Shown piece by piece: positions 1-64,000 of a stretch of DNA of 64,000 nucleotides (its first letter is position 1; each line of letters opens with the position of its first letter). The stretch spans positions 3,720,001-3,784,000 of the forward strand of contig JAXLNO010005841.1 of assembly GCA_038087875.1 (NCBI GenBank). The letters are read 5' to 3'. The notes below the pieces were generated by a model. It searched no databases and had not been told where the DNA came from. It saw only the letters and a list, made by a program, of their open reading frames with translations. Both the position numbers and the translations under genes were made by a program. This DNA comes from Malacoraja senta. Its lineage: Eukaryota.

Positions 1-457
1 TCCGCAAGCAGAGATTGAAGATTTAATCCTGTATTTGACACGTTATTCGCCATTATAGCTTTAAAAATACCAACTTTCGCAAGGTTTTTACATATTCTGA
101 TTTACATTTTTCCCCTCGACGCAAAGAGCACTTTCACTGAACATTTTATGCTTTATTTCTAAACATTGCTGATTAAAGTAAAACTACATCAAAATACCTT
201 GAATTTCAACGACCAGCTTCGACGGATGACGTCACAAAGGCAGATTCAACTGATGACGTCACGATGGATAGACTAGCGGGGGGGGGGGCGAATTGCTATT
301 GCAACACGCAGGGCAAGAGCAATTGGAATTGTTTTTAGGGGGGAAATGGGTGCCGTTCGGGAACGGCTTGAGTTTGAGGACCACGCCTCCCGTGCGGGCT
401 ACGGTTGGGGAACGGGTGCGTGGGGGAGCAGACCCAACGGTTCTGCACTTGGTCTAG
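1..457 (+). mobile_element. 3' portion of a non-autonomous Helitron-like element (5' end outside window)
   Basis: Subterminal hairpin gcagacccaacggttctgc (428-446), then CTAG (454-457), then T, which is the canonical Helitron 3' end. The same terminus is at 19301-19327. Confidence 0.6.
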
Positions 458-729
458 TAATAGTTAAAACTCCCGACAATACCAATGTCAGGCGTTAGAA
501 ATGTTAATGAACGAAACTCTTGACGTATACATGGGAATATTCGAGGGAATGGAACAATAAACTGGAATGGTAATGCGGGCTTCGACGTTACTTTGACAGG
601 TAGGGTTGAGGAGAATCACTCCGTTTTCTGTAGAAGTAAGAGTATACATAGAATGAATAGGTCGGAGAAACATAGAAAATAGGTGCAGGAGGAGGCCATT
701 TGGCTCTTGGAGCCAGAACAGCATCAGTC

Positions 730-1950
730 TATGAAAGTAATAGCCATAGAGGGAGTGCAGAGAAGGTTCACCAGACTGATTCCTGGGATGTCAGGACTTT
801 CATATGAAGAAAGACTGGATAGACTTAGCTTATACTCGCTAGAATTTAGGAGATTGAGAGGGGATCTTATAGAAACGTACAGAATTCTTATGGGGTTGGA
901 CAGGCTAGATGCAGGAAGATTGTTCCCCATGTTGGGGAAGTCCAGGACAAGGGGTCACAGCTTAAGGATAAGGGGGAAATCCTTTAAGACCGAGATGAGG
1001 AAAAACTTTTTCACACAGAGAGTGGTGAATATCTGGAACTCTCTGCCACAGAGGGTAGTTGAGGCCAGTTCATTGGCTATATTTAAGAGGGAGTTAGATG
1101 TGGCCCTTGTGGCTAAAGGGATCAGGGGGTATGGAGAGAAGGCAGGTACGGGATACTGAGTTGGATGATCAGCCATGATCATATTGAATGGCGGTGCAGG
1201 CTCGAAGGGCCGAATGGCCTACTCCTGCACCTATTTTCTACGTTCTATTTCTATGTAAGCATGCAGGTACAGCAGGCAGTGAAGAAAGCGAATGGTATGT
1301 TGGCCTGTATAACAAGAGGAATCGAATATAGGTGCAAAGAGGTCATTCTGCAGTTGTACAGAGCCCTAGTGAGACCACACCTGGAGTATTGTGTGCAGCT
1401 TTGGTCCCCTAATGTGAGGAAGGACATTCTTGCTATTGAGGGAGTGCGGCGTAGGTTTACAAGGTTAATTTCCGGGATGGCGGTACTGTTATATGCTCAG
1501 AGGATGGAGCAGCTGGGCTTGTACACTCTGGAGTTTAGAAGGATGAGAGGAGATCTCATTTAAACACATAAGACTGTTAAGGGCTTGGACACAGGAGAGG
1601 CCGGAAACATGTTCCCGATGTTGGGGGAAGTTCAGAACCTGGGGCCATCTGTTTAAGAATAAGGAGTAAGCCATTTAGAACGGAGACGAGGAAACACTTT
1701 TTCCTCACAGAGAGTGGTGAGTCTAGGGAATTCTCTGCCTCGGAGGGCGGTGGAGGCAGGTGCGCTGGATGCTTTCAATAGAGAGCTAGATAGGGCTCTT
1801 AAAAATAGCGGAGTCAGGAGATATTGGGAGAAGGCAGGAAGGGGGTACGGATTGTGGATGATCAGCCTTGATCACATTGAATGGCGGTGCTGGCTCGAAG
1901 GGCCCAATGGCCTTCTCCTGCAACTATTGTCTATTGTCTATTGTCCACCA
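730..1950 (+). mobile_element. Two adjacent 5'-truncated CR1-type LINE 3' ends
   Basis: ORFs 683-1159 and 1165-1563 give the CR1 ORF2 C-terminus (IEGVQRRFTRLIPGM, RRLRGDLIE, LVRPHLEYCVQ). Short tandem-repeat tails such as ctattgtctattgt. Confidence 0.9.
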
Positions 1951-1984
1951 ATTCAGCTTCGTCCCCTCCGAATCGTGCGGCTTT

Positions 1985-2170
1985 AATCGACCCGTTCGCG
2001 GGGCCTGTCATCACCCGGCGCGGGTTAATACCGGCCGCGGGCCTTCCGTCCTCCGGCGGGGGCTTCAACATCGGGAAGCAGCAATTTTACCGCGAGATGG
2101 CGGAAGATCCCGCGGCCGATTTTAAGCAGCGCCGCACCGGGCGATGAAAGGCCCCGCGAACGGGCCGATA
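1985..2170. repeat. GC-rich foldback (imperfect inverted repeat, ~60-bp arms)
   Basis: cgacccgttcgcggggcctgtcatcacccggcgcgg (1988-2023) pairs with 2131-2166 with 4 mismatches in 36. Inner arms 2024-2048 and 2101-2127 also pair. Confidence 0.75.
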
Positions 2171-3279
2171 CAAGCTCCGCTCTATGATCTGTGCTCTACC
2201 AGGACGTCTCCCCCCTCCAATCACCGCGCTCCATCCTCAGTCCCACCCCCCTACTTCCGCATCTGACCGACACCTATCTCCTCCAATCACCGTACTCTAT
2301 CCTCAGTCCCACCCCCTACTTCCGCCTCTGATCGACACCTCCGTCTTCCAATCATTGCGCTGAATCATGCTGTCCCGGCCCCCCATAGCCTGTTGTCCGA
2401 CGTCTCTCTCGTCCAATCGCCGCACTCGATCATCACTCCCACTCCCACTGTCTCGCGGAAAGCGGAGATCTTCAATAGATTTTTTTCACCGAAATTCGAA
2501 ATCCGGATTACAACACATGGAGGGGGGGGGGGGGGGGGTGGATTGTCCGCACCTCTCAAAACATGGAGGGGACGTGTCCCTCCGCCCCCCCCGGGATTCC
2601 GCCCATGCAGGGAGGTGCAGACGCAAGAAGTTCACATGCGGAAACATCCCAGTAAATAGGAGAATAAAGGCCAGCCATGCTTGTAGACATACCACCGATT
2701 GAGCTCAAACAAGGGGACGACCCCGGCCGGCCTCACATGACACTGGTTAGCATAATTGATACCACCTTCGCCCAGGGGAGAAGTGGAGCATTATGTGATC
2801 GCTACCCTCCAAGTGAGTTACTTGTGAACATTCAGAATTATGGGTGTAGTTAGCAGAAACGATTGAAATTAACCAACTCTACCCCGAAGACCGACGTGTG
2901 TTGGTTAAAGCTAAAATCCCAAGGGATATGAGTGTCAATATGGCCCAGCGGAAATTCGGGATAATCCATTGACGACCAGCGAGGATCCTGGCAATGAGGA
3001 CAGATACCTTTGTATTAAGGAGTTAGTGGGACAGCGCCCAGGGCGGTGACGGGTAGTGGGAGGGGGATGGGCAGGTAATTGCCCGAAGTTGGGAACTGAT
3101 CGCCTCCTTGTCACCGCGTGGGTTTCCATGTTTGCGCCTGGGGGAAATAGTCGGTAATGTGAAGGAAATAGGCGTAAACGTGAGATAACATATAACTAGC
3201 GTGAAAGAACAATTGATGGTCCATTGAACCTCGGTGGGCTAAAGGGCCTGCTTCCCCGCTGTAGCCATAAACTAAACTG

Positions 3280-3395
3280 AACAAACTGAACTGAAGGAAA
3301 CTCAACTCAACTCAACTCAACTCAACTCAACTCAACTCAACTCAACTCAAGTCAACTCAACTCAACTCAACTAAACTAAACTAAACTAAACCAAT
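3280..3395. repeat. (AACTC)n/(AAACT)n pentanucleotide microsatellite
   Basis: Direct reading. Confidence 0.95.
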
Positions 3396-4379
3396 CCAAA
3401 CTGAACGAAACTAAATTCATCCCTTCCCGCAGTACTCTCTCACGATTCTCCTCGCTTCATATTCTCCAAGCAGGTAACATTATAAATGACCATCTGCACC
3501 AGGGACACAGTCTGATCGTTCACTGAATTTGCAAGGCGATTCATACAGAAGATTGTATTTGCACTTCTCGTGTGGTTTCCAAATGGTTGTGGTTTATGTC
3601 GTCTAACTCGAAAGTATCAACTGAAGAGAAATGTCTTAGGTTTAATAGGTTTTCAATCATTCCGGCAACTGTTTCAAATATGGACCCGGAAACACCTTCT
3701 AAGAGTTAAAGAAGGAACTGCAGATGCTGGAAAATCGAAGGTACACAAAAATGCTGGAGAAACTCAGCGGGTGCAGCAGCATCTATGGAGCGAAGGAAAT
3801 AGGCAACGTTTCGGGCCGAAACCCTTCTTCAAACACCTTCTAAGAGGACGTCCAATTGCCGCCTATCTGACGCGGCTAGCAGTCGTCCCACATCCGTTTC
3901 CCTTCAACTGGCTCTGCTGGTACAGAAGCCGATTGATCCGGCTCATTTCGACATTTCAAAATCAACATCGGTTCTGAGGAGAAAAGAGTCCAACGAGTCC
4001 AGTGTCAGGTTTTAACGCTGCTTTATCTGAAATTTACAGGTGCGACGGTTTTCGAACCGAAGTAACCAAACCTGCAGAATCATTACCGATCCTACTGAAA
4101 ATAACTTCAGAGCAAGGCTACAGAACAAAACTGCAGAAGTAAACGAATAAACATACAGAAAGAAGACCGAAGACCACTCTATTTATAGTACCATCATGCG
4201 AATCGTAGGCCAGTTCTTTTCCCGGACCCGTGGTTTCTAATAAACTGCGCTCCAGCAATTACCTGCAGACTCCGTGCAAGCTGCCACACCGACAGCTTTG
4301 AACGTAAGTAAGACTTTAGCTTCTCTCCAGTTGATCGAATTTGCTCTCTATTCATATGACAAAAGAATGGGGGGGGGGG

Positions 4380-4760
4380 GTGTTGTGGTCTGGTTGTGTG
4401 AGCCCGGTTGTGTGAGAACGCGAAAGAGTGCGTGGGTGATGGTGGTGGGGGGGGGGGGTTATATATGATTAGTTACATACGCTGGTGTTGTGTGGATCTG
4501 TGTGTATGCGCGTATGCCTTCGAGCTGTGTGTTTATGGAAGGAGTGCATGTGTTTTATGTGCGTGTGCGTGCGCAAGCACGAGTACTACAGGGCCTGTGT
4601 ATGTGTGCGTTTATTGAACGAGTGTGTGTTATGTATATGCTGTGTTTTGTGTGTTCTTTACATACAGTATGTGCCCTGAGCACTTGAAGTGAGGATGTAT
4701 GTATATGCAAGCTGTGTGAGACTGGGTATTCAGTGCATCTGTGAGCGCGGGGTGGGTTGC
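4380..4760. repeat. Degenerate (TG)n low-complexity tract
   Basis: Direct reading. Confidence 0.85.
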
Positions 4761-4764
4761 ATGT

Positions 4765-6250
4765 GCATAGATACATAGATACATAGAAAATAGGTGCAGG
4801 TGTAGACCATTCGGCACTTCGAGCCTGCACCGCCATTCAATATGATCATGGCTGATCATCCAACTCAGTATCCCGTACCTGCATTCTCTCCATACCCCCT
4901 GATCCCTTTAGCCACAGGGGCCACATCTAACTCCCTCTTAAATATAGCCAATGAATTGGCTTCCACTACCCTCTGTGGCAGCGAGTTCCAGAGATTCACC
5001 ACTCTCTGTGTGAAAACGTTTTTTCTCATCTCGGTCTTAAAGGATTCCCCCCTTATCCTTAAGCTGTGACCCCTTGTCCTGGACTTCCCCAACATCGGGA
5101 ACAATCTTCCTGCATCTAGCCTGTCTGCATAATAATTTTGTACGTTTCTATAAGTTCCCCTCTCAATCTCCTAAATTCTAGCGAGTATAAGCCAAGTCTA
5201 TCCAGTCTTTCTTCATATGAAAGTCCTGACATCCTAGGAATCAGTCTGGTGAACCTTCTCTGCACTCCCTCTATGGCTATAATGTCCTTCCTCAGATTTG
5301 GAGACCAAAACTGTACGCAATACTCCAGGTGTGGTCTCACCAAGACCCTGTACAACTGCAGTAGAACCTCCCTGCTCCTATACTCAAATCATTTTGCTAT
5401 GAAAGCTAACATACCATTCGCTTTCTTCACTGCCTGCTGCACCTGCATGCCTACTTTCAATGACTGGTGTACCATGACACCCAGGTCTCGCTGCATCTCC
5501 CCTTTTCCTAATCGGCCACCATTTAGATAATAGTCTGCTTTCCTGTTTTTGCCACCAAAGTGGATAACCTCACATTTATCCACATTATACTGCATCTGCC
5601 AAACATTTGCCCACTCACCCAGCCTATCCAAGTCACCTTGCAGTCTTCTAGCATCCTCCTCACAGCTAACACTGCCCCCTAGCTTAGTGTCATCCGCAAA
5701 CTTGGAGATGTTGCCTTCAATTCCCTCATCCAGTTCATTAATATAAATTGTAAATAGCTGGGGTCCCAGCACTGAGCCTTGCGGTACCCCACTAGTCACT
5801 GCCTGCCATTGTGAAAAGGACCCGTTTACTCCTACTCTTTGCTTCCTGTTTGCCAGCCAGTTCTCTATCCACATCAATACTGAACCCCCAATAGCGTGTG
5901 CTTTAAGTGTGTGTACTAATCTCTTATGTGGGACCTTGTCGAATGCCTTCTGAAAGTCCAGATACAACACATCCACTGGTTCTCCCCTATCCACTCTACT
6001 AGTTACATCCTCAAAAAATTCTATAAGATTCGTCAGACATGATTTACCTTTCGTAAATCCATGCTGACTTTGTCCAATGATGTCACCACTTTCCAAATGT
6101 GCTGCTATCCCATCTTTAATAACTGACTCTAGCAGTTTCCCCACTACCGATGTTAGACTAACTGGTCTGTAATTCCCCGTTTGCTCTCTCCCTCCCTTCT
6201 TAAAAAGTGGGGTTACGTTTGCTACCCTCCATTCATCAGGAACTACTCCT
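4765..6250 (-). mobile_element. CR1-type LINE, RT domain to 3' end, decayed
   Basis: ORF 5389-6327: GNYRPVSLTSVVGK, DFQKAFDKVPH, GVPQGSVLGP, FADDTK. 3' tail at ~4770. Confidence 0.95.
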
Positions 6251-6582
6251 GGGGGGTTTGATTGTGTGTGTTTGTGTTTGTGTGTACGTGTGTATGTGTG
6301 TGTGTGTTCAATGATCAGATGATTCAATTATACATTATTGTTCACAAGTGCCTAGGTACAGCGAAATGCTTTGCCTACAATACCCGGTAAAAACATACAG
6401 CAGACCTCACCTCGGCAGTCCACAAATATCGCCACGTTTTTGGCGCTGACGAAGTTACAGAAATGTATCTTCTGCTTGCCGCGGCACGTGGTAGCAGGCT
6501 GAGTCCCTTCACCCACACCCTTCCCCGCCGGGTTCCCCCCTTCAATCTCGGCGCAGCCCCCACCCCTTCGGTCTCGGCGGCA

Positions 6583-6767
6583 NNNNNNNNNNNNNNNNNN
6601 NNNNNNNNNNNNNNNNNNNNNNNNNNNNNNNNNNNNNNNNNNNNNNNNNNNNNNNNNNNNNNNNNNNNNNNNNNNNNNNNNNNNNNNNNNNNNNNNNNNN
6701 NNNNNNNNNNNNNNNNNNNNNNNNNNNNNNNNNNNNNNNNNNNNNNNNNNNNNNNNNNNNNNNNNNN
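6583..6767. other. Assembly gap (185 N)
   Basis: Run of N. Confidence 1.
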
Positions 6768-7429
6768 GCCTATAAGTGTGTGTGTTTGTTTGTGGGTTTG
6801 TGCTTGTAAGTGTGTGTGTGTGTTTCGAGGTAAATGTTTGTGTATGTGTGTGTGTTGGTGCAAGTCTGTATGTATGCTCTGCATTCTTGCCTCCTTGCCA
6901 AAATAAAATGTCCACTTGATTTCTCTGAAATCCATTGTGAAATGTAAACTTTTCGCTCCCATTTTTTGTGAAGTTATAGTAACCTCCGAATGTCAATCTA
7001 CAAGTAAGTTTCTTTGTAAAGTCTGCTTTCGACTTTGTTTATGGTACAAGTGTTGCAACGTGGCCTCACGCAGTTGTTGCAATACCGTTTTCCAGCCAAA
7101 ATAATTTGGCTACAAATCACGCAGCAGAACTCAAAGGCAAAATCATCACTGCTGAATGTCCCAGGAGTCATGTGGACGGTGAAGTTCATGAAGGGAGGGG
7201 TAACTAAGGGTTCTTGCCCTGGGCGATTGAGCCATTTATTTGGGGAATGTGCGTGTTGACAGCCAATAACGCAATTAAAATAAAATAAAATAAAATTTCG
7301 TTTTGAGCCAAGATCATTGTTTTTTTTTGTCTGATTCGGGTATTTTCCTGAACTCACAGACCCAGAACGATGGTTAAAATCGCCGAGCTTTACATGACAA
7401 GAACAGACCATTCTGTCCCTCTGGTTCGT

Positions 7430-7680
7430 GCTGAACAGGTTACCTAACTGAGCTTGAAGATAGACACAAAGGCTGTAGTAACTGAGCGAGTAAGGCAGCA
7501 TCTTTGGTGACGTTTCGTGTCGAGACTCTTCTTCAGGCTGAGAGTCAGGGGAAAGAGAAACGAGTAGCAGGTGATATAGAGAGATAGAAAGCATATGAAT
7601 GAAACATTTGCAAAATGTAACGAAGATCAAGGAAAGGTGAAGCCCACTGTGGTCCATTGATATTATCTGAAGAAAGTGCA
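7430..7680 (-). mobile_element. Penelope-like element terminal (pseudo-LTR) fragment
   Basis: Minus strand ctgaagaagagtctcgacacgaaacgtcacc (7505-7540) has the hammerhead-like core typical of PLE termini. Related pieces at ~3700-3835, ~17360-17480 and ~49780-49860. Confidence 0.6.
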
Positions 7681-7984
7681 GATTCCAATAGAATCATTGA
7701 CTCATACATCTTGTCCAAACTTAAAAAGAGAGTGGCGGCGTCACGAACGCGCTGCCAATGGCAGTAGTGGAAGCAGATCGATAGTGGTATTAGGCACTCG
7801 GACATGCAGGATATGGAAGTTTGTGCCTCGTGTAGCCGGGGTGAGATTATTTGAACTCAGCATCGCGTTCGGTACAAACATTATAGGTCAAAAAGATTGT
7901 TCACGTGCAGTTCTATTTTCTATGGTCTTCTATTTCCCGATCTCAGAACCTTATCTTCCATGCATCTTTCCTCTTCATATAACT

Positions 7985-8500
7985 ATACGGTGGCATGGTG
8001 GCGCAGCGGTCGATTTGCTGCTTTACCCGGGTTCGATCCCGACTATACGGAATGTGCACTTTCTCGAAGTGAACTGCGTGGATTTTCTCCGGGATCTCCT
8101 GCGGTCTGTTGGTTTAGCGATTATGTTATGAATATTTGTCGTTCGGATTTCTGTGGCGCAAAACCACAAAGCGAGAATATATCTCTAAATAATTAGTTTA
8201 GGCTAATTTATAGATACAGCGCGGAAACATGCCCTTCGGCCTGCGGAGTCCGCGCCGACCAACGATTCCTGCACACTAACATCATCCTACACACACTAGA
8301 TACAATTTAAAATGTTATCGATGCCAAATAACCAACAAATCACTAAGTCTTTGGAGTGTGGGAGGAAAGCGCTGCTCCAGCCGTAAACCCATGCAGGTTA
8401 TGTGGAGAACGTACAAACTCCGGACAGACAGTACCGGGATGCAGGATGGAACCCAGGTCTCTGACACTCTAAGGCAGCAACTCTATACGCTGTTCCACCG
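7985..8500. mobile_element. Two tRNA-derived (HE1-like) SINEs, one + (7985-8115) and one - (8205-8500)
   Basis: A-box-like tggcgcagcgg and B-box ggttcgatccc. The same family is at ~13345, ~25340, ~47085-47395, ~51020, ~54425 and in each array unit. Confidence 0.75.
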
Positions 8501-8583
8501 TGACGCCTATAGTAATATTATTTGATTTTTCTTTTTTCCAGATCCCGATAACCGTAAACGGACGATTTATTCAAGAAAACACA

Positions 8584-8623
8584 ATGATCTGGCAATATTG
8601 CTTCCCTCTGTTACTTCTCCAAG
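8584..8623 (+). CDS. MAG/Siglec-like gene, signal peptide exon (MIWQYCFPLLLLQG)
   Basis: Strong acceptor ttttcttttttccag at 8541, ATG at 8584, hydrophobic leader, phase-1 donor G|gtaaaa matching the V exon. Confidence 0.85.
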
Positions 8624-9317
8624 GTAAAATCGGCAACGTTTCGCATGGATTGCTTACATCCCTGGCAAATTATAATAGTGATACGATCGGGCTAATGTCA
8701 ACATGGACGCAGTGTGGTAACGCACACGAGTCGTCCATCACCGTTGACGCCACGGAGCCAATTAGTTCAACATCTCAATTGTCGGAATCATCGTCTCTCA
8801 TCCATCCTTCGCCAACCGCAGTTGCACTGGACACGTTTTGTGTACAGAGAAGGGCGGGTGCCTGGAATGCACAGCTGGAGTAGTGGTGGAGGGAGATACG
8901 ATAGTTGCAATTAAAATTATTTTGAATAGGTCCACAGATATGCATCGAATGGTGTGATATGATTTATGCGTAGGCGGAGGAGATTGATGTGGCATCATGT
9001 TCGGCACAGGAATGGTGGCTCAGGGGACCAGTTCCTCTGGTGTACGGTTCTATGTTTGCGGTGATATGGATGAGAAATAAGAAATCCAAAGGAGCCCATC
9101 GTTGGGGCAGCGATCTCGGATATTTGCAGGGGAGAATGTTGTGGATAAAGAAACAATCTTCTGGATTTCCCAGCGGATCAGGCAACCATTGTGCAGAGAA
9201 ATGAACAAACGACGTTCCGGGTCGAGGCCCTTCACGCGTCAGAGTGAGTGGAAGGGAGATAAGAAGTATAAGATGTAGGCGAGATATGATTGATTGATTG
9301 ATTGATTCATAGATTCA

Positions 9318-10482
9318 TTGTTGATGAGGGAGGAGTTGGCCAAAGTTGACTGGAAAGATACTGTAGCAGGGATGACAGTGGAACAACAATGGAGGTATTT
9401 CGAGGAATAATACAGAAGGTGCAGGATCAGTTCATTCCAAAGAGGAAGAAAGATTCCAAGGGGAGTAAGGGGCGACCGTGGCTGACAAGGGACGTCAGGG
9501 ACAGTACAAATATATAAGAGAAGAAGTACAATGTAGCAAAGATGAGCGGGAAGCAAGAGGATTGGGTAATGTTTTAAGAGCAACAGAAGATAACTGAAAA
9601 GACAATACGGGGAGAAAAGATGAGGTACGTAGGTAAGGTAGCCAAGAATATAAAGGAGGATAGTAAAAGCTTCTTTAGGTATGTGAAGAGGAAAAACATA
9701 GTTAAGACCAAAGTTGGACGATTGAAGACTGAAATGGGTGAATTTATTATGGGGCATAAGGAAATGGCAGATTAGTCGAACAGGTACTTTGGATCCCTCT
9801 TCACTAAGGAGGACACAAACAACCTTCCTGAAGTACTAGTGGCCAGAGGATCGGGGGTGATAGAAGATCTGAAGGACATCCACATTAGGCTGGAAATGGT
9901 GTTGAGTGGACTGATGGGACTGAAGGCTGATAAATCCCCAGGGCCTGATGGTCTGCATCCCAGGGTACTTCAGGATGTGAGTCTATAAATCGTGGATGCA
10001 TTGGTGATAATTTTCCAATGTTCTAAAGATTCAGGATCCGTTCCTGTGGATTGGATGGTAGATAATGTTATCCCACTTTTTAAGAAAGGCGGGAAAGAGA
10101 AAACAGGGAATTATAGACCAGTTCGCCTGACATCGGTGGTGGGGAAGATGCTGCAGTCAATTATTAAAGATGAAATAGCGGCACATTTGGATAGCAGTAA
10201 CAGGCTCGCTATGAGTCAGCATGGATTTACGAATGGGAAATCATGCTTGACTAATCTTCTGGGATTTTTTGAGGATGTGACTAGGGAAATGGACAAGGGA
10301 GAGCCAGTGGATGAGGTGTACCTGGACTTTCAGAAAGCATTTGATACGGTCCTATATAGGGGATTAGTGAGCAGAATTATGGCACATTTTATTGGGGGTA
10401 GAGTGCTGACATGCATAGACAATTGGTTGGCTGTCAGGAAACAAAGTATAGGGATTATCGGGTCTCTGCTTTGTAGGCAGTG
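9318..10482 (+). mobile_element. CR1-type LINE ORF2 fragment
   Basis: ORF 9992-10483: GNYRPVRLTSVVGK, DFQKAFD. Confidence 0.9.
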
Positions 10483-12250
10483 ACTAGTGTGGTACTACTC
10501 CAGAATCTAAGGAGTTTTGAAAAATTATCAAATGCATCCACTATTTCTGGGGCTACTTCCGTAAGTACTCTGGGATGCAGCCTATCTGGCCCTGGGGATT
10601 TATCGGACTTTAATCCATTCAATTTACCTAACACCACTTCCCGGCTAACCTGGATTTCACTCAGTTCCTCTATCTCAATTGGCCCGCGGTCCCCTGCTAT
10701 TTCTGGCAGATTATTTATGTCTTCCTTAGTGAAGACAGAACCAAAGCAGTTCTTAAATTGGTCTGCCATGTCCTTGTTGCCCATGATCAATTCACCTGTT
10801 TCTGACTGCAAGCGATCTACATTTGTTTTAACTAATCTTTTTCTCTTCACATATCTATAAAAACCTTTGCAGTCAATTTTTATGTTCCCTGCCAGTTTTC
10901 TTTCATAATCCATTTTTCCTTTCCTAATTAAGCCCTTTGTCCTCCTCTGCTGGACTCTGAATTTCTCCCAGTCCTCTGGTAGGCTGCTTTTTCGGGCTAA
11001 TTTGTACGCTTCATCTTTTGTTTTGATACCATCCCTGATTTCCCTTGTTATCCACGGATGCACTACCTTCCCTGATTTATTCTTTTGTCAAACTGGGATG
11101 AACAATTGTTGTAGTTCATCCATGCAATCTTTAAATGCCTTCCATTGCATATCCACCGTCAACCCTCTAAGAATCAATGGCCAGTCTATCTTGGCCAATT
11201 CACGTCTCATACCCTCAAAGTTACCTTTGTTTAATTTCAGAACACTTGTTTCAGAATTAGCAATGTCACTCTCCATCCTAATTAAGAACTCAACAATATT
11301 ATGGTCACTCTTGCCCAAGGAGCCACGCACAACAAGACTGCTAACTAACCCTTCCTCATTTCACAATACCCAGTCTAGAATAGCCTGCTCTCTCGTTGGT
11401 TCCTCTGCATGTTGGTATAGAAAACTATCCCGCATACATTCCAAGAAATCCTCTTCCTCAGCACCCCTGCCAATTTGATTCACCCTATCTATATGTAGAT
11501 TGAAGTCACCCATTATAACTGTTTTACCTTTGTTGCACGCATTTCTAATTTCCTGTTTGATGACATCCCCAACACCTGTTAGGTGGCCTGTACACAACAA
11601 CCACTAGCGTTTTCTGCCCCTTAGTGTTTCGCAGCTCTACCAATATCGATTCCACATCCTCCAAGCTAATGTCCTTCCTTTCCACTGCGTTAATCTCCTC
11701 TCTAACCAGCAACGCTACCCCACCTCATTTTCCTTTCTGTCTATCGCTCCTGAATATTGAATATCCCTGGGTGTTCAGTTCCCAGCCTTGGTCACCCTGG
11801 AGCCATGTCTCCGTGATCCCAACTATATCATACTCATTAATAGCTATCTGCACATTCAACTCATCCACCTTATTACGAATGCTCCTTGTATTGAGACACA
11901 AAGCCTCCAGGCTTGTTTTTACAACGCTCTTACCCCTTATACAATTATGTTGAAAAGTAGCTCTTTTTGATTTTTGCCCTGGATTTGTCTGCCTGCACTT
12001 TTACTTTTCACCTTGCTACCTATTGCTTCTACCCTCATTTTACACCCCTCTGTTTCTCTGCTCACACATTTTAAAAACCCACCAACTCTTATTCTCTGTT
12101 TATTATTTTGTTCTTCTTTCACCCCTACATGTTGGGTCTGAGTGCTTCCCTTCTCTGCCTCGTGCCTCACACACTGTCTACTAGCTTTCTCTATTTGAGT
12201 CCCTCCCCCCAACCGTTCTAGTTTAAAGTCTCCCCAGTAGCCTTTGCAAA
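10483..12250 (-). mobile_element. CR1-type LINE 5' and endonuclease fragment
   Basis: ORFs 10455-11600 resemble the APE endonuclease and linker (IMGDFNLH, AILDWVL, LGKSDHNIVEF, KSPGPD). Confidence 0.9.
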
Positions 12251-12771
12251 TCTCTCCACCAGAATAATAGTTTATGCAACGTTGTATAGTCCCTGCGTAG
12301 CCTACTTCCTCTGTCGTTTCGGGCACCCACCACGCCAAAGAAGTATTGGTTAATTGCCTTCTGTAAAATTGGAAATTGTCCCTACTGTGTAGGATACTGT
12401 TAGTGTGCGGGAATCGTTGGTCGGAGCGGATAGAGACGGCCTAAGGGCCTGTTTCCGCTCTGTATCTAAACTAAACTAAACTAAACTAAACATTTTGGGG
12501 GGAAAAGGTACCCCTAGGATTCATATTAAATGTTCCCCCTTCACCTTCAACCTATGAAAGTAGAAATGTGATTTACTGATTTTTTTTTAAATTAAGCCAT
12601 GTTGTAGCTATGTAATTGTATAAAATGTGCAGCAGGTCAGAATTTTATATTTTCTGTTGGCGGTAGCAATGACTTACCTGGAATCATTCCAGTAGATTGC
12701 CTTTTGCTGTTTTAGTGGTTCCTGCCGCACCATTTAACACTGTCGTCAACTTATCTGCTCCACCATTGCAG

Positions 12772-13128
12772 GCGTCCAGCCGGGAGAGTGGACCATGCGG
12801 GCTCTGTCCCATCGTGCCATCAGGAAGTCTTGCGTGGTGATACCCTGCACGTTCGACTTCCCTTCGCGTCCTTACACCGCCGTCCACGGAGCGTGGTTCA
12901 AGTACTGGGACCACTGGAAGTACACGGTGTCTTACTCTAGAGATCCCAACTACGTGATGGCCGGATTCAAGGGGCGGGCTGAAATCGTTGGTAACCTGGG
13001 AGAGAAAGACTGCTCGCTGAGGATCAATCACCTCAGATCCGAAGACTCTGATGTGTACTACTTCTACGTGGAACTGGACGGCTTTGATTCTTACTGCTAC
13101 AAACCCCCCGTCCAACTGCACGTTCTGG
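12772..13128 (+). CDS. MAG/Siglec-like gene, N-terminal V-set Ig exon
   Basis: Phase 1/1 exon: GVQPGEWTMRALSHRAIRKSCVVIPCTFDFP...FKGRAEIVGNLGEKDCSLRINHLRSEDSDVYYFYVE...VQLHVL. Has the Siglec-type CxxIPC and CSL cysteines, like MAG CVSIPCRFDFP. Confidence 0.93.
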
Positions 13129-14208
13129 GTGAGGCCCCTTCAAAGTTTGCGTCCGCTGTGCGCACCTACTTCAGAGTTGGTTTCGCTCGTTTTTGAAATT
13201 TCCTTTCTCAGTCCTTTCTCAGTCCCGCGCTTTATGAACGAGCGCAGGAGGTTTGCAGCCTTGGGGAATTGCACAGCAATGTGAATACGTATTGGGACAG
13301 CGATAGTACAGAGGGCGAAATGTTCAATGAGAGAGAGGTGCCAGTAACGGCTTGGCGTCCAACAAGCGTGGTTCTAGCGAGTGGTAGAGTTGATGCGTCA
13401 CAGCGCCAAAGACGTACGGTTCCATGTTGCCTACGGGTGTTTTCTACGTGATCTTTGCACGTTCTCTCTGGGAATACGTGGGATTTCTCGGGGTGCTACG
13501 GTTTTCTGCCGCACTCCTCAGACGTACATATTTGCAGGTTAATTGGCCGAATGGCAGGGAGGTAAAAAAAACGTTGAAAGCCCACTGGTGAAATCCATCG
13601 GTGGAACTGCAGTGATTCCTAGGACCTTACACTGTGGAATGTTGGAGCCATGGCGATTTGTCCTCGGCGACACTCTTAATAAATGGGATTAGTACATATA
13701 GAGAATAGGTAGATAGATAGATCGATTGATAGATGTGTGGGTAGATGTTTCGGTAGCTGGATAGATAGACGGATGGGGATTGATGGGTGGAGTGGTGGGG
13801 GACATATGGGTGGACGGATGGTGGTCAGGTGGTGGACAGATGGGTGGATAATGGATGGACAGGTGAATTTTTAAATGATATTATAATCATAGTATGCCCT
13901 ACTCTCTTGGGCAGATTAGTGGCTATAGATGGTGGATTCCAGAGCAATAGCTGGAGTGACTGCGAGCAACATCAATGGAGTCAAAATGATGGTGGACAAT
14001 TTGGGTTGAGATTGTGCCTTCCATACCATCTCTTTCCCTTCACAAATGCTGCTCAGCATGTTGTGTTCCTTCATCAGTGTGTTCTTGGCTCCCTCCAAGG
14101 CAGTGCGTTCTGGACTAACAACAGTTTGAGTCTAAAATATAACTCGCATCACCACCCCCTCCCACTTCAGACCTACCCGTTGTTTTACTAAATCTTTCCA
14201 ATCTCCAG

Positions 14209-14499
14209 ATGTACCTGATCAACCCGAGATTTTTATCCCGGGAACTCTCACAGAAGGGACCCCGGTGAACATCATCTGCAAAGCCCTCTACACCTGTCCT
14301 GATCAACGCCCATCCCTCACCTGGAGTGAGCTGCCAGATTCCACCATCATTGTGCTTGTGGATAAAAGGAGGGGTGAAATTTCCACTGTCTTGAATTTAA
14401 CTCCTTCCGTCGCTCATCACGGTCAAACGGTTCGCTGTACGGTTGACTACTTTGATACGAGTCACAGACTGGAAAACTCCGTTACCCTGAATGTAACAT
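14209..14499 (+). CDS. MAG/Siglec-like gene, first C2-set Ig exon
   Basis: Phase 1/1 exon: DVPDQPEIFIPGTLTEGTPVNIICKALYTCPDQRPSLTW...HGQTVRCTVDY...VTLNVT. The TCP cysteine is typical of Siglec domain 2. Donor gtaagt. Confidence 0.93.
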
Positions 14500-15059
14500 G
14501 TAAGTATTTTTATAATAAATTATTATAGTCAAAGAGTCACCGATTCGTGCAGCAGAGAAACGGAACATTCCTTCCACCTTATCCATGGCATCTAGTTGGC
14601 TTTCTTTGGGCGTCGCGTCTACCTGCATTTGGGCCCTATCCCTCGAAATACTTCTCATCCATATATCTGCAAAGCCGTCTTTGGAAAGTTATAATTGTCG
14701 TTCATAGCTTCCCCAGGCAAAGAGTTTCAGATCCGGATTACAATCTGCGATCCTCCATTTTAGAATCTTCTTCCAGAGGTTCAATTTATGCGTGCTCTTG
14801 TAGACGAAAAATAAAATCACCCGTTAGCCTCCTGCGTTCTGAACACAAAATGGCCAGGTATGCCCAGTCTACCTCCATAATCCAACCCTTTACACGCAAT
14901 TGACATCCCGAGTGAATCCCTTCTGCATATATTTTACATCGTAATTATATCCTTCCATTTTTGGGCGAAAACTCTCGCTGGGGCACATGAGCGCCATGAT
15001 GAACATTTATACCAAGAGGATTGGAATAAAATAAAAGATAGGTAACGCTGAGGCTGTAT

Positions 15060-16220
15060 AAGGCGGTGTTCAGGCCCCCTTTGGAGTACTGAGAGAACAT
15101 TTGAGCCCATTATCTAAAAAGGGCTGGCTCTAGAGGGTACAGAGGAGGTTTACAAGAATGATTCCTGGAATAGGTGGGTTAGCATGTGATGAGCGTTTGA
15201 CAGCACTGGGCCTCTACACGCTGGCGTTTAGAAGGTTGAGGGGGGTCCTCATTGGAACTTACAGAATAATGGAAGACATGTACAGTGTACAGGATGTATT
15301 CTGTCTCACGGTGTGTCTCTGTCTCACGGTGTTGCGGTCATCGGCGGTGAAGCGCGGTGAAGCGCGGCTTCGCCCGTAGAGGGGACCGCACGGCAACGGC
15401 GAGAGCGCCGAGCTTATGCTGCGGGAGCGCCGCACGGATGCTGCGCGGGGGCCGAGTGATTTAAGTACGGCTGGTCCCACGAGCTTGCGGTAAGTTAAAA
15501 AAAAGGGCGGGCCGACTGCGGTCACGTCATTTCGGATCTGAGGGGCTGTGGCGGCGGCCGTGCTGATCGCGGCGCTGTGGCGGCGGCTGTGGCGGCGGCT
15601 GTAGCGGCGGCCGTGCTGATCGCGGCGCTGTGGCGGCGGCCGTGCCGGCGGCCGTGCCTCACACGTGCCTCACTGGCGGAGGCTGTGGCGGTGAAGGTTC
15701 TACTCACGGCGCTCGTGCCACACTGGCGGCGGCTGTGGCGGCGACCGTGCCGCACTCGTGCATCACTGGCGGCGGCTGTTGCGGTAGGAACATATTTTTG
15801 AACAGTGTTGGTTTTATTTTAGCACCGTGCAGTGTTGGGAACAACGCCGCACGGCCCCGGAATTTTGCGTTTGACCGAGCCTGCGGTCTCTGGCGGCCCA
15901 GGAGCGGTAGATAGTTCCTGTTTCGCCGCCAATGACCGCAGACTCATGCGACAGGCCTTTAAGACCACAGGTTATAGCCTCAGAATTAAAGGTGTTCTTT
16001 TAGAAATGATGTGAGGAGGAACATCTTTAGTTAGAAGGTAGCTAATCTGTGGAACTCATTACCACAGAGGGCCGTGGAGGCCAAATCGGTGGATACGTGT
16101 GAGGCGGAGGTAGATATTCTTGATTAGAACGGGAGTAAAGGGTTATGGGGAGAAGCCAGGAAAATGGGATTAGAACAGCCATGATTGAATGGCGGAGTAG
16201 ATTCGATGGGCGAATGGCCT
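15060..16220 (+). mobile_element. CR1 3' fragment interrupted by a ~650-bp CpG-rich insertion (15301-15955)
   Basis: CR1 homology on both sides. The insert contains gctgtggcggcg-type tandem repeats. Confidence 0.6.
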
Positions 16221-18496
16221 AAGTGTACTCCAATAACATGTGCACTTATGACAGCTGCATCGTGGTATCCCAAATGTTATCGTCAATATCATTCCAAATG
16301 CGGTCAATCATACTAAACGCCTCTTGCCATTCTATCCACATAAAAAAAACACTTTCAGGGAACTGCGCTCCAATTCCTATACCGGGAACCGTTCACTCCA
16401 CATCTTGTCCGTGCACTCCACATCTTGTTCTCTATTATGTTGCACTCTCAGAGAATCTGTAAATCCAGCCCTGGCTTGACATATGAAATTGAAACAGCTA
16501 ACACTTGCCAGAGTATTATCTGTATTGTGAACATTATTCCTTCAAAGAGGGCATCACAAAGGAAAAGCAAGTTACGTGAATATGACACAGTTGATGAAAA
16601 AATAAATCCGTTGGTTAAAATTGAAATCCATTTGAGGGACAGCATTTCATATTTCGCTTGGGCAGCTTGGAACCCAGTGGTATGAATATTGATTTAACTA
16701 ACTTCAAGAAACCCTTGCACTCCCTCTCTCTCCATCCCTCCCCCACTCAAGTCGCATAAGTTTCCCGTTCTCACCAAGCAAGCAGCTAACAATGGCATGT
16801 TTCCATTAACATTGTAACCTTTTTATATATGTTTCATTCATTTGACCAATATCTCTCTACATCATCTTTTTAGACTCAACTCAAAATCAATTATCAGTAC
16901 TTCACACCCAGGCAGTTAAAAGGAAAGCCAACCTCATTACACAGGATCCCACCCACCCCCTGCACAAGTCCTCCCAACTTCTGCCATCAGGCCGCCGATA
17001 TAAAGTCCCACTATCTAAGAAAAACATCCACAAAAACTCATTCATACCCATTGCCATAAACAGCTTAAATAAAAAATGAGCAATGGACAAATTAACCCTG
17101 ACGCACTGTCACTTTACTCGTATCCACAACTTTCATCTTGTCTATTTTTACAGTTTTTAATCCTTATACTTGCTTTTAAGATCTATACACACGGTGTGTG
17201 CTCGCAGAAATCTGTGTTGTATGACTGCTTATCAGTACATTGTCCTGTTTGTATGTTGAGCCACACCAAAGAAGATTTTCTGTTACGACAGACAATAACG
17301 TTTTCTGAATCTGAATCTGAATTTATCATTGTCTATATCTCTCGTTTCCCTTTCCCCTAACTAGTTTGAAGAACGGTCTCGACCCGAAACGGCACCCATT
17401 CCTTCTCTCCAGTGATGCTTGTAGTCCCACTGAATTACTCAAACATTTTCTGTCCATCATCTGGTTAAACCAGCATCTGCAGTTCCTTTCTACCCTTTGA
17501 TTATACGGCTGCTCTTGGAAGAATGTGCATATCTCCCGTCCTTGTGGTCTTTGATTAGATCATAGTCAGCGCAGTACATTTTATTTTTTTAATGTCATAT
17601 ATCATGGTTAGACCACACCAAAGTACCGGACACGGATAGAATACACGGATTGTCGTGGATGAAGCTAGAGTCATACAGCCCGTTCGGCACAACTTACCCC
17701 TATCTACAATGATGGTTCACATATCCCAGTTCCACCTGTCTGCATTTACCCCTTAATCCTCTAAACCTTTCCTATCTATCTACCTGTCAAAATGCCTTTT
17801 ATATGTTGCTCTAATTCCTGCCACAACGAATTCTTGCGGTCGCTCGTTCATGACACCTAACATCCACCATGTAAACAGTTGTGCATCAGGTTCCTATTAT
17901 TTTCTTCCCCTTTCACATTAAACGTACGTTCTCTGGTTCGTGTACCCTTACTTAGGAGAAGGGACTCAGTGCATTTACTCTATCTATTCCCCACATGATC
18001 GTTCTCACAGGTATAAGATCATCCCTCGTTCCCCTTTGCTCCAAAGAACGTAGTCCTAACTTGCCGAACCTTTCCTTTTTCACACATGCAATATAGTCCT
18101 GGCAATATACTTGTAAATCGTCTCTATATTCTTTCTAGGTTCACAACATCTTCCTTTAGCAGTGTGACCATAATTAAACAGTTCCGGAAATGCGGCTGCA
18201 CCAATATTTTGCACATGTATAACATAGCATCATAACTTCTAGAGTCATAACCCAAACCGAGGAAGGCCAATGTACCGAAAGCCTTATTGACCAACGTAAA
18301 TACCAGTGACGGCACGTTTATTTAACTATATACCTGCACTCCTTTTCACGAAGACATTGTCCAGCACCCTGCCTTTTACTGTGTGGGTCTTGCCCTGGTT
18401 TGACTTACCAAAATGCAACACCTCGCATTTATCTGCATTGTATATCATTAAAGATTCATCTGCCCACTTGCCCAAATGATCAAGTTTCTGCTGTAG

Positions 18497-19327
18497 TCTA
18501 TTTATTACTAAAACTCTCATCTTGTTTGTGATTCTGTGTGCGTGCGTGTCTGTGTGCGTGTCAAAGAGCTCCAGGAACTACGCCAAAACGGTACACAATA
18601 GCGCTGCAATTTTTGTACCACCTTACTCACAATTGTCTTGTGGTGTGTTTTTTTTAAATCAAGTTTCGTTCAGAGTTATGATATATTTTACAAGTTATTC
18701 ACTTTTTAACTTCATAAAATCCAGTTTGAGGAAGAATCAGTTGAACTTGTTGTGGCAGTTGCAGTGGCAGTTAGCAGCTATGATGTCACAATGGGATCTC
18801 ATTTACACAAATTGCCCGTGAGCAGTGCGTCCCCCGACAATTACATCACAATGGGACATAATTTACATTAACTGCCCATCATCAGTGTTCCACCCAGTGC
18901 AGTAAGAGATTTGTTACATTGTTGCTATGAGACGGAGGGAGTGGGGGAGGGAAGGAGGAGAAATGTCGGATACGGGAGAGGTGATGAGTGGGGGAGCAGA
19001 GTGATAGAGGGAGAGGAGGGGGATAGGGAGAGAGAGGGGTTATCGAGGGATGGAGGGAGGGAGAGGTGACGGAGTGGAGCAGGAGATGAGGAGAGGGGAG
19101 GGGATAGAAGAGGAAGGGTGAAGAGGAGGGGGTTAGTGTTGGTGGATGAGGGGAAATGAGCCGTACCTGCGCATTTTGGGGCTATGCGTGAGTGGTGGAA
19201 TACTGCATTGGGGAACGGGTTGCGTTGGGGGAACGGGTTTGTGGTGGAAACGGGCTGCGTTGGGGGTGGGATGACTGGTGAAATATTGCTTTGGGGGAAC
19301 GGGGCCCAACGGGTCCCACTTGGTCTA
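18497..19327 (+). mobile_element. Complete non-autonomous Helitron-like element (~830 bp) inserted in a LINE remnant
   Basis: 5' TCTATTTATTACTAAAAC, 3' hairpin ggggcccaacgggtccc then CTAG|T, no TSD. The base before the 5' TC is G rather than the canonical A. Confidence 0.6.
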
Positions 19328-20083
19328 GTTTTTTAATAAATATCTTGGTTATCTATGATATAACCATGGTACAGTGATATCCCCAATCTTACTGATCAGA
19401 CCTCGTATATTTCCATCTGATAGAAAACACTGCTCAGATCACAACTGACCTGTCATTGTGCCGTTATGCTGGAAAGTGTACAGGATGGAATTACGAGAAT
19501 GATCCCCCGACTTGAGGGCCTGCGTTACAGACAAAGGTTGTGCATGCCAGGACTTTAATTTTTGGAGCGCAGCAAGATAGCAATATTTAGATTTAGAACC
19601 TGAGGGGCAACATACTCTCTCTCAGAGAGTCCTGATTTTGGACACTTGGAATATTCTGGTACGCTTTATCGATTGGAAAATGTCCTTGCGATTATGACAG
19701 AGTTACCCCGTTGAACAGGCCAAACCTTTGCGACGAATGTCCTTCTATAATAGGGAGCTGATGATATATTTCCAAAGTGATGTGGGACGCAAGTAACACG
19801 TGGGAGCTACCCTCCCTTGCGTCCAAATCCTCGGTCAATATTGGCGGTAGAAGACGTAGCTTGCGGTCTCAGTAGGTAACAGCTTACATGCTATAAGAGG
19901 TTGTTTGTGTGGACATAAATGACTGTTGTCCGAGGCAGGGTCGGTGTTTGGCTGGTGGATATTGTGGCAGTTAACTGGGCTGCTTGTCTTCGTCGGTTGG
20001 CGTTTGCCAGACACGCGTCACGCAGGAGACGATAGGTTTCCATTTCTATCCCGCTAACATGCTGATGATGTTCTGTTTCCAAG

Positions 20084-20344
20084 ATTCCCCCCGGAACACG
20101 GTGGTCGAGTGGAACTTCAAAGAAGCCAACACGATTTCCCTGCGTTGTTCCAGTGACGCCAACCCCAGTGCCACCAGTTTCTCCTGGTTCAAGGTCACCC
20201 GTGGCGTTGAGACTGATCTAAGGCGGGAAATTCAAAATATCACCGTTCACCTTGATTCGGAAAAGGCAAAAACATCCTACAGCTGCACGGCGACAAACGC
20301 TCTTGGGAGCTCACGTTCCGCGCCCGTGCGAGTCCGCAGTCAGC
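20084..20344 (+). CDS. MAG/Siglec-like gene, second C2/I-set Ig exon
   Basis: Phase 1/1 exon: YSPRNTVVEW...ISLRCSSDANPSATSFSWFK...SYSCTATNALGSSRSAPVRVRSQ. Donor gtgagt. Confidence 0.92.
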
Positions 20345-21404
20345 GTGAGTATTTGTTGTGATCGGATGACCGAGCCATTGGCTACTTGGTATCTGAGATG
20401 AGGACTACCTCCGATAAATGTCTATTTCCGCGTTTGCTAAACATCTACCTGTTTGACGCAGCCTATCCACAAATTCCTCACAGCGAGTGCCTTGGAAAAA
20501 CTGTGACGCAAGTACAGAAGGAACCCAAAATTTCACTGGAGCCTTTTCTATTATTCCGTCGGATACTGGTTCCAATTTGAAATCGAACTTCACACATTGC
20601 TCCCCTACCGCACCCATGGAGATTAACTGTCAAAAAAACTCATACAAACAGCATCGATCCGTAACAATACTTAGACACAGGGCGATATCATTAGGACCCT
20701 TTAGTTTACCATGTCATACCCATGATTGCGCAGAACCTATATTCCTTAATGGCATTCTGATCGTTCAACAGATAGACACAACATGCAAGAGTAAATCAAC
20801 GGGTCAGGGAACATCTGTGGAGAAGAGGTATGGGTCATAAACCAGGTTTGTCATAGAACAATACAGCACAGATACAGGCCCTTGGACACACCATACCAAA
20901 CATCAAACCTCGAATTGTACAGTGATCATTGCTGAATTCATTTTATTCCACATTCCCATCAACGCTTAGGTTTCCACTAGATGTTAAATGAGTAGCAGGA
21001 TCTGGACCCTTGATGAAAATGTAAGCACATTAAATTGTAATTCGCGTACATGGGCAATTGATGGTCGGCATGCGTTTGCTCGGCCAAATGGCCTGGTTCA
21101 TTGTTCCATATCCCTATTGTACAATTATGCCAGGATTACACCACTCATCTATGCGTCGGAGGCGACCTACACCGTCCAATTGACCTATTAAACAACATGT
21201 TTATGGGTTGGTGTAAGTTAACAGATCCGGCAGTATATTTGGAGAAAGGATAACCGACGTTTCGGGCCGGGAACACTTCTTCAACGATTGTAGTGAGTAC
21301 ATGGGAGAGAAAGCTGAAAAAGAGGCGGGGCAGAACGAGTCAGATTGATGGTGCCGCATAGATGATGCTCGAACAAATCCTTCTTGACCAAGTCAGATTG
21401 ATTA

Positions 21405-22921
21405 TAGAAACATAGAAACGTAGAAAATAGGTGCAGGAGTAGGCCATTCGGCCCTTCGAGCCTGCACCGCCATTCAATATGATCATGGCTGATCATCCAA
21501 CTCAGTATCCTGTACCTGCCTTCTCTCCATACCCCCTGATACATTTAGCCACAAGGGCCACATCTAACTCCCTCTTAAATATAGCCAATGAACTTGCCTC
21601 AACTACCTTCTGTGGCAGAGAATTCCAGAGATTCACCACCCTCTGTGTGAAAAATATTTTTCTCATCTCGGTCCTAAAAGATTTCCCCTTTATCCTTAAA
21701 CTGTGACCCCCTTGTTCTGCACTTCCCCAACATCGGGAACAATCTTCCTGCATCTAGCCTGTACAACCCCTTAAACATTTTGTAAGTTTCTATAAGATCC
21801 GCCCTCAATCTTCTAAATTCTAGCGAGTACAAGCCAAGTCTATCCAGTCTTTCTTCATATGAAAGTCCTGACATCCCAGGTATCACCGGGGAACCTTCTC
21901 TGTACTCCCTCTATGGCAATAATGTCTTTCCTCAGATTAGGAAACCACAACTGTACGCAATACTCCAGGTGTGGTCTCACCGAAACCCTGTACAAATGCA
22001 GTAGAACGTCCCTGCTCCTATACTCAAATCTTTTTGCTATGAATGCTAACATACCATTCGCTTTCTTCACTGCCTGCTGCACCTGCATGCCTACTTTCAA
22101 TGACTGGTGTACCATGACACCCAGGTCTCGTTGCATCTCCCCTTTTCCTAATCGGCCACCATTCAGATAATAGTCTACTTTCCTGTTTTTGCCACCAAAG
22201 TGGATACCCTCACATTTATCCACATTATACTGCATCTGCCATGCATTTGCCCACTCACCCAGCCTATCCAAGTCAACTTGCAGCCTCCTAGCATCCTCCT
22301 CACAGCTAACACTGCCCCCCAGCTTCGTGTCATCCGCAAACTTGGAGATGTAGCATTCAATTCCCTCGTCCAAATCATTAATATATATTGTAAATAGCTG
22401 GGGTCCCAGGACTGACCCTTGCGGTACCCCACTAGTCATTACCTGCCATTCTGAAAAGGACCCGTTTACTCCTACACTTTGCTTCCTGTCTGCCAGTCAG
22501 TCTCTATCCACATCAATACTGAACCCCCAATACCATGTGCTTTAAGTTTGTATACTAATCTGTTATGTGGGACCATGTCGAAAGCCTTCTGAAAGTCCAG
22601 CTATAACACATCCACTGGTTCTCCCTTATCCACTCTACTAGTTACATCCTCGAAAAATTCTATAAGATTCGCCAGACATCATTTACCTTTCATAAATCCA
22701 TGCTGACTTTGTCCAATGATTTCACCACTTTCTAAATGTGCTGCTATCCCATCTTTAATAACTGACTCTAGCAGTTTCCCCAGTACCGATGTTAGACTAA
22801 CTGGTCTGTAATTCCCCGTTTCCTCTCTCCCTCTCTTTTTAAAAAGTGTGGTTACATTAGCTACCCTCCAATCCTCAGGAATTACTGCAGAATCTAAAGA
22901 GTTTTGAAAAATTATAAAGTA
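21405..22921 (-). mobile_element. 5'-truncated CR1-type LINE with internal deletion
   Basis: ORFs 21502-23053 contain RT motifs (GVPQGSVLGP, FADDTK) and the 3' tail. Confidence 0.92.
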
Positions 22922-22922
22922 T

Positions 22923-24612
22923 TCTGTGAACTGTGAAGAGGATGTTAGGAGGTTGCAGGGTGACCTGGACAGGTTGATTGAGTGGGCAGATGCGTGGCAG
23001 ATGCAGTATAATATAGATAAATGTGAGGTTATCCACTTTGGCGGCAAAAACAAGGGGACAGATTATTATCTCAATGGGAGGGACACAAAAATGCTGGAGA
23101 AACTCAGTGGGTGCAGCAGCATCTTTGGAGCGAAGGAAATAGGCAACGTTTCCGGCCGAAACCCTTCTTCAGACTGATAGGGGGTGGGGAGTAGAAAGGA
23201 AACAAGGGAAAAAGGCGGAGGAGGAGCCCGAGGGCTGGGGGAGTGGGGAGGAGACAACCAGAGGGCTGATGAAGGGGATGGGACAGCAAGGGCTAGCAGA
23301 ATTGGGAGAATTGAATGTTCAAGCCCCCAGGATGTACACTGCCCAAGCGGCATATGAGGTGCATTTCCCCCAATTTCCGGTGTTGCTGGCTGTGGCCATG
23401 GAGGAGACCCAGGACAGAGAGGTCAGATACGGAATGGGAGGGGGAGGTGAAGTGCTGAGCCACCGGGAGGTCAGGTTGGTTATTGCGGACCGACCAGAGG
23501 TGTTCGGCGAAACGATCGCCAAGCCTCCGCTTGGTCTCACCGATGTAGATCAGCTGGCATCTAGAGCAGCGGATGCAATAGATGAGGTTGGAGGAGATGC
23601 AGGTGAACGTCTGTCGCACCTGGAACGACTGCTTAGGTCCTTGAATGGAGTCGAGGGGGGAGGAGAAGGGACAAGTGTTGCATCTCTTGCGGTTGCAAGG
23701 GAAAGTACCCGGGAGGGGGTGGTACGGGAAGGAAGGGAAGAATTGACAAGGGAGTTACGGAGGGAGCGGTCTTTGTGGAAGGCAGACATGGGGGGAGATG
23801 GGAAGATGTGGCGAGTGGTGGGGTCACGTTGGAGGTGGCGAAACTGACGGAGGATCTCAATGGGGTTAGGTTAGGTAAGGGGGAGGTACAGCGAGACCTG
23901 GGTGTCCTTGTACACCGGTCACTAAAAGGTGGCGTGCAGGTACAGCAGGCAGTGATGAAAGCTAATGGGATGTTGGCCTTCATAACGAGAGGATTTCAGT
24001 ATAGGAGTAAAGAGGTTCTTCTGCAGTTGTATAGGGCTCTGGTGAGAATACATCTGGAGTATTGTGTACAGTTTTGGTCTCCTAATTTGAGGAAGGACAT
24101 CCTTGTGACTGAGGCAGTGCAGCGTAGGTTCACGAGATTGATCCCTGGGATGGCGGGACTGTCATATGAGGATAGATTGAAAAGACTAGGCCTGTATTCA
24201 GTGGAGTTTAGAAGGATCAGGGGGGATCTTAAAGAAACATATAACATTATAAAAGGACTGGACAAGCTAGATGCAGGGAAAATGTTCCCAATGTTGGGCG
24301 AGTCCAGAACCAGGGGCCACAGTCTTAGAATAAAGGGGAGGTCATTTAAGACTGATGTGAGAAAAAACGTTCTCACCCAGAGAGTTGTGAATTTGTGGAA
24401 TTTCCTGCCACAGAGGGCAGTGGAGGCCAAATCACTGGATGGATTTAAGAGAGAGTTAGATAGAGCTCTCGGGGCTTGTGGAGTCAAGGGATATGGGGAG
24501 AAGGCAGGCACAGGTTATTGATACGGGACGATCAGCCATGATCACAATGAATGGCGGTGCTGGCTCGAAGGGCCGACTGGCCTCCTCCTGCTCCTATTTT
24601 CTATGTTTCTAT
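22923..24612 (+). mobile_element. 5'-truncated CR1-type LINE, interrupted by a Penelope insertion
   Basis: ORFs 22926-23177 and 23775-24521 join into the CR1 ORF2 C-terminus. Confidence 0.92.
23079..23853 (-). mobile_element. Penelope-like retroelement 3' part with GIY-YIG endonuclease
   Basis: ORF 23293-23619: NLIYCIRCSRCQLIYIGETKRRLGDRFAEH. Flanked by the 11-bp direct repeat atctcaatggg (23068-23078 and 23854-23864). Confidence 0.92.
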
Positions 24613-24930
24613 GATTCGGAAATGGTTTATCTCCTTCTCCCGCATTATCAGTTTCCAAAGCGCCACAATTTCTGCGACATTTGCAAACGTACACACTTAC
24701 TTACCTACACTTACGTTCAAGGACAAACATGGTTTTTGTTTACTGGAACGTTGAAGGGTCCGAACCCGAAACATATGTTCTCTCGTCTTTGACATTTCCT
24801 GTTTGCGAAAGAGGTCCTTAATTTCACACGATGGATGCCTCTCATAATTTTCTAGATCAATCAACAAATGAACATTTGCATTAATGTAGGACGTTTGTAT
24901 AAACTCGATTTTTCCCCCAAGACCTTGCAG

Positions 24931-25242
24931 ATGAAGTGGCCGTTCTGTCCTGGTCGCGATGCGCGAGGTATCCCACCAACGTGACCTGCCGCTGCATTGT
25001 GCAATCCAACTCCCCCGTCAACGTAACATGGGGATTCCTGAACCGGACGATCACGATGACGGACACGGCCGGGGACGTCCGGGCAGATTGCGTTCGCCTC
25101 GGTTCGCTGGTGATCATCACACTGATCGTCCGCGGGGTAAACCTGACGGTGGAGACTGTGAACTTCTCGGCATCCAACCCTCTGTGGCTGGTCCCGTTGC
25201 GGGCGGAGCTGGAAGTCCGGACAGACGATGGGACGGGAGACG
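24931..25242 (+). CDS. MAG/Siglec-like gene, MAG-domain-5-like Ig exon
   Basis: Phase 1/1 exon: HEVAVLSWSRCARYPTNVTCRCIVQSNSPVNVTW, compared with MAG d5 SHCAAARDTVQCLCVVKSNPEPSVAF. Alternative in-frame acceptor at 24922. Donor gtaaga. Confidence 0.88.
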
Positions 25243-26295
25243 GTAAGAACTGAGTGTAAAGATGAACGCGGCGGAATTGGAAGAGGATGTGGTTGGCGCG
25301 AGGAGAACTTGCCAAATTGAGGTAGCACCAGGCATTCCAGCCTCTTGCTGTTGCTAACAACACACGTAAATCTAGCGCAGCGGGCAAAGCCTCCGCCTTG
25401 CGGCTCGAGAAACCCGGGTTAGTTCCGACCTCCGCCGTTGTCTGTGTGGAGTTTGCTAGTTCTCCGTGTGACTGGGTGGGAGATGGAATACATCGCAGCA
25501 AAGTGCGCGGTCATGCACTTTCCGAGTGGGAATAAAGGCGTAGACTATTTTCCAAATGAGGAGAGGATTCAGAAACCGCAGGTGTAAAGGGCCTATGGAG
25601 AGCTGGTGCAGGATTTCCAAATTGTTAATTTGAAAAACGAATCCGTAGTAAGTAAGGCAATGCAATGTTCTCATTTATTTTGAGAGGACTCATTTTTTTC
25701 CCAAAAACTCGTACGTATATTGAGGCTTGATAAGTGACTGGCCAGACACCATTTGTAGTATTGTGAGCAGTTTCGGGCCCCACATCTGAGGAGAGATGCG
25801 CTTGCTTCGCACATAGAAGGTTTACGAGAATGATGTTGAGGATGATTGGTGTAAAGTATGACGAGCGTTCGACGGCTCTGGGCCTCTACTCGCTGCATAT
25901 TAGGACTAGGGGGGACCTAATTGAAACTTACCGAATAATGAATGGCATGAATACAGTGGATATTGGAAAGATGTATCAACTACTGGAAGAGTCCAGGACA
26001 GAAGGGCATGGCCGAAATATAAAATGACGTGACTTGATAAAGGTGGTGAATCTGAGGAATCCATTGCCACAAACGGCTGCGGAGGCGGTCTTTGGGTATT
26101 TTAGAAGCGGAGGTTGATTGATCCTTGATTAATAAAGGTGTCAAAGGTTTCAGGGAAATGATCGGTGAAGATTCTCAGTTCAACTAATGTCTCAAGTCTG
26201 CTAAAGTACAAACTGTGTAAACATTAGAAATGGCTTAGTGCGATGGAAGAGGTGTCTTACAATCTTCTTACAAACTTAGATTCCCTCTTTTTCAG

Positions 26296-26436
26296 GTGCA
26301 ACGCATTCCAGTTCTGTGGGTCATTTTTCCCCAAACGAGATCCCAATGCTCCAAGAACCAGAACTCTCCCTCCTGCACCTGCTCCTCAGCCACACACTCG
26401 TTCGCCTAATCGTTTTCTCTCCACGCTCACTAGAAG
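26296..26436 (+). CDS. Candidate stalk or alternative exon of the MAG/Siglec-like gene
   Basis: Good acceptor ttccctctttttcag, open in phase 1 (GATHSSSVGHFSPNE...), phase-1 donor GAAG|gtgaca. No homology support. Confidence 0.25.
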
Positions 26437-26855
26437 GTGACACAGCAATCCTGAGACTACAGTCCAAGAGACCCTGCAGCTCACCTCACCTTGTTCCTTA
26501 AATCCCTACATTCACTCCGCATGACCTCCTAACTTTTCCTGTCTAGGTTGGTGGCTACAAAGTGGACAAATATCTCCTGTTGCTCAACATTACCTTTCGG
26601 CAAGAAATAGTTTTGACGCCATCACGAGGGAGGCTTAAAAACATCCAACGACGTACTAGGTTGTTGGGTTAATTGGGTACTGTTAATCGCACCTGGTGTG
26701 TGTGGGTTTGAGTTGCGGGACCTGCGGGGAAGTTGATGGGAATGTGGAAAGAATAACCTGGAATTAGTGGAAGACAAGTATTAATGGGGGTCTGTGTTGG
26801 TCTGAGACCTGAACTCTTGATTTTCTTTATGGGGGTGGGGTGTGGGGAGGAGGGA

Positions 26856-27036
26856 NNNNNNNNNNNNNNNNNNNNNNNNNNNNNNNNNNNNNNNNNNNNN
26901 NNNNNNNNNNNNNNNNNNNNNNNNNNNNNNNNNNNNNNNNNNNNNNNNNNNNNNNNNNNNNNNNNNNNNNNNNNNNNNNNNNNNNNNNNNNNNNNNNNNN
27001 NNNNNNNNNNNNNNNNNNNNNNNNNNNNNNNNNNNN
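26856..27036. other. Assembly gap (181 N) between the last Ig exon and the TM exons
   Basis: Run of N. Confidence 1.
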
Positions 27037-28089
27037 GACGGAGGGAGAGAGCGAGGACCCGCACGCTCTCTCTTTGACTCTACAACCTTAAAAAACTTTA
27101 ATTACGATGCGGTTGACCTAGCAAATTCAGGAGTTACTGCATGGTGGAGGAGATTAAAATAAGTGGAATGTCAGCGCAAAGATCCTTCAGTACTGCCCAT
27201 AGTGATGTACGTCTGAGAGTCATGGCGTCATAGCGTCTTAGAGACTGAAAACAGGCCCTTCCGCATAGCTTGCTCACCCCAGCCATCGTGGTCCATGTAC
27301 ACTAGGCACACCTACCTGCATTTGACCCATATCCCTCTAAACCTGTCCTATCTCTACATCTGTCTAAATGTTCCAAATACTTTGCGATAATACCTGGCTC
27401 AATCTACATCTTCCGGCAGCTTGTCCCATACAACCAGACGCAACCCGTTGAGTGAAAAAGTTACTCAGGTTACATCTCCCCCCCCTCACCTTAAACCTCT
27501 TTCCTTTGGTTCTGGACTCAAGCAGTTGAGGCAAGAGACTCTGTGCATCTACCCGAACTTTTACTGTCCTGATTTTGTACAGCGGTCTATTCCTCGCAAA
27601 CTTTGTACACTTAAATCCTTATATTCATATACAGAACCTCCTATTTCCTCTTTCCTATGTCTGTGGTACCAAAGTGGACCATGACCTATTGCTGCTAACC
27701 ATTCTCTTTCAGAATGCCCCGTGCTCGCCCAGAGACATTGTCCAACAGTGCAAATTTAACTCGGTACTTCCCGCCCGCAGTGCAGCTCTCCCTCAACCAA
27801 CCACGCCCATGGCGATCAGGATCCCCATCTAAGATAGTCACATTTTCATGCATTTGGCCCATTTCCTTGCAAACCTTTCCTATCCATGCACCTGCTGACA
27901 TGTCTTGGAAAAGTTGTTATTGCCCCTGCCGAACGAATTCATCTGATACTTTCCCATGTCGCGATGTGGATCTCACTCTTTCACCGTGAGTGGAATACGT
28001 TCTCAACTATGCGTCACAGTGGTGGCATGGAACTGGTGTTCAAGTCTCTGGAACTAGGCATGAACTCAGGATTTTCTTTATGAGGGGGG

Positions 28090-28385
28090 NNNNNNNNNNN
28101 NNNNNNNNNNNNNNNNNNNNNNNNNNNNNNNNNNNNNNNNNNNNNNNNNNNNNNNNNNNNNNNNNNNNNNNNNNNNNNNNNNNNNNNNNNNNNNNNNNNN
28201 NNNNNNNNNNNNNNNNNNNNNNNNNNNNNNNNNNNNNNNNNNNNNNNNNNNNNNNNNNNNNNNNNNNNNNNNNNNNNNNNNNNNNNNNNNNNNNNNNNNN
28301 NNNNNNNNNNNNNNNNNNNNNNNNNNNNNNNNNNNNNNNNNNNNNNNNNNNNNNNNNNNNNNNNNNNNNNNNNNNNNNNNNNNNN
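28090..28385. other. Assembly gap (296 N) between the last Ig exon and the TM exons
   Basis: Run of N. Confidence 1.
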
Positions 28386-29584
28386 CTGGAGGGGGGAAGA
28401 GCGGGGAAGAGGGAGGAAGAACGGGAGGGAGGGAGTACGAGGGAGAGAGAGAGCAAGGCAGGGGAGAGGGAGAAAGAGAGGGAGGGAGGGAGGGAGTGAA
28501 GGTGGGCGAGAGGGAGGGAGAGAGACAGATAGCTTGTTCTCAGTACACAAAATGTAGAAATATATAGACTGGGATAGAGAGAGAAAGCGTCAGGGAGAGT
28601 GGGAAGCGAACAATAGAGCAAGAGTGCAGCCCATTGACCTGCAGCTGGCATTGGTAAACATTTAGAAGGCACGCAATCAGGCAGCGCTGTTGCCAAGACT
28701 GACTCGAACACCGTGTCCTGTTCCCAAACTCGCGGCGTTCGACCTTTCAGTGTCAATAGCTTATGACATCAATTGCAGGTGGAATTTTCCACCCAAGCAC
28801 AACACATTAAATTCCGAATTTATCAACTGTAGCTGTTCTTTTTATGTTTCGATTCCAGGAGAAGGTGAGATAAGAATTGAATCAAAAGCGTCACATAAAC
28901 CAATATCGTGAATCAAGAATCAAACGGATTTAACTGTCGTATGTACAGTCAATGGAAAAATGAAATTCGTTTTTGCAGCAAAACAGATCTACACGTTCTA
29001 CGCTAATAGATGATATCAATTAAGTAAACAACCAATAATGTAATTATCACAATACAAGTGAAATTAAAAAAACATCAGTGCAACCAAAGACTCCGACCAC
29101 CATTTGTGTGAAAACGTTCCCCCTCAGATTCCTATTAAATATCGATGTCCTGCAGCAGTTTGCTTATTTTTTTAGCTGTTGGCCGATCAGTGGTAACTAG
29201 TTTTGGTTTTTCATGTTGGAATTTCGTCTGAACTATCCAATTTGTTGAGGAAATAACGACGTGTTTTATGCCGACATTGCTGTAGATGTCGTAGAGTCAT
29301 ATAGTTCTACACATCGGGAACAATCACTTTGGTCCAGCTGGCTCTGTCTCTCTTTTGAGCCGAAGGATTCCCCTTTGTTTTGTACTGTTCTATGCTCTCT
29401 CATCAAACTAATTGGAGAGATACGGGCCAGGCACACCCTTTCAACCTGCAATGCCTGAGCCAAAAATGATGCCACGTTAAACAAATCTCCTCAGTCTGCT
29501 GAGCGGTTTCGGCTCTGCTCGACCGGTTGCTGTAAATAGAAAGTGGGGATAGTAGACCTGTTAAAATACCACGTTTTCTCCCAG

Positions 29585-29702
29585 CAGAAGATTCCACCGA
29601 ATCCACCCCAAGCCTCCCACTGAACATTCACTCGTATGAACGGGATATCGGTCTGTCTGCTGGGATCCTGCTTAATATCGGTCTACTTCTTTATGGTTTA
29701 AA
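29585..29702 (+). CDS. Stalk+transmembrane exon, copy 1 (AEDSTESTPSLPLNIHSYERDIGLSAGILLNIGLLLYGLK)
   Basis: Acceptor cacgttttctcccag, phase 1 matching the Ig exon donor, S/T/P-rich stalk, 18-aa hydrophobic helix, donor AA|gtaagg. Confidence 0.75.
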
Positions 29703-32700
29703 GTAAGGAATACCGACCAAAACGCAGAAGAGGCGCATGTTCCTCTGCTGTTTTTTCTTACGTGCAGCAGTTTCTTTAAATATTTTAAGTGGATAGATCA
29801 AGCAAGTGGCGGAACGGTGGGGCGGCGGTAGAGTTGCAGAATCACAGCATCAGAGACCCGGGTTCGATCCTGACTACAGGCGCTTGTCTGTATGGAGTTT
29901 GTACGTTCTTCCAGTGAACTGCGTGGGCTTTCTCCGGTAGCTCTGGTTTCCACCCACACTCCAAAGACGTACAGGTTTGTAGGTTAATTGGCTTGGTAAA
30001 GTTGTAAATTGTCCCTTATGTTTGTTGGATAGTATCAATGTGCGATTGCAGTTAGTGGTCGGTCGGGCTGTTGGCCGGACGGACGACCGACCGGTGGGTG
30101 CTGTGAGGGGTCGGTCGGACTGTCGGCCGGCCGGTGTGTGCAATGAGGGGTCGGTGGGCTGTCGGCCGGCAGGTGGGTGCAATGAGGCGTCGGTCGTGCT
30201 GTCGGCCGGCCGGTGGGTGCTGAGAGGGGTCGGTCGGTGTAGATTAACAATATGTAGCAATGTTACAAAATTTTGAGATTTAAAAAATAAAGTCTGCAAT
30301 TTATCCCATCAGATAGAGCATAAAAAGAAGTTTAATTTGACACCTAATTCACTTTCATATCTTCAGTATTAAAAAAGTTATGGCCATTTTCATACTCGGC
30401 AATTAGCATCTTGTTCCCTATTGCTTTTCCATTGATTTAACACAAAAGCTGTGATCGAGGACAGTCAAAAGCCCATAACTTTCTTAAAAATTAAGAGAAC
30501 TGGAAGAAATTTTCAGTTATTATAGATTGAAGCATTCAGAAACAAATATGAATGGAAAAATGAAATTCGTTTTTGCAGCAGCAAAACAGATCTACACGTT
30601 CCACGCTAATAGATGACATCAATTAAGTAAACAACCAATAATGTAACTATCACAATACAAGTGAAATAAAAAAAAACATCAGTGCAACCGAAGACTCCGA
30701 CCACCATATGTGTGAAAACGTCCCCCCTCAGATTCCTATTAAGTATTTCCCCTTGAACTTAAACCTATGCCGTCTTGTTCTCGATTCACCTACTCTGGAC
30801 AAACGACTATGTGTATTTACCCAATCTATACCACTCTTGAATTTATAGACCTCTAAAAGACCACCCCTCATTCTCGATGCGCGCCAGGGTATAGACTCCC
30901 AGTCTTCTCAACCTATCCCTGTAGCTCAGAGCCTCTTGTTCTGGCAATATCCTCGTAAATCTTCTCTGTACCCTTCCAGCTTGAAAACATCTTTCCAATA
31001 ACTTGGTGCCAAGAACTTAACACAATACTCTAAATGCGGTCTCACCAACGTTTTATACCACTTACGTTAGCTCTATCAATTTTCTACACATAAGGGGCAA
31101 TTTATGGTGGCCTATCAATTTTCTACACATAAGGGGCAATTTATGGTGGCCTATCAAAGCTGCAGTCTTTGGAATGCGGGAGGACACGGGAACTCCACGA
31201 ACAAGCACACGAGCGCGCAGGGACAACGTGCAAACGCCACGCAGACAGCACGATGCAAGGATCGAACCCAGGTCTTTGGCGCTGTGAGGCAGCAACTCGA
31301 TTCGCCTTGCCACCGTGCCGCAGTGTGAAAGAGCCTGATGGTTGTCATGGAAACAAGCCCTTTGGCCCAACCAGCCAACGCTGAACATAGATCACTCAGT
31401 CACAATATCTCTATGCTATTTGATGCTATGCACCTTCACGTCGCATTTTCTCGTGGAAAACCTACAGGTCCGGCACTTCCAACCACCCGAGGAGGCCAGA
31501 TGGTCGGAAAATCCGCCCGCCCCCCGCCCCCCATCCCCACATAGACACACATCATTCTTAATAGGCCCTGCAAGCTAGATGTCTTCATAAACCATGCAGG
31601 GTGAAGCAACACGTGACCAACCTTGGAGGAAATACCCAACCATATGTGCCGAGGGACCTTGAAGGCCAGTGATCAGATTTTCAAACTGACTGCACACTGG
31701 AGAGGCAATACTGAGATATTTGACAATGCAGACATGCTTTTCCAAAAGGCCAAAGTGGCTCACAAGTCATAAGGTCATGTGATAGAAATGGAATTAGGCC
31801 ATTCGGCCCATCAAGTCTCCGCCGTTCATTCGTGGCTGATCTATCTCTTCCTCCCAACTCTATTCTCCCGCCTTTTCCCCATGACCTCTGACACCTGTAC
31901 TAATTAAAAATATATCCTCTCTGCTTTAACAATATCAACTGTCTTGGCCTCTACATCTTTCTGTGGCAAAGAATTCCACAGATTCACCACCCCCTAATTA
32001 AAGAAATCTCTCATCTCCTTCCTAAAATAACTAAAATATGGTTCTGGGCGAACTGGAACCGCCTTGAGTACGCATTTGCAAGCGGACAAAATAGTACGAA
32101 TGTAGGATGGCAAGCAAAGTGCCCGCTTTTCACGAAGGGCAGTGATGAATACCCTGGTACATTACAGACATAATGAGCCAACATCAGTAAGAGACTGCAG
32201 ATGCTTGAATCTCTAGTAAAAGGCAAACAGCTGGAGGAACTCAGTGGGATAGGAAGAACGTGAGGAGAAAAATGGACCAGTCTGAAGAAGGGACCCACCC
32301 CTTCATGTCGTCTGTCCAATATCCTCCACGCATTCCGCCCGACCCGTTGAGCTCGTCTAGCAGTTTATCTTTTGCTCGAGACTTCATCATTTGCAGTCTC
32401 TTGCCTTCCCCAAATATCGATGTCCTGCAGCAGTTTGCTTATTTTTTTAGCTGTTGGCCGATCAGTGGTAACTAGTTTTGGTTTGTCATGTGGAAATTTC
32501 GTCTGAACTATCCAATTTGTTGAGGAGATAACGACGTGTTTTATGCCGACATTGCTGTAGATGTCGTAGAGTCATATTGTTCTACACATCGGGAACAGGC
32601 ACTTTGGTCCAGCTGGCTCTGGCTCCCTTTTGACCCGAAGGTTTCCGCTTTGTTTTGTACTGTTCTATGCTCTCTCATCAAACTGATTGGAGAGATACCG

Positions 32701-32859
32701 GCAAGGCACACCCTTTCAACCTGCAATGCCGGAGCCAAAAATGATGCCACGTTAAACAAATCTCCTCAGTCTGCTGAGCGGTTTCGGCTCTGCTCGACCG
32801 TTTGCTGTAAATAGAAAGTGGGGATAGTAGACCTGTTAAAATACCACGTTTTCTCCCAG

Positions 32860-32977
32860 CAGAAGATTCCACCGAATCCACCCCAAGCCTCCCAGTGAAC
32901 ATTCACTCCTATGAACGGGATATCGGTCTGTCTGCTGGGATCCTGCTTAATATCGGTCTACTTCTTTATGGTTTAAA
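32860..32977 (+). CDS. Stalk+transmembrane exon, copy 2 (L>V in stalk)
   Basis: Same 118-nt exon, intact splice sites and frame. Confidence 0.7.
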
Positions 32978-35900
32978 GTAAGGAATACCGACCAAAACGC
33001 AGAAGAGGCGCATGTTCCTCTGCTGTTTTTTCTTACGTGCAGCAGTTTCTTTAAATATTTAAAGTGGATAGATCAAGCAAGTGGCGGGACGGTGGGGCGA
33101 CGGTAGAGTTGCAGAATCACAGCATCAGAGACCCTGGTTCGATCCTGACTACGGGCGCTTGTCTGTATGGAGTTTGTACGTTCTTCCAGTGAACTGCGTG
33201 GGCTTTCTACGGTAGCTCTGGTTTCCACCCAAACTCCAAAGACGTACAGGTTTGTAGGATAATTGGCTTGGTAAAATTGTAAATTGTCCCTTATGTGTGT
33301 TGGATAGTATCAATGTGCGATTGCAGTTAGGGGTCGGTCGGGCTGTTGGCCGGACGGCCGACCGACCGGTGGGTGCTGTGAGGGGTCGGTCGGGCTGTCG
33401 GCCGGCAGGTGTGTGCAATGAGGGGTCGGTGGGCTGTCGGCCGGCAGGTGGGTGCAATGAGGCGTCGGTCGTGCTGTCGGCCGGCCGGTAGGTGCTGAGA
33501 GGGGTCGGCCGGTGTAGATTAACTATATGTAGCAATGTTACAAAATTTTGAGATTTAAAAAATCAAGTCTGCGATTTATCCCATCAGATAAAGCATAAAA
33601 AGAAGTTTAATTTGACACCAAATTCACTTTCATATCTTCAGTATTAAAAAGGTTATGCCCATTTTCATACTCGGAAATTAGCATCTTGTTCCCTATTGCT
33701 TTTCCATTGATTTAACACAGAAGCTGTGATCGAGGACAGTCAAAAGCCCATATCTTTCTTAAAAATTAAGAGAACTGAAAGAAATTTTCAGTTATTATAG
33801 ATTGAAGCATTCAGAAACAAATATGAAACAATCTTACTTAGATGACATGAAATTAAAGCATATAATTAGTTAGTTACCTTGCAGGTGGAATTTTCCATCC
33901 AAGCACAACACATTAAATTCCGAATTTGTCAACTGTAGCTGTTCTTTTTCTGTTTCGATTCCAGGAGAAGGTGGGATAAGAATTGAATCAAAAGCGTCAC
34001 ATAAACCAATATCGTGAATCAAGAATCAAACGGATTTAACTGTCGTATGTACAGTCAATGGAAAAATGAAATTCGTTTTTGCAGCAGCAAAACAGATCTA
34101 CACAGTTCTACGCTAATAGATGATATCAATTAAGTAAGCAACCAAAAATGTAATTATCACAATGCAAGTGAAATAAAAAAAACATCAGTGCAACCAAAGA
34201 CTCCGACCACCATTTGTGTGAAAACGTTCCCCCTCAGATTCCTATTAAGTATTTCCCCTTGAACTTAAGCCGCTGTCGTCTTGTTCTCGATTCACCTACT
34301 CTGGACAAGCGACTATGTGCATCTACCCAATCTATACCACTCTTGAATGTATGGACCTCTAAAAGACCACCCCTCATTCTCCTTGCGCGCCAGGGAATAG
34401 AATCCCAGTCATCTCAACCTATTCCTGTAGCTCAGAGCCTCTTGTTCTGGCAATATCCGCGTAAATCTTCTCTGTACCCTTCCACCTTGACAACATCTTT
34501 CCAATAACTTGGTGCCAAGAACTTAACACAATACTCTAAATGCGGTCTCACCAACGTGTTATACCACTTACGTTAGCTCTATCAATTTTCTACACATAAG
34601 GGGCAATTTATGGTGGCCTATCAAAGCTGCAGTCTTTGGAATGCGGGAGGACACGGGAACTCCACGAACAAGCGCACGAGGGCGCAGGGACAACGTGCAA
34701 ACTCCACACAGACAGCACAATGCAAGGATCGAACCCAGGTCTTTGGCGCTGTGAGGCAGCAACTCGACTCGCCTTGCCACCGTGCCGCAGTGTGAAATAG
34801 CCTGATGGTTGTCATGGAAACAAGCCCTTTGGCCCAACCAGCCAACGCTGAACATAGATCACTCAGTCATAATATTTCTATGCTATTTTATGCTATGCAC
34901 CTTCACGTCGCATTTTCTCGTGGAAAACCTACGGGTCCGGCACTTCCAACCACCCGAGGAGGCCAGATGGTCGGAAATTCCGCATGCCCCCCCGCCCCCC
35001 ATCCCCACATAGACACACATCATTCTTAATAGGCCCTGTAAGCTGGATGTCTTCAGAAACCATGCAGGGTGAAGCAACACGTGACCAACCTTGGAGGAAA
35101 TACCTAACCACATGTGCCGAGGGACCTTTAAGGCCAGTGATCAGATTTTCAAACTGACTGCACACTGGAGAGGCAATACTGAGATATTTGACAATGCAGA
35201 CATGCTTTTCCAAAAGGCTAAAGTGGCTCACAATGCATAAGGTCATGTGATAGAAATGGAAATAGGCCATTCGGCCCATGAAGTCTTCGCCGTTCATTCA
35301 TGGCTGATCTATCTCTTCCTCCCAACTACATTCTCCCGCCTTCTCCCCATGACCTCTGACACCTGTACTAATTAAAAATATATCCTCTCTGCCTTAACAA
35401 TATCAACTGTCTTGGCCTCTACATCTTTCTGTGGCAAAGAATTCCACAGATTCACCACCCCGTAATTAAAGAAATCTCTCATCTCCTTCCTAAAATAACT
35501 AAAATATGTTTCTGGGCGAACTTGAACCGCCTTGAGCACGCATTTGCAAGCGGACAAAATAGTACGAATGTAGGATGGCAAGCAAAGTGCCCGCTTTTCA
35601 CGAAGGGCAGTGATAAATACCCTGGTACATTACAGACATAATGAGCCGAACATCAGTAAGAGACTGCAGATGCTTGAATCTCTAGTAGGAGGCAAACTGC
35701 TGGAGGAACTCAGTGGGATAGGAAGAACGTGGGGAGAAAAATGGACCAGTCTGAAGAAGGGACCCACCCCTACATGTCATCTGTCCAATATCCTCCGCGC
35801 ATTCCGCCCGACCCGTTGAGTTCGTCTAGCAGTTTTGCTCGAGACTTCATCATTTGCAGTCTCTTGCCTTCCCCAAATATCGATGTCCTGCAGCAGTTTG

Positions 35901-36320
35901 CTTATTTTTTTAGCTGTTGGCCGATCAGTGGTAACTAGTTTTGGTTTGTCATGTGGAAATTTCGTCTGAACTATCCAATTTGTTGAGGAGATAACGACGT
36001 GTTTTATGCCGACATTGCTGTAGATGTCGTAGAGTCATATAGTTCTACACATCGGGAACAGGCACTTTGGTCCAGCTGGCTGTCTCTCTTTTGAGCCGAA
36101 GGATTCCGCTTTATTTTGTACTGTTCTATGCTCTCTCATCAAAGTGATTGGAGAGATATGGGCAAGGCACACCCTTTCAACCTGCAATGCCTGAGCCAAA
36201 AATGATGCCACGTTAAACAAATCTCCTCATTCTGGTGAGCGGTTTCGGCTCTGCTCGACCGGTTGCTGTAAATAGAAAGTGGGGATAGTAGACCTGTTGA
36301 AATACCACGTTTTCTCCCAG

Positions 36321-36438
36321 CTGAAGATTCCACCGAATCCACCCCAAGCCTCCCACTGAACATTCACTCGTATGAACGGGTTATCGGTCTGTCTGCTGGG
36401 ATCCTGCTTAATATCGGTCTACTTCTTTATGGTTTAAA
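36321..36438 (+). CDS. Stalk+transmembrane exon, copy 3 (D>V just before the TM)
   Basis: Same 118-nt exon, intact splice sites and frame. Confidence 0.7.
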
Positions 36439-39400
36439 GTAAGGAATACCGACCAAAACGCAGAAGAGGCGCATGTTCCTCTGCTGTTTTTTCTTACGTG
36501 CAGCCGTTTCTTTAAATATTTTAAGTGGATAGATCAAGCAAGTGGCGGGACGGTGGGGCGACGGTAGAGTTGCAGAATCACAGCATCAGAGACCCTGGTT
36601 CGATCCTGACTACGGGCGCTTGTCTGTATGGAGTTTGTACGTTCTTCCAGTGAACTGCGTGGGCTTTCTCCGGTAGCTCTGGTTTCCACCCACACTCCAA
36701 AGACGTACAGGTTTGTAGGTTAATTGGCTTGGTAAAATTGTAAATTGCCCCTTATGTGTGTTGGATAGTATCAATGTGCGATTGCAGTTAGGGGTCGGTC
36801 GGGCTGTTGGCCGGACGGCCGACCGACAGGTGGGTGCTGTGAGGGGTCGGCCGGGCTGTCGGCCGGCAGGTGTGTGCAATGAGGGGTCGGTGGGCTGTCG
36901 GCCGGCAGGTGGGTGCAATGAGGCGTCGGTCGTGCTGTCGGCCGGCCGGTAGGTGCTGAGAGGGGTCGGCCGGTGTAGATTAACTATATGTAGCAATGTT
37001 ACAAAATTTTGAGATTTAAAAAATCAAGTCTGCGATTTATCCCATCAGATAAAGCATAAAAAGAAGTTTAATTTGACACCAAATTCACTTTCATATCTTC
37101 AGTATTAAAAAAGTTATGCCCATTTTCATACTCGGAAATTAGCATCTTTTTCCCTATTGCTTTTCCATTGATTTAACACAGAAGCTGTGATCGAGGGCAG
37201 TCAAAAGCCCATAACTTTCTTAAAAATTAAGAGAACTGAAAGAAATTTTCAGTTATTATAGATTGAAGCATTCAGAAACAAATATGAAACAATCTTACTT
37301 AGATGACATGAAATTAAAGCATATAATTAGTTAGTTACCTTGCAGGTGGAATTTTCCATCCAAGCACAACACATTAAATTCCGAATTTGTCAACTGTAGC
37401 TGTTCTTTTTCTGTTTCGATTCCAGGAGAAGGTGGGATAAGAATTGAATCAAAAGCGTCACATAAACCAATATCGTGAATCAAGAATCAAACGGATTTAA
37501 CTGTCGTATGTACAGTCAATGGAAAAATGAAATTCGTTTTTGCAGCAGCAAAACAGATCTACACAGTTCTACGCTAATAGATGATATCAATTAAGTAAGC
37601 AACCAAAAATGTAATTATCACAATGCAAGTGAAATAAAAAAAACATCAGTGCAACCAAAGACTCCGACCACCATTTGTGTGAAAACGTTCCCCCTCAGAT
37701 TTCTATTAAGTATTTCCCCTTGAACTTAAGCCGCTGTCGTCTTGTTCTCGATTCACCTACTCTGGACAAGCGACTATGTGCATCTACCAAATCTATACCA
37801 CTCTTGAATGTATGGACCTCTAAAAGACCACCCCTCATTCTCCATGCGCGCCAGGGAATAGAATCCCAGTCTTCTCAACCTATCCCTGTAGCTCAGAGCC
37901 TCTTGTTCTGGCAATATCCGCGTAAATCTTCTCTGTACCCTTCCACCTTGACAACATCTTTCCAATAACTTGGTGCCAAGAACTTAACACAATACTCTAA
38001 ATGCGGTCTCACCAACGTGTTATACCACTTACGTTAGCTCTATCAATTTTCTACACATAAGGGGCAATTTATGGTGGCCTATCAAAGCTGCAGTCTTTGG
38101 AATGCGGGAGGACACGGGAACTCCACGAACAAGCGCACGAGGGCGCAGGGACAACGTGCAAACTCCACACAGACAGCACAATGCAAGGATCGAACCCAGG
38201 TCTTTGGCGCTGTGAGGCAGCAACTCGACTCGCCTTGCCACCGTGCCGCAGTGTGAAATAGCCTGATGGTTGTCATGGAAACAAGCCCTTTGGCCCAACC
38301 AGCCAACGCTGAACATAGATCACTCAGTCATAATATTTCTATGCTATTTTATGCTATGCACCTTCACGTCGCATTTTCTCGTGGAAAACCTACGGGTCCG
38401 GCACTTCCAACCACCCGAGGAGGCCAGATGGTCGGAAATTCCGCATGCCCCCCCGCCCCCCATCCCCACATAGACACACATCATTCTTAATAGGCCCTGT
38501 AAGCTGGATGTCTTCAGAAACCATGCAGGGTGAAGCAACACGTGACCAACCTTGGAGGAAATACCTAACCACATGTGCCGAGGGACCCTTAAGGCCAGTG
38601 ATCAGATTTTCAAACTGACTGCACACTAGACAGGCAATACTGAGATATTTGACAATGCAGACATGCTTTTCCAAAAGGCTATAGTGGCTCACAATGCATA
38701 AGGTCATGTGATAGAAATGGAAATAGGCCATTCGGCCCATCAAGTCTTCGCCGTTCATTCATGGCTGATCTATCTCTTCCTCCCAACTACATTCTCCCGC
38801 CTTCTCCCCATGACCTCTGACACCTGTACTAATTAAAAATATATCCTCTCTGCCTTAACAATATCAACTGTCTTGGCCTCTACATCTTTCTGTGGCAAAG
38901 AATTCCACAGATTCACCACCCCGTAATTAAAGAAATCTCTCATCTCCTTCCTAAAATAACTAAAATATGATTCTGGGCGAACTTGAACCGCCTTGAGCAC
39001 GCATTTGCAAGCGGACAAAATAGTACGAATGTAGGATGGCAAGCAAAGTGCCCGCTTTTCACGAAGGGCAGTGATAAATACCCTGGTACATTACAGACAT
39101 AATGAGCCGAACATCAGTAAGAGACTGCAGATGCTTGAATCTCTAGTAGGAGGCAAACTGCTGGAGGAACTCAGTGGGATAGGAAGAACGTGGGGAGAAA
39201 AATGGACCAGTCTGAAGAAGGGACCCACCCCTACATGTCGTCTGTCCAATATCCTCCGCGCATTCCGCCCGACCCGTTGAGTTCGTCTAGCAGTTTTGCT
39301 CGAGACTTCATCATTTGCAGTCTCTTGCCTTCCCCAAATATCGATGTCCTGCAGCAGTTTGCTTATTTTTTTAGCTGTTGGCCGATCAGTGGTAACTAGT

Positions 39401-39783
39401 TTTGGTTTGTCATGTGGAAATTTCGTCTGAACTATCCAATTTGTTGAGGAGATAACGACGTGATTTATGCCGACATTGCTGTAGATGTCGTAGAGTCATA
39501 TAGTTCTACACATCGCGAACAGGCACTTTGGTCCAGCTGGCTCTGTCTCTCTTTTGAGCCGAAGGATTCCGCTTTATTTTGTACTGTTCTATGCTCTCTC
39601 ATCAAATTGATTGGAGAGATATGGGCCAGGCACACCCTTTCAACCTGCAATGCCTGAGCCAAAAATAATGCCACGTTATACAAATCTCCTCAGTCTGGTG
39701 AACGGTTTCGGCTCTGGTCGACCGGTTGCTGTAAATAGAAAGTGGGGATAGTAGACCTGTTGAAATACCACGTTTTCTCCCAG

Positions 39784-39901
39784 CAGAAGATTCCACCGAA
39801 TCCACCCCATGCCTCCCACTGAACATTCACTCGTATGAACGGGATATCGGTCTGTCTGCTGGGATCCTGCTTAATATCGGTCTACTTCTTTATGGTTTAC
39901 A
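39784..39901 (+). CDS. Stalk+transmembrane exon, copy 4 (S>C in stalk, K>Q after the TM)
   Basis: Same 118-nt exon, intact splice sites and frame. Confidence 0.7.
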
Positions 39902-40413
39902 GTAAGGAATACCGACCAAAACGCAGAAGAGGCGCATGTTCCTCTGCTGTTTTTTCTTACGTGCAGCAGTTTCTTTAAATATTTTAAGTGGATAGATCAA
40001 GCAAGTGGCGGAACGGTGGGGCGGCGGTAGAGTTGCAGAATCACAGCATCGGAGACCCTGGTTCGATCCTGACTACGGGCGCTTGTCTGTATGGAGTTTG
40101 TACGTTCTTCCAGAGAACTGCGTGGGCTTTCTCCGGTAGCTCTGGTTTCCACCCACACTCCAAAGACGTACAGGTTTGTAGGTTAATTGGCTTGGTAAGA
40201 TTGTAAATTGTCCCTTATTTGTGTTGGATAGTATCAATGTGCGATTGCAGTTAGGGGTCGGTCGGGCTGTTGGCCGGACGGCCGACCGACCGGTGGGTGC
40301 TGTGAGGGGTCGGTCGGGCTGTCGGCCGGCAGGTGGGTGCAATGAGGCGTCGGTCGAGCTGTCGGCCGGCCGGTGGTTGCTGAGAGGGGTCGGTCGGTGT
40401 AGATTAACTATAT

Positions 40414-41450
40414 GTAGCAACGTTACAAAATTTTGAGATTTAAAAAATAAAATCTGCAATTTATCCCATCAGATAAAGTATAAAAAGAAGTTTAATTTGA
40501 CACCTAATTCACTTTCATATCTTCAGTATTAAAAAGGTTATGGCCATTTTCATACTCGGAAATTAGCATCTTGTTCCCTCTTGCTTTTCCATTGATTTAA
40601 CACAAAAGCTGTGATCGAGGACAGTCAAAAGCCCATAACTTTCTTAAAAATTAAGAGAACTGAAATAAATTTTCAGTTATTATAAATTGAAGCATTCAGA
40701 AACAAATATGAAACAATCTTACTTAGATGACATGAAAAGAAAGCATATAATTAGTTAGTTACCTAATTGTAGCTAATTACAAAATTCAATTACTAGATCT
40801 AAATATCTATCAATTTCTTAAGAATAGATTAACATTTATAAATAGCCTAAGTGTCCAAATAACATTCACACAAGAATTCACAATATAACATAATTTTTAA
40901 ATTTCATTGTCATGGATTTACAGGCCAAATGGAAGGAATTGAATGTTTAATACCTGTAAATTAATGGTCATTTAAATCATTTTACGAGTGAGGTTTTCTG
41001 GAACACGATCATTTGGAACGTTGATTTGCGGTGAATTTAACCCCATATCGGCATGAAAAATTCTGCCGTTAGTTGGGGGAAAAGAATCACCGTTTCGCAT
41101 TTAAAAAAAAATGAATTAAAGGCTTCTTAAGAAGCACTTTTATACATTAAAATAAACTACTTTCCTTTACCTGCCCCGTGTGCGAAAATCGTCCCCGTTG
41201 TCGGCGTTGTTTCGAAGCTGATTTTAAAATAACTCCAGCGCTGACATTGTCCATTTAATAAAAATAAAAAATACACAAAACGCCCGTAGGAACGATTTTT
41301 CAGCAAACGCTTGTACTCCAACGAAATATAATACAGGACAAGGTAGGAGAAACCCGCGTTTTAACCCCCCCGTCAAAGGCGCCAAAATCGCGCACACGGC
41401 CAGTGGCAGAATTGCAGCGCCGCTGACGGTAAGTATTGTAACATATCTAC
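40414..41450. mobile_element. Non-autonomous TIR DNA transposon (1037 bp); truncated copies end array units 1-3
   Basis: Left end GTAGCAACGTTACAAAA versus right-end reverse complement GTAGATATGTTACAATA (13/17). TATAT direct repeats at 40409-40413 and 41451-41455. Confidence 0.65.
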
Positions 41451-41899
41451 TATATGAACCTACCTTTCCCATATCTATCACCACACGTATTATGCATGCT
41501 GCACATTGCATATGTAGACCAGTCCGGATCTTCATCCCTATCATGGTTCTTCACCATCTCACGGTAAGACTTGATGCTGACTACGGAGACGATAGCACGT
41601 AATGATTCCTCCGCTTGTGTTACAATAAAGGTCTATGAGTTGTTATTCCTCTGTATGGGACTCATTACACAATAGTCGGCCTGTCGGCCGGCCGGTGGGT
41701 TCTGTAAGGGATCCGTCGGGCTGTCGGCCGACCGGTGGTGCAGCGACGAGCGGGCGGACTGATGGAGCTTGCGCTATGGGGGTGCTGAATGCGGCCCTGG
41801 ACCGAGCTGAGCAGCAGGGCGGAAGAGAGTGTGTCAGTCAGTCCGTCGGGCAGATGGCCGGCCGGTGGGTGCTGTGTGGGATCCGTCGGGCTTGTGAGA

Positions 41900-44490
41900 T
41901 GATGGTTCCGTAGATTCATAACACCGGTGAAGGAGCTGTCCCTGAATCTGGATGTTTGCGTTTTATAACATGTGTATCTCTTGTCTGATGGAAATGAATT
42001 GTGTGATACCGGTCCACGATTAAGCTGGTGACCATGCCGATGCAGCGTGAAATGTAGCTGGAGTCGATTGAAGGGAGTTTGTTTGGCGTGATGGTCAGGG
42101 CTACGTCCACAATTCTCTGCATTTCCTAGCAGTCTTGGATGCAGCTGTTCCTCAAACATTTTGCGATGCACACCGAGAAGTTGCTTTCTACGGCGCATCT
42201 GTGTGTGTTTTAGTGGTATGATGGGAACATGCAGAACTTACTAAACCTTCTATAACAAAATAGTGGCGATGTTATGATTTATTGGGCATTACTTCGTTGT
42301 GGCTGGTCCAAGACAAATTGCTGGTAATATTTAATCCTAACAATTTTTATTCTCAATTCATTTTACTTTATTGTCAAGTGTGCCACGGCACAGTGAAAAT
42401 ATTGTCTTGCGTGCTATCCCGTCATCATAAACTCAATACATGATTACATGCGAGTCATTTAGTTTGTATATACATGATAAGGGGATAATGTTTAGTGCAT
42501 GGTTAAGCCAGCAAAGCCCGATAAAGAATATTACGAGGGACACCAAAGAGGTAGGTAGCAGTTCAGTACTTCTCTCTCTTTGTGGGGGATAATTCAGTTT
42601 TCTGAGAACAGCTGGGAAGAACTTGTCCCTGAATCCGTAAGTGTGCGTTTGCACACTTCTTTATGTTTTGCCTCATGAGAATGGCGGACGAGGGAGTGGC
42701 CAGAGTGCGACTCGTTCTTGATTATGCTGCTGGTCTTGCCGAGGAAGCGTGGGTATAAATGCAGTCAATCGAACGAAGGTTGGTTTGTGTGATGGTCTAG
42801 GCTGCGCCCACAATTCTCTGTATTGTTTTGCGGTCTTGGGTTCCCAAACCGTAGTGATATATCGTGATACAATGATGTCTATGTTGCACATGTAGAAATT
42901 GTTGAGAGTTGTTGGGGACATGCCGCATTTCCGATGCCTTCTAAGGAATTAGATGCGTTTGGTGTGCTTTCTTGGTCGTTGCTTCAATATGGGTGGTCCA
43001 GGAGAATTTGTTGGTGATATTCACTCCTTGGTATTTGAAGTGTTCATTTATGTCTACGTCGGCACCGTCAATGTAATCTGGGGTACTTCTTTACTTCCTG
43101 AAGGTCATAATCTCATTTGTCTTGCTGACATTGAGAGAAAGGGTGTTGTCTCGACACCAGGACGCGAGGTTCTCAGTCTCCTTCCTGTACTATGTCGCAT
43201 CATTATTTGATATCCTGCCCACAATGGTGGTGTCGGCCGCGAAATTGAAAATTGAATTAGATTTGTACATGCATGCACAATCATGGGTGTACGAGGAGTA
43301 AAGAAGGGGGCTCAGAAACCATCCTTGCGGAGTGCCCGGGTTGATGATTGTCGAAGAGGATGGTTTTCCCCTGATCTTTACTCAATGGGGTCTGTTGGTC
43401 AGGAAGTCGAGGGTCCAGTTCCAGAGAACAGGACTGACACCAAAACTTCCGAGTTTGGCGATAGCCTTGGATGGTATAATGGTATTAAAGGCAGAGGCAC
43501 AATGTTTGAATACATGTCTGAATTAGGTATCGCTCTTATCCAGATGTTATAGGGATGAGTGTCGGGCTAGAGCGGTGATATCGTCCATGGACTTATTGTG
43601 GCGGTAGGCGAACTACAGTGGGTCAAGGCCGCTGGTAAGACTAGATTTAAGGCATTCCATATCTAGCTTCTCAAAACATTTCACTATGATAAATGTCAAG
43701 GTGACTGGAGGGTATCGTTTAGGGATGAGATTTAGCTTTTCTTCAGCATTGTTATCATGGTGGTCTTCTTGAAGCAGGTGGGTAGTGAGAACGGTGATGG
43801 GAGAGATGAAAGATGTCCGCTGGGTGGTTCGCACTGTGACTAAGCACACGGCCTGGAAATACTTCTGGGCCAGTTGCTTTTCGTGGGTTTACCCTCAGGA
43901 ATGCCGATCGAACGCCTGCTACAATCATTCTGGGGAGGGGCACATTGTAGTCTAACGTGTCAGGTGATCACGGCCTTCTGCTCGAAGCGAGCATAGAAAG
44001 CTTAGGGTCGCACTATCGCCAATGATGACACCTGACCTTGCATTGCAGCCAATTATCATATTCAGACCTTGCCAGATTATCCGTGTGTCCGAGTGATTAC
44101 ACTAGGACGCAGGTTTGTCCCGGTATTGTCTCTTGGCATCCTTGATGGCTACGCGGAGATCAAAGCGGGCCTTCTTGTCCCGCTAGGGATCCTTTGACTT
44201 TTTCGCAGAAAACCGGACCTTAACCTGTGAATGTACCTCACGATCGGCACAAGAAGCTGAGGTTACTCAGCGGGTCAGACAGCACCCCTGGGGAAAAGGA
44301 ATAAGCGACGTTTCATGTCCAGACCTTTCTTCGGACCTCGCGGTTCATCCGTGGTTTCCGGATGTGGAAGACTTTTATTTACTTCGACGGCGCACAGCCG
44401 CCCACGCACTCGCTGGTGACATCAGTCACGGCATTGTTGTCCTCATTCAGGTTCGCTGCGGAATCCCTGAATATGAACCTGGGGAACTTA
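41900..44490 (-). mobile_element. Rex1/Babar or L2-type LINE fragments, continuing at 46288-46900
   Basis: ORFs 43613-43943 (RVNPRKATGP, CFEKL, LDPL) and typical 3' fragments at ~41920-42200 and ~42540-42900. Confidence 0.75.
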
Positions 44491-46287
44491 TTATTTATTT
44501 TTTTTTGAAAATATTTTTTATTGGAGAAAAGTACACAACCTATTAACATCATTACAGTCTTACATTTTTAAATTGATAATATTATCAATTATTATCAATT
44601 ATTATTACATTGTCTCCAATACCTTTTGCCTTTAAAAAAAAAAACTAGATAGAACTAAAAAGATAGATGAAGTAAAGAAAGAAAAGAGTGAGAAGAAAAA
44701 GAGAAAAGAGAAAACAAAACAAAAAAAAAAAAAAACAGAAAAAAAAGAAAAAAAAACAACAACAAAAAAAAAGATGGTTAAAGAAGAATGGAAACATTTA
44801 TTAATCATGGTGGTCTTCTTGAAGCAGGTGGGTAGTGAGAACATAATAAAAAATTTCATTCGAGATATATTCGTACATATCAGAGTGTAGCATTTCATCC
44901 ATTCTTTAGCCCGAGCATTAGTCAGGTTCCTGTGCTGAACCATTCTGACCCTTTAAATAATCAATAAAGGGAGACCATGTTCCCACGAATAATTCCTGTT
45001 TGTCCAACAGGGGAAATCTGATACTTTCCACGTTTAAGGTCTCCGTCATTTCTATAATCCACATTTTGATTGTGGGGGCCGTAGGGCCTTTCCAAAATTT
45101 TAGAATTAATTTTTTTCCTGTTATTATACTATAATCAATAAAGTTTCTTTGTGTTGTTGTAAATGTTTGATTTAATTCTAATGTTCCGAGTATTATTAAT
45201 TTTGGATCCGGGTCCACTTGTGTGCTGGTCACTTTAGATATTATACTAAAAATATTTACCCAGAACTTTTTAATTTTTATACAGTTTGCAAACATATGAG
45301 ATAAGGTAGCTTCTAAATGTTGACATTTATCACATATAGGTGAGATATGTTGAAAGATTTTATGTAATTTTGTTTTTGAATAATGTAACCTATGTATTAC
45401 TTTAAATTGTATTAAAGAATGTCTGGCATTTAATGAACATTGATGTATGTGTTGTAAACTTTCTTCCCAAGTATCTTTCGTTATTATTTGATTTAATTCT
45501 TTTTCCCATGTTTGTCTGTGTAAGTCCGTCGATGGAATGTCACTGTCTAATAAGATATTATATATATAAGATATTAATTTTTCTGTATTAGGATGTTTAT
45601 TCCAACATTCGTCAAGAATTTCTGAATTTCTAATTCGAAAATTTTGAGTATTCGATTTTACATAATCTCTGAGTTGAAGATATCTGAAATAATCATTTCC
45701 TCGAAGTCCATAAGTCTGTTGCAACTCCTGAAATGTCAGAAAAGTGCCTTCCTTATAAAGTTGTCCCATATTTTTAATTCCATAATTCTTCCATTGTGTA
45801 AAACCCCTGTCCAACCATGAGGGCTAAAACAAAGGGTTATTCACAATTGGGAGAAAAAGTGATAAATTATCTAATTTTAATGTCTTTTTTAATTGTTTCC
45901 AAATTCGTATGGCACTAAATATTATAGGGTTTTCCCTATAATTTTTTTTGTTTAATTTAGATGTAGCAAATAATATCGAACCGATATCAAAAGGCAAACA
46001 ATCTTCCTTTTCCATTTTTAACCAATCTGGTTGTTGATCTATTTATTCCAACCAGAAATTCATATTTTTAATATTAACTGCCCAAAAATAAAACAGAAAG
46101 TTGGGTAAAACCAAACCTCCATTTATTTTTGATTTACACAAATGTCTTTTGTTTATCCTATGATTCTTATAATCCCAGATAAAATGATTAACAATGGAGT
46201 CCAATTTTTTAAAAACGTTTTTTGACAAATATATCGGAATTGTCTGAAAAAGGTATAATATTTGCGGTAAAAAAATCATTTTTATGG
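44491..46287 (-). mobile_element. 5'-truncated L1-clade LINE (end of RT, zf-RVT C-terminus, 3' UTR, poly-A)
   Basis: ORF 44918-45814 has CDKC...HMFANC (CCHC) and LIQFKVIHR. ORF 46043 has AIKMIFLP and GGLVLPN. A-rich tail with AATAAA at ~44491-44525. Confidence 0.92.
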
Positions 46288-47732
46288 CAATCATTCTGGG
46301 GAGGGGCACATTGTAGTCTAACGTGTCAGGTGATCACTTGGCCTTCTGCTCGAAGCGAGCATAGACATCTTAGGGTCGCACTATCGCCAATGATGACACC
46401 TGACCTTGCATTGCAGCCAATTATCATATTCAGACCTTGCCAGATTATCCGTGTGTCCGAGTGATTACACTAGGACTCAGGTTTGTCCCGGTATTGTCTC
46501 TTGGCATCCTTGATGGCTACGCGGAGATCAAAGCGGGCCTTCATGTCCCGCTAGGGATCCTTTGACTTTTTCGCAGAAAACCGGACCTTAACCTGTGAAT
46601 GCACCTCACGATCGGCACAAGAAGCTGAGGTTACTCAGCGGGTCAGACAGCACCCCTGGGGAAAAGGAATAAGCGACGTTTCATGTCCAGACCTTTCTTC
46701 GGACCTCGCGGTTCATCCGTGGTTTCCGGATGGGGAAGACTTTTATTTACTTCGACGGCGCACAGCCGCCCACGCACTCGCTGGTGAAATCAATCACGGC
46801 ATTGTTGTCCTCATTCAGGTTCGCTGCGGAATCCCTGAATATGAACCTGGGGAACTTAGATGGAATTAGGGTGAACTTTAAATTTTCGATCATATGTACT
46901 TCGCCGCCATAAATGTATACCGTGCTCGCGGTGTCTGTATTTCTGTGCTACCTGAAGTCAATCACAATATCCTTTGTCTTTGGTGACGTTGAGTGAGGGG
47001 TTGTTGGCTGTGCACCAGGTTACGAGGTTCCCAATTTATCTCAGCATGGTTTGATTGCACTCGTGTGTGGTCTATTTTAATATAGTTTAGTTTAAGGATA
47101 CAGCGCGGATACAGGCCCTTCGGCCCACCGAGTCGGCACCGATCATCAATCCTCGCACAATAAAACAAGGGACAATTCTAAACTCATACCAAGTAAAAAA
47201 AAACAATCAAATTAACCTGCAAACCTGTAAGTCTTTGGAGTGTGTGAGGAAACCGAAGATCTGGGAGAAAACCCTCCAGGTCATGGGAAGAACGTGCAAA
47301 CTCCGTACAGACAGCACCCGGAGTCAGGATGGAACCCGGGTCCCTGTCGCTGAAAAAGCTGTAAGGCGGCAACTCTACCGATGCGCCACCGTGCCGCAAC
47401 TCTACAAGGATAGGACGCAAACAAATGTATCTCTGTATCTCGGCACACGGGATAACAATAGCTAATATGAATGTATTAATAAGTTTATTGGCTAAGTATT
47501 CACATACAAGGAACTTGCCTTGTTGCTCCGCCCACAAGTGACAACATGACATACAGTGAAAGTTAAGAATGAAACATTAATAATAAAACATTATTGATTA
47601 AACATGTGAAGTAAATCAAATACCAGAGCGAAAGGAGGCAACAGATTTTTGGTTATTGAGTAGAGCTACTACTCGTGGAAAAAAACTGTTTATATGTCTG
47701 GCTGTGACAGCTTTGATAGTCCGGAGTCGCTC

Positions 47733-48719
47733 CTAAGCCTGGCCGCCCATGCTTGCAGGCGGAATTACTCCATCGTCAGCCAGCAGGGAAGTGTTCCATT
47801 TGCAACATAATTTGTGTAGCGCATCGCGAAGCTTGCATACACCGAACACGATGACCATGGGATTCAAAACTGCGTAGCAGAAGGCATCGTAAAGATACGA
47901 AAACTCAAACAACTTCTCCATCATCAATGAACATTGCGATGATTGGGATATGGCACACAACAAAAATATAATTCTCGCAAAGATAAAGGCAAGAAAAAGC
48001 AGATAAAGTGAAACAACCAATGCTATTATGCGCAAGTGATGATCCCCCTTCTTGGGACGTTTAACTTTGGCGGCGAGCTGCTGAGACGATCGCCGATGTC
48101 TCCATAAGACGGAGATGAGGTAAATACAAGAATTGGACATCCATAGAGCGGGGAGCGCAGTTGCAAGGATTAGGCTCATGTAGATGTTTAATTCTTCAGT
48201 TGCTTCGGGGTTCATTTCCTGCGACCCGTTTGTCCATCCAAAATGATAAGATCCGTTCAGGTAATGGCAGGTTAACGCTGCATTCTCGATGTAGCAATCC
48301 AACGCTCCCAGAGCGCAGCTGAACAACGCCGTCGCACCGACCCAGAGGAAAACCTTGCCGCTGATCACTTGAGCTAGTTTTTTGGCGTTGGGCCGATGGA
48401 CACTAACGATTTTCAGGCAGTAGAAGAAACAGAGGAGAGCGCTGACCCAAAAGCTGAGGGAATGGGAGAGCGCGAGGAAGGACATGGCGACCTTTTGCTG
48501 GATCTCGCAGTAGTTGTGAATGAAGTCCACGACCATTGTGAACACCGCCACGAGGATGGTGGTAACATTGGCGACGGCCAGAGCGCTGACGATGACCTCC
48601 GCGGGAGGCGCGCTGACTTGACACAACCCTCGCCACAAAGTCAGGAGGATGAAGACGTTGGTAATCAATCCGAAAATGCTGAAGAATCCGACAACAGCTG
48701 ACTTCACCCACAATTCCAT
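47733..48719 (-). CDS. tas2r: Intronless 7TM receptor of the T2R (bitter taste) family, 328 aa, intact
   Basis: Seven hydrophobic segments. T2R hallmarks: TM1 GxxxNxFI, TM3 SFW...FFYCLKI, ECL2 N-glycosylation sequons (NGS twice), TM5 LISVLWRH, C-terminal FGVCKLRDAL. Splice acceptor tttctacag 4 nt upstream of the ATG. Family-level call only; ortholog unknown. Confidence 0.85.
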   Translation of the reverse strand: MELWVKSAVVGFFSIFGLITNVFILLTLWRGLCQVSAPPAEVIVSALAVANVTTILVAVFTMVVDFIHNYCEIQQKVAMSFLALSHSLSFWVSALLCFFYCLKIVSVHRPNAKKLAQVISGKVFLWVGATALFSCALGALDCYIENAALTCHYLNGSYHFGWTNGSQEMNPEATEELNIYMSLILATALPALWMSNSCIYLISVLWRHRRSSQQLAAKVKRPKKGDHHLRIIALVVSLYLLFLAFIFARIIFLLCAISQSSQCSLMMEKLFEFSYLYDAFCYAVLNPMVIVFGVCKLRDALHKLCCKWNTSLLADDGVIPPASMGGQA

Positions 48720-48959
48720 TTTCCTGTAGAAATAAATTTAACCAAGGCTATAATAGATAGATCCGTGCCCAGAAAATCTCACGTTATTGAAAACCACATT
48801 GCAAAAACTATTGTGTCTGTTTGAAATATTTGTTAACAGCTCGAAATATTAAGACTAGCAATATCAAAGTTATAATTCTTGCAGGATTTCGAAATGCGGA
48901 CAGTTTAATAGCCATAATTTTATGGTTATTACTGCGTTCTCACAATGCCTAATGCTAGG

Positions 48960-49420
48960 TTACATCGTTTAATAGAGTATCGTTGCGCAAATGTCCCTAA
49001 ACAAATCCTGTACTCTCAATTGAAGGAAGGTCAGCGAGCCCCCTGCGGGCCAAAGAAACGCTTCAAGCACAACATCAAGAACAGTCTGAAGAAATTCCAA
49101 ACCACATCGAGCAACTGGGAGCACATTGCACTGGACAGGCGCTCCTGTAGGAAATCCGTGCTGGAAGGAGTTGCACGTCATGAAATGGAACTACGCCGTG
49201 TCGCAAAGACAAAGCGAAAGCACCGTAAGGACAGAGAGAAGGGGCATCAACGAATACCAACCACCGCCAGTCTCCACTGCCCACGTTGCACCGTGTGTGG
49301 ATTGCGGATCGGCCTCTGCAGGCATCTGCAGACCCTCAAGTAGACGACACTATGGAGGGGAGAGGACAGTCATGCTCGTTTAGAATGATCGCCGATGATG
49401 TGCAAGTGTCAATCGAACTG
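48960..49420 (+). mobile_element. RTE-clade LINE 3' fragment
   Basis: ORF 48945-49343: PKQILYSQLKEGQR..GPKKRFKHNIKNSLK, W..IALDR. Confidence 0.8.
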
Positions 49421-51608
49421 ATTGACAATCGCTTTGAAACTGACAACTTTGCTGTAAGGAAACACAGGTGTCAGATTACTGCGCCGCGGTTACATGCTGA
49501 CATTTATCGCAGTGGATTGTTTTTCCTCAAGACAGCTGTTCTTCTGCTTGCCAGTTTCACAAGTAGCTTTTTCGTGGAATTCTCGTTTCCGATCGAATTC
49601 AAGTTTAAACAAATTTAGTCCACAGTATAAAAATAGGAATCTAATTAAAACACAACATGCGGGCTTAAATCAGTGGTTCAGGCTGCAGCTGTGAAAGTTA
49701 AGATTGTAGCAGTGTAAGTAGACAGAAAAGGGAATGGGGGCGGGTGGATTCTGGTAAGGGAGATAGGGACAAAATGCTGGAGTAACTCAGCAGGTCAGGC
49801 AGCAACTTTGGAAATAATAAATATGTGACGTTTGGGGTCGAGATCCTTTTTCATAACCAGGTAAGGGATGTTAATTGGCAGGTGGGTGGAGAAGGACGGA
49901 GATTAAAATGAGACAAAGGTAGGGAGAGAGGAGGAGCACAATGTGTAGCAGAGAGGGGGGGGGTTGGGGACCGTACGTGTGTAATGTGACCGCGTGGGGG
50001 AGGTGGAGGGGTTGGCGGGGGGGGGGGTAGGCTTGGGAGGGCAGGATATTTGTAGAATGGTTGCGCATGGGCGACATTGTTCAAACGATTGGGCTGGAAG
50101 AAAACCATGCGCAACCATGCTTTTATCTAGTCTGCGTGTGGCCTCACTCTGGCAATGGAGGAGATCCCTAATTCATCGATAGTGGCGTTACAGAAATAAG
50201 CGTTATAACATATTCAGGCAGATTTGTACGTGATGGTAGGTCAGAGAGAGTCGTCGAATTTCCCAGAGTCAGCGGGCATAGTTTCAGACTCCTGCCAAGT
50301 CCATCTGGGAAGGCGATTGGGGAGAGATTTAATGACCACGTTTTAATCAGGGGACGTGCATGGTAATTTTACCGTTCAGTTTCAGTTCACGTACAGTTTA
50401 AGTTTATGGCCATGTGCAGAGAGGTAGAGTAAAAAAGCTTTTCTTGCGTGCTAACCAGTCAGCGGACAGACAATACATGATTACAATCGAGCCTTTTACA
50501 GTGTATATATATATAAGAGAATACCATTTAGTGAATGGAAAATCCTGTGAAGTCCGATCAAAGATAGTCCGAGGGTCAACAATGAAGTAGATATAACAGT
50601 TCAGGAGTGCTCTCTAGTTGCGGTAGGGTGATTCAGTTGCCTGATAACAGCTGGGAAGAAACTGTTCCTGAATCGGGAGGTGTGTGTTTTCACGCATCTA
50701 CACCTTTTGAATTATCGGCGAGGGGAGAAGAGGGAGTGACCAGGATGCGACTCGTCCGTGATAATGTTGCCGAGGCAGCGTGAGGTATAGATGGAGTGAA
50801 TGTAATGGAGGTTGGTTTGTGTAATGGCCTGGGCTACGTCCAAAATGCTCTGCAATTACCTCCGGTCTTAGGTGGAGCTGTTTTTCCCAAGCTGTAAGGC
50901 ATCGGGATAAAAAAAAATGTGTTTAATGACACACAAATCTTGGATTTCAGGACATTGAGATCCGGGGACCGTGGTTAAAAATTTGGCACAAGTATCAAAT
51001 ATGTTCAAAGGTAGCGCAATGTCGCGGCAGGGAGGGCGACTACAACAGAGCGCGGTCCGAACCTGACGTCGGCTACGTTCTTTCCGGAGTTTACATGTTC
51101 TCCCCGTGACTACGCGGAGATCTTCCGGGTGCTCGTGTTTCCTCCTACATTCCAAAAAGTCCCGCAGTTAATTGGGGTTAATTTGACCTCCATAAATGAC
51201 CACGAGTGTGTGAGCCGAAACGGAATTAGGCCACTCGTCAGAGAAGTTATAGGAAAATGAAGTGGAAGTGATTATTTATATGAGGTTCACTGTAAGTCAC
51301 CATGGACACGTTGGACAGAATGGCCTCTTTCCACGTTGTACATTAATATGAATGAAGGGAAGCAAGATGACCAGCACGTTTTATTTGTTCTTGTAAAGAA
51401 ACTAATCGCATCGTTCATGATTGCGTACACTTTTGTAGATCACCCCTCAGCCTCCGGCGCACCAAATAATAATGTCAAGCCTGCCCAATCTCTCTCTGTA
51501 GCTCAGGCCCCCGGGTCCTGGCAACACTCTCGTAAATCGTCTCTGTAGCCTTTCCAGATTAATACTTATTTGGAATTGATTGTTTTCGCAGAACGGCCTT
51601 CTGTTTCC

Positions 51609-53290
51609 TATAAAGACTAATAATGGTGATAGACAAAGCAAGCGCCAATAAAATAGATCAATAGATCCATGACGAGATTTCCCATTGTCCCCGCACGTTC
51701 TCCACAACTTCATCCTAACACTTCCACGCGAGCACTCCTTTATTAAAACGTTCAGTTTGACTTCCATGGGATCTAGTTATTTCTCAATTTTCTGTTTAAC
51801 TTCCGGACAACGAATGCTGTTCAGTCGAAGTTAATCTATTTCCCCCTACATTTATGAGACGAACTATCAGCATGACAACATTATTGAAACGAAAAACGAA
51901 AGTTTAAGCTGATAATATGAAATGCAATGTTTACCTCAATCTGGAGATTCCCAGTTATTACATTATAAACGATGTGCTTTTCCGCAATCAATCAATTGAG
52001 CCGACTATATTACGGAGGTTAACAGCAGCAGCATTTATATGACGACATCAAACCTAATACGCACAGTTACTAAGGAAGCGATAATTTGAATATTTCTGGA
52101 ACAGTCGTCATTTGAGCAGTCAAATTATACATGGAGTTGAACCTTGCAGAATATTTGCTTGTTTATGACCGTGATATCGTCTTGCTTACTGAAGCTGGAA
52201 TATTTCCTTACACTTCACTGTTGATAGGAAGGGAATGCATTCGTACAATAGTTCCAGGATACATTTTCTTCAACAGGTCTTTATTGATCATCTACTTCTT
52301 CTTTCGTGTGGCGTGCACAGCCTAAAGTTGTTGGACAACTTGTTCTATTTGATCTTCCGTGTTTGTGCACGTCGAGTTGATTGCATTAGACGAAACAGGA
52401 CGGACCACGTGAAGGTTGCAATCTTCCACCCCTTTATTGATCATAAGATCATACGACATATGAGCGGAATTAGGCAATTCGGACCATCGAGTAAACTCCG
52501 CAATTCGATCATGGCATATCTATTTTTTCCTCGCAACCCCATTCTCAAGCGTTCTCCTCATAAACTTGAATACCCTTACTTTTCAAGAATCTGTCAAATT
52601 CCGTCATAAACATACTGAATTACTTGGCCTCCACAGGCGTCTGTGGGAAGACATCCCACAGATTCTTCTCCTACTGGCTGAATAAATTCCTCCTCATCCC
52701 CATTTAAAATATACACAATTTTATTCTGAGGCTATGGCCTCTAGTCCTCGACTCTCCCAATACTGCAATCATCCTCTCCACGTCCACTCTGTCGCAGCCT
52801 TTCTTTATTCGGTACATTTCTATGAGATCCTCCCTCATCCTTCTAAAACTACAGAGAGTTCGGGCACAGAGCCACCTGTTCGATTTATCTAGGTATTAAA
52901 GCAATAGACAAATGGAAGCTCAAGATGAAACTGGTAGATTGAATTTAGGTATTCTGGATGGAGGTAAGGCATTTGTAGTTTCAAAAGGCATCGGATGATA
53001 TTTTAACAACACATTCAATGAAATGACTTACCCTTTCGTTAACTCGCATTCGAATTATCTTTTTTGAAGTTTGTCCATCTGCCCTTCCGTAATGTTATCA
53101 TTTGTTTCATATTTCTATTTTATGTCGTGCAATAACGAGGCAATTTTTGATGTATACAAATCAATGAGATTGTTCAGACAAATGCTCCTGAATGCAAGGG
53201 ATACTTTATGATCCACTTCATCTTTCCGATTACCCTATTGATCTATTTTATTGGCGCTTGCTTTGTCTATCACCATTATTAGTCTTTATA
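51609..53290. repeat. Perfect 56-bp inverted repeat pair (51609-51664 and 53235-53290); candidate TIR element
   Basis: tataaagactaataatggtgatagacaaagcaagcgccaataaaatagatcaatag and its exact reverse complement. TA-rich outer ends. Confidence 0.7.
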
Positions 53291-53624
53291 TATATAATAT
53301 TTCCGCCGAAGGTCACATCATCATTACTGTTTGCTTATTTCAACAGATTAATCTCTTTCCAGTTGTTCATTTGAATTGTTAAGGTAACTTTTACTGACGA
53401 CCTTAATTATTTGCATGGGATTGGGCTATTTATAAAATGTGCTTACTCCGGATATTTGCTCAGAAATTACTGCCAGAATACCAGCAGGTGTGTTTGAACC
53501 ATCTGGTTGTCTTCATAAATCTTCATACAGCTGAATTGTCCAAGGTCAGGGATAACCACAACAACTTTGGTTCAATTGCTGAGGGGAGATTCGAGTCTTG
53601 TTAGCTATCGCGTATGAACATGTT

Positions 53625-54310
53625 AAGTTAAATCTATAAGCCAGCAGGTACCACAGGCAGCGAAGAAAGCAAATGGCATGTGGGCCTTCATAGGGAGAGC
53701 ATATGAGTATAGGAGCAAGGAGGTTATATTACTGTTGCACAGGGTCCTGGTGCGACCGCACCTGGAGTATTGTGTGCAGTTTTGGTCTCCTCGTTTGAGG
53801 AAGGACATTATTGCTATTGCGGGAGTGCAGCGTAGGTTCACCAGTGGCGGGACTGACATATGATGAAAGAATGGATTGACAGAGCTTATATTCACTGGAA
53901 TTTAGAAGGAGTAGAGAGGATCCTATAGAAACATATCAAATTATTTGGGGATTGAAAGGGCTAGATGCAAGAAAAATGTTCCCGATATTGGGGAAGTCCA
54001 GAACCAGGCGTCACAGTTTAAGAATAAGGGGAAGGACATTTAGGTCTGAGATGAGGGGAAAACAATTACCCAGAGAGTTGTGAATCTGTGGAAATTCTCC
54101 GCCGCAGAAGGCAGTGGAGGCCAATTCACTGGATGTATTCAAGAGAGAGTCGGATATAGCTCTTAGGGCTAACGGAATCAAGGGATATGGAGAGGAAGCA
54201 GGAACGTGGTACTGATTCCTGATGATCAGTCATGGTCATGTTGAATAGCGGAGCTGGCTCGAAGGGACAAATGGCCTATCCCTGCACCTGTTTTCAATGT
54301 TTTTAGCATT
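53625..54310 (+). mobile_element. CR1-type LINE 3' fragment
   Basis: ORF 53678: LVRPHLEYCVQFWSP. Confidence 0.9.
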
Positions 54311-54869
54311 AAAAATGATAATGTTTAAAAAAAAGAATTAAGGGGAAGGACATTTAGGTCTGAGATGAGGAAAAACTTGAATTAATCACAAAGAATTAAT
54401 CAACAGCATCACACTGTTGTTATGTGGCACAGACTGCGTTGCATAAAGTAGCAAGATCAGAAGGCCTAGTTCGGGGGAGTCAATGTGCTGCAGCAATTAG
54501 AGCTGCTATCTCACAATGCCAGAAACGCTGGTTCGAATCTGATCTTGGTACTGTCTGTGTACAGTTCGAAGTTCTTTCTGTGACTGCGTGGTTTTTCTCT
54601 GGGTACTGATGGGTGCACGCAAATAAACCTTTTCAATGTACGTCGGTGCACGGATAATAAACTGAACTCAATCTCAAACATCGCAATTGCAATAATGTAA
54701 TGACTTAACCTGTTGATCAAACTGTGAACACCTCTCTATTTTCCATGATGTTCCTTGTATTTCAGCCTGCACCCAACGTTCCGCACTCTAACCCACGCAG
54801 TTCACTTGTTATGCTCATGACAGTTACTGCACTTGGATATAAAATTAGATGTATTGAAGGAAGCAGAGG

Positions 54870-55870
54870 GTGATGGTGGAAAGTTACCTCTCGGACGGGA
54901 GACCTGTAAATAGGTCTGTGTCTCAGGTACAGGTGCTGGGCCCGTTACCGTTAGTCATACATATCAATGATTTAGGGGAGAACGTACATGGCAAGATTAG
55001 TAAGTTTGCAGGTGGTACAAAAGTAGGTGGTATTGCAGCTAGTGGTTTTGATAAACGGCAGCAGGATCGAGATCAGTTGATCAGGTGGGCCAAGGAAGAG
55101 TTGGTGACATTTAATACAGAGCAATGTAAGGTATTGCAAGTCTAACATGAGCAGGGCCGACACAGTGAATAGTAGGGCTGTCGGGAGTGTTGGAGAATGG
55201 AGTGATCTTGGAGTGCAGGTGCATAGTATCTTGAAGGTAGTGTCGCAAAGTTTTTCGGCACATTGTCTTTCATCAGTCAAAGTATCGAGTATAGATGTTG
55301 GGCGATTATGTTGCAGTTATATAAGATGTGGGTAATGCCGCATTTACAGTTTATTTTCAGTTCTGGGCACCATGTTATAAGAAATGTGCTGTGGAGCTGG
55401 AAAGGGTACATAGAAGATTTACGAGAATGTTGCCGGGACTCGCGGATCTGAGCTATAGGGTGAGATTGAATAGGCTGCGCCTCTATTCCCTGTAGCGCAG
55501 GAGAATGCGGTGTGATATTTCTGAGGTATATAAAATCATGAGAGGACTACTTAGGGTAGATGCACTAACTCTGTTGCCCATAGTAGGGTCATCGAGGATC
55601 AGAGGACAACGGTTTAAGGTGCAGGATGAAAGACTTTGATCGGAATATGGGGGAGACATTTTCACATAAAGGGTGCAGGGTGCATCGATCGAGCTGCCAG
55701 ATGAGGTAGTTGAGGCAGGGACTATCCCAATGTTTAAGAAACAGCTAGACGGGTACATGGATAAGACAGGTTTAGAGGGATATTAGCCAAGCGAAGGCAG
55801 ATGGGATTAGTGTAGCAAGGACATGTTCGCCGGTGTGGGGAAACTAAGACCTAGGGCATGTTTCCGCGAT
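54870..55870 (+). mobile_element. Old CR1/L2-type LINE fragment
   Basis: ORF 54870: VSQVQVLGPL..HINDL..ISKFAGGTK. Confidence 0.8.
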
Positions 55871-56739
55871 GAATGGCTCTATGAATCTATGACCTATCTT
55901 CTACGTTTAACCCCATCTCCGTAACAAAGCACCAACACTGAATTTCGCACACTCAGCAAAATAGATTTAGCTCCCGCAACCGGGGACAGTGGAACCCCAT
56001 GGATCCGCTACTCTTCGTTCAAAGCGATGTCCTAAAGAAGTCCAGAGATGGTTATGCAAATGCATCCGACGTGGAATGGAGTTGATGTGATTGTTTGATT
56101 TGGTTCTTTTCGACAGTCATGAAGTGGAGTTGACGAAACGTTGAGTACTTTCTATTGTAGATGGCGGCTAATAGTTTGGCCATGCAGAGGCCACGTTACG
56201 GGTCCAGTAATTTACGATGATGGATTGACGTGAGTAAACCGAATGTATGAAATCTAACTTCAAAATGTCTAAGTTCTGACGAGATCACAAGTTCATAAGG
56301 AGGCAAGGGTGTGCGACGATGTAAATATATCTTACTTCAGTCGGCAAAACAACGGGCGGATTACGTGAACTAAGCTGAAGTTATCCATTTGTGATGGAAA
56401 CTACGAAGAGAGAAAGGCTATACGCTCATGCAGTTGATCGCTACAGAAAACATGCCTGGCGTTTGACCTGACTCATTCCCGGGATGATGAAACTGTCATT
56501 CGACGGCACAATCGATTGACGTGCAAATTTGTGGATGCCCAATTGTTTGCAATAAAGAATTTCCTGGCAGTAGGTCACGGAAGTATGTCGTTACCCATTC
56601 AAGCTTAGAACATTCTTCAGACCCATGCCTGTGCAACATCCGAGCAATATCGCCAATTGCTACATTTTATTGGACAAAATCAATGGTTCAGTGATAGCTT
56701 TATTTAGTACCAAGCACATGTACCTTGTTACAGTGAAAT

Positions 56740-57960
56740 TCCAGAGGTACAGAGGATGGAGAAGAAAGGGGAGGGGTGACAGAAACTGGGAGAGTGGGTG
56801 AAGGTGCCGGAGTTGAAGGGATTACAGAGACGCGGTGATCGGTGTGGGGGGGCTGCGGGGTGGGGGTTACAGAGGCGGGAAGATGGGGTGTAGGGGCCGA
56901 GGGGAGCGGTGTTACCGAGACGGGGACAGTGGAGTAGGGGCCGGAGGGGAGGAAGTTACAGAGACGGGGGGGGGGGAGGGGGTGTAGCGACCGGAGGGGA
57001 CGGGGTTACCTAGAAGGGGAGAGGGGGTGTAGGGGCCAGAGCGTTGGGGGTTACAGAGACGGGGAGAGGGTGTAGGGGCCGAAGGGGAGGTGGTTACTGG
57101 GACGGTGAGCGGGGGTGTAGGGGAGGGGAGGGCGTTACAGGGACCTGGAGCCGGTGTGACGGGGAGCGGAGGGTGTTACAGAGACGGGGCGACGGGGTGT
57201 AGGAGCCGAAGGGGTGGGGGTCACTCTAACTAACTAAATTATACTCATTTTGTTGATAGTTTCCCATTTGTACAGAGAGTGGGAGGCGGAGACCTGGCGC
57301 GGCCGTCGGGGACACGGGCTCAGTTTGTCGCGATGGTGCTCTCGATCCAGGAGACGTAGTTGCAGACGCCAGTGTAGACGCCGCGATCGCCCCACGCGAT
57401 ACATCCGTAACTCCACGACATCACTGCCTGGAGCACTCTGTTACAAACCTCTGGCCCGCCAGCATTACCCTGTCACAAGGGCAGATGTGAGTGGAGGTTA
57501 ATTGGATTCGGTAAAGATTGTAAGTTGTCCCCAGTGTGTGTGTGCGTGTAGGATAGTGCATGTACGAATCGTCTCGACGGCAGCGACTCGGTGGGCCGAA
57601 TGGCCTGTTTCCGCGCTGTATCTCCAAACGAAACCAGTGTGTGAACGGGTGATCGTAGCTCGGCAGCGACTCGGTGGGCCGAATGGCCCGTTTCCGCGCT
57701 CTAGTTGGGGGCGAGGGGGGGGGAGGGAAGGGGAGGTGATGGGAGGTGGTTACAGAGACGGGAGAGAGGGTAAAGGGACCGGAAGGTAGAGAGTTGAAGA
57801 GACGGGCAGCGACGGTGTAGGGGCCGGAAGGGAGGGGGTTACACATACGGGGAGAGGGGGTGTAGGGGCCGGAGGCGAGCGGTTTACATAGACGGTGAAA
57901 GGGGTGGGGCGGGAGGGGAGCGCAGGGGACGGGGGGAGAAGAGGGGAGGAGGAGATGTGT
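56740..57960. repeat. G-rich ~40-bp minisatellite (ttacagagacggggagagggtgtaggggcc...) around protease exon 5; also at 62570-62920 and inverted at 63085-63180
   Basis: Direct reading of recurring units. Confidence 0.8.
57320..57469 (-). pseudogene. Trypsin/kallikrein-like paralog B, last exon, catalytic Ser replaced by Ala
   Basis: Open 150-nt phase-0 exon: [49 protein letters not shown]. Confidence 0.88.
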
Positions 57961-58030
57961 GGGGAGGGGAGCGGAGGGGAGGGAGGGGAGGGGAGGGGAG
58001 CGAAGAGGAGGGGGAGCGGGAGGTCTGTAT

Positions 58031-58170
58031 CTGGCAGGGGTGACTGCCTCTGTCGCCGAGGCACAACACTTTGTCAGTAATCCATCTCTGTCCAGAACCA
58101 CGACAGTCCGCGTCATTCCGAATCGGAGCGTCAAAGCGCTGACGCTAGTGGCTGCAAAACGATATTCGCC
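58031..58170 (-). pseudogene. Trypsin/kallikrein-like paralog B, penultimate exon, disabled
   Basis: *RQRFDAPIRNDADCRGSGQRWITDKVLCLGDRGSHPCQ aligns to [14 protein letters not shown]...MMC...RDSCQ. In-frame TAG at 58145-58147. Donor is AT instead of GT. Confidence 0.75.
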
Positions 58171-58174
58171 CTAC

Positions 58175-59830
58175 TCTCTCTCTCCCTCTCTCTCACCCCC
58201 TCTCTTCCCCTCTATTGTGCCCCTTCCTTCTCTCCCTCTCTCCCTCTTTCCCCCTCTCTCTTCCTCCTCTCTTTCCCTTCTCTATCCCCTTCTCTCCCGC
58301 TTCCATCTCTTCTCCTCACTCCCCTGTTCCACCTCGTCTCTCACCCTCTCTCTCCCCCCCCTCTCCCTCTCGCTCCTTCCTTTCTACCCACCCACCCCCA
58401 TCTCTGCCACTCTTCCCCCTCTCATCTTCTCCTTCTACCGCCCTCTCCCAATCGCTCTCTCACTCCCTCCTTCCCACCTCTCGTCTTCCTCCTGACACTC
58501 TCTCTCCCATCCCTATCTCCCTTCCCCTCTCCCCTTTTTTCTGCACTCTCTATCTCTCCACCAACCCCCTCTCCCTCTCGTCCCTCTCCCTGCCCATCCC
58601 TTCATAGCGCTGCGGTGTAAGCTCCCCAGAAAAATATGAGGTGCCGTTCCTCCAATGTGTGCTGGGCCTCACTCTGACAATGGAGGAGGCCCAGGACAGA
58701 AGGTCAAATTGGGAATGAAAGGGGGAGTTGAAGAGCTGAGGGACCGGGAGTCAGGTAGGACTGAGCGGAGGTATTCTTATCGTATTAGTTTAATGCTTGA
58801 GTTTAGAGTTTGTGTTTTGTTTAAATTAATTTTATTTCATTTGTGTTTCAGTTAAGTTTTGTCTCTGTAATCGCCTCCCCACCCTATCTTTTCCCCCCTT
58901 CCTCCCCTGGCTCCCCAACCTCCCACCACCCTTTCCTCTCCACCCTTCCTCCCTCTCCCCATATTCTCTCGCTAGTCACGCCCTCCCTCCCTCCCTCCCT
59001 CCCTCCGTCCCTCCCTCCCTCCCTCCCTCCCTCCCTCCCTCCCTCCCTCCCTCCCTCCCTCCCTCCGTCCCTCCCAACTTCCCTCCCCGACCTCGCCCAG
59101 CGGTATACAAGGGCTTGAAAGAGCACAGGTGCGGCCGCTCGCGAAAGGCATCGGCGCCCCGACCCCACACAACCCTTCTGCTCTTCGTCTTCCTCCGACT
59201 CGGACTCCCCCCGGGTTCCAACCTACACCCTTCACCCCTTTATTTCCCTCCCCGTTTCTCTTCCCCCTTCCTCTGTCTACCCATCCTGTCCCCGGCCCTC
59301 TCCCTCTCCTCCTCTATCACCCTCCTCTCTCTCCCATTCTCTCCCTCCCCTTATCTCCCCCTTCTTTATCTATCCCCACTATTTTTCACCCACTATCTCC
59401 TCTCCCCCTCTATCTCCCCTTGTCTCCCTCTCCCCTTCTCCCTCTACTACCTCCCCTAATCTCTCTACACCTCTTTCTCCCCTCCCCCTCTTTCTGTCCC
59501 CCATCCCTCTCTCCACCTCTTGTCTCAACCCCTCCGCTCCCCCCCTCCTCTCTCACCCTCCCCTCTCCCCTCCTTCTTTCCCCTTTCTCTACCTCGCTTC
59601 TCGCTCTCTTCACCATCCCCGTCTCACCCCCCCGTTGTCAGTGACCTCTTTCCGTCTCTGCAACCCCCTCCTCCCCCGGCCCTTACACTCCCTCTTCCCG
59701 TCTCTGTAATATTCTCCTCTCCCTCTCCTCTCCCCCTCCTCTCACCCTCCTCTCCCCCTCCACTCCCCCTCCCATCCTCACCTCTCCTCACCTCTCCCCT
59801 TCCCTCGCCTTCTCCCCCCTCGGTACCCCC
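58175..59830. repeat. CT-rich low-complexity region including (CCCT)n at ~58980-59070
   Basis: Direct reading. Confidence 0.9.
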
Positions 59831-59924
59831 TTCAGCGCTGAAACAGGCCTTTCGACCCATCGAGTGGGTATCGAATTTGAGCTCATAGTTCATAGTTTGA
59901 GTTTAGAGTGTGAAGACAAATGTA

Positions 59925-60665
59925 GGTCCTTCTTCTGTCGTATGTCCTTTAGACCTGCAGCCCCGTTGAGGCGAGCCAGGCCAACGTGTCATCGTCCAAG
60001 GCAATCAGAACTCGTTCACCATTCGGTGGCCGGTGTTTGGGGCAACTGGTGACTATGTGCTCCACTGTCTGTGTTGCGTCCCCATACTCGCAGGAGAAGC
60101 TGTCCAAGAGGCCCCATCTCTTCATCGCTACTGCATAGCGTCCGATGCCTGTCCGCAAGCGGTTGAGGGTTGTCCACTGCTTTCGGGGCAGGTCCTGGTC
60201 AGGGACGTCCATGGGGTCATTGATGTACTGGTGTAGCCTAGATGGTTCGGCTGACTTCCACTGGTCTCTCCATCTCGTCTTGACGCAGGCGGCCTGAGAA
60301 GCGTCAACCGGTGTTGTGCAGAGCAGCTCTTGGGCTTGCTTGGCAAATGGATGCCGTGACTTGTGGCACAGTCATCGTGGTGTCTCTGTGACGGTCTGAT
60401 GAAGGAGGTGGGATTCGTTGGTCTGTGCCTTTCGGCAGAGGGCCAGCGTGGCTGCTTCTTGTCTGATGTTGGCTGGGGCAATGCCAGCGAGGACGGGCAG
60501 TTGGTTTACTGGGTTGGCTAGTAGGCATCCGGAGACAGTCCGCAGTGCGCTGTTGAGGGCAGAATCCAGCTTCTTGCCGTGAGGGTTACGGCACCAGACC
60601 GGGGCGCAGTACTCGGCGGTTGAGAACACCAGGACCACTGTGGACATGCGCAGTGTAGGTCCCTT
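59925..60665 (-). mobile_element. Vingi (Ingi-related) LINE 3' fragment
   Basis: STAEYCAPVWCR...ALRTVSGCL, and LNRLRTGIGRY..MKRWG..CEYG..QTVEHIVTSCP. Confidence 0.8.
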
Positions 60666-60679
60666 ACAATAAGACACAG

Positions 60680-61850
60680 GCGCATTTATAATGGGAAACG
60701 AAGAAATGGCAGAACAGTTAATCGAGTGCTTCAGTTCTGAAGGAAATCCATATTAGTCAGGAAATGGTGTTTGGTAAAATGTTGGGACGGACGGCAGATA
60801 CATCCCCAGGGCTTGATGGTCTGCATCCCAGAATACTTTATGAGGTGGCCCTAGAATTCGTGGAAGCATTGGTTATCATTTACCAATGTTTTGTCGACTC
60901 TGGATCAGTTCCTGTGGACTGGAGGGTAGCCAATGTAAACACACATTTTAAGAAAGGAGCGAGAGGGAATTATACACCGGTTAGCCTTACTTCGGAATTA
61001 AAGGGGCCTTTTCAGAATGGCAGGCAGCGACTAGCAGGGTGCCACAAGGCTCATTGCTGGGACCCCAGTTATTTACATTATATATTTACGATTTGGACGA
61101 GGGAATTAAATGTGGCATCTCCAAGTTTGCGGATGACACAAAGCTGGGTGGCATTGTCAGCTGCGAGGAGGATGCTGTGAGGTTGTAGGGTGACTTGGAT
61201 AGGTTGGGTGAATGGGCAGCTGCATGGCAGACGTAGTATAATGTGCATAGATGTGAGGTTATCGAGTTTGACGGCAAGAACAGGATGGCCGAATATTGTC
61301 TGAATGGTGTCAGATTAGAAAACAAGGGGAGTGCAACGAGACCTCAATTCTTGCTATTGAGGGAATGCAGCGTGCGTTCGGCCAGGTTAATTCCCGGCAC
61401 GGCGAGAGTGACATGTGATGAAAGAATGGGTCAACTGGGCTTGTCTTCACTGGAATCATGAGAGGGGATCATATTGAAACATACAAAATTCTTACGGGAT
61501 TGAACAGGCTAGATGCAGGAAATGTGTTCGCCATGTTGGGGGAGTCCGGAACCAGTGGTCACAGTTATAAAGAATAAGGGGTCGGCAATTTAGGACTGAG
61601 ACGAAGATAAAGTTTATCTGCCAAAGAGTTGTGAATCTGTGAAATTCTCTGACATATGAAGCAGTGGAGGCTAATTCATTGGATGTTCACAAGAGAGTTA
61701 GATTTAACTCTGTGGGCTAACGGAATCAAGGGATATGGGAAGAATGCAGGAACGGGGTACTGATTCTATATGATCAGCCATGAATGGTGGTCCTGGTTTG
61801 ATGGCCCGAAAGGCCTACACCTGCAACTGTTTTTTAATGTATCTATGTTT
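60680..61850 (+). mobile_element. Decayed CR1-type LINE with deletions
   Basis: ORF 60764: SPGLDGLHPRILYEV, DSGSVPVDWRVANV. Confidence 0.88.
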
Positions 61851-61959
61851 CTATGACAGTAACATGAACCATTCTTCATTGCAACAATTGTATTGATATT
61901 TTCCCGGTTGTACAGAGAGTGAGAGGCGGAGACCTGGCGCGGCCTCCTTGGACACGGGC

Positions 61960-62109
61960 TCAGTTCGCAGCGATGGTGCTGTGGATCCAGTAGAAGTAAT
62001 GACAGACGCGAGTGTAGACGCCGGGACGGTCAATGACGTCACACCCGCATCCCCACGATACTATTCACTGGAGCACTCCGTTACACACCACTGTCCCGCC
62101 AGAATCAGC
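61960..62109 (-). pseudogene. Trypsin/kallikrein-like paralog A, last exon with a premature stop
   Basis: [51 protein letters not shown] at 62065-62067. Confidence 0.9.
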
Positions 62110-62925
62110 CTACCACAAGGCAGACGTGAGAGGAAGTTAATTAGTCATAGAGGGATACCGCGTGGAAAAAGGCCCTTCGGCCCAACGTGCCCACACCGGG
62201 CAACATGCCCCATCTACACTAGTCCCACCTGGCCGCGTTTGGCGCATATCCCTCCAAACCGGCCCTGTCAAGGTACCTGTCTAAATGTATCTTAAACGGT
62301 GGGATGGTCGCTGCCTCAACTACCTCATCCGGCAGCTCGTTCCATACACCCAGCACCCTCTGTGTGGAAAAGTTACCCCTCAGGTTCCTATTAAATCCTC
62401 CCCCCTGCACCTTGAACTTATGTCCCCTGGTCCTCGATTCCCGTACTCTGGGCAAGAGAATCTGTGCGCCTACCCGATCTAAGCTCTCCCTATAGCTCAC
62501 ACCCTCTGGTCCTGGCAACATCTTTGGTGGGCCGAAGGACCTGTTTCCGCGGTCGGGTGAACGAGAGGGGAGAAAGAAAGGGAAGGGGAGAGAGTTACAG
62601 AGACGGGGAGAGGGGGCGTAGGGGCAGGAGGGCTGGTGGTTACAGAGACGGGGGAGGGGGTGTAGGTGCCGGAGGTGTGGTGGTTACAGAGACGTGGGGG
62701 GCGGGTGGTTTGTAGGGGCCGGACAGGGGAGGGGGGTACATAGACGTGGAGAAGCGGTGTGGGGGCCGTAGGGGAGGTGGGTGCAGAGACGTGGGGAGGG
62801 GATATATGGGCCGTAGAGGAGGGGGGTACAGAGACGGTGGATGGGATATACGGGCCGTAGAGCAGGGGGTTACTGAGACGGGGAGCGGAGGATTTGACAG
62901 CGACGCGGAGAGAGGGGGGCTGTAC

Positions 62926-63059
62926 CTGGCAGGAGTCGCGCCCTCCCTCCTTGTAGTCGACACACATCATGTTGTAAGTGATCATTCCCGGGTAGGTGCC
63001 ATGACAGTCCACTTCACTCATAACCGGGGCGTCCAAACACTGAAGGTCGCCGCGGAACG
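62926..63059 (-). pseudogene. Trypsin/kallikrein-like paralog A, penultimate exon (intact)
   Basis: Phase 1/0 exon: [44 protein letters not shown], with the Asp189-type S1 pocket. Canonical AG/GT. Confidence 0.92.
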
Positions 63060-63344
63060 CTTGTGGGGTAAATGTGAGAGAAACCCTCTCCCCGTTTCCG
63101 TAACCCCCTACCCTACGGTCACTACACCTTCTCTCCCCATCTCTGTAACCCCCTCCCCTACGGTCACTACACCTCCTCTCCCCAATCTTTCCTTCTTTCT
63201 CACCTTCCTTTCCCATTCTCTGTTCCTTCCCTTCCCCTCCCCTCCCTCACTCTTCACTTCCTCTCCTCAAATTCTCTATCTCTCTCCTCTTCTCGCCTCC
63301 ACCCTGTAGATTAACCCCTATTAATCCATACGATTTATAATCTC

Positions 63345-64000
63345 CACTACACATATATGCATGGCACCATTTACATGGTATCCTCAGTAAACCTATCCAC
63401 ACGGCAGCAGCGCGTTTACAACGCATGATGGACGAACTACAGAGGTATGACATCAGACTAACCTACAAACGCGGTAAGGGCATGCACTTAGCTGACACCC
63501 TCGCACGGGCACCTCGCCCAACCTGCGAAACACACCTGTCTGATGGTGAGCACGAGGGGTACACGGTTATGGCACCCTAGTGGCTAGAATCGCTGGCCAC
63601 TGTCATCCGCCGCGGCTCGCTAGACAAACAGCACCACCTGGCGCTGGCTATCCGTCCATTCTACCCTGGCAGCGATGAACTGGTCATTCAAGACGGCATT
63701 ATAATGAAAGGACATAAGGCAGTCATCCCGACTTCTCTTCACAGCAAGTACTTTGATATTGTCCATTGGGGCCATCCTACCGCTGAAATAACACTCAAAC
63801 ATGCAAAGGGTATGCTTTTCTGGCCTGAAATGGCCGACTACTTTCTTGAGAAGGTTGCTACCTGCCCGATTTGCAATAGCCTGACCCCGCACTAGCAGAA
63901 AAAGCCGCTTCTCCCGCATCCCACACCGAATTTACCCTGGTCCACAGTAGCAGCCGACATTTTTGAGTGGCACGGCAAACAATACCTGGTTGTAGTCCAT
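63345..64000 (+). mobile_element. Gypsy/Ty3 LTR retrotransposon pol fragment (end of RNase H, integrase), decayed and running off the window
   Basis: KPIHTAAARLQRMM..LQRYDIRLTYKRGKGMHLADTLARAP; H2C2 zinc finger HWGH...CPIC; PWSTVAADIFEWHGKQYLVVV; internal stops. Confidence 0.9.

Follow-up and report, generated by a model that had tools for sequence, protein, structure and literature searches.

A young head-to-tail array of four stalk and transmembrane exons in a skate MAG-like/Siglec-like receptor gene, probably a neutral tandem duplication

Why would a single immune-type receptor gene carry four intact copies of the exon that anchors its product in the membrane? In a window of 64,000 nucleotides from the skate Malacoraja senta (i.e. 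the whole stretch of DNA analyzed here), a 118-nt exon encoding the stalk and transmembrane (TM) segment is present four times on the plus strand, with every copy intact and in open frame. An initial annotation of this sequence read these copies as necessarily mutually exclusive, with one ectodomain that could be joined to any of four alternative membrane anchors, as in a young Dscam-type cassette. We find that a different reading is better placed, with a probability of roughly 0.6: the array is a young, lineage-specific, neutral, and possibly copy-number-variable intragenic tandem segmental duplication, not a working cassette.

The gene that hosts the array is ordered as signal, V, C2, Ig3, and Ig4 exons, followed by alternative 3' exons (Table 1). 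Its V exon scores 27.6 bits against Ig_CD22 (cut-off 27) and 27.2 bits against V-set (cut-off 26) in Pfam. An N-terminal V-set domain of the Siglec/CD22 type is thus followed by C2-set domains, as in Siglecs, and the nearest proteins bear names such as MAG-like, Siglec, or sialoadhesin-like; both the Pfam matches (Ig_CD22/V-set and Ig_2/Ig_3) and these names uphold the assignment to a Siglec/MAG-like gene. The sialic-acid-binding Arg of strand F is absent in a by-eye reading (YYFYVELDG in the window vs YYFRIEF and YHFRIEF in P0009 and P0003), and Tyr takes the place of the canonical Arg throughout the clade P0001-P0007, again by eye and not by structure-based alignment. The Ig4 exon has 56% identity to Ig4 of the Pristis protein P0002 and 92-95% nucleotide identity to its counterparts in the Amblyraja and Leucoraja loci. 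In database searches, the sole match of the Ig4 ORF is an unspliced genomic ORF from another skate, the TM-exon ORF has no match, and an Amblyraja protein used as query retrieves no protein from M. senta.

The four TM exon regions align without gaps, with 99% column identity. The acceptor ...TTTTCTCCCAG/ and the donor /GTAAGG are present in 4 of 4 copies, all sites being GT-AG. Each exon starts in phase 1, with the single codon base left by Ig4 completed as G+CA (Ala), and ends in phase 2 (AA/GT), i.e. the copies are adjacent homologous exons of equal length and phase. Their products are one or two residues apart, and all differences lie outside the identical TM core. Direct reading and the gap-free alignment thus agree with the initial annotation on the intact AG/GT sites, the open frames, the shared TM core, and the four replacements L>V, D>V, S>C, and K>Q, to which we add two silent changes (A>T at 29586 in copy 3, G>C at 29634 in copy 2). 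Counted from the first base of the exon, the diagnostic sites are +2 A/T and +61 A/T for copy 3, +36 C/G and +50 G/C for copy 2, and +27 A/T and +117 A/C for copy 4.

A shark homologue (locus L006) has a TM exon that also runs from phase 1 to 2, with the end AA/GTAAGT, and the TM motifs of the two compare as LSAGILLNIGL vs LAAGITLSIGL. Because the shark exon has the same phases and the same AA/GTAAG end, the exon type is genuine, and on this comparison the stalk and TM exon is shown to belong to the ancestral type of the family.

Since 118 nt is not divisible by 3, in-frame serial inclusion is impossible. Specifically, translation of two copies in series gives the frameshift that the initial annotation deduced from the phases, and a stop is reached after 17 codons of the second copy. 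The wording "necessarily" mutually exclusive is nevertheless too strong, because the product of double inclusion would still be anchored by its TM segment and end in a short basic tail. Joint inclusion thus runs against the frame rule; the introns of ~3.2 kb impose no steric hindrance.

Table 1. Positions of gene, array, and repeat features in the window (a slash in a sequence marks the exon-intron boundary)
Feature	Position	Strand	Basis or remark
Signal-peptide exon (MIWQYCFPLLLLQ...)	8584-8631	+	tblastn, Amblyraja MAG-like P0001 residues 1-16, 81% identity
V-set (Ig_CD22-type) exon	12768-13145	+	Approximate limits by homology; Pfam; 87% identity to P0001
C2-type Ig exon	14208-14498	+	tblastn, P0001 residues 134-230, 85% identity; Pfam Ig_2 match weak
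Third Ig exon (Ig3)	20086-20355	+	Pfam Ig_2/Ig_3; tblastn, P0001 residues 232-321, 87% identity
Fourth Ig-like exon (Ig4)	24931-25242	+	AG/GT flanks, phase-1 end (G/gtaaga), read directly
Assembly gap (N run)	28090-28385	.	~390 nt upstream of array; caution about array assembly
Array unit 1	28773-30552	+	X (28773-29142) joined straight to Y1 (29137-30552); self-BLAST, alignment
Array unit 2	30551-33878	+	Truncated X, then Z, then Y2
Array unit 3	33879-37339	+	X, Z, Y3; junction with unit 2 is TTACC(T)TGCAGG
Array unit 4	37340-40764	+	X, Z, Y4; junction as between units 2 and 3; homology to other units stops at 40764
Alternative phase-1 terminal coding exon in X (..EGEIRIESKASHKPIS-stop)	28859-28911	+	Alignment; repeats in X at ~33965 and ~37426
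Stalk and TM exon, copy 1	29585-29702	+	No private change
Stalk and TM exon, copy 2	32860-32977	+	L>V plus one silent change
Stalk and TM exon, copy 3	36321-36438	+	D>V plus silent change at exon base 2
Stalk and TM exon, copy 4	39784-39901	+	S>C, K>Q; donor ACA/GTAAGG, not AAA/GTAAGG
Peptide IGLSAGILLNIGLLLYGL, encoded four times	29647-29700, 32922-32975, 36383-36436, 39846-39899	+	
SINE fragment	36545-36759	+	~106 nt downstream of TM copy 3
Equivalent SINE arms, other copies	29809-30021, 33084-33298, 40008-40222	+	Sequence comparison
Inverted SINE fragment in Z	34592-34788	-	Upstream of TM copy 3
Equivalent inverted fragments in Z	31125-31321, 38053-38249	-	None upstream of copy 1
Further inverted SINE copy	47204-47401		

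Chance cannot account for four copies of such an exon, given that they are part of a tandem repeat. Self-BLAST and alignment resolve four 3.46-kb units that follow one another head to tail in the gene's 3' end, with an array period of 3461-3467 and start-to-start spacings of the exon copies of 3275, 3461, and 3463. The units are built from segments X (an alternative terminal exon), Z (intron and SINE), and Y (the stalk and TM exon, a SINE, and a 40-nt satellite). Unit 1 is without the 1.6-kb segment Z, the deletion lying between two AAATAT hexamers, and the X of unit 2 misses ~229 nt at the Y1/X junction; the unit-1 deletions are bounded by microhomology. Other indels are unit-specific (a 39-nt and a 2-nt deletion). 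The duplicated segment is the whole 3.46 kb, including SINEs and a second alternative exon, and not an exon-centred cassette. Head-to-tail units that carry their non-coding flanks and share identical novel junctions (SINEs, satellite, and two exons per unit) are what a structural variant produces.

The single-copy state is found in other skates, whose orthologous loci the initial annotation had proposed to compare. Leucoraja L002 and Amblyraja L004 each have one unit in the order X-Z-Y, in which only the start of Y is present: homology stops ~70-100 nt before the TM acceptor, and there is no TM exon. Amblyraja L001 has X and then early Z, with late Z and Y absent. The array is thus missing from both genera, which have one unit or part of one. 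A homologue of the X terminal exon closes the annotated 325-aa isoforms of Amblyraja and Leucoraja, with P0153 and P0151 ending in EGEIRIE / ESEIRRE. We propose that the X-Z-Y segment was duplicated head to tail, that the array probably grew to four units by unequal crossing-over, and that unit 1 would later have dropped Z together with part of the next X. The X terminal exon would serve a secreted form.

Sequence divergence bears on the age of the array and on selection. Over the 1.4-kb exon-bearing segment, pairwise divergence among the four copies is 2.1-3.6%, a wider range than the ~2% first estimated. Variable sites are as frequent in the exon copies as in the flanking intron (5.1% vs 5.7%; Fisher P = 1), and the exon changes comprise 4 nonsynonymous and 2 synonymous, a neutral-looking ratio, although a test that spans 118 nt x 4 and six changes has little power against weak constraint on one or all copies. 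Both figures argue against one ectodomain with four alternative anchors, and neither selection on each copy nor its conservation across species is seen, as Amblyraja and Leucoraja lack the array. The identical TM core is rejected as a mark of selection: at the flank rate, a 54-nt stretch would be free of variable sites with a probability of 0.04, and the flanking intron itself holds invariant runs of 73 and 67 nt, which bears out the caution already attached to this 54-nt core in the initial annotation. Copy 1 is without private change (0/2/2/2 for copies 1/2/3/4), which also fits one conserved functional copy and so speaks against neutral duplication; however, a zero here is not significant (P = 0.21), and we reject copy 1 as a conserved functional copy on this ground.

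Could the four units instead be an artefact, with a true locus of one or two units over-expanded by repeat mis-assembly or haplotype mixing? An N gap does lie just upstream of the array, and unit 1 is aberrant, being without Z and followed by a truncated X. A query of sequencing runs with the Ig4 exon returns only two full matches, X1 and X2, and both are genomic DNA, as intergenic unique sequence is covered at even depth. In X2, a 445-nt contig across the exon is consensus-like, matches none of the four copies exactly, and has ~1.3x the depth of neighbouring unique sequence, and the private letters of copy 4 at 39810 and 39900 are absent from the DNA contigs of both runs (A/A). By contrast, X1 contigs over the exon are fragmented, with ~2.7-3.2x depth, and the difference between the two runs hints at copy-number variation, although the depth of Logan contigs is no measure of copy number; contig assemblers also strip minority branches, so that missing private letters are expected. 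The copies are, moreover, separated by unit-specific indels and by a divergence far above that of haplotype duplication, and their duplication junctions are clean and identical, with unit-1 deletions that show microhomology as real ones do. Shared variants are tree-like, pairing Y2 with Y3 at 10 sites vs 4 and 1 for the other splits; judged from these sites, the pattern is one of real genealogy and not of random error. Copy number aside, haplotype duplication is unlikely given 2-3.6% divergence with this structure, and we regard an assembly artefact as a whole as quite unlikely.

The same searches bear on expression. No RNA run with the gene is found among the runs matched by the Ig4 exon, the small RNA run X6 (from another organism) matching repeats only, and the databases searched hold no transcript-derived protein of the gene. 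Contigs of the genomic-DNA runs have no exon-like joints on 39730-45729, a stretch without N runs.

In the sawfish locus L005 and in ray and shark proteins, cytoplasmic ITIM/ITSM exons follow the TM exon. The tail search combined tblastn with full-length proteins (including shark tails), 72 homologue tails, and ray and sawfish tail exons with a scan for double-ITIM motifs. It finds no ITIM tail exon downstream of the TM exons in the window (to 64 kb, i.e. up to 24 kb downstream), no common downstream exon there for the TM donor, and no tail exon in the Amblyraja and Leucoraja loci, although the tails used as queries evolve fast, and a short tail exon of a new kind could escape a search by homology. 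A candidate at 57214-57327 is rejected, as it contains a stop and is of low complexity. On this search, the window shows none of the ITIM exons of an inhibitory Siglec-like receptor.

Given near-identical splice signals in all four copies, the expected default is use of the first copy or serial inclusion. Under the first outcome, Ig4 would be joined to the first copy and the message would end there, with read-through of the donor giving ...YGLK-stop, as GTAAG provides an in-frame TAA. Under the second, later copies would follow in series, which shifts the frame so that translation ends within the second copy (...YGLNRRFHRIHPKPPSEHSLL-stop). Either would produce a tail-less anchored receptor or a target of decay, in line with skates having apparently lost the ITIM tail exons, and Amblyraja and Leucoraja the TM exon itself. 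The copies would then be redundant and simply carried along in a structural variant, with no regulation of which anchor is used.

These losses also suit a further alternative, in which skates make only secreted V-C2-Ig3 forms, and Ig4 and the TM copies are relics, i.e. pseudo-exons that have not yet acquired stops. The annotated Amblyraja and Leucoraja proteins are without Ig4 and TM, all isoforms ending after Ig3 in short alternative tails whose homologous positions lie at 26.2-28.9 kb of the window. In addition, Ig4 has a dN/dS of 0.68-0.87 between the window and Amblyraja/Leucoraja and is interrupted by a stop in one Amblyraja paralogue. However, dN/dS is similar in Ig3 (0.73), which is used, and in the window Ig4 and each of the four TM copies retain an open frame and intact AG/GT sites. 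The gene models of relatives may also be incomplete: in the sawfish locus, TM and ITIM exons are present and the gene model had missed both. We consider relic exons unlikely.

What of a nascent mutually exclusive cluster, in which each transcript would take one TM exon and the receptor would gain slightly different stalks, including a Cys variant? Equal length and phase, intact and near-identical splice sites, and a stop on double inclusion of 118-nt exons all favour it, and so does a SINE arm 106 nt downstream of each copy, with inverted partners in Z and at 47.2 kb. The arms are complementary at 72% over 179 nt, plus a 19-nt perfect match, and their duplex energies have z = -17 (Z arm) and -21 (47.2-kb copy) vs dinucleotide shuffles, z-scores alone being used here because the absolute energies look inflated. 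Inverted SINE pairs are, however, commonplace in introns and are not conserved signals, and no docking/selector system of the Dscam type is apparent, since the shared complementary elements are SINE fragments only and relatives are without the region. Tandem exon duplication is an accepted origin of mutually exclusive exon clusters, and such arms are the raw material demanded by the duplication model of Ivanov and Pervouchine (PMC6071210). Against the cluster stand exon copies that diverge like intron, an identical TM core that makes the "alternative anchors" functionally alike, the lack of a downstream exon in the window, sister genera without the array or even a TM exon, and near single-copy depth on the exon in a second DNA sample of this organism (X2). 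A cluster of this kind is distinctly unlikely, and its putative mechanism, exclusivity through the frame rule and nonsense-mediated decay, perhaps with competing SINE-arm pairings, is doubtful to the same degree. Very unlikely, in our view, is a productive cluster, mutually exclusive or otherwise, that is just emerging in a vertebrate gene whose ITIM tail has been lost, and that uses either a single copy chosen through competing SINE pairings or two copies in series. In the serial variant, the frame-shifted second copy would newly encode a basic juxtamembrane tail (NRRFHRIHPK...stop), which is missing from the tail-less single-exon form. Of the initial reading, then, four same-phase TM exons that allow no in-frame serial use remain, while the alternative anchors, the Dscam-type cassette, and a meaningful copy-4 Cys find no support.

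On the preferred reading of a neutral tandem duplication, the array mainly shows how rapidly the 3' end of a skate MAG-like/Siglec-like receptor gene has been restructured: one lineage has multiplied the TM exon, another has deleted it, and both have apparently lost the ITIM tail. Such turnover bears on how immune-type receptors switch among inhibitory, tail-less, and secreted forms. The array is also raw material for exclusive exons; if real and expressed, it would be a dated, very young example of a step behind such clusters, namely the joint copying of an exon with the adjoining intron and one of two complementary arms. Intact duplicated exons do not amount to functional diversity without evidence from RNA or conservation.

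Vertebrate mutually exclusive exons are reportedly homologous, same-length, frame-incompatible pairs or clusters (e.g. SCN alpha exon 5a/5b). The skate array resembles them in its adjacent homologous exons of equal length and phase, a co-duplicated flanking intron, and a length indivisible by three, and it shares duplicated intronic complementary arms with them and with the duplication model (PMC6071210). Unlike those clusters, which are old, conserved, under purifying selection, and exclusive as judged from RNA, the skate copies are 2-3.6% apart, lineage-specific, and intron-like in their evolution, encode nearly identical products, and have no common downstream exon in the window. Like the arthropod clusters of Dscam1, 14-3-3 zeta, and MRP1, the locus has one array of alternative exons with repeated intronic elements beside each, and, as in docking-site systems, its arms could pair with a single outside partner, the inverted SINE at 47.2 kb; it differs from them in having no conserved docking/selector pair, ordinary SINE fragments as arms, and no encoded diversity. 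Human intragenic tandem exon duplications (e.g. in dystrophin and BRCA1) are structural variants, often variable in copy number, in which serial inclusion is the default and causes a frameshift if the exon length is not divisible by three. The skate locus is like them in the head-to-tail repetition of a multi-kb exon-bearing segment with junction microhomology, and unlike them in having four units, kept long enough to diverge 2-3.6%, in a fast-evolving immune-type receptor gene with a 3' end that is already eroding. Finally, its V(Ig_CD22)-C2-Ig-Ig ectodomain is that of elasmobranch MAG-like/Siglec-like receptors (Chiloscyllium GCC37911.1, Mobula "sialoadhesin-like" P0169, and Hemitrygon "Siglec-14" P0170). 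The shark member GCC37911.1 (the L006 homologue above) shares the layout of the TM exon, and the TM motif G-L/F-x-AAG-I-x-L-x-IGL is common to skate and shark; unlike the skate gene within the window, these receptors have two or three further cytoplasmic exons, which bear ITIM/ITSM-like tyrosines.

The forward strand of the window encodes the peptide IGLSAGILLNIGLLLYGL 4 times, in 118-nt stalk and transmembrane (TM) exons whose polypyrimidine tract, CAG acceptor, and GTAAGG donor are identical in all 4 aligned copies. The upstream Ig4 exon (24931–25242) closes on a lone codon base, G, and therefore the TM exon starts in phase 1 (G+CA, i.e. Ala) and ends in phase 2 (AA/GT); Ig4 joined to any copy reads ...DDGTGDAEDSTESTPSLPLNIHSYERDIGLSAGILLNIGLLLYGL(K/N). 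Residue changes are L>V in copy 2, D>V in copy 3, and S>C and K>Q in copy 4, while 2 other changes are silent. The alignment and splice-phase reading thus agree with the initial annotation, which had described 4 intact copies with these phases and residue differences, whereas the divergence it gave as ~2% is measured at 2.1–3.6%.

The TM exons are carried along in an array of units repeated head to tail every 3461–3467 nt; we name this unit X-Z-Y. The array holds 4 Y, 3 Z, and 3 full plus 1 partial X segments. Unit 1 lacks Z, with the deletion lying between two AAATAT hexamers, and the X that follows it misses about 229 nt. The unit junction, TTACC(T)TGCAGG, is the same at units 2/3 and 3/4, and an assembly gap of 296 N lies 390 nt upstream of the array. 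In Amblyraja and Leucoraja, the orthologue of the X terminal exon forms the end of annotated 325-aa isoforms. The SINE of each unit is followed by a G+C-rich 40-nt satellite (GGTCGGTCGGGCTGTCGGCCGGC...), which reappears a short way 3′ of the array; in copy 4 it has one repeat fewer, i.e. a 39-nt deletion.

Features of the gene and its array in the window and of the sawfish locus (L005)
Feature	Position or length	Strand	Basis or content
Signal exon	8584-8631		Pfam and homology
Stalk+TM exon copy 1	29585-29702	+	four-region alignment
Stalk+TM exon copy 2	32860-32977	+	four-region alignment
Stalk+TM exon copy 3	36321-36438	+	four-region alignment
Stalk+TM exon copy 4	39784-39901	+	four-region alignment
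X segment	374 nt		alternative terminal exon, phase 1 (from 28859; EGEIRIESKASHKPIS-stop)
Z segment	about 1.6 kb		intron and SINE fragment
Y segment	about 1.45 kb		TM exon, SINE 106 nt downstream, 40-nt satellite
40-nt satellite stretches	30076-30237, 33368-33512, 36809-36973, 40292-40397, 41629-41910		
Sawfish TM and two cytoplasmic exons	L005:26928-27041, 31405-31503, 33689-33799		0.1-7 kb past annotated end

Pfam and homology place signal, V-set/Ig_CD22, C2, third Ig, and Ig4 exons in the gene. The closest proteins are "myelin-associated glycoprotein-like" products of Amblyraja radiata and Leucoraja erinacea (87% identity in V), followed by MAG-like/Siglec-like proteins of sawfish, ray, and shark. 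Sialic-acid-binding Siglecs bind their ligand through a key Arg. The V domain (12768–13145) reads YYFYVELDG vs YYFRIEF in arginine-bearing elasmobranch Siglec-like proteins, and Tyr at this position is common to the whole MAG-like clade (skates, sawfish, and sharks, proteins P0001–P0007), hence it characterises the clade rather than being a fault in this one gene. Open stretches at 26228–26500 and 27600–27760 (ATHSSSTGHY...STLTRR; RWLQIGRRSPAAQHYLSD...) are homologous to alternative C-terminal tails of annotated Amblyraja/Leucoraja isoforms and, on this homology, are candidate alternative 3′ exons skipping Ig4. The likely 3′ end of the Siglec-like gene is bounded by an intact 334-aa ORF (47736–48737, − strand; Pfam TAS2R, E = 3e-17), which is encoded on the other strand about 7 kb past the array. 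Near-identical open stretches (GSFDFFAENRTLTCECTSRSAQEAEV...; 44187–44543 and 46555–46866) around a LINE-like ORF (44921–45823, − strand) probably belong to the termini of a single transposable element.

Searches of sequencing runs with the Ig4 exon found it in full only in X1 and X2. Their contigs, placed on 39730–45729, cover intergenic unique sequence evenly, and both runs are therefore genomic DNA, not RNA; the protein databases searched contained no transcript-derived product of the gene. Contigs of both carry the copy 1–3 letters at the two private exon sites of copy 4. In X1 the exon region is fragmented, with a summed depth of about 2.7–3.2x nearby unique contigs, and in X2 one 445-nt contig spans the exon at about 1.3x, contig depth in these runs not being equal to copy number. 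That contig has 3 differences from copy 4 and exactly matches none of the 4 copies. The depth contrast is suggestive only, and may reflect copy-number variation between individuals or bubble-popping by the contig assembler.

Across the 1375 alignment columns of Y without gaps, 5.1% of exon columns vary vs 5.7% of non-exon columns (Fisher p = 1), and 4 of the 6 exon changes are nonsynonymous. The invariant run around the TM core (55 nt) is exceeded by intronic ones of 73 and 67 nt. Private exon changes number 0, 2, 2, and 2 in copies 1–4, the zero of copy 1 being not significant (P = 0.21). Shared variants group the Y segments of units 2 and 3 (10 sites vs 4 and 1), a genealogy such as a real array with homogenised middle units would be expected to produce.

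By comparison with its shark homologue, the TM exon is genuine as an exon type. The Chiloscyllium exon (97 nt) runs from phase 1 to phase 2 (AA/GTAAGT), the third base of its Lys coming from the following exon; this is exactly the phase layout of the window exon, and the two have a TM motif in common (LSAGILLNIGL vs LAAGITLSIGL). We also compared Leucoraja (L002), Amblyraja (L001 and L004), and sawfish (L005) loci. All 3 skate loci carry Ig4 at 92–95% nucleotide identity, and their annotated products end after Ig3. The comparison with orthologous skate loci proposed in the initial annotation yields no four-copy array: X-Z-Y(start) is single in L002 and L004, which makes the array specific to the lineage of the window. 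In these two loci Y homology ends about 70–100 nt before the TM acceptor, with unrelated sequence beyond; L001 lacks late Z and Y, and a TM exon is undetectable in all three. A block of about 4.7–5.4 kb inside Z that Amblyraja (L001:51333–55983) and Leucoraja (L002:38968–44390) have in common, absent from the window, is either an insertion in the Amblyraja and Leucoraja lineage or a deletion in the window. L004 also has duplicated signal (9977/54864) and C2 (34884/59354) exons.

In sawfish, a TM exon and 2 cytoplasmic exons with a DIYENY...NVYANV pair lie beyond the annotated gene end. The Pristis pectinata "sialoadhesin-like" model XP_051864872.1 stops after Ig4, with the ITIM-like pair encoded beyond, and is probably truncated. 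Similar tails occur in rays and sharks; such an exon is undetectable in the skate loci and across the window to 64 kb. Between the window and other skates, dN/dS is 0.25–0.42 in V and about 0.7–0.9 in Ig3 and Ig4, and Ig4 of the second A. radiata locus has a stop codon (L004:69544–69855). Together, these locus comparisons, the dN/dS values, and this stop indicate that the 3′ half of the gene is eroding or being remodelled in skates.

Splice signals are near-identical across the copies, with a slightly weaker donor in copy 4 (ACA/GT). After intragenic exon duplication, an upstream exon splices by default to the first acceptor met; most likely, Ig4 would join the first TM acceptor in this way. 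The donor could then go unused and the message end, an in-frame donor TAA giving ...YGLK-stop; AATAAA/ATTAAA hexamers lie 580–670 nt downstream. Otherwise, further copies could be joined in series, which translates as ...YGLNRRFHRIHPKPPSEHSLL-stop, and possibly lead to mRNA decay. Under both options the four "anchors" would be equivalent, and the array would act as a neutral structural variant.

Alternatively, the copies could be mutually exclusive exons steered by competing RNA structures. They are frame-incompatible, a SINE arm lies just downstream of each, and inverted arms occur in Z upstream of copies 2–4 and at 47204–47401, with pairing at z = −17 to −21 vs shuffles. However, inverted SINEs are common in introns, this arrangement shows no conservation, and a shared downstream exon was not found in the window, so we consider such regulation improbable. 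The four-anchor cassette of the initial annotation holds as structure (four intact same-phase copies) but not as function, the copies varying like intron in a lineage-specific array. The exons and SINE arms do match the configuration from which a published model derives competing RNA structures by duplication (PMC6071210). Tandem exon/segment duplication is a known type of event, of which this rapidly remodelling receptor gene provides another case.

Follow-up and report, generated by a model that had tools for sequence, protein, structure and literature searches.

The window analysed here, a stretch of 64,000 nucleotides, carries on its minus strand a complete coding sequence of the bitter taste receptor (T2R) family, together with an acceptor-like motif directly upstream of its start codon, a conserved non-coding block further 5′, and the two 3′-most exons of a gene for a trypsin-like serine protease (Table 1). 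The open reading frame of the receptor comprises 987 nt and encodes, according to the ORF listing, 328 amino acids followed by a stop codon. The first in-frame stop 5′ of its ATG lies seven codons away, and the ATG itself is embedded in a good Kozak context (AGGAAAATGG; A at −3, G at +4). The preliminary description of this DNA had reported an uninterrupted frame with four T2R motifs, all of which are indeed present (NVFI at residues 21-24, FYCLKI at 99-104, LISVLWRH at 201-208 and GVCKL at 293-297). With a Pfam TAS2R E-value of 3.7e-17 and a match that covers profile positions 12-300 of 303, the frame is far beyond what chance would produce. The exact protein has been absent from every collection searched, by exact look-up as well as by protein search, and in this sense the receptor gene is unannotated.

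Table 1. Coordinates of the receptor gene, its candidate 5′ elements and the surrounding features within the window.
Feature	Position	Strand	Basis
T2R1-clade bitter taste receptor CDS, complete, single-exon	47733..48719	minus	ORF, Pfam, tree, dN/dS, AF2, Foldseek
Acceptor-like motif (T-rich tract + CAG), candidate 3′ splice site of a 5′-UTR intron	48720..48735	minus	sequence
Single-copy conserved non-coding block, candidate promoter or non-coding first exon	52014..52232	minus	blastn vs Pristis, read depth
Trypsin-like serine protease gene, last two exons	61963-62064 (terminal) and ~62930-63070	minus	Pfam Trypsin on ~62930-63070
3.46-kb unit in tandem, inside an Ig-type (Siglec-like) gene	29137-40764		
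Young LINE, two copies	4767-6247 and 21404-22886		RVT_1 reverse transcriptase
Very high-copy SINE-like repeat adjoining the receptor stop codon	47091-47730		
Further SINE-like repeats	49652-49848, 50440-50833, 52213-52400		
Pro/Ser/Leu-rich low-complexity ORFs, probably non-coding	57400-59900 and 62500-63300	both	

Surroundings and 5′ region of the receptor gene

The trypsin-like neighbour that had been named beforehand has been recovered, with its penultimate exon matching the Pfam Trypsin model. The GDSGGP motif of the catalytic serine has been found nowhere in the window, and for this reason the protease gene may be broken, non-catalytic or continued beyond the window. The Ig-type (Siglec-like) gene harbours about 3.4 tandem copies of its 3.46-kb unit, which are 95-98% identical. 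Matches of these units to the downstream flank of the T2R gene of the sawfish Pristis pectinata looked colinear and have been rejected as synteny, as they consist of SINE/LINE fragments in both orientations. The low-complexity ORFs are simple-sequence DNA. The two LINE copies share 92% identity with each other; relatives of their reverse transcriptase at 93-96% occur in the ENA metagenome assembly ERZ21788738, where they probably represent host contamination from a close relative, and the best named matches come from Hypanus sabinus (74-76%), Callorhinchus (72%) and Pristis (61%). The genome accordingly belongs to neither Hypanus nor Pristis. Repeats make up most of the 3 kb upstream of the receptor, and the very high-copy SINE-like repeats are, at the 31-mer level, common to DNA runs of at least nine organisms. 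Neither Rfam nor tRNA scanning has yielded a match in the window.

A comparison with the 10 kb on either side of the Pristis T2R, a region in which no other gene has been called, has revealed a single conserved non-coding block in colinear position, all other matches being to transposons. Positions 52232-52062 of the window align with Pristis L001:134-297 at 73.4% identity over 173 nt (blastn, E = 2e-22), and with respect to the T2R gene the block is oriented alike in both genomes, at a distance to the ATG of 3.3 kb in the window vs 9.7 kb in Pristis. By read depth the block is single-copy and the DNA around it high-copy repeat. It lacks a triplet pattern, its indels are not divisible by three, and at its 3′ edge the two genomes have GT(A/G)ATAT in common (the window G at position 52013). 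At the other end of the presumptive intron, a 5′-UTR splice acceptor had been claimed in the preliminary description. The motif as such is there, reading ttatttctacag and then GAAA-ATG, with four nucleotides between the CAG and the ATG. Taken alone it is weak evidence of a splice site, because only 8 of 12 positions are pyrimidines and a loose acceptor pattern, which this motif narrowly fails, recurs about three times per kb per strand in the window. In Pristis, a T-rich tract with TAG ends 1 nt before the ATG, and its TTTATTT aligns with the window; the Pristis gene model spans the CDS alone. Judged from these sequence features, the upstream block may be a promoter, or a non-coding first exon that would be spliced to the acceptor at the ATG and would give the gene a two-exon structure. 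Shared with the sawfish, it is a candidate for a regulatory element or for a 5′ exon of a taste-receptor gene.

Family and clade of the receptor

An N-glycosylation site in the second extracellular loop (ECL2) and a FYxxKI motif in transmembrane helix (TM) 3 are hallmarks of the T2R family. In hmmscan, the Pfam TAS2R model (PF05296) has matched residues 9-306 with 62.8 bits, compared to a curated cut-off of 22.2, and the V1R model has given no match to the receptor protein at E-values up to 10. The profile comparison of TAS2R with V1R that had been proposed for this protein has therefore ended with an end-to-end match on the TAS2R side and none on the V1R side. With phmmer, run exhaustively against 1.84 billion cluster representatives, 15 proteins have been retrieved at E ≤ 0.001, the best match being the Pristis pectinata T2R (65%) and most of the remaining ones lying at about 25% identity (24-33%). 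All ten matches looked up by name have turned out to be annotated T2Rs, from coelacanth, lungfish, gar, caecilian, axolotl and newt; one 411-aa match (P0003) has been dropped as a low-complexity repeat protein. Word-indexed protein searches, using the receptor alone and a three-sequence profile as queries, have added the T2R of the catshark Scyliorhinus canicula (47%) and, beyond the Pristis and Scyliorhinus proteins, nothing else. Among PDB sequences, neither phmmer nor the profile of the three elasmobranch proteins has detected a TAS2R, so that the link to human TAS2Rs is provided only by the Pfam model and by the fold search described below.

In the alignment of 16 T2R sequences, W91, L96, Y100, I104, N155, L205 and L238 are invariant. 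The ECL2 sequon N155-G-S is found in 16 of 16 aligned T2Rs and coincides in position with the conserved T2R glycosylation site, and all three elasmobranch proteins share C142 and C151. Based on this alignment, AlphaFold2 has produced a model (pLDDT 81.3, pTM 0.79) with seven long transmembrane helices, a helix 8 and a β-hairpin in ECL2, in agreement with the seven-helix architecture that had been predicted from the letters. The best PDB matches of the model in Foldseek are TAS2R46 (7xp6), TAS2R4 (9m8l) and TAS2R14, at 18-20% identity and TM-scores of about 0.65-0.78. The receptor accordingly combines what defines a T2R, i.e., a score above the HMM threshold, a single-exon seven-helix protein of about 300 residues, the ECL2 sequon together with FYCLKI, and the lack of a V1R match.

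Since T2R and V1R/ORA receptors are sister families (PMC10691231), a protein of the ORA/V1R olfactory receptors, or of another GPCR family, might merely resemble a T2R. The N-P of the receptor's TM7 is a feature of class A receptors, many of which score just below the TAS2Rs in Foldseek and nearly equal them by fold. This N-P is, however, unconserved in the catshark protein, which has N-A at the same place; every sequence relative that bears a name is a T2R, the profile search lists TAS2R and no V1R model, and published trees rooted with ORA as outgroup place the Pristis and Scyliorhinus relatives within T2R (PMC10691231). We consider membership in any family other than T2R to be extremely improbable.

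A maximum-likelihood tree of 16 proteins, confined to T2Rs and sampling coelacanth, lungfish, gar and amphibians besides the three elasmobranch sequences, has united the receptor with the Pristis and Scyliorhinus T2Rs in a clade with 100/100 support. The stem of this elasmobranch clade amounts to 2.5 changes per column, and the path from the receptor measures 0.53 to Pristis, its nearest neighbour, and 1.22 to the catshark. Of the phylogeny that the preliminary description had asked for, the grouping with elasmobranch T2Rs has thus been obtained, in a tree of T2Rs only; the clustering with ORA/V1R that it had put forward as the contrary outcome has not appeared, as judged from the HMM search, in which no V1R/ORA match exists. 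The two accessions from Pristis and Scyliorhinus are the cartilaginous-fish T2Rs named in the supplement of Policarpo et al. 2024 (PMC10869828), and in published trees all bony T2Rs have the elasmobranch clade as their sister group, ORA lying outside of both (PMC10691231). The earlier reading of the frame as a member of the recently recognised elasmobranch T2R lineage is borne out by this clade and by the TAS2R profile. The receptor belongs to a known kind, the T2R1 lineage published in 2023-24, and not to a new type. Taking all this together, we regard it as very probable that the frame is an apparently functional member of the T2R1 lineage of elasmobranchs, sister of all bony-vertebrate T2Rs, and that the genome in which it resides is, given a sawfish as nearest relative, that of a batoid (a ray or skate-like fish).

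Constraint, integrity and copy number

In the survey of Behrens et al. 2023, a singular T2R1 has been found in 12 of 17 cartilaginous fishes (PMC10691231). It is intact in nine sharks and one sawfish, Pristis being the only batoid with an intact gene, a pseudogene in two of two skates, and absent from chimaeras, Lamniformes and Squaliformes (PMC10691231). Policarpo et al. 2024 have reported one T2R in Pristis and no complete T2R in the skate Amblyraja radiata (PMC10869828), and a 2024 review gives a range of zero to one for cartilaginous fishes (PMC11641376). The codon alignment of the receptor with the Pristis CDS (L001:10001-10999) has yielded pN 0.205 and pS 0.580, corresponding to dN 0.240, dS 1.115 and a dN/dS of 0.215, with dS near saturation; this ratio shows long-term purifying selection.

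More recent changes have been followed in public runs of two organisms, here called A and B, over positions 46500-52400. In these runs the gene is covered to the same depth as unique intergenic DNA, which identifies them as DNA and not RNA. The contig of organism A is 99.2% identical to the window and differs at exactly eight positions, six of them transversions, all of which fall within 47952-48381 (430 nt of the CDS). The differences from organism A comprise E145D, L154Q, N196T, K218N and L234M and create no stop codon, which gives five replacement and three silent changes on the window branch and an ω of about 0.5, calculated from tiny counts. Organism B, whose contig shares 93.5% identity with the window across 1,218 nt, has the letter of organism A at eight of eight sites, and Pristis agrees at three of the five replaced residues; the window letters are taken as derived because the state of organism A is shared by organism B and often by Pristis. 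The eight clustered changes may reflect an allelic difference, a difference between sister species or gene conversion from a paralogue. In both organisms the CDS is free of indels, the sole indel of the organism B contig lying outside it. We have dropped the scarcity of indels as a test of constraint, as the non-coding comparison offers only about two independent indel events and hence low power.

Regarding the condition of the gene, the frame could belong to a pseudogene of very recent origin or to a relic that is no longer expressed, still open in a gene already in disuse. The literature speaks of a ‘process of pseudogenization’ in rays and has found pseudogenes in both skates examined (PMC10691231), and no complete T2R is listed for Amblyraja radiata (PMC10869828); in view of these records, constraint may have been lost recently in this lineage. 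In the same direction point the five replacement and three silent changes on the window branch, the outcome of the RNA search, which has brought up two runs that proved to be DNA and no RNA run containing the receptor gene, and the transposon insertions, which abut the receptor stop codon and occupy the upstream 3 kb. Against disuse stand the open frame of 328 codons with its favourable start context, the low overall dN/dS relative to Pristis, the retention of all family-invariant residues of the 16-sequence alignment, the indel-free CDS of two related taxa, and the conservation of the non-coding block upstream with the sawfish. On balance, a relic of this kind appears unlikely to us, and we favour an intact and constrained gene.

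A different question is whether the receptor stands alone. At least three intact T2R1-derived paralogues, the receptor among them, could form a cluster specific to this lineage that extends across some 290 kb, with Ig-type (Siglec-like) and trypsin-like genes in between. That the region is prone to duplication can be seen from the 3.46-kb tandem repeat in the neighbouring Ig-type gene, and the packing of eight window-specific changes into 430 nt of the CDS is the pattern expected from gene conversion by a paralogue. On the other hand, tblastn of the receptor protein has detected no second T2R copy or fragment within the window, the surveys of 17 and 10 species have recorded duplication in none (PMC10691231, PMC10869828), and in organisms A and B a single contig covers the gene at a likeness of at least 90%, at a depth equal to that of the unique flanks. 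The latter result fits a single copy as well as old, diverged paralogues or collapsed identical copies. We give the cluster somewhat less than an even chance. Were it to exist, it would represent the first duplication or expansion of T2Rs in any cartilaginous fish, in a group where the gene has been thought to be dying; the residue differences clustered in ECL2, TM5 and TM6 would be a hint that the ligand range has diversified, the picture of a singular receptor would need revision, and the locus would become a natural experiment on the earliest expansion of the T2R family.

Proposed function and relation to known receptors

By homology with the deorphanised T2R1 proteins of catshark and bamboo shark, the receptor would be a class T seven-helix GPCR made in taste-bud cells of the oral epithelium, where it may bind small xenobiotic bitter compounds as well as endogenous steroids or bile acids. 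Its binding pocket would be formed by the helices and by a disulfide-braced, N-glycosylated second extracellular loop, and signalling would presumably proceed via a gustducin-like G protein to a rise of intracellular calcium. Both shark receptors are activated by amarogentin, denatonium, colchicine, erythromycin, famotidine and taurolithocholic acid, and the catshark T2R1 additionally by arbutin, chloroquine, progesterone and resveratrol (PMC10691231); the catshark gene is enriched in taste tissue (PMC10691231).

The T2R1 of sharks and rays is employed as the nearest living stand-in for the bitter receptor of the vertebrate ancestor, a use that presupposes a single-copy gene without any duplication. 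Sampling of batoids has so far been thin, with an intact gene from one sawfish and pseudogenes from two skates, and an added intact batoid T2R1 refines the map of gene loss and provides a second batoid protein for the comparison of ligands. Should the genome be that of a skate, its intact T2R1 under constraint contradicts the idea that skates at large are losing the gene.

Among the known receptors, the T2R of Pristis pectinata (P0001, named ‘taste receptor type 2 member 143’) is closest, with 64% amino acid and 74% nucleotide identity over the full length. Like the receptor, it is encoded by a single coding exon and has the same ECL2 cysteines and the same N-glycosylation site; it differs by its length of 332 aa vs 328 aa, a divergent C-terminal tail and a two-residue difference in intracellular loop 3. 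The T2R1 of Scyliorhinus canicula (P0002, ‘taste receptor type 2 member 13-like’) is 47% identical, with conservation of TM3 (FYCLKIVSVHRP), ECL2 and the CKLRD at the junction of TM7 and helix 8, whereas the catshark protein, at 345 aa, has a longer tail and carries N-A in TM7 in place of N-P. Ligands have been established for T2R1 proteins of sharks only. To the T2Rs of bony vertebrates, including human TAS2R46, TAS2R14 and TAS2R4, the receptor is related by the shared Pfam TAS2R domain, the seven-helix class T fold and the invariant residues, yet it shares only 18-24% identity with them and is separated from them in the tree by a long stem.
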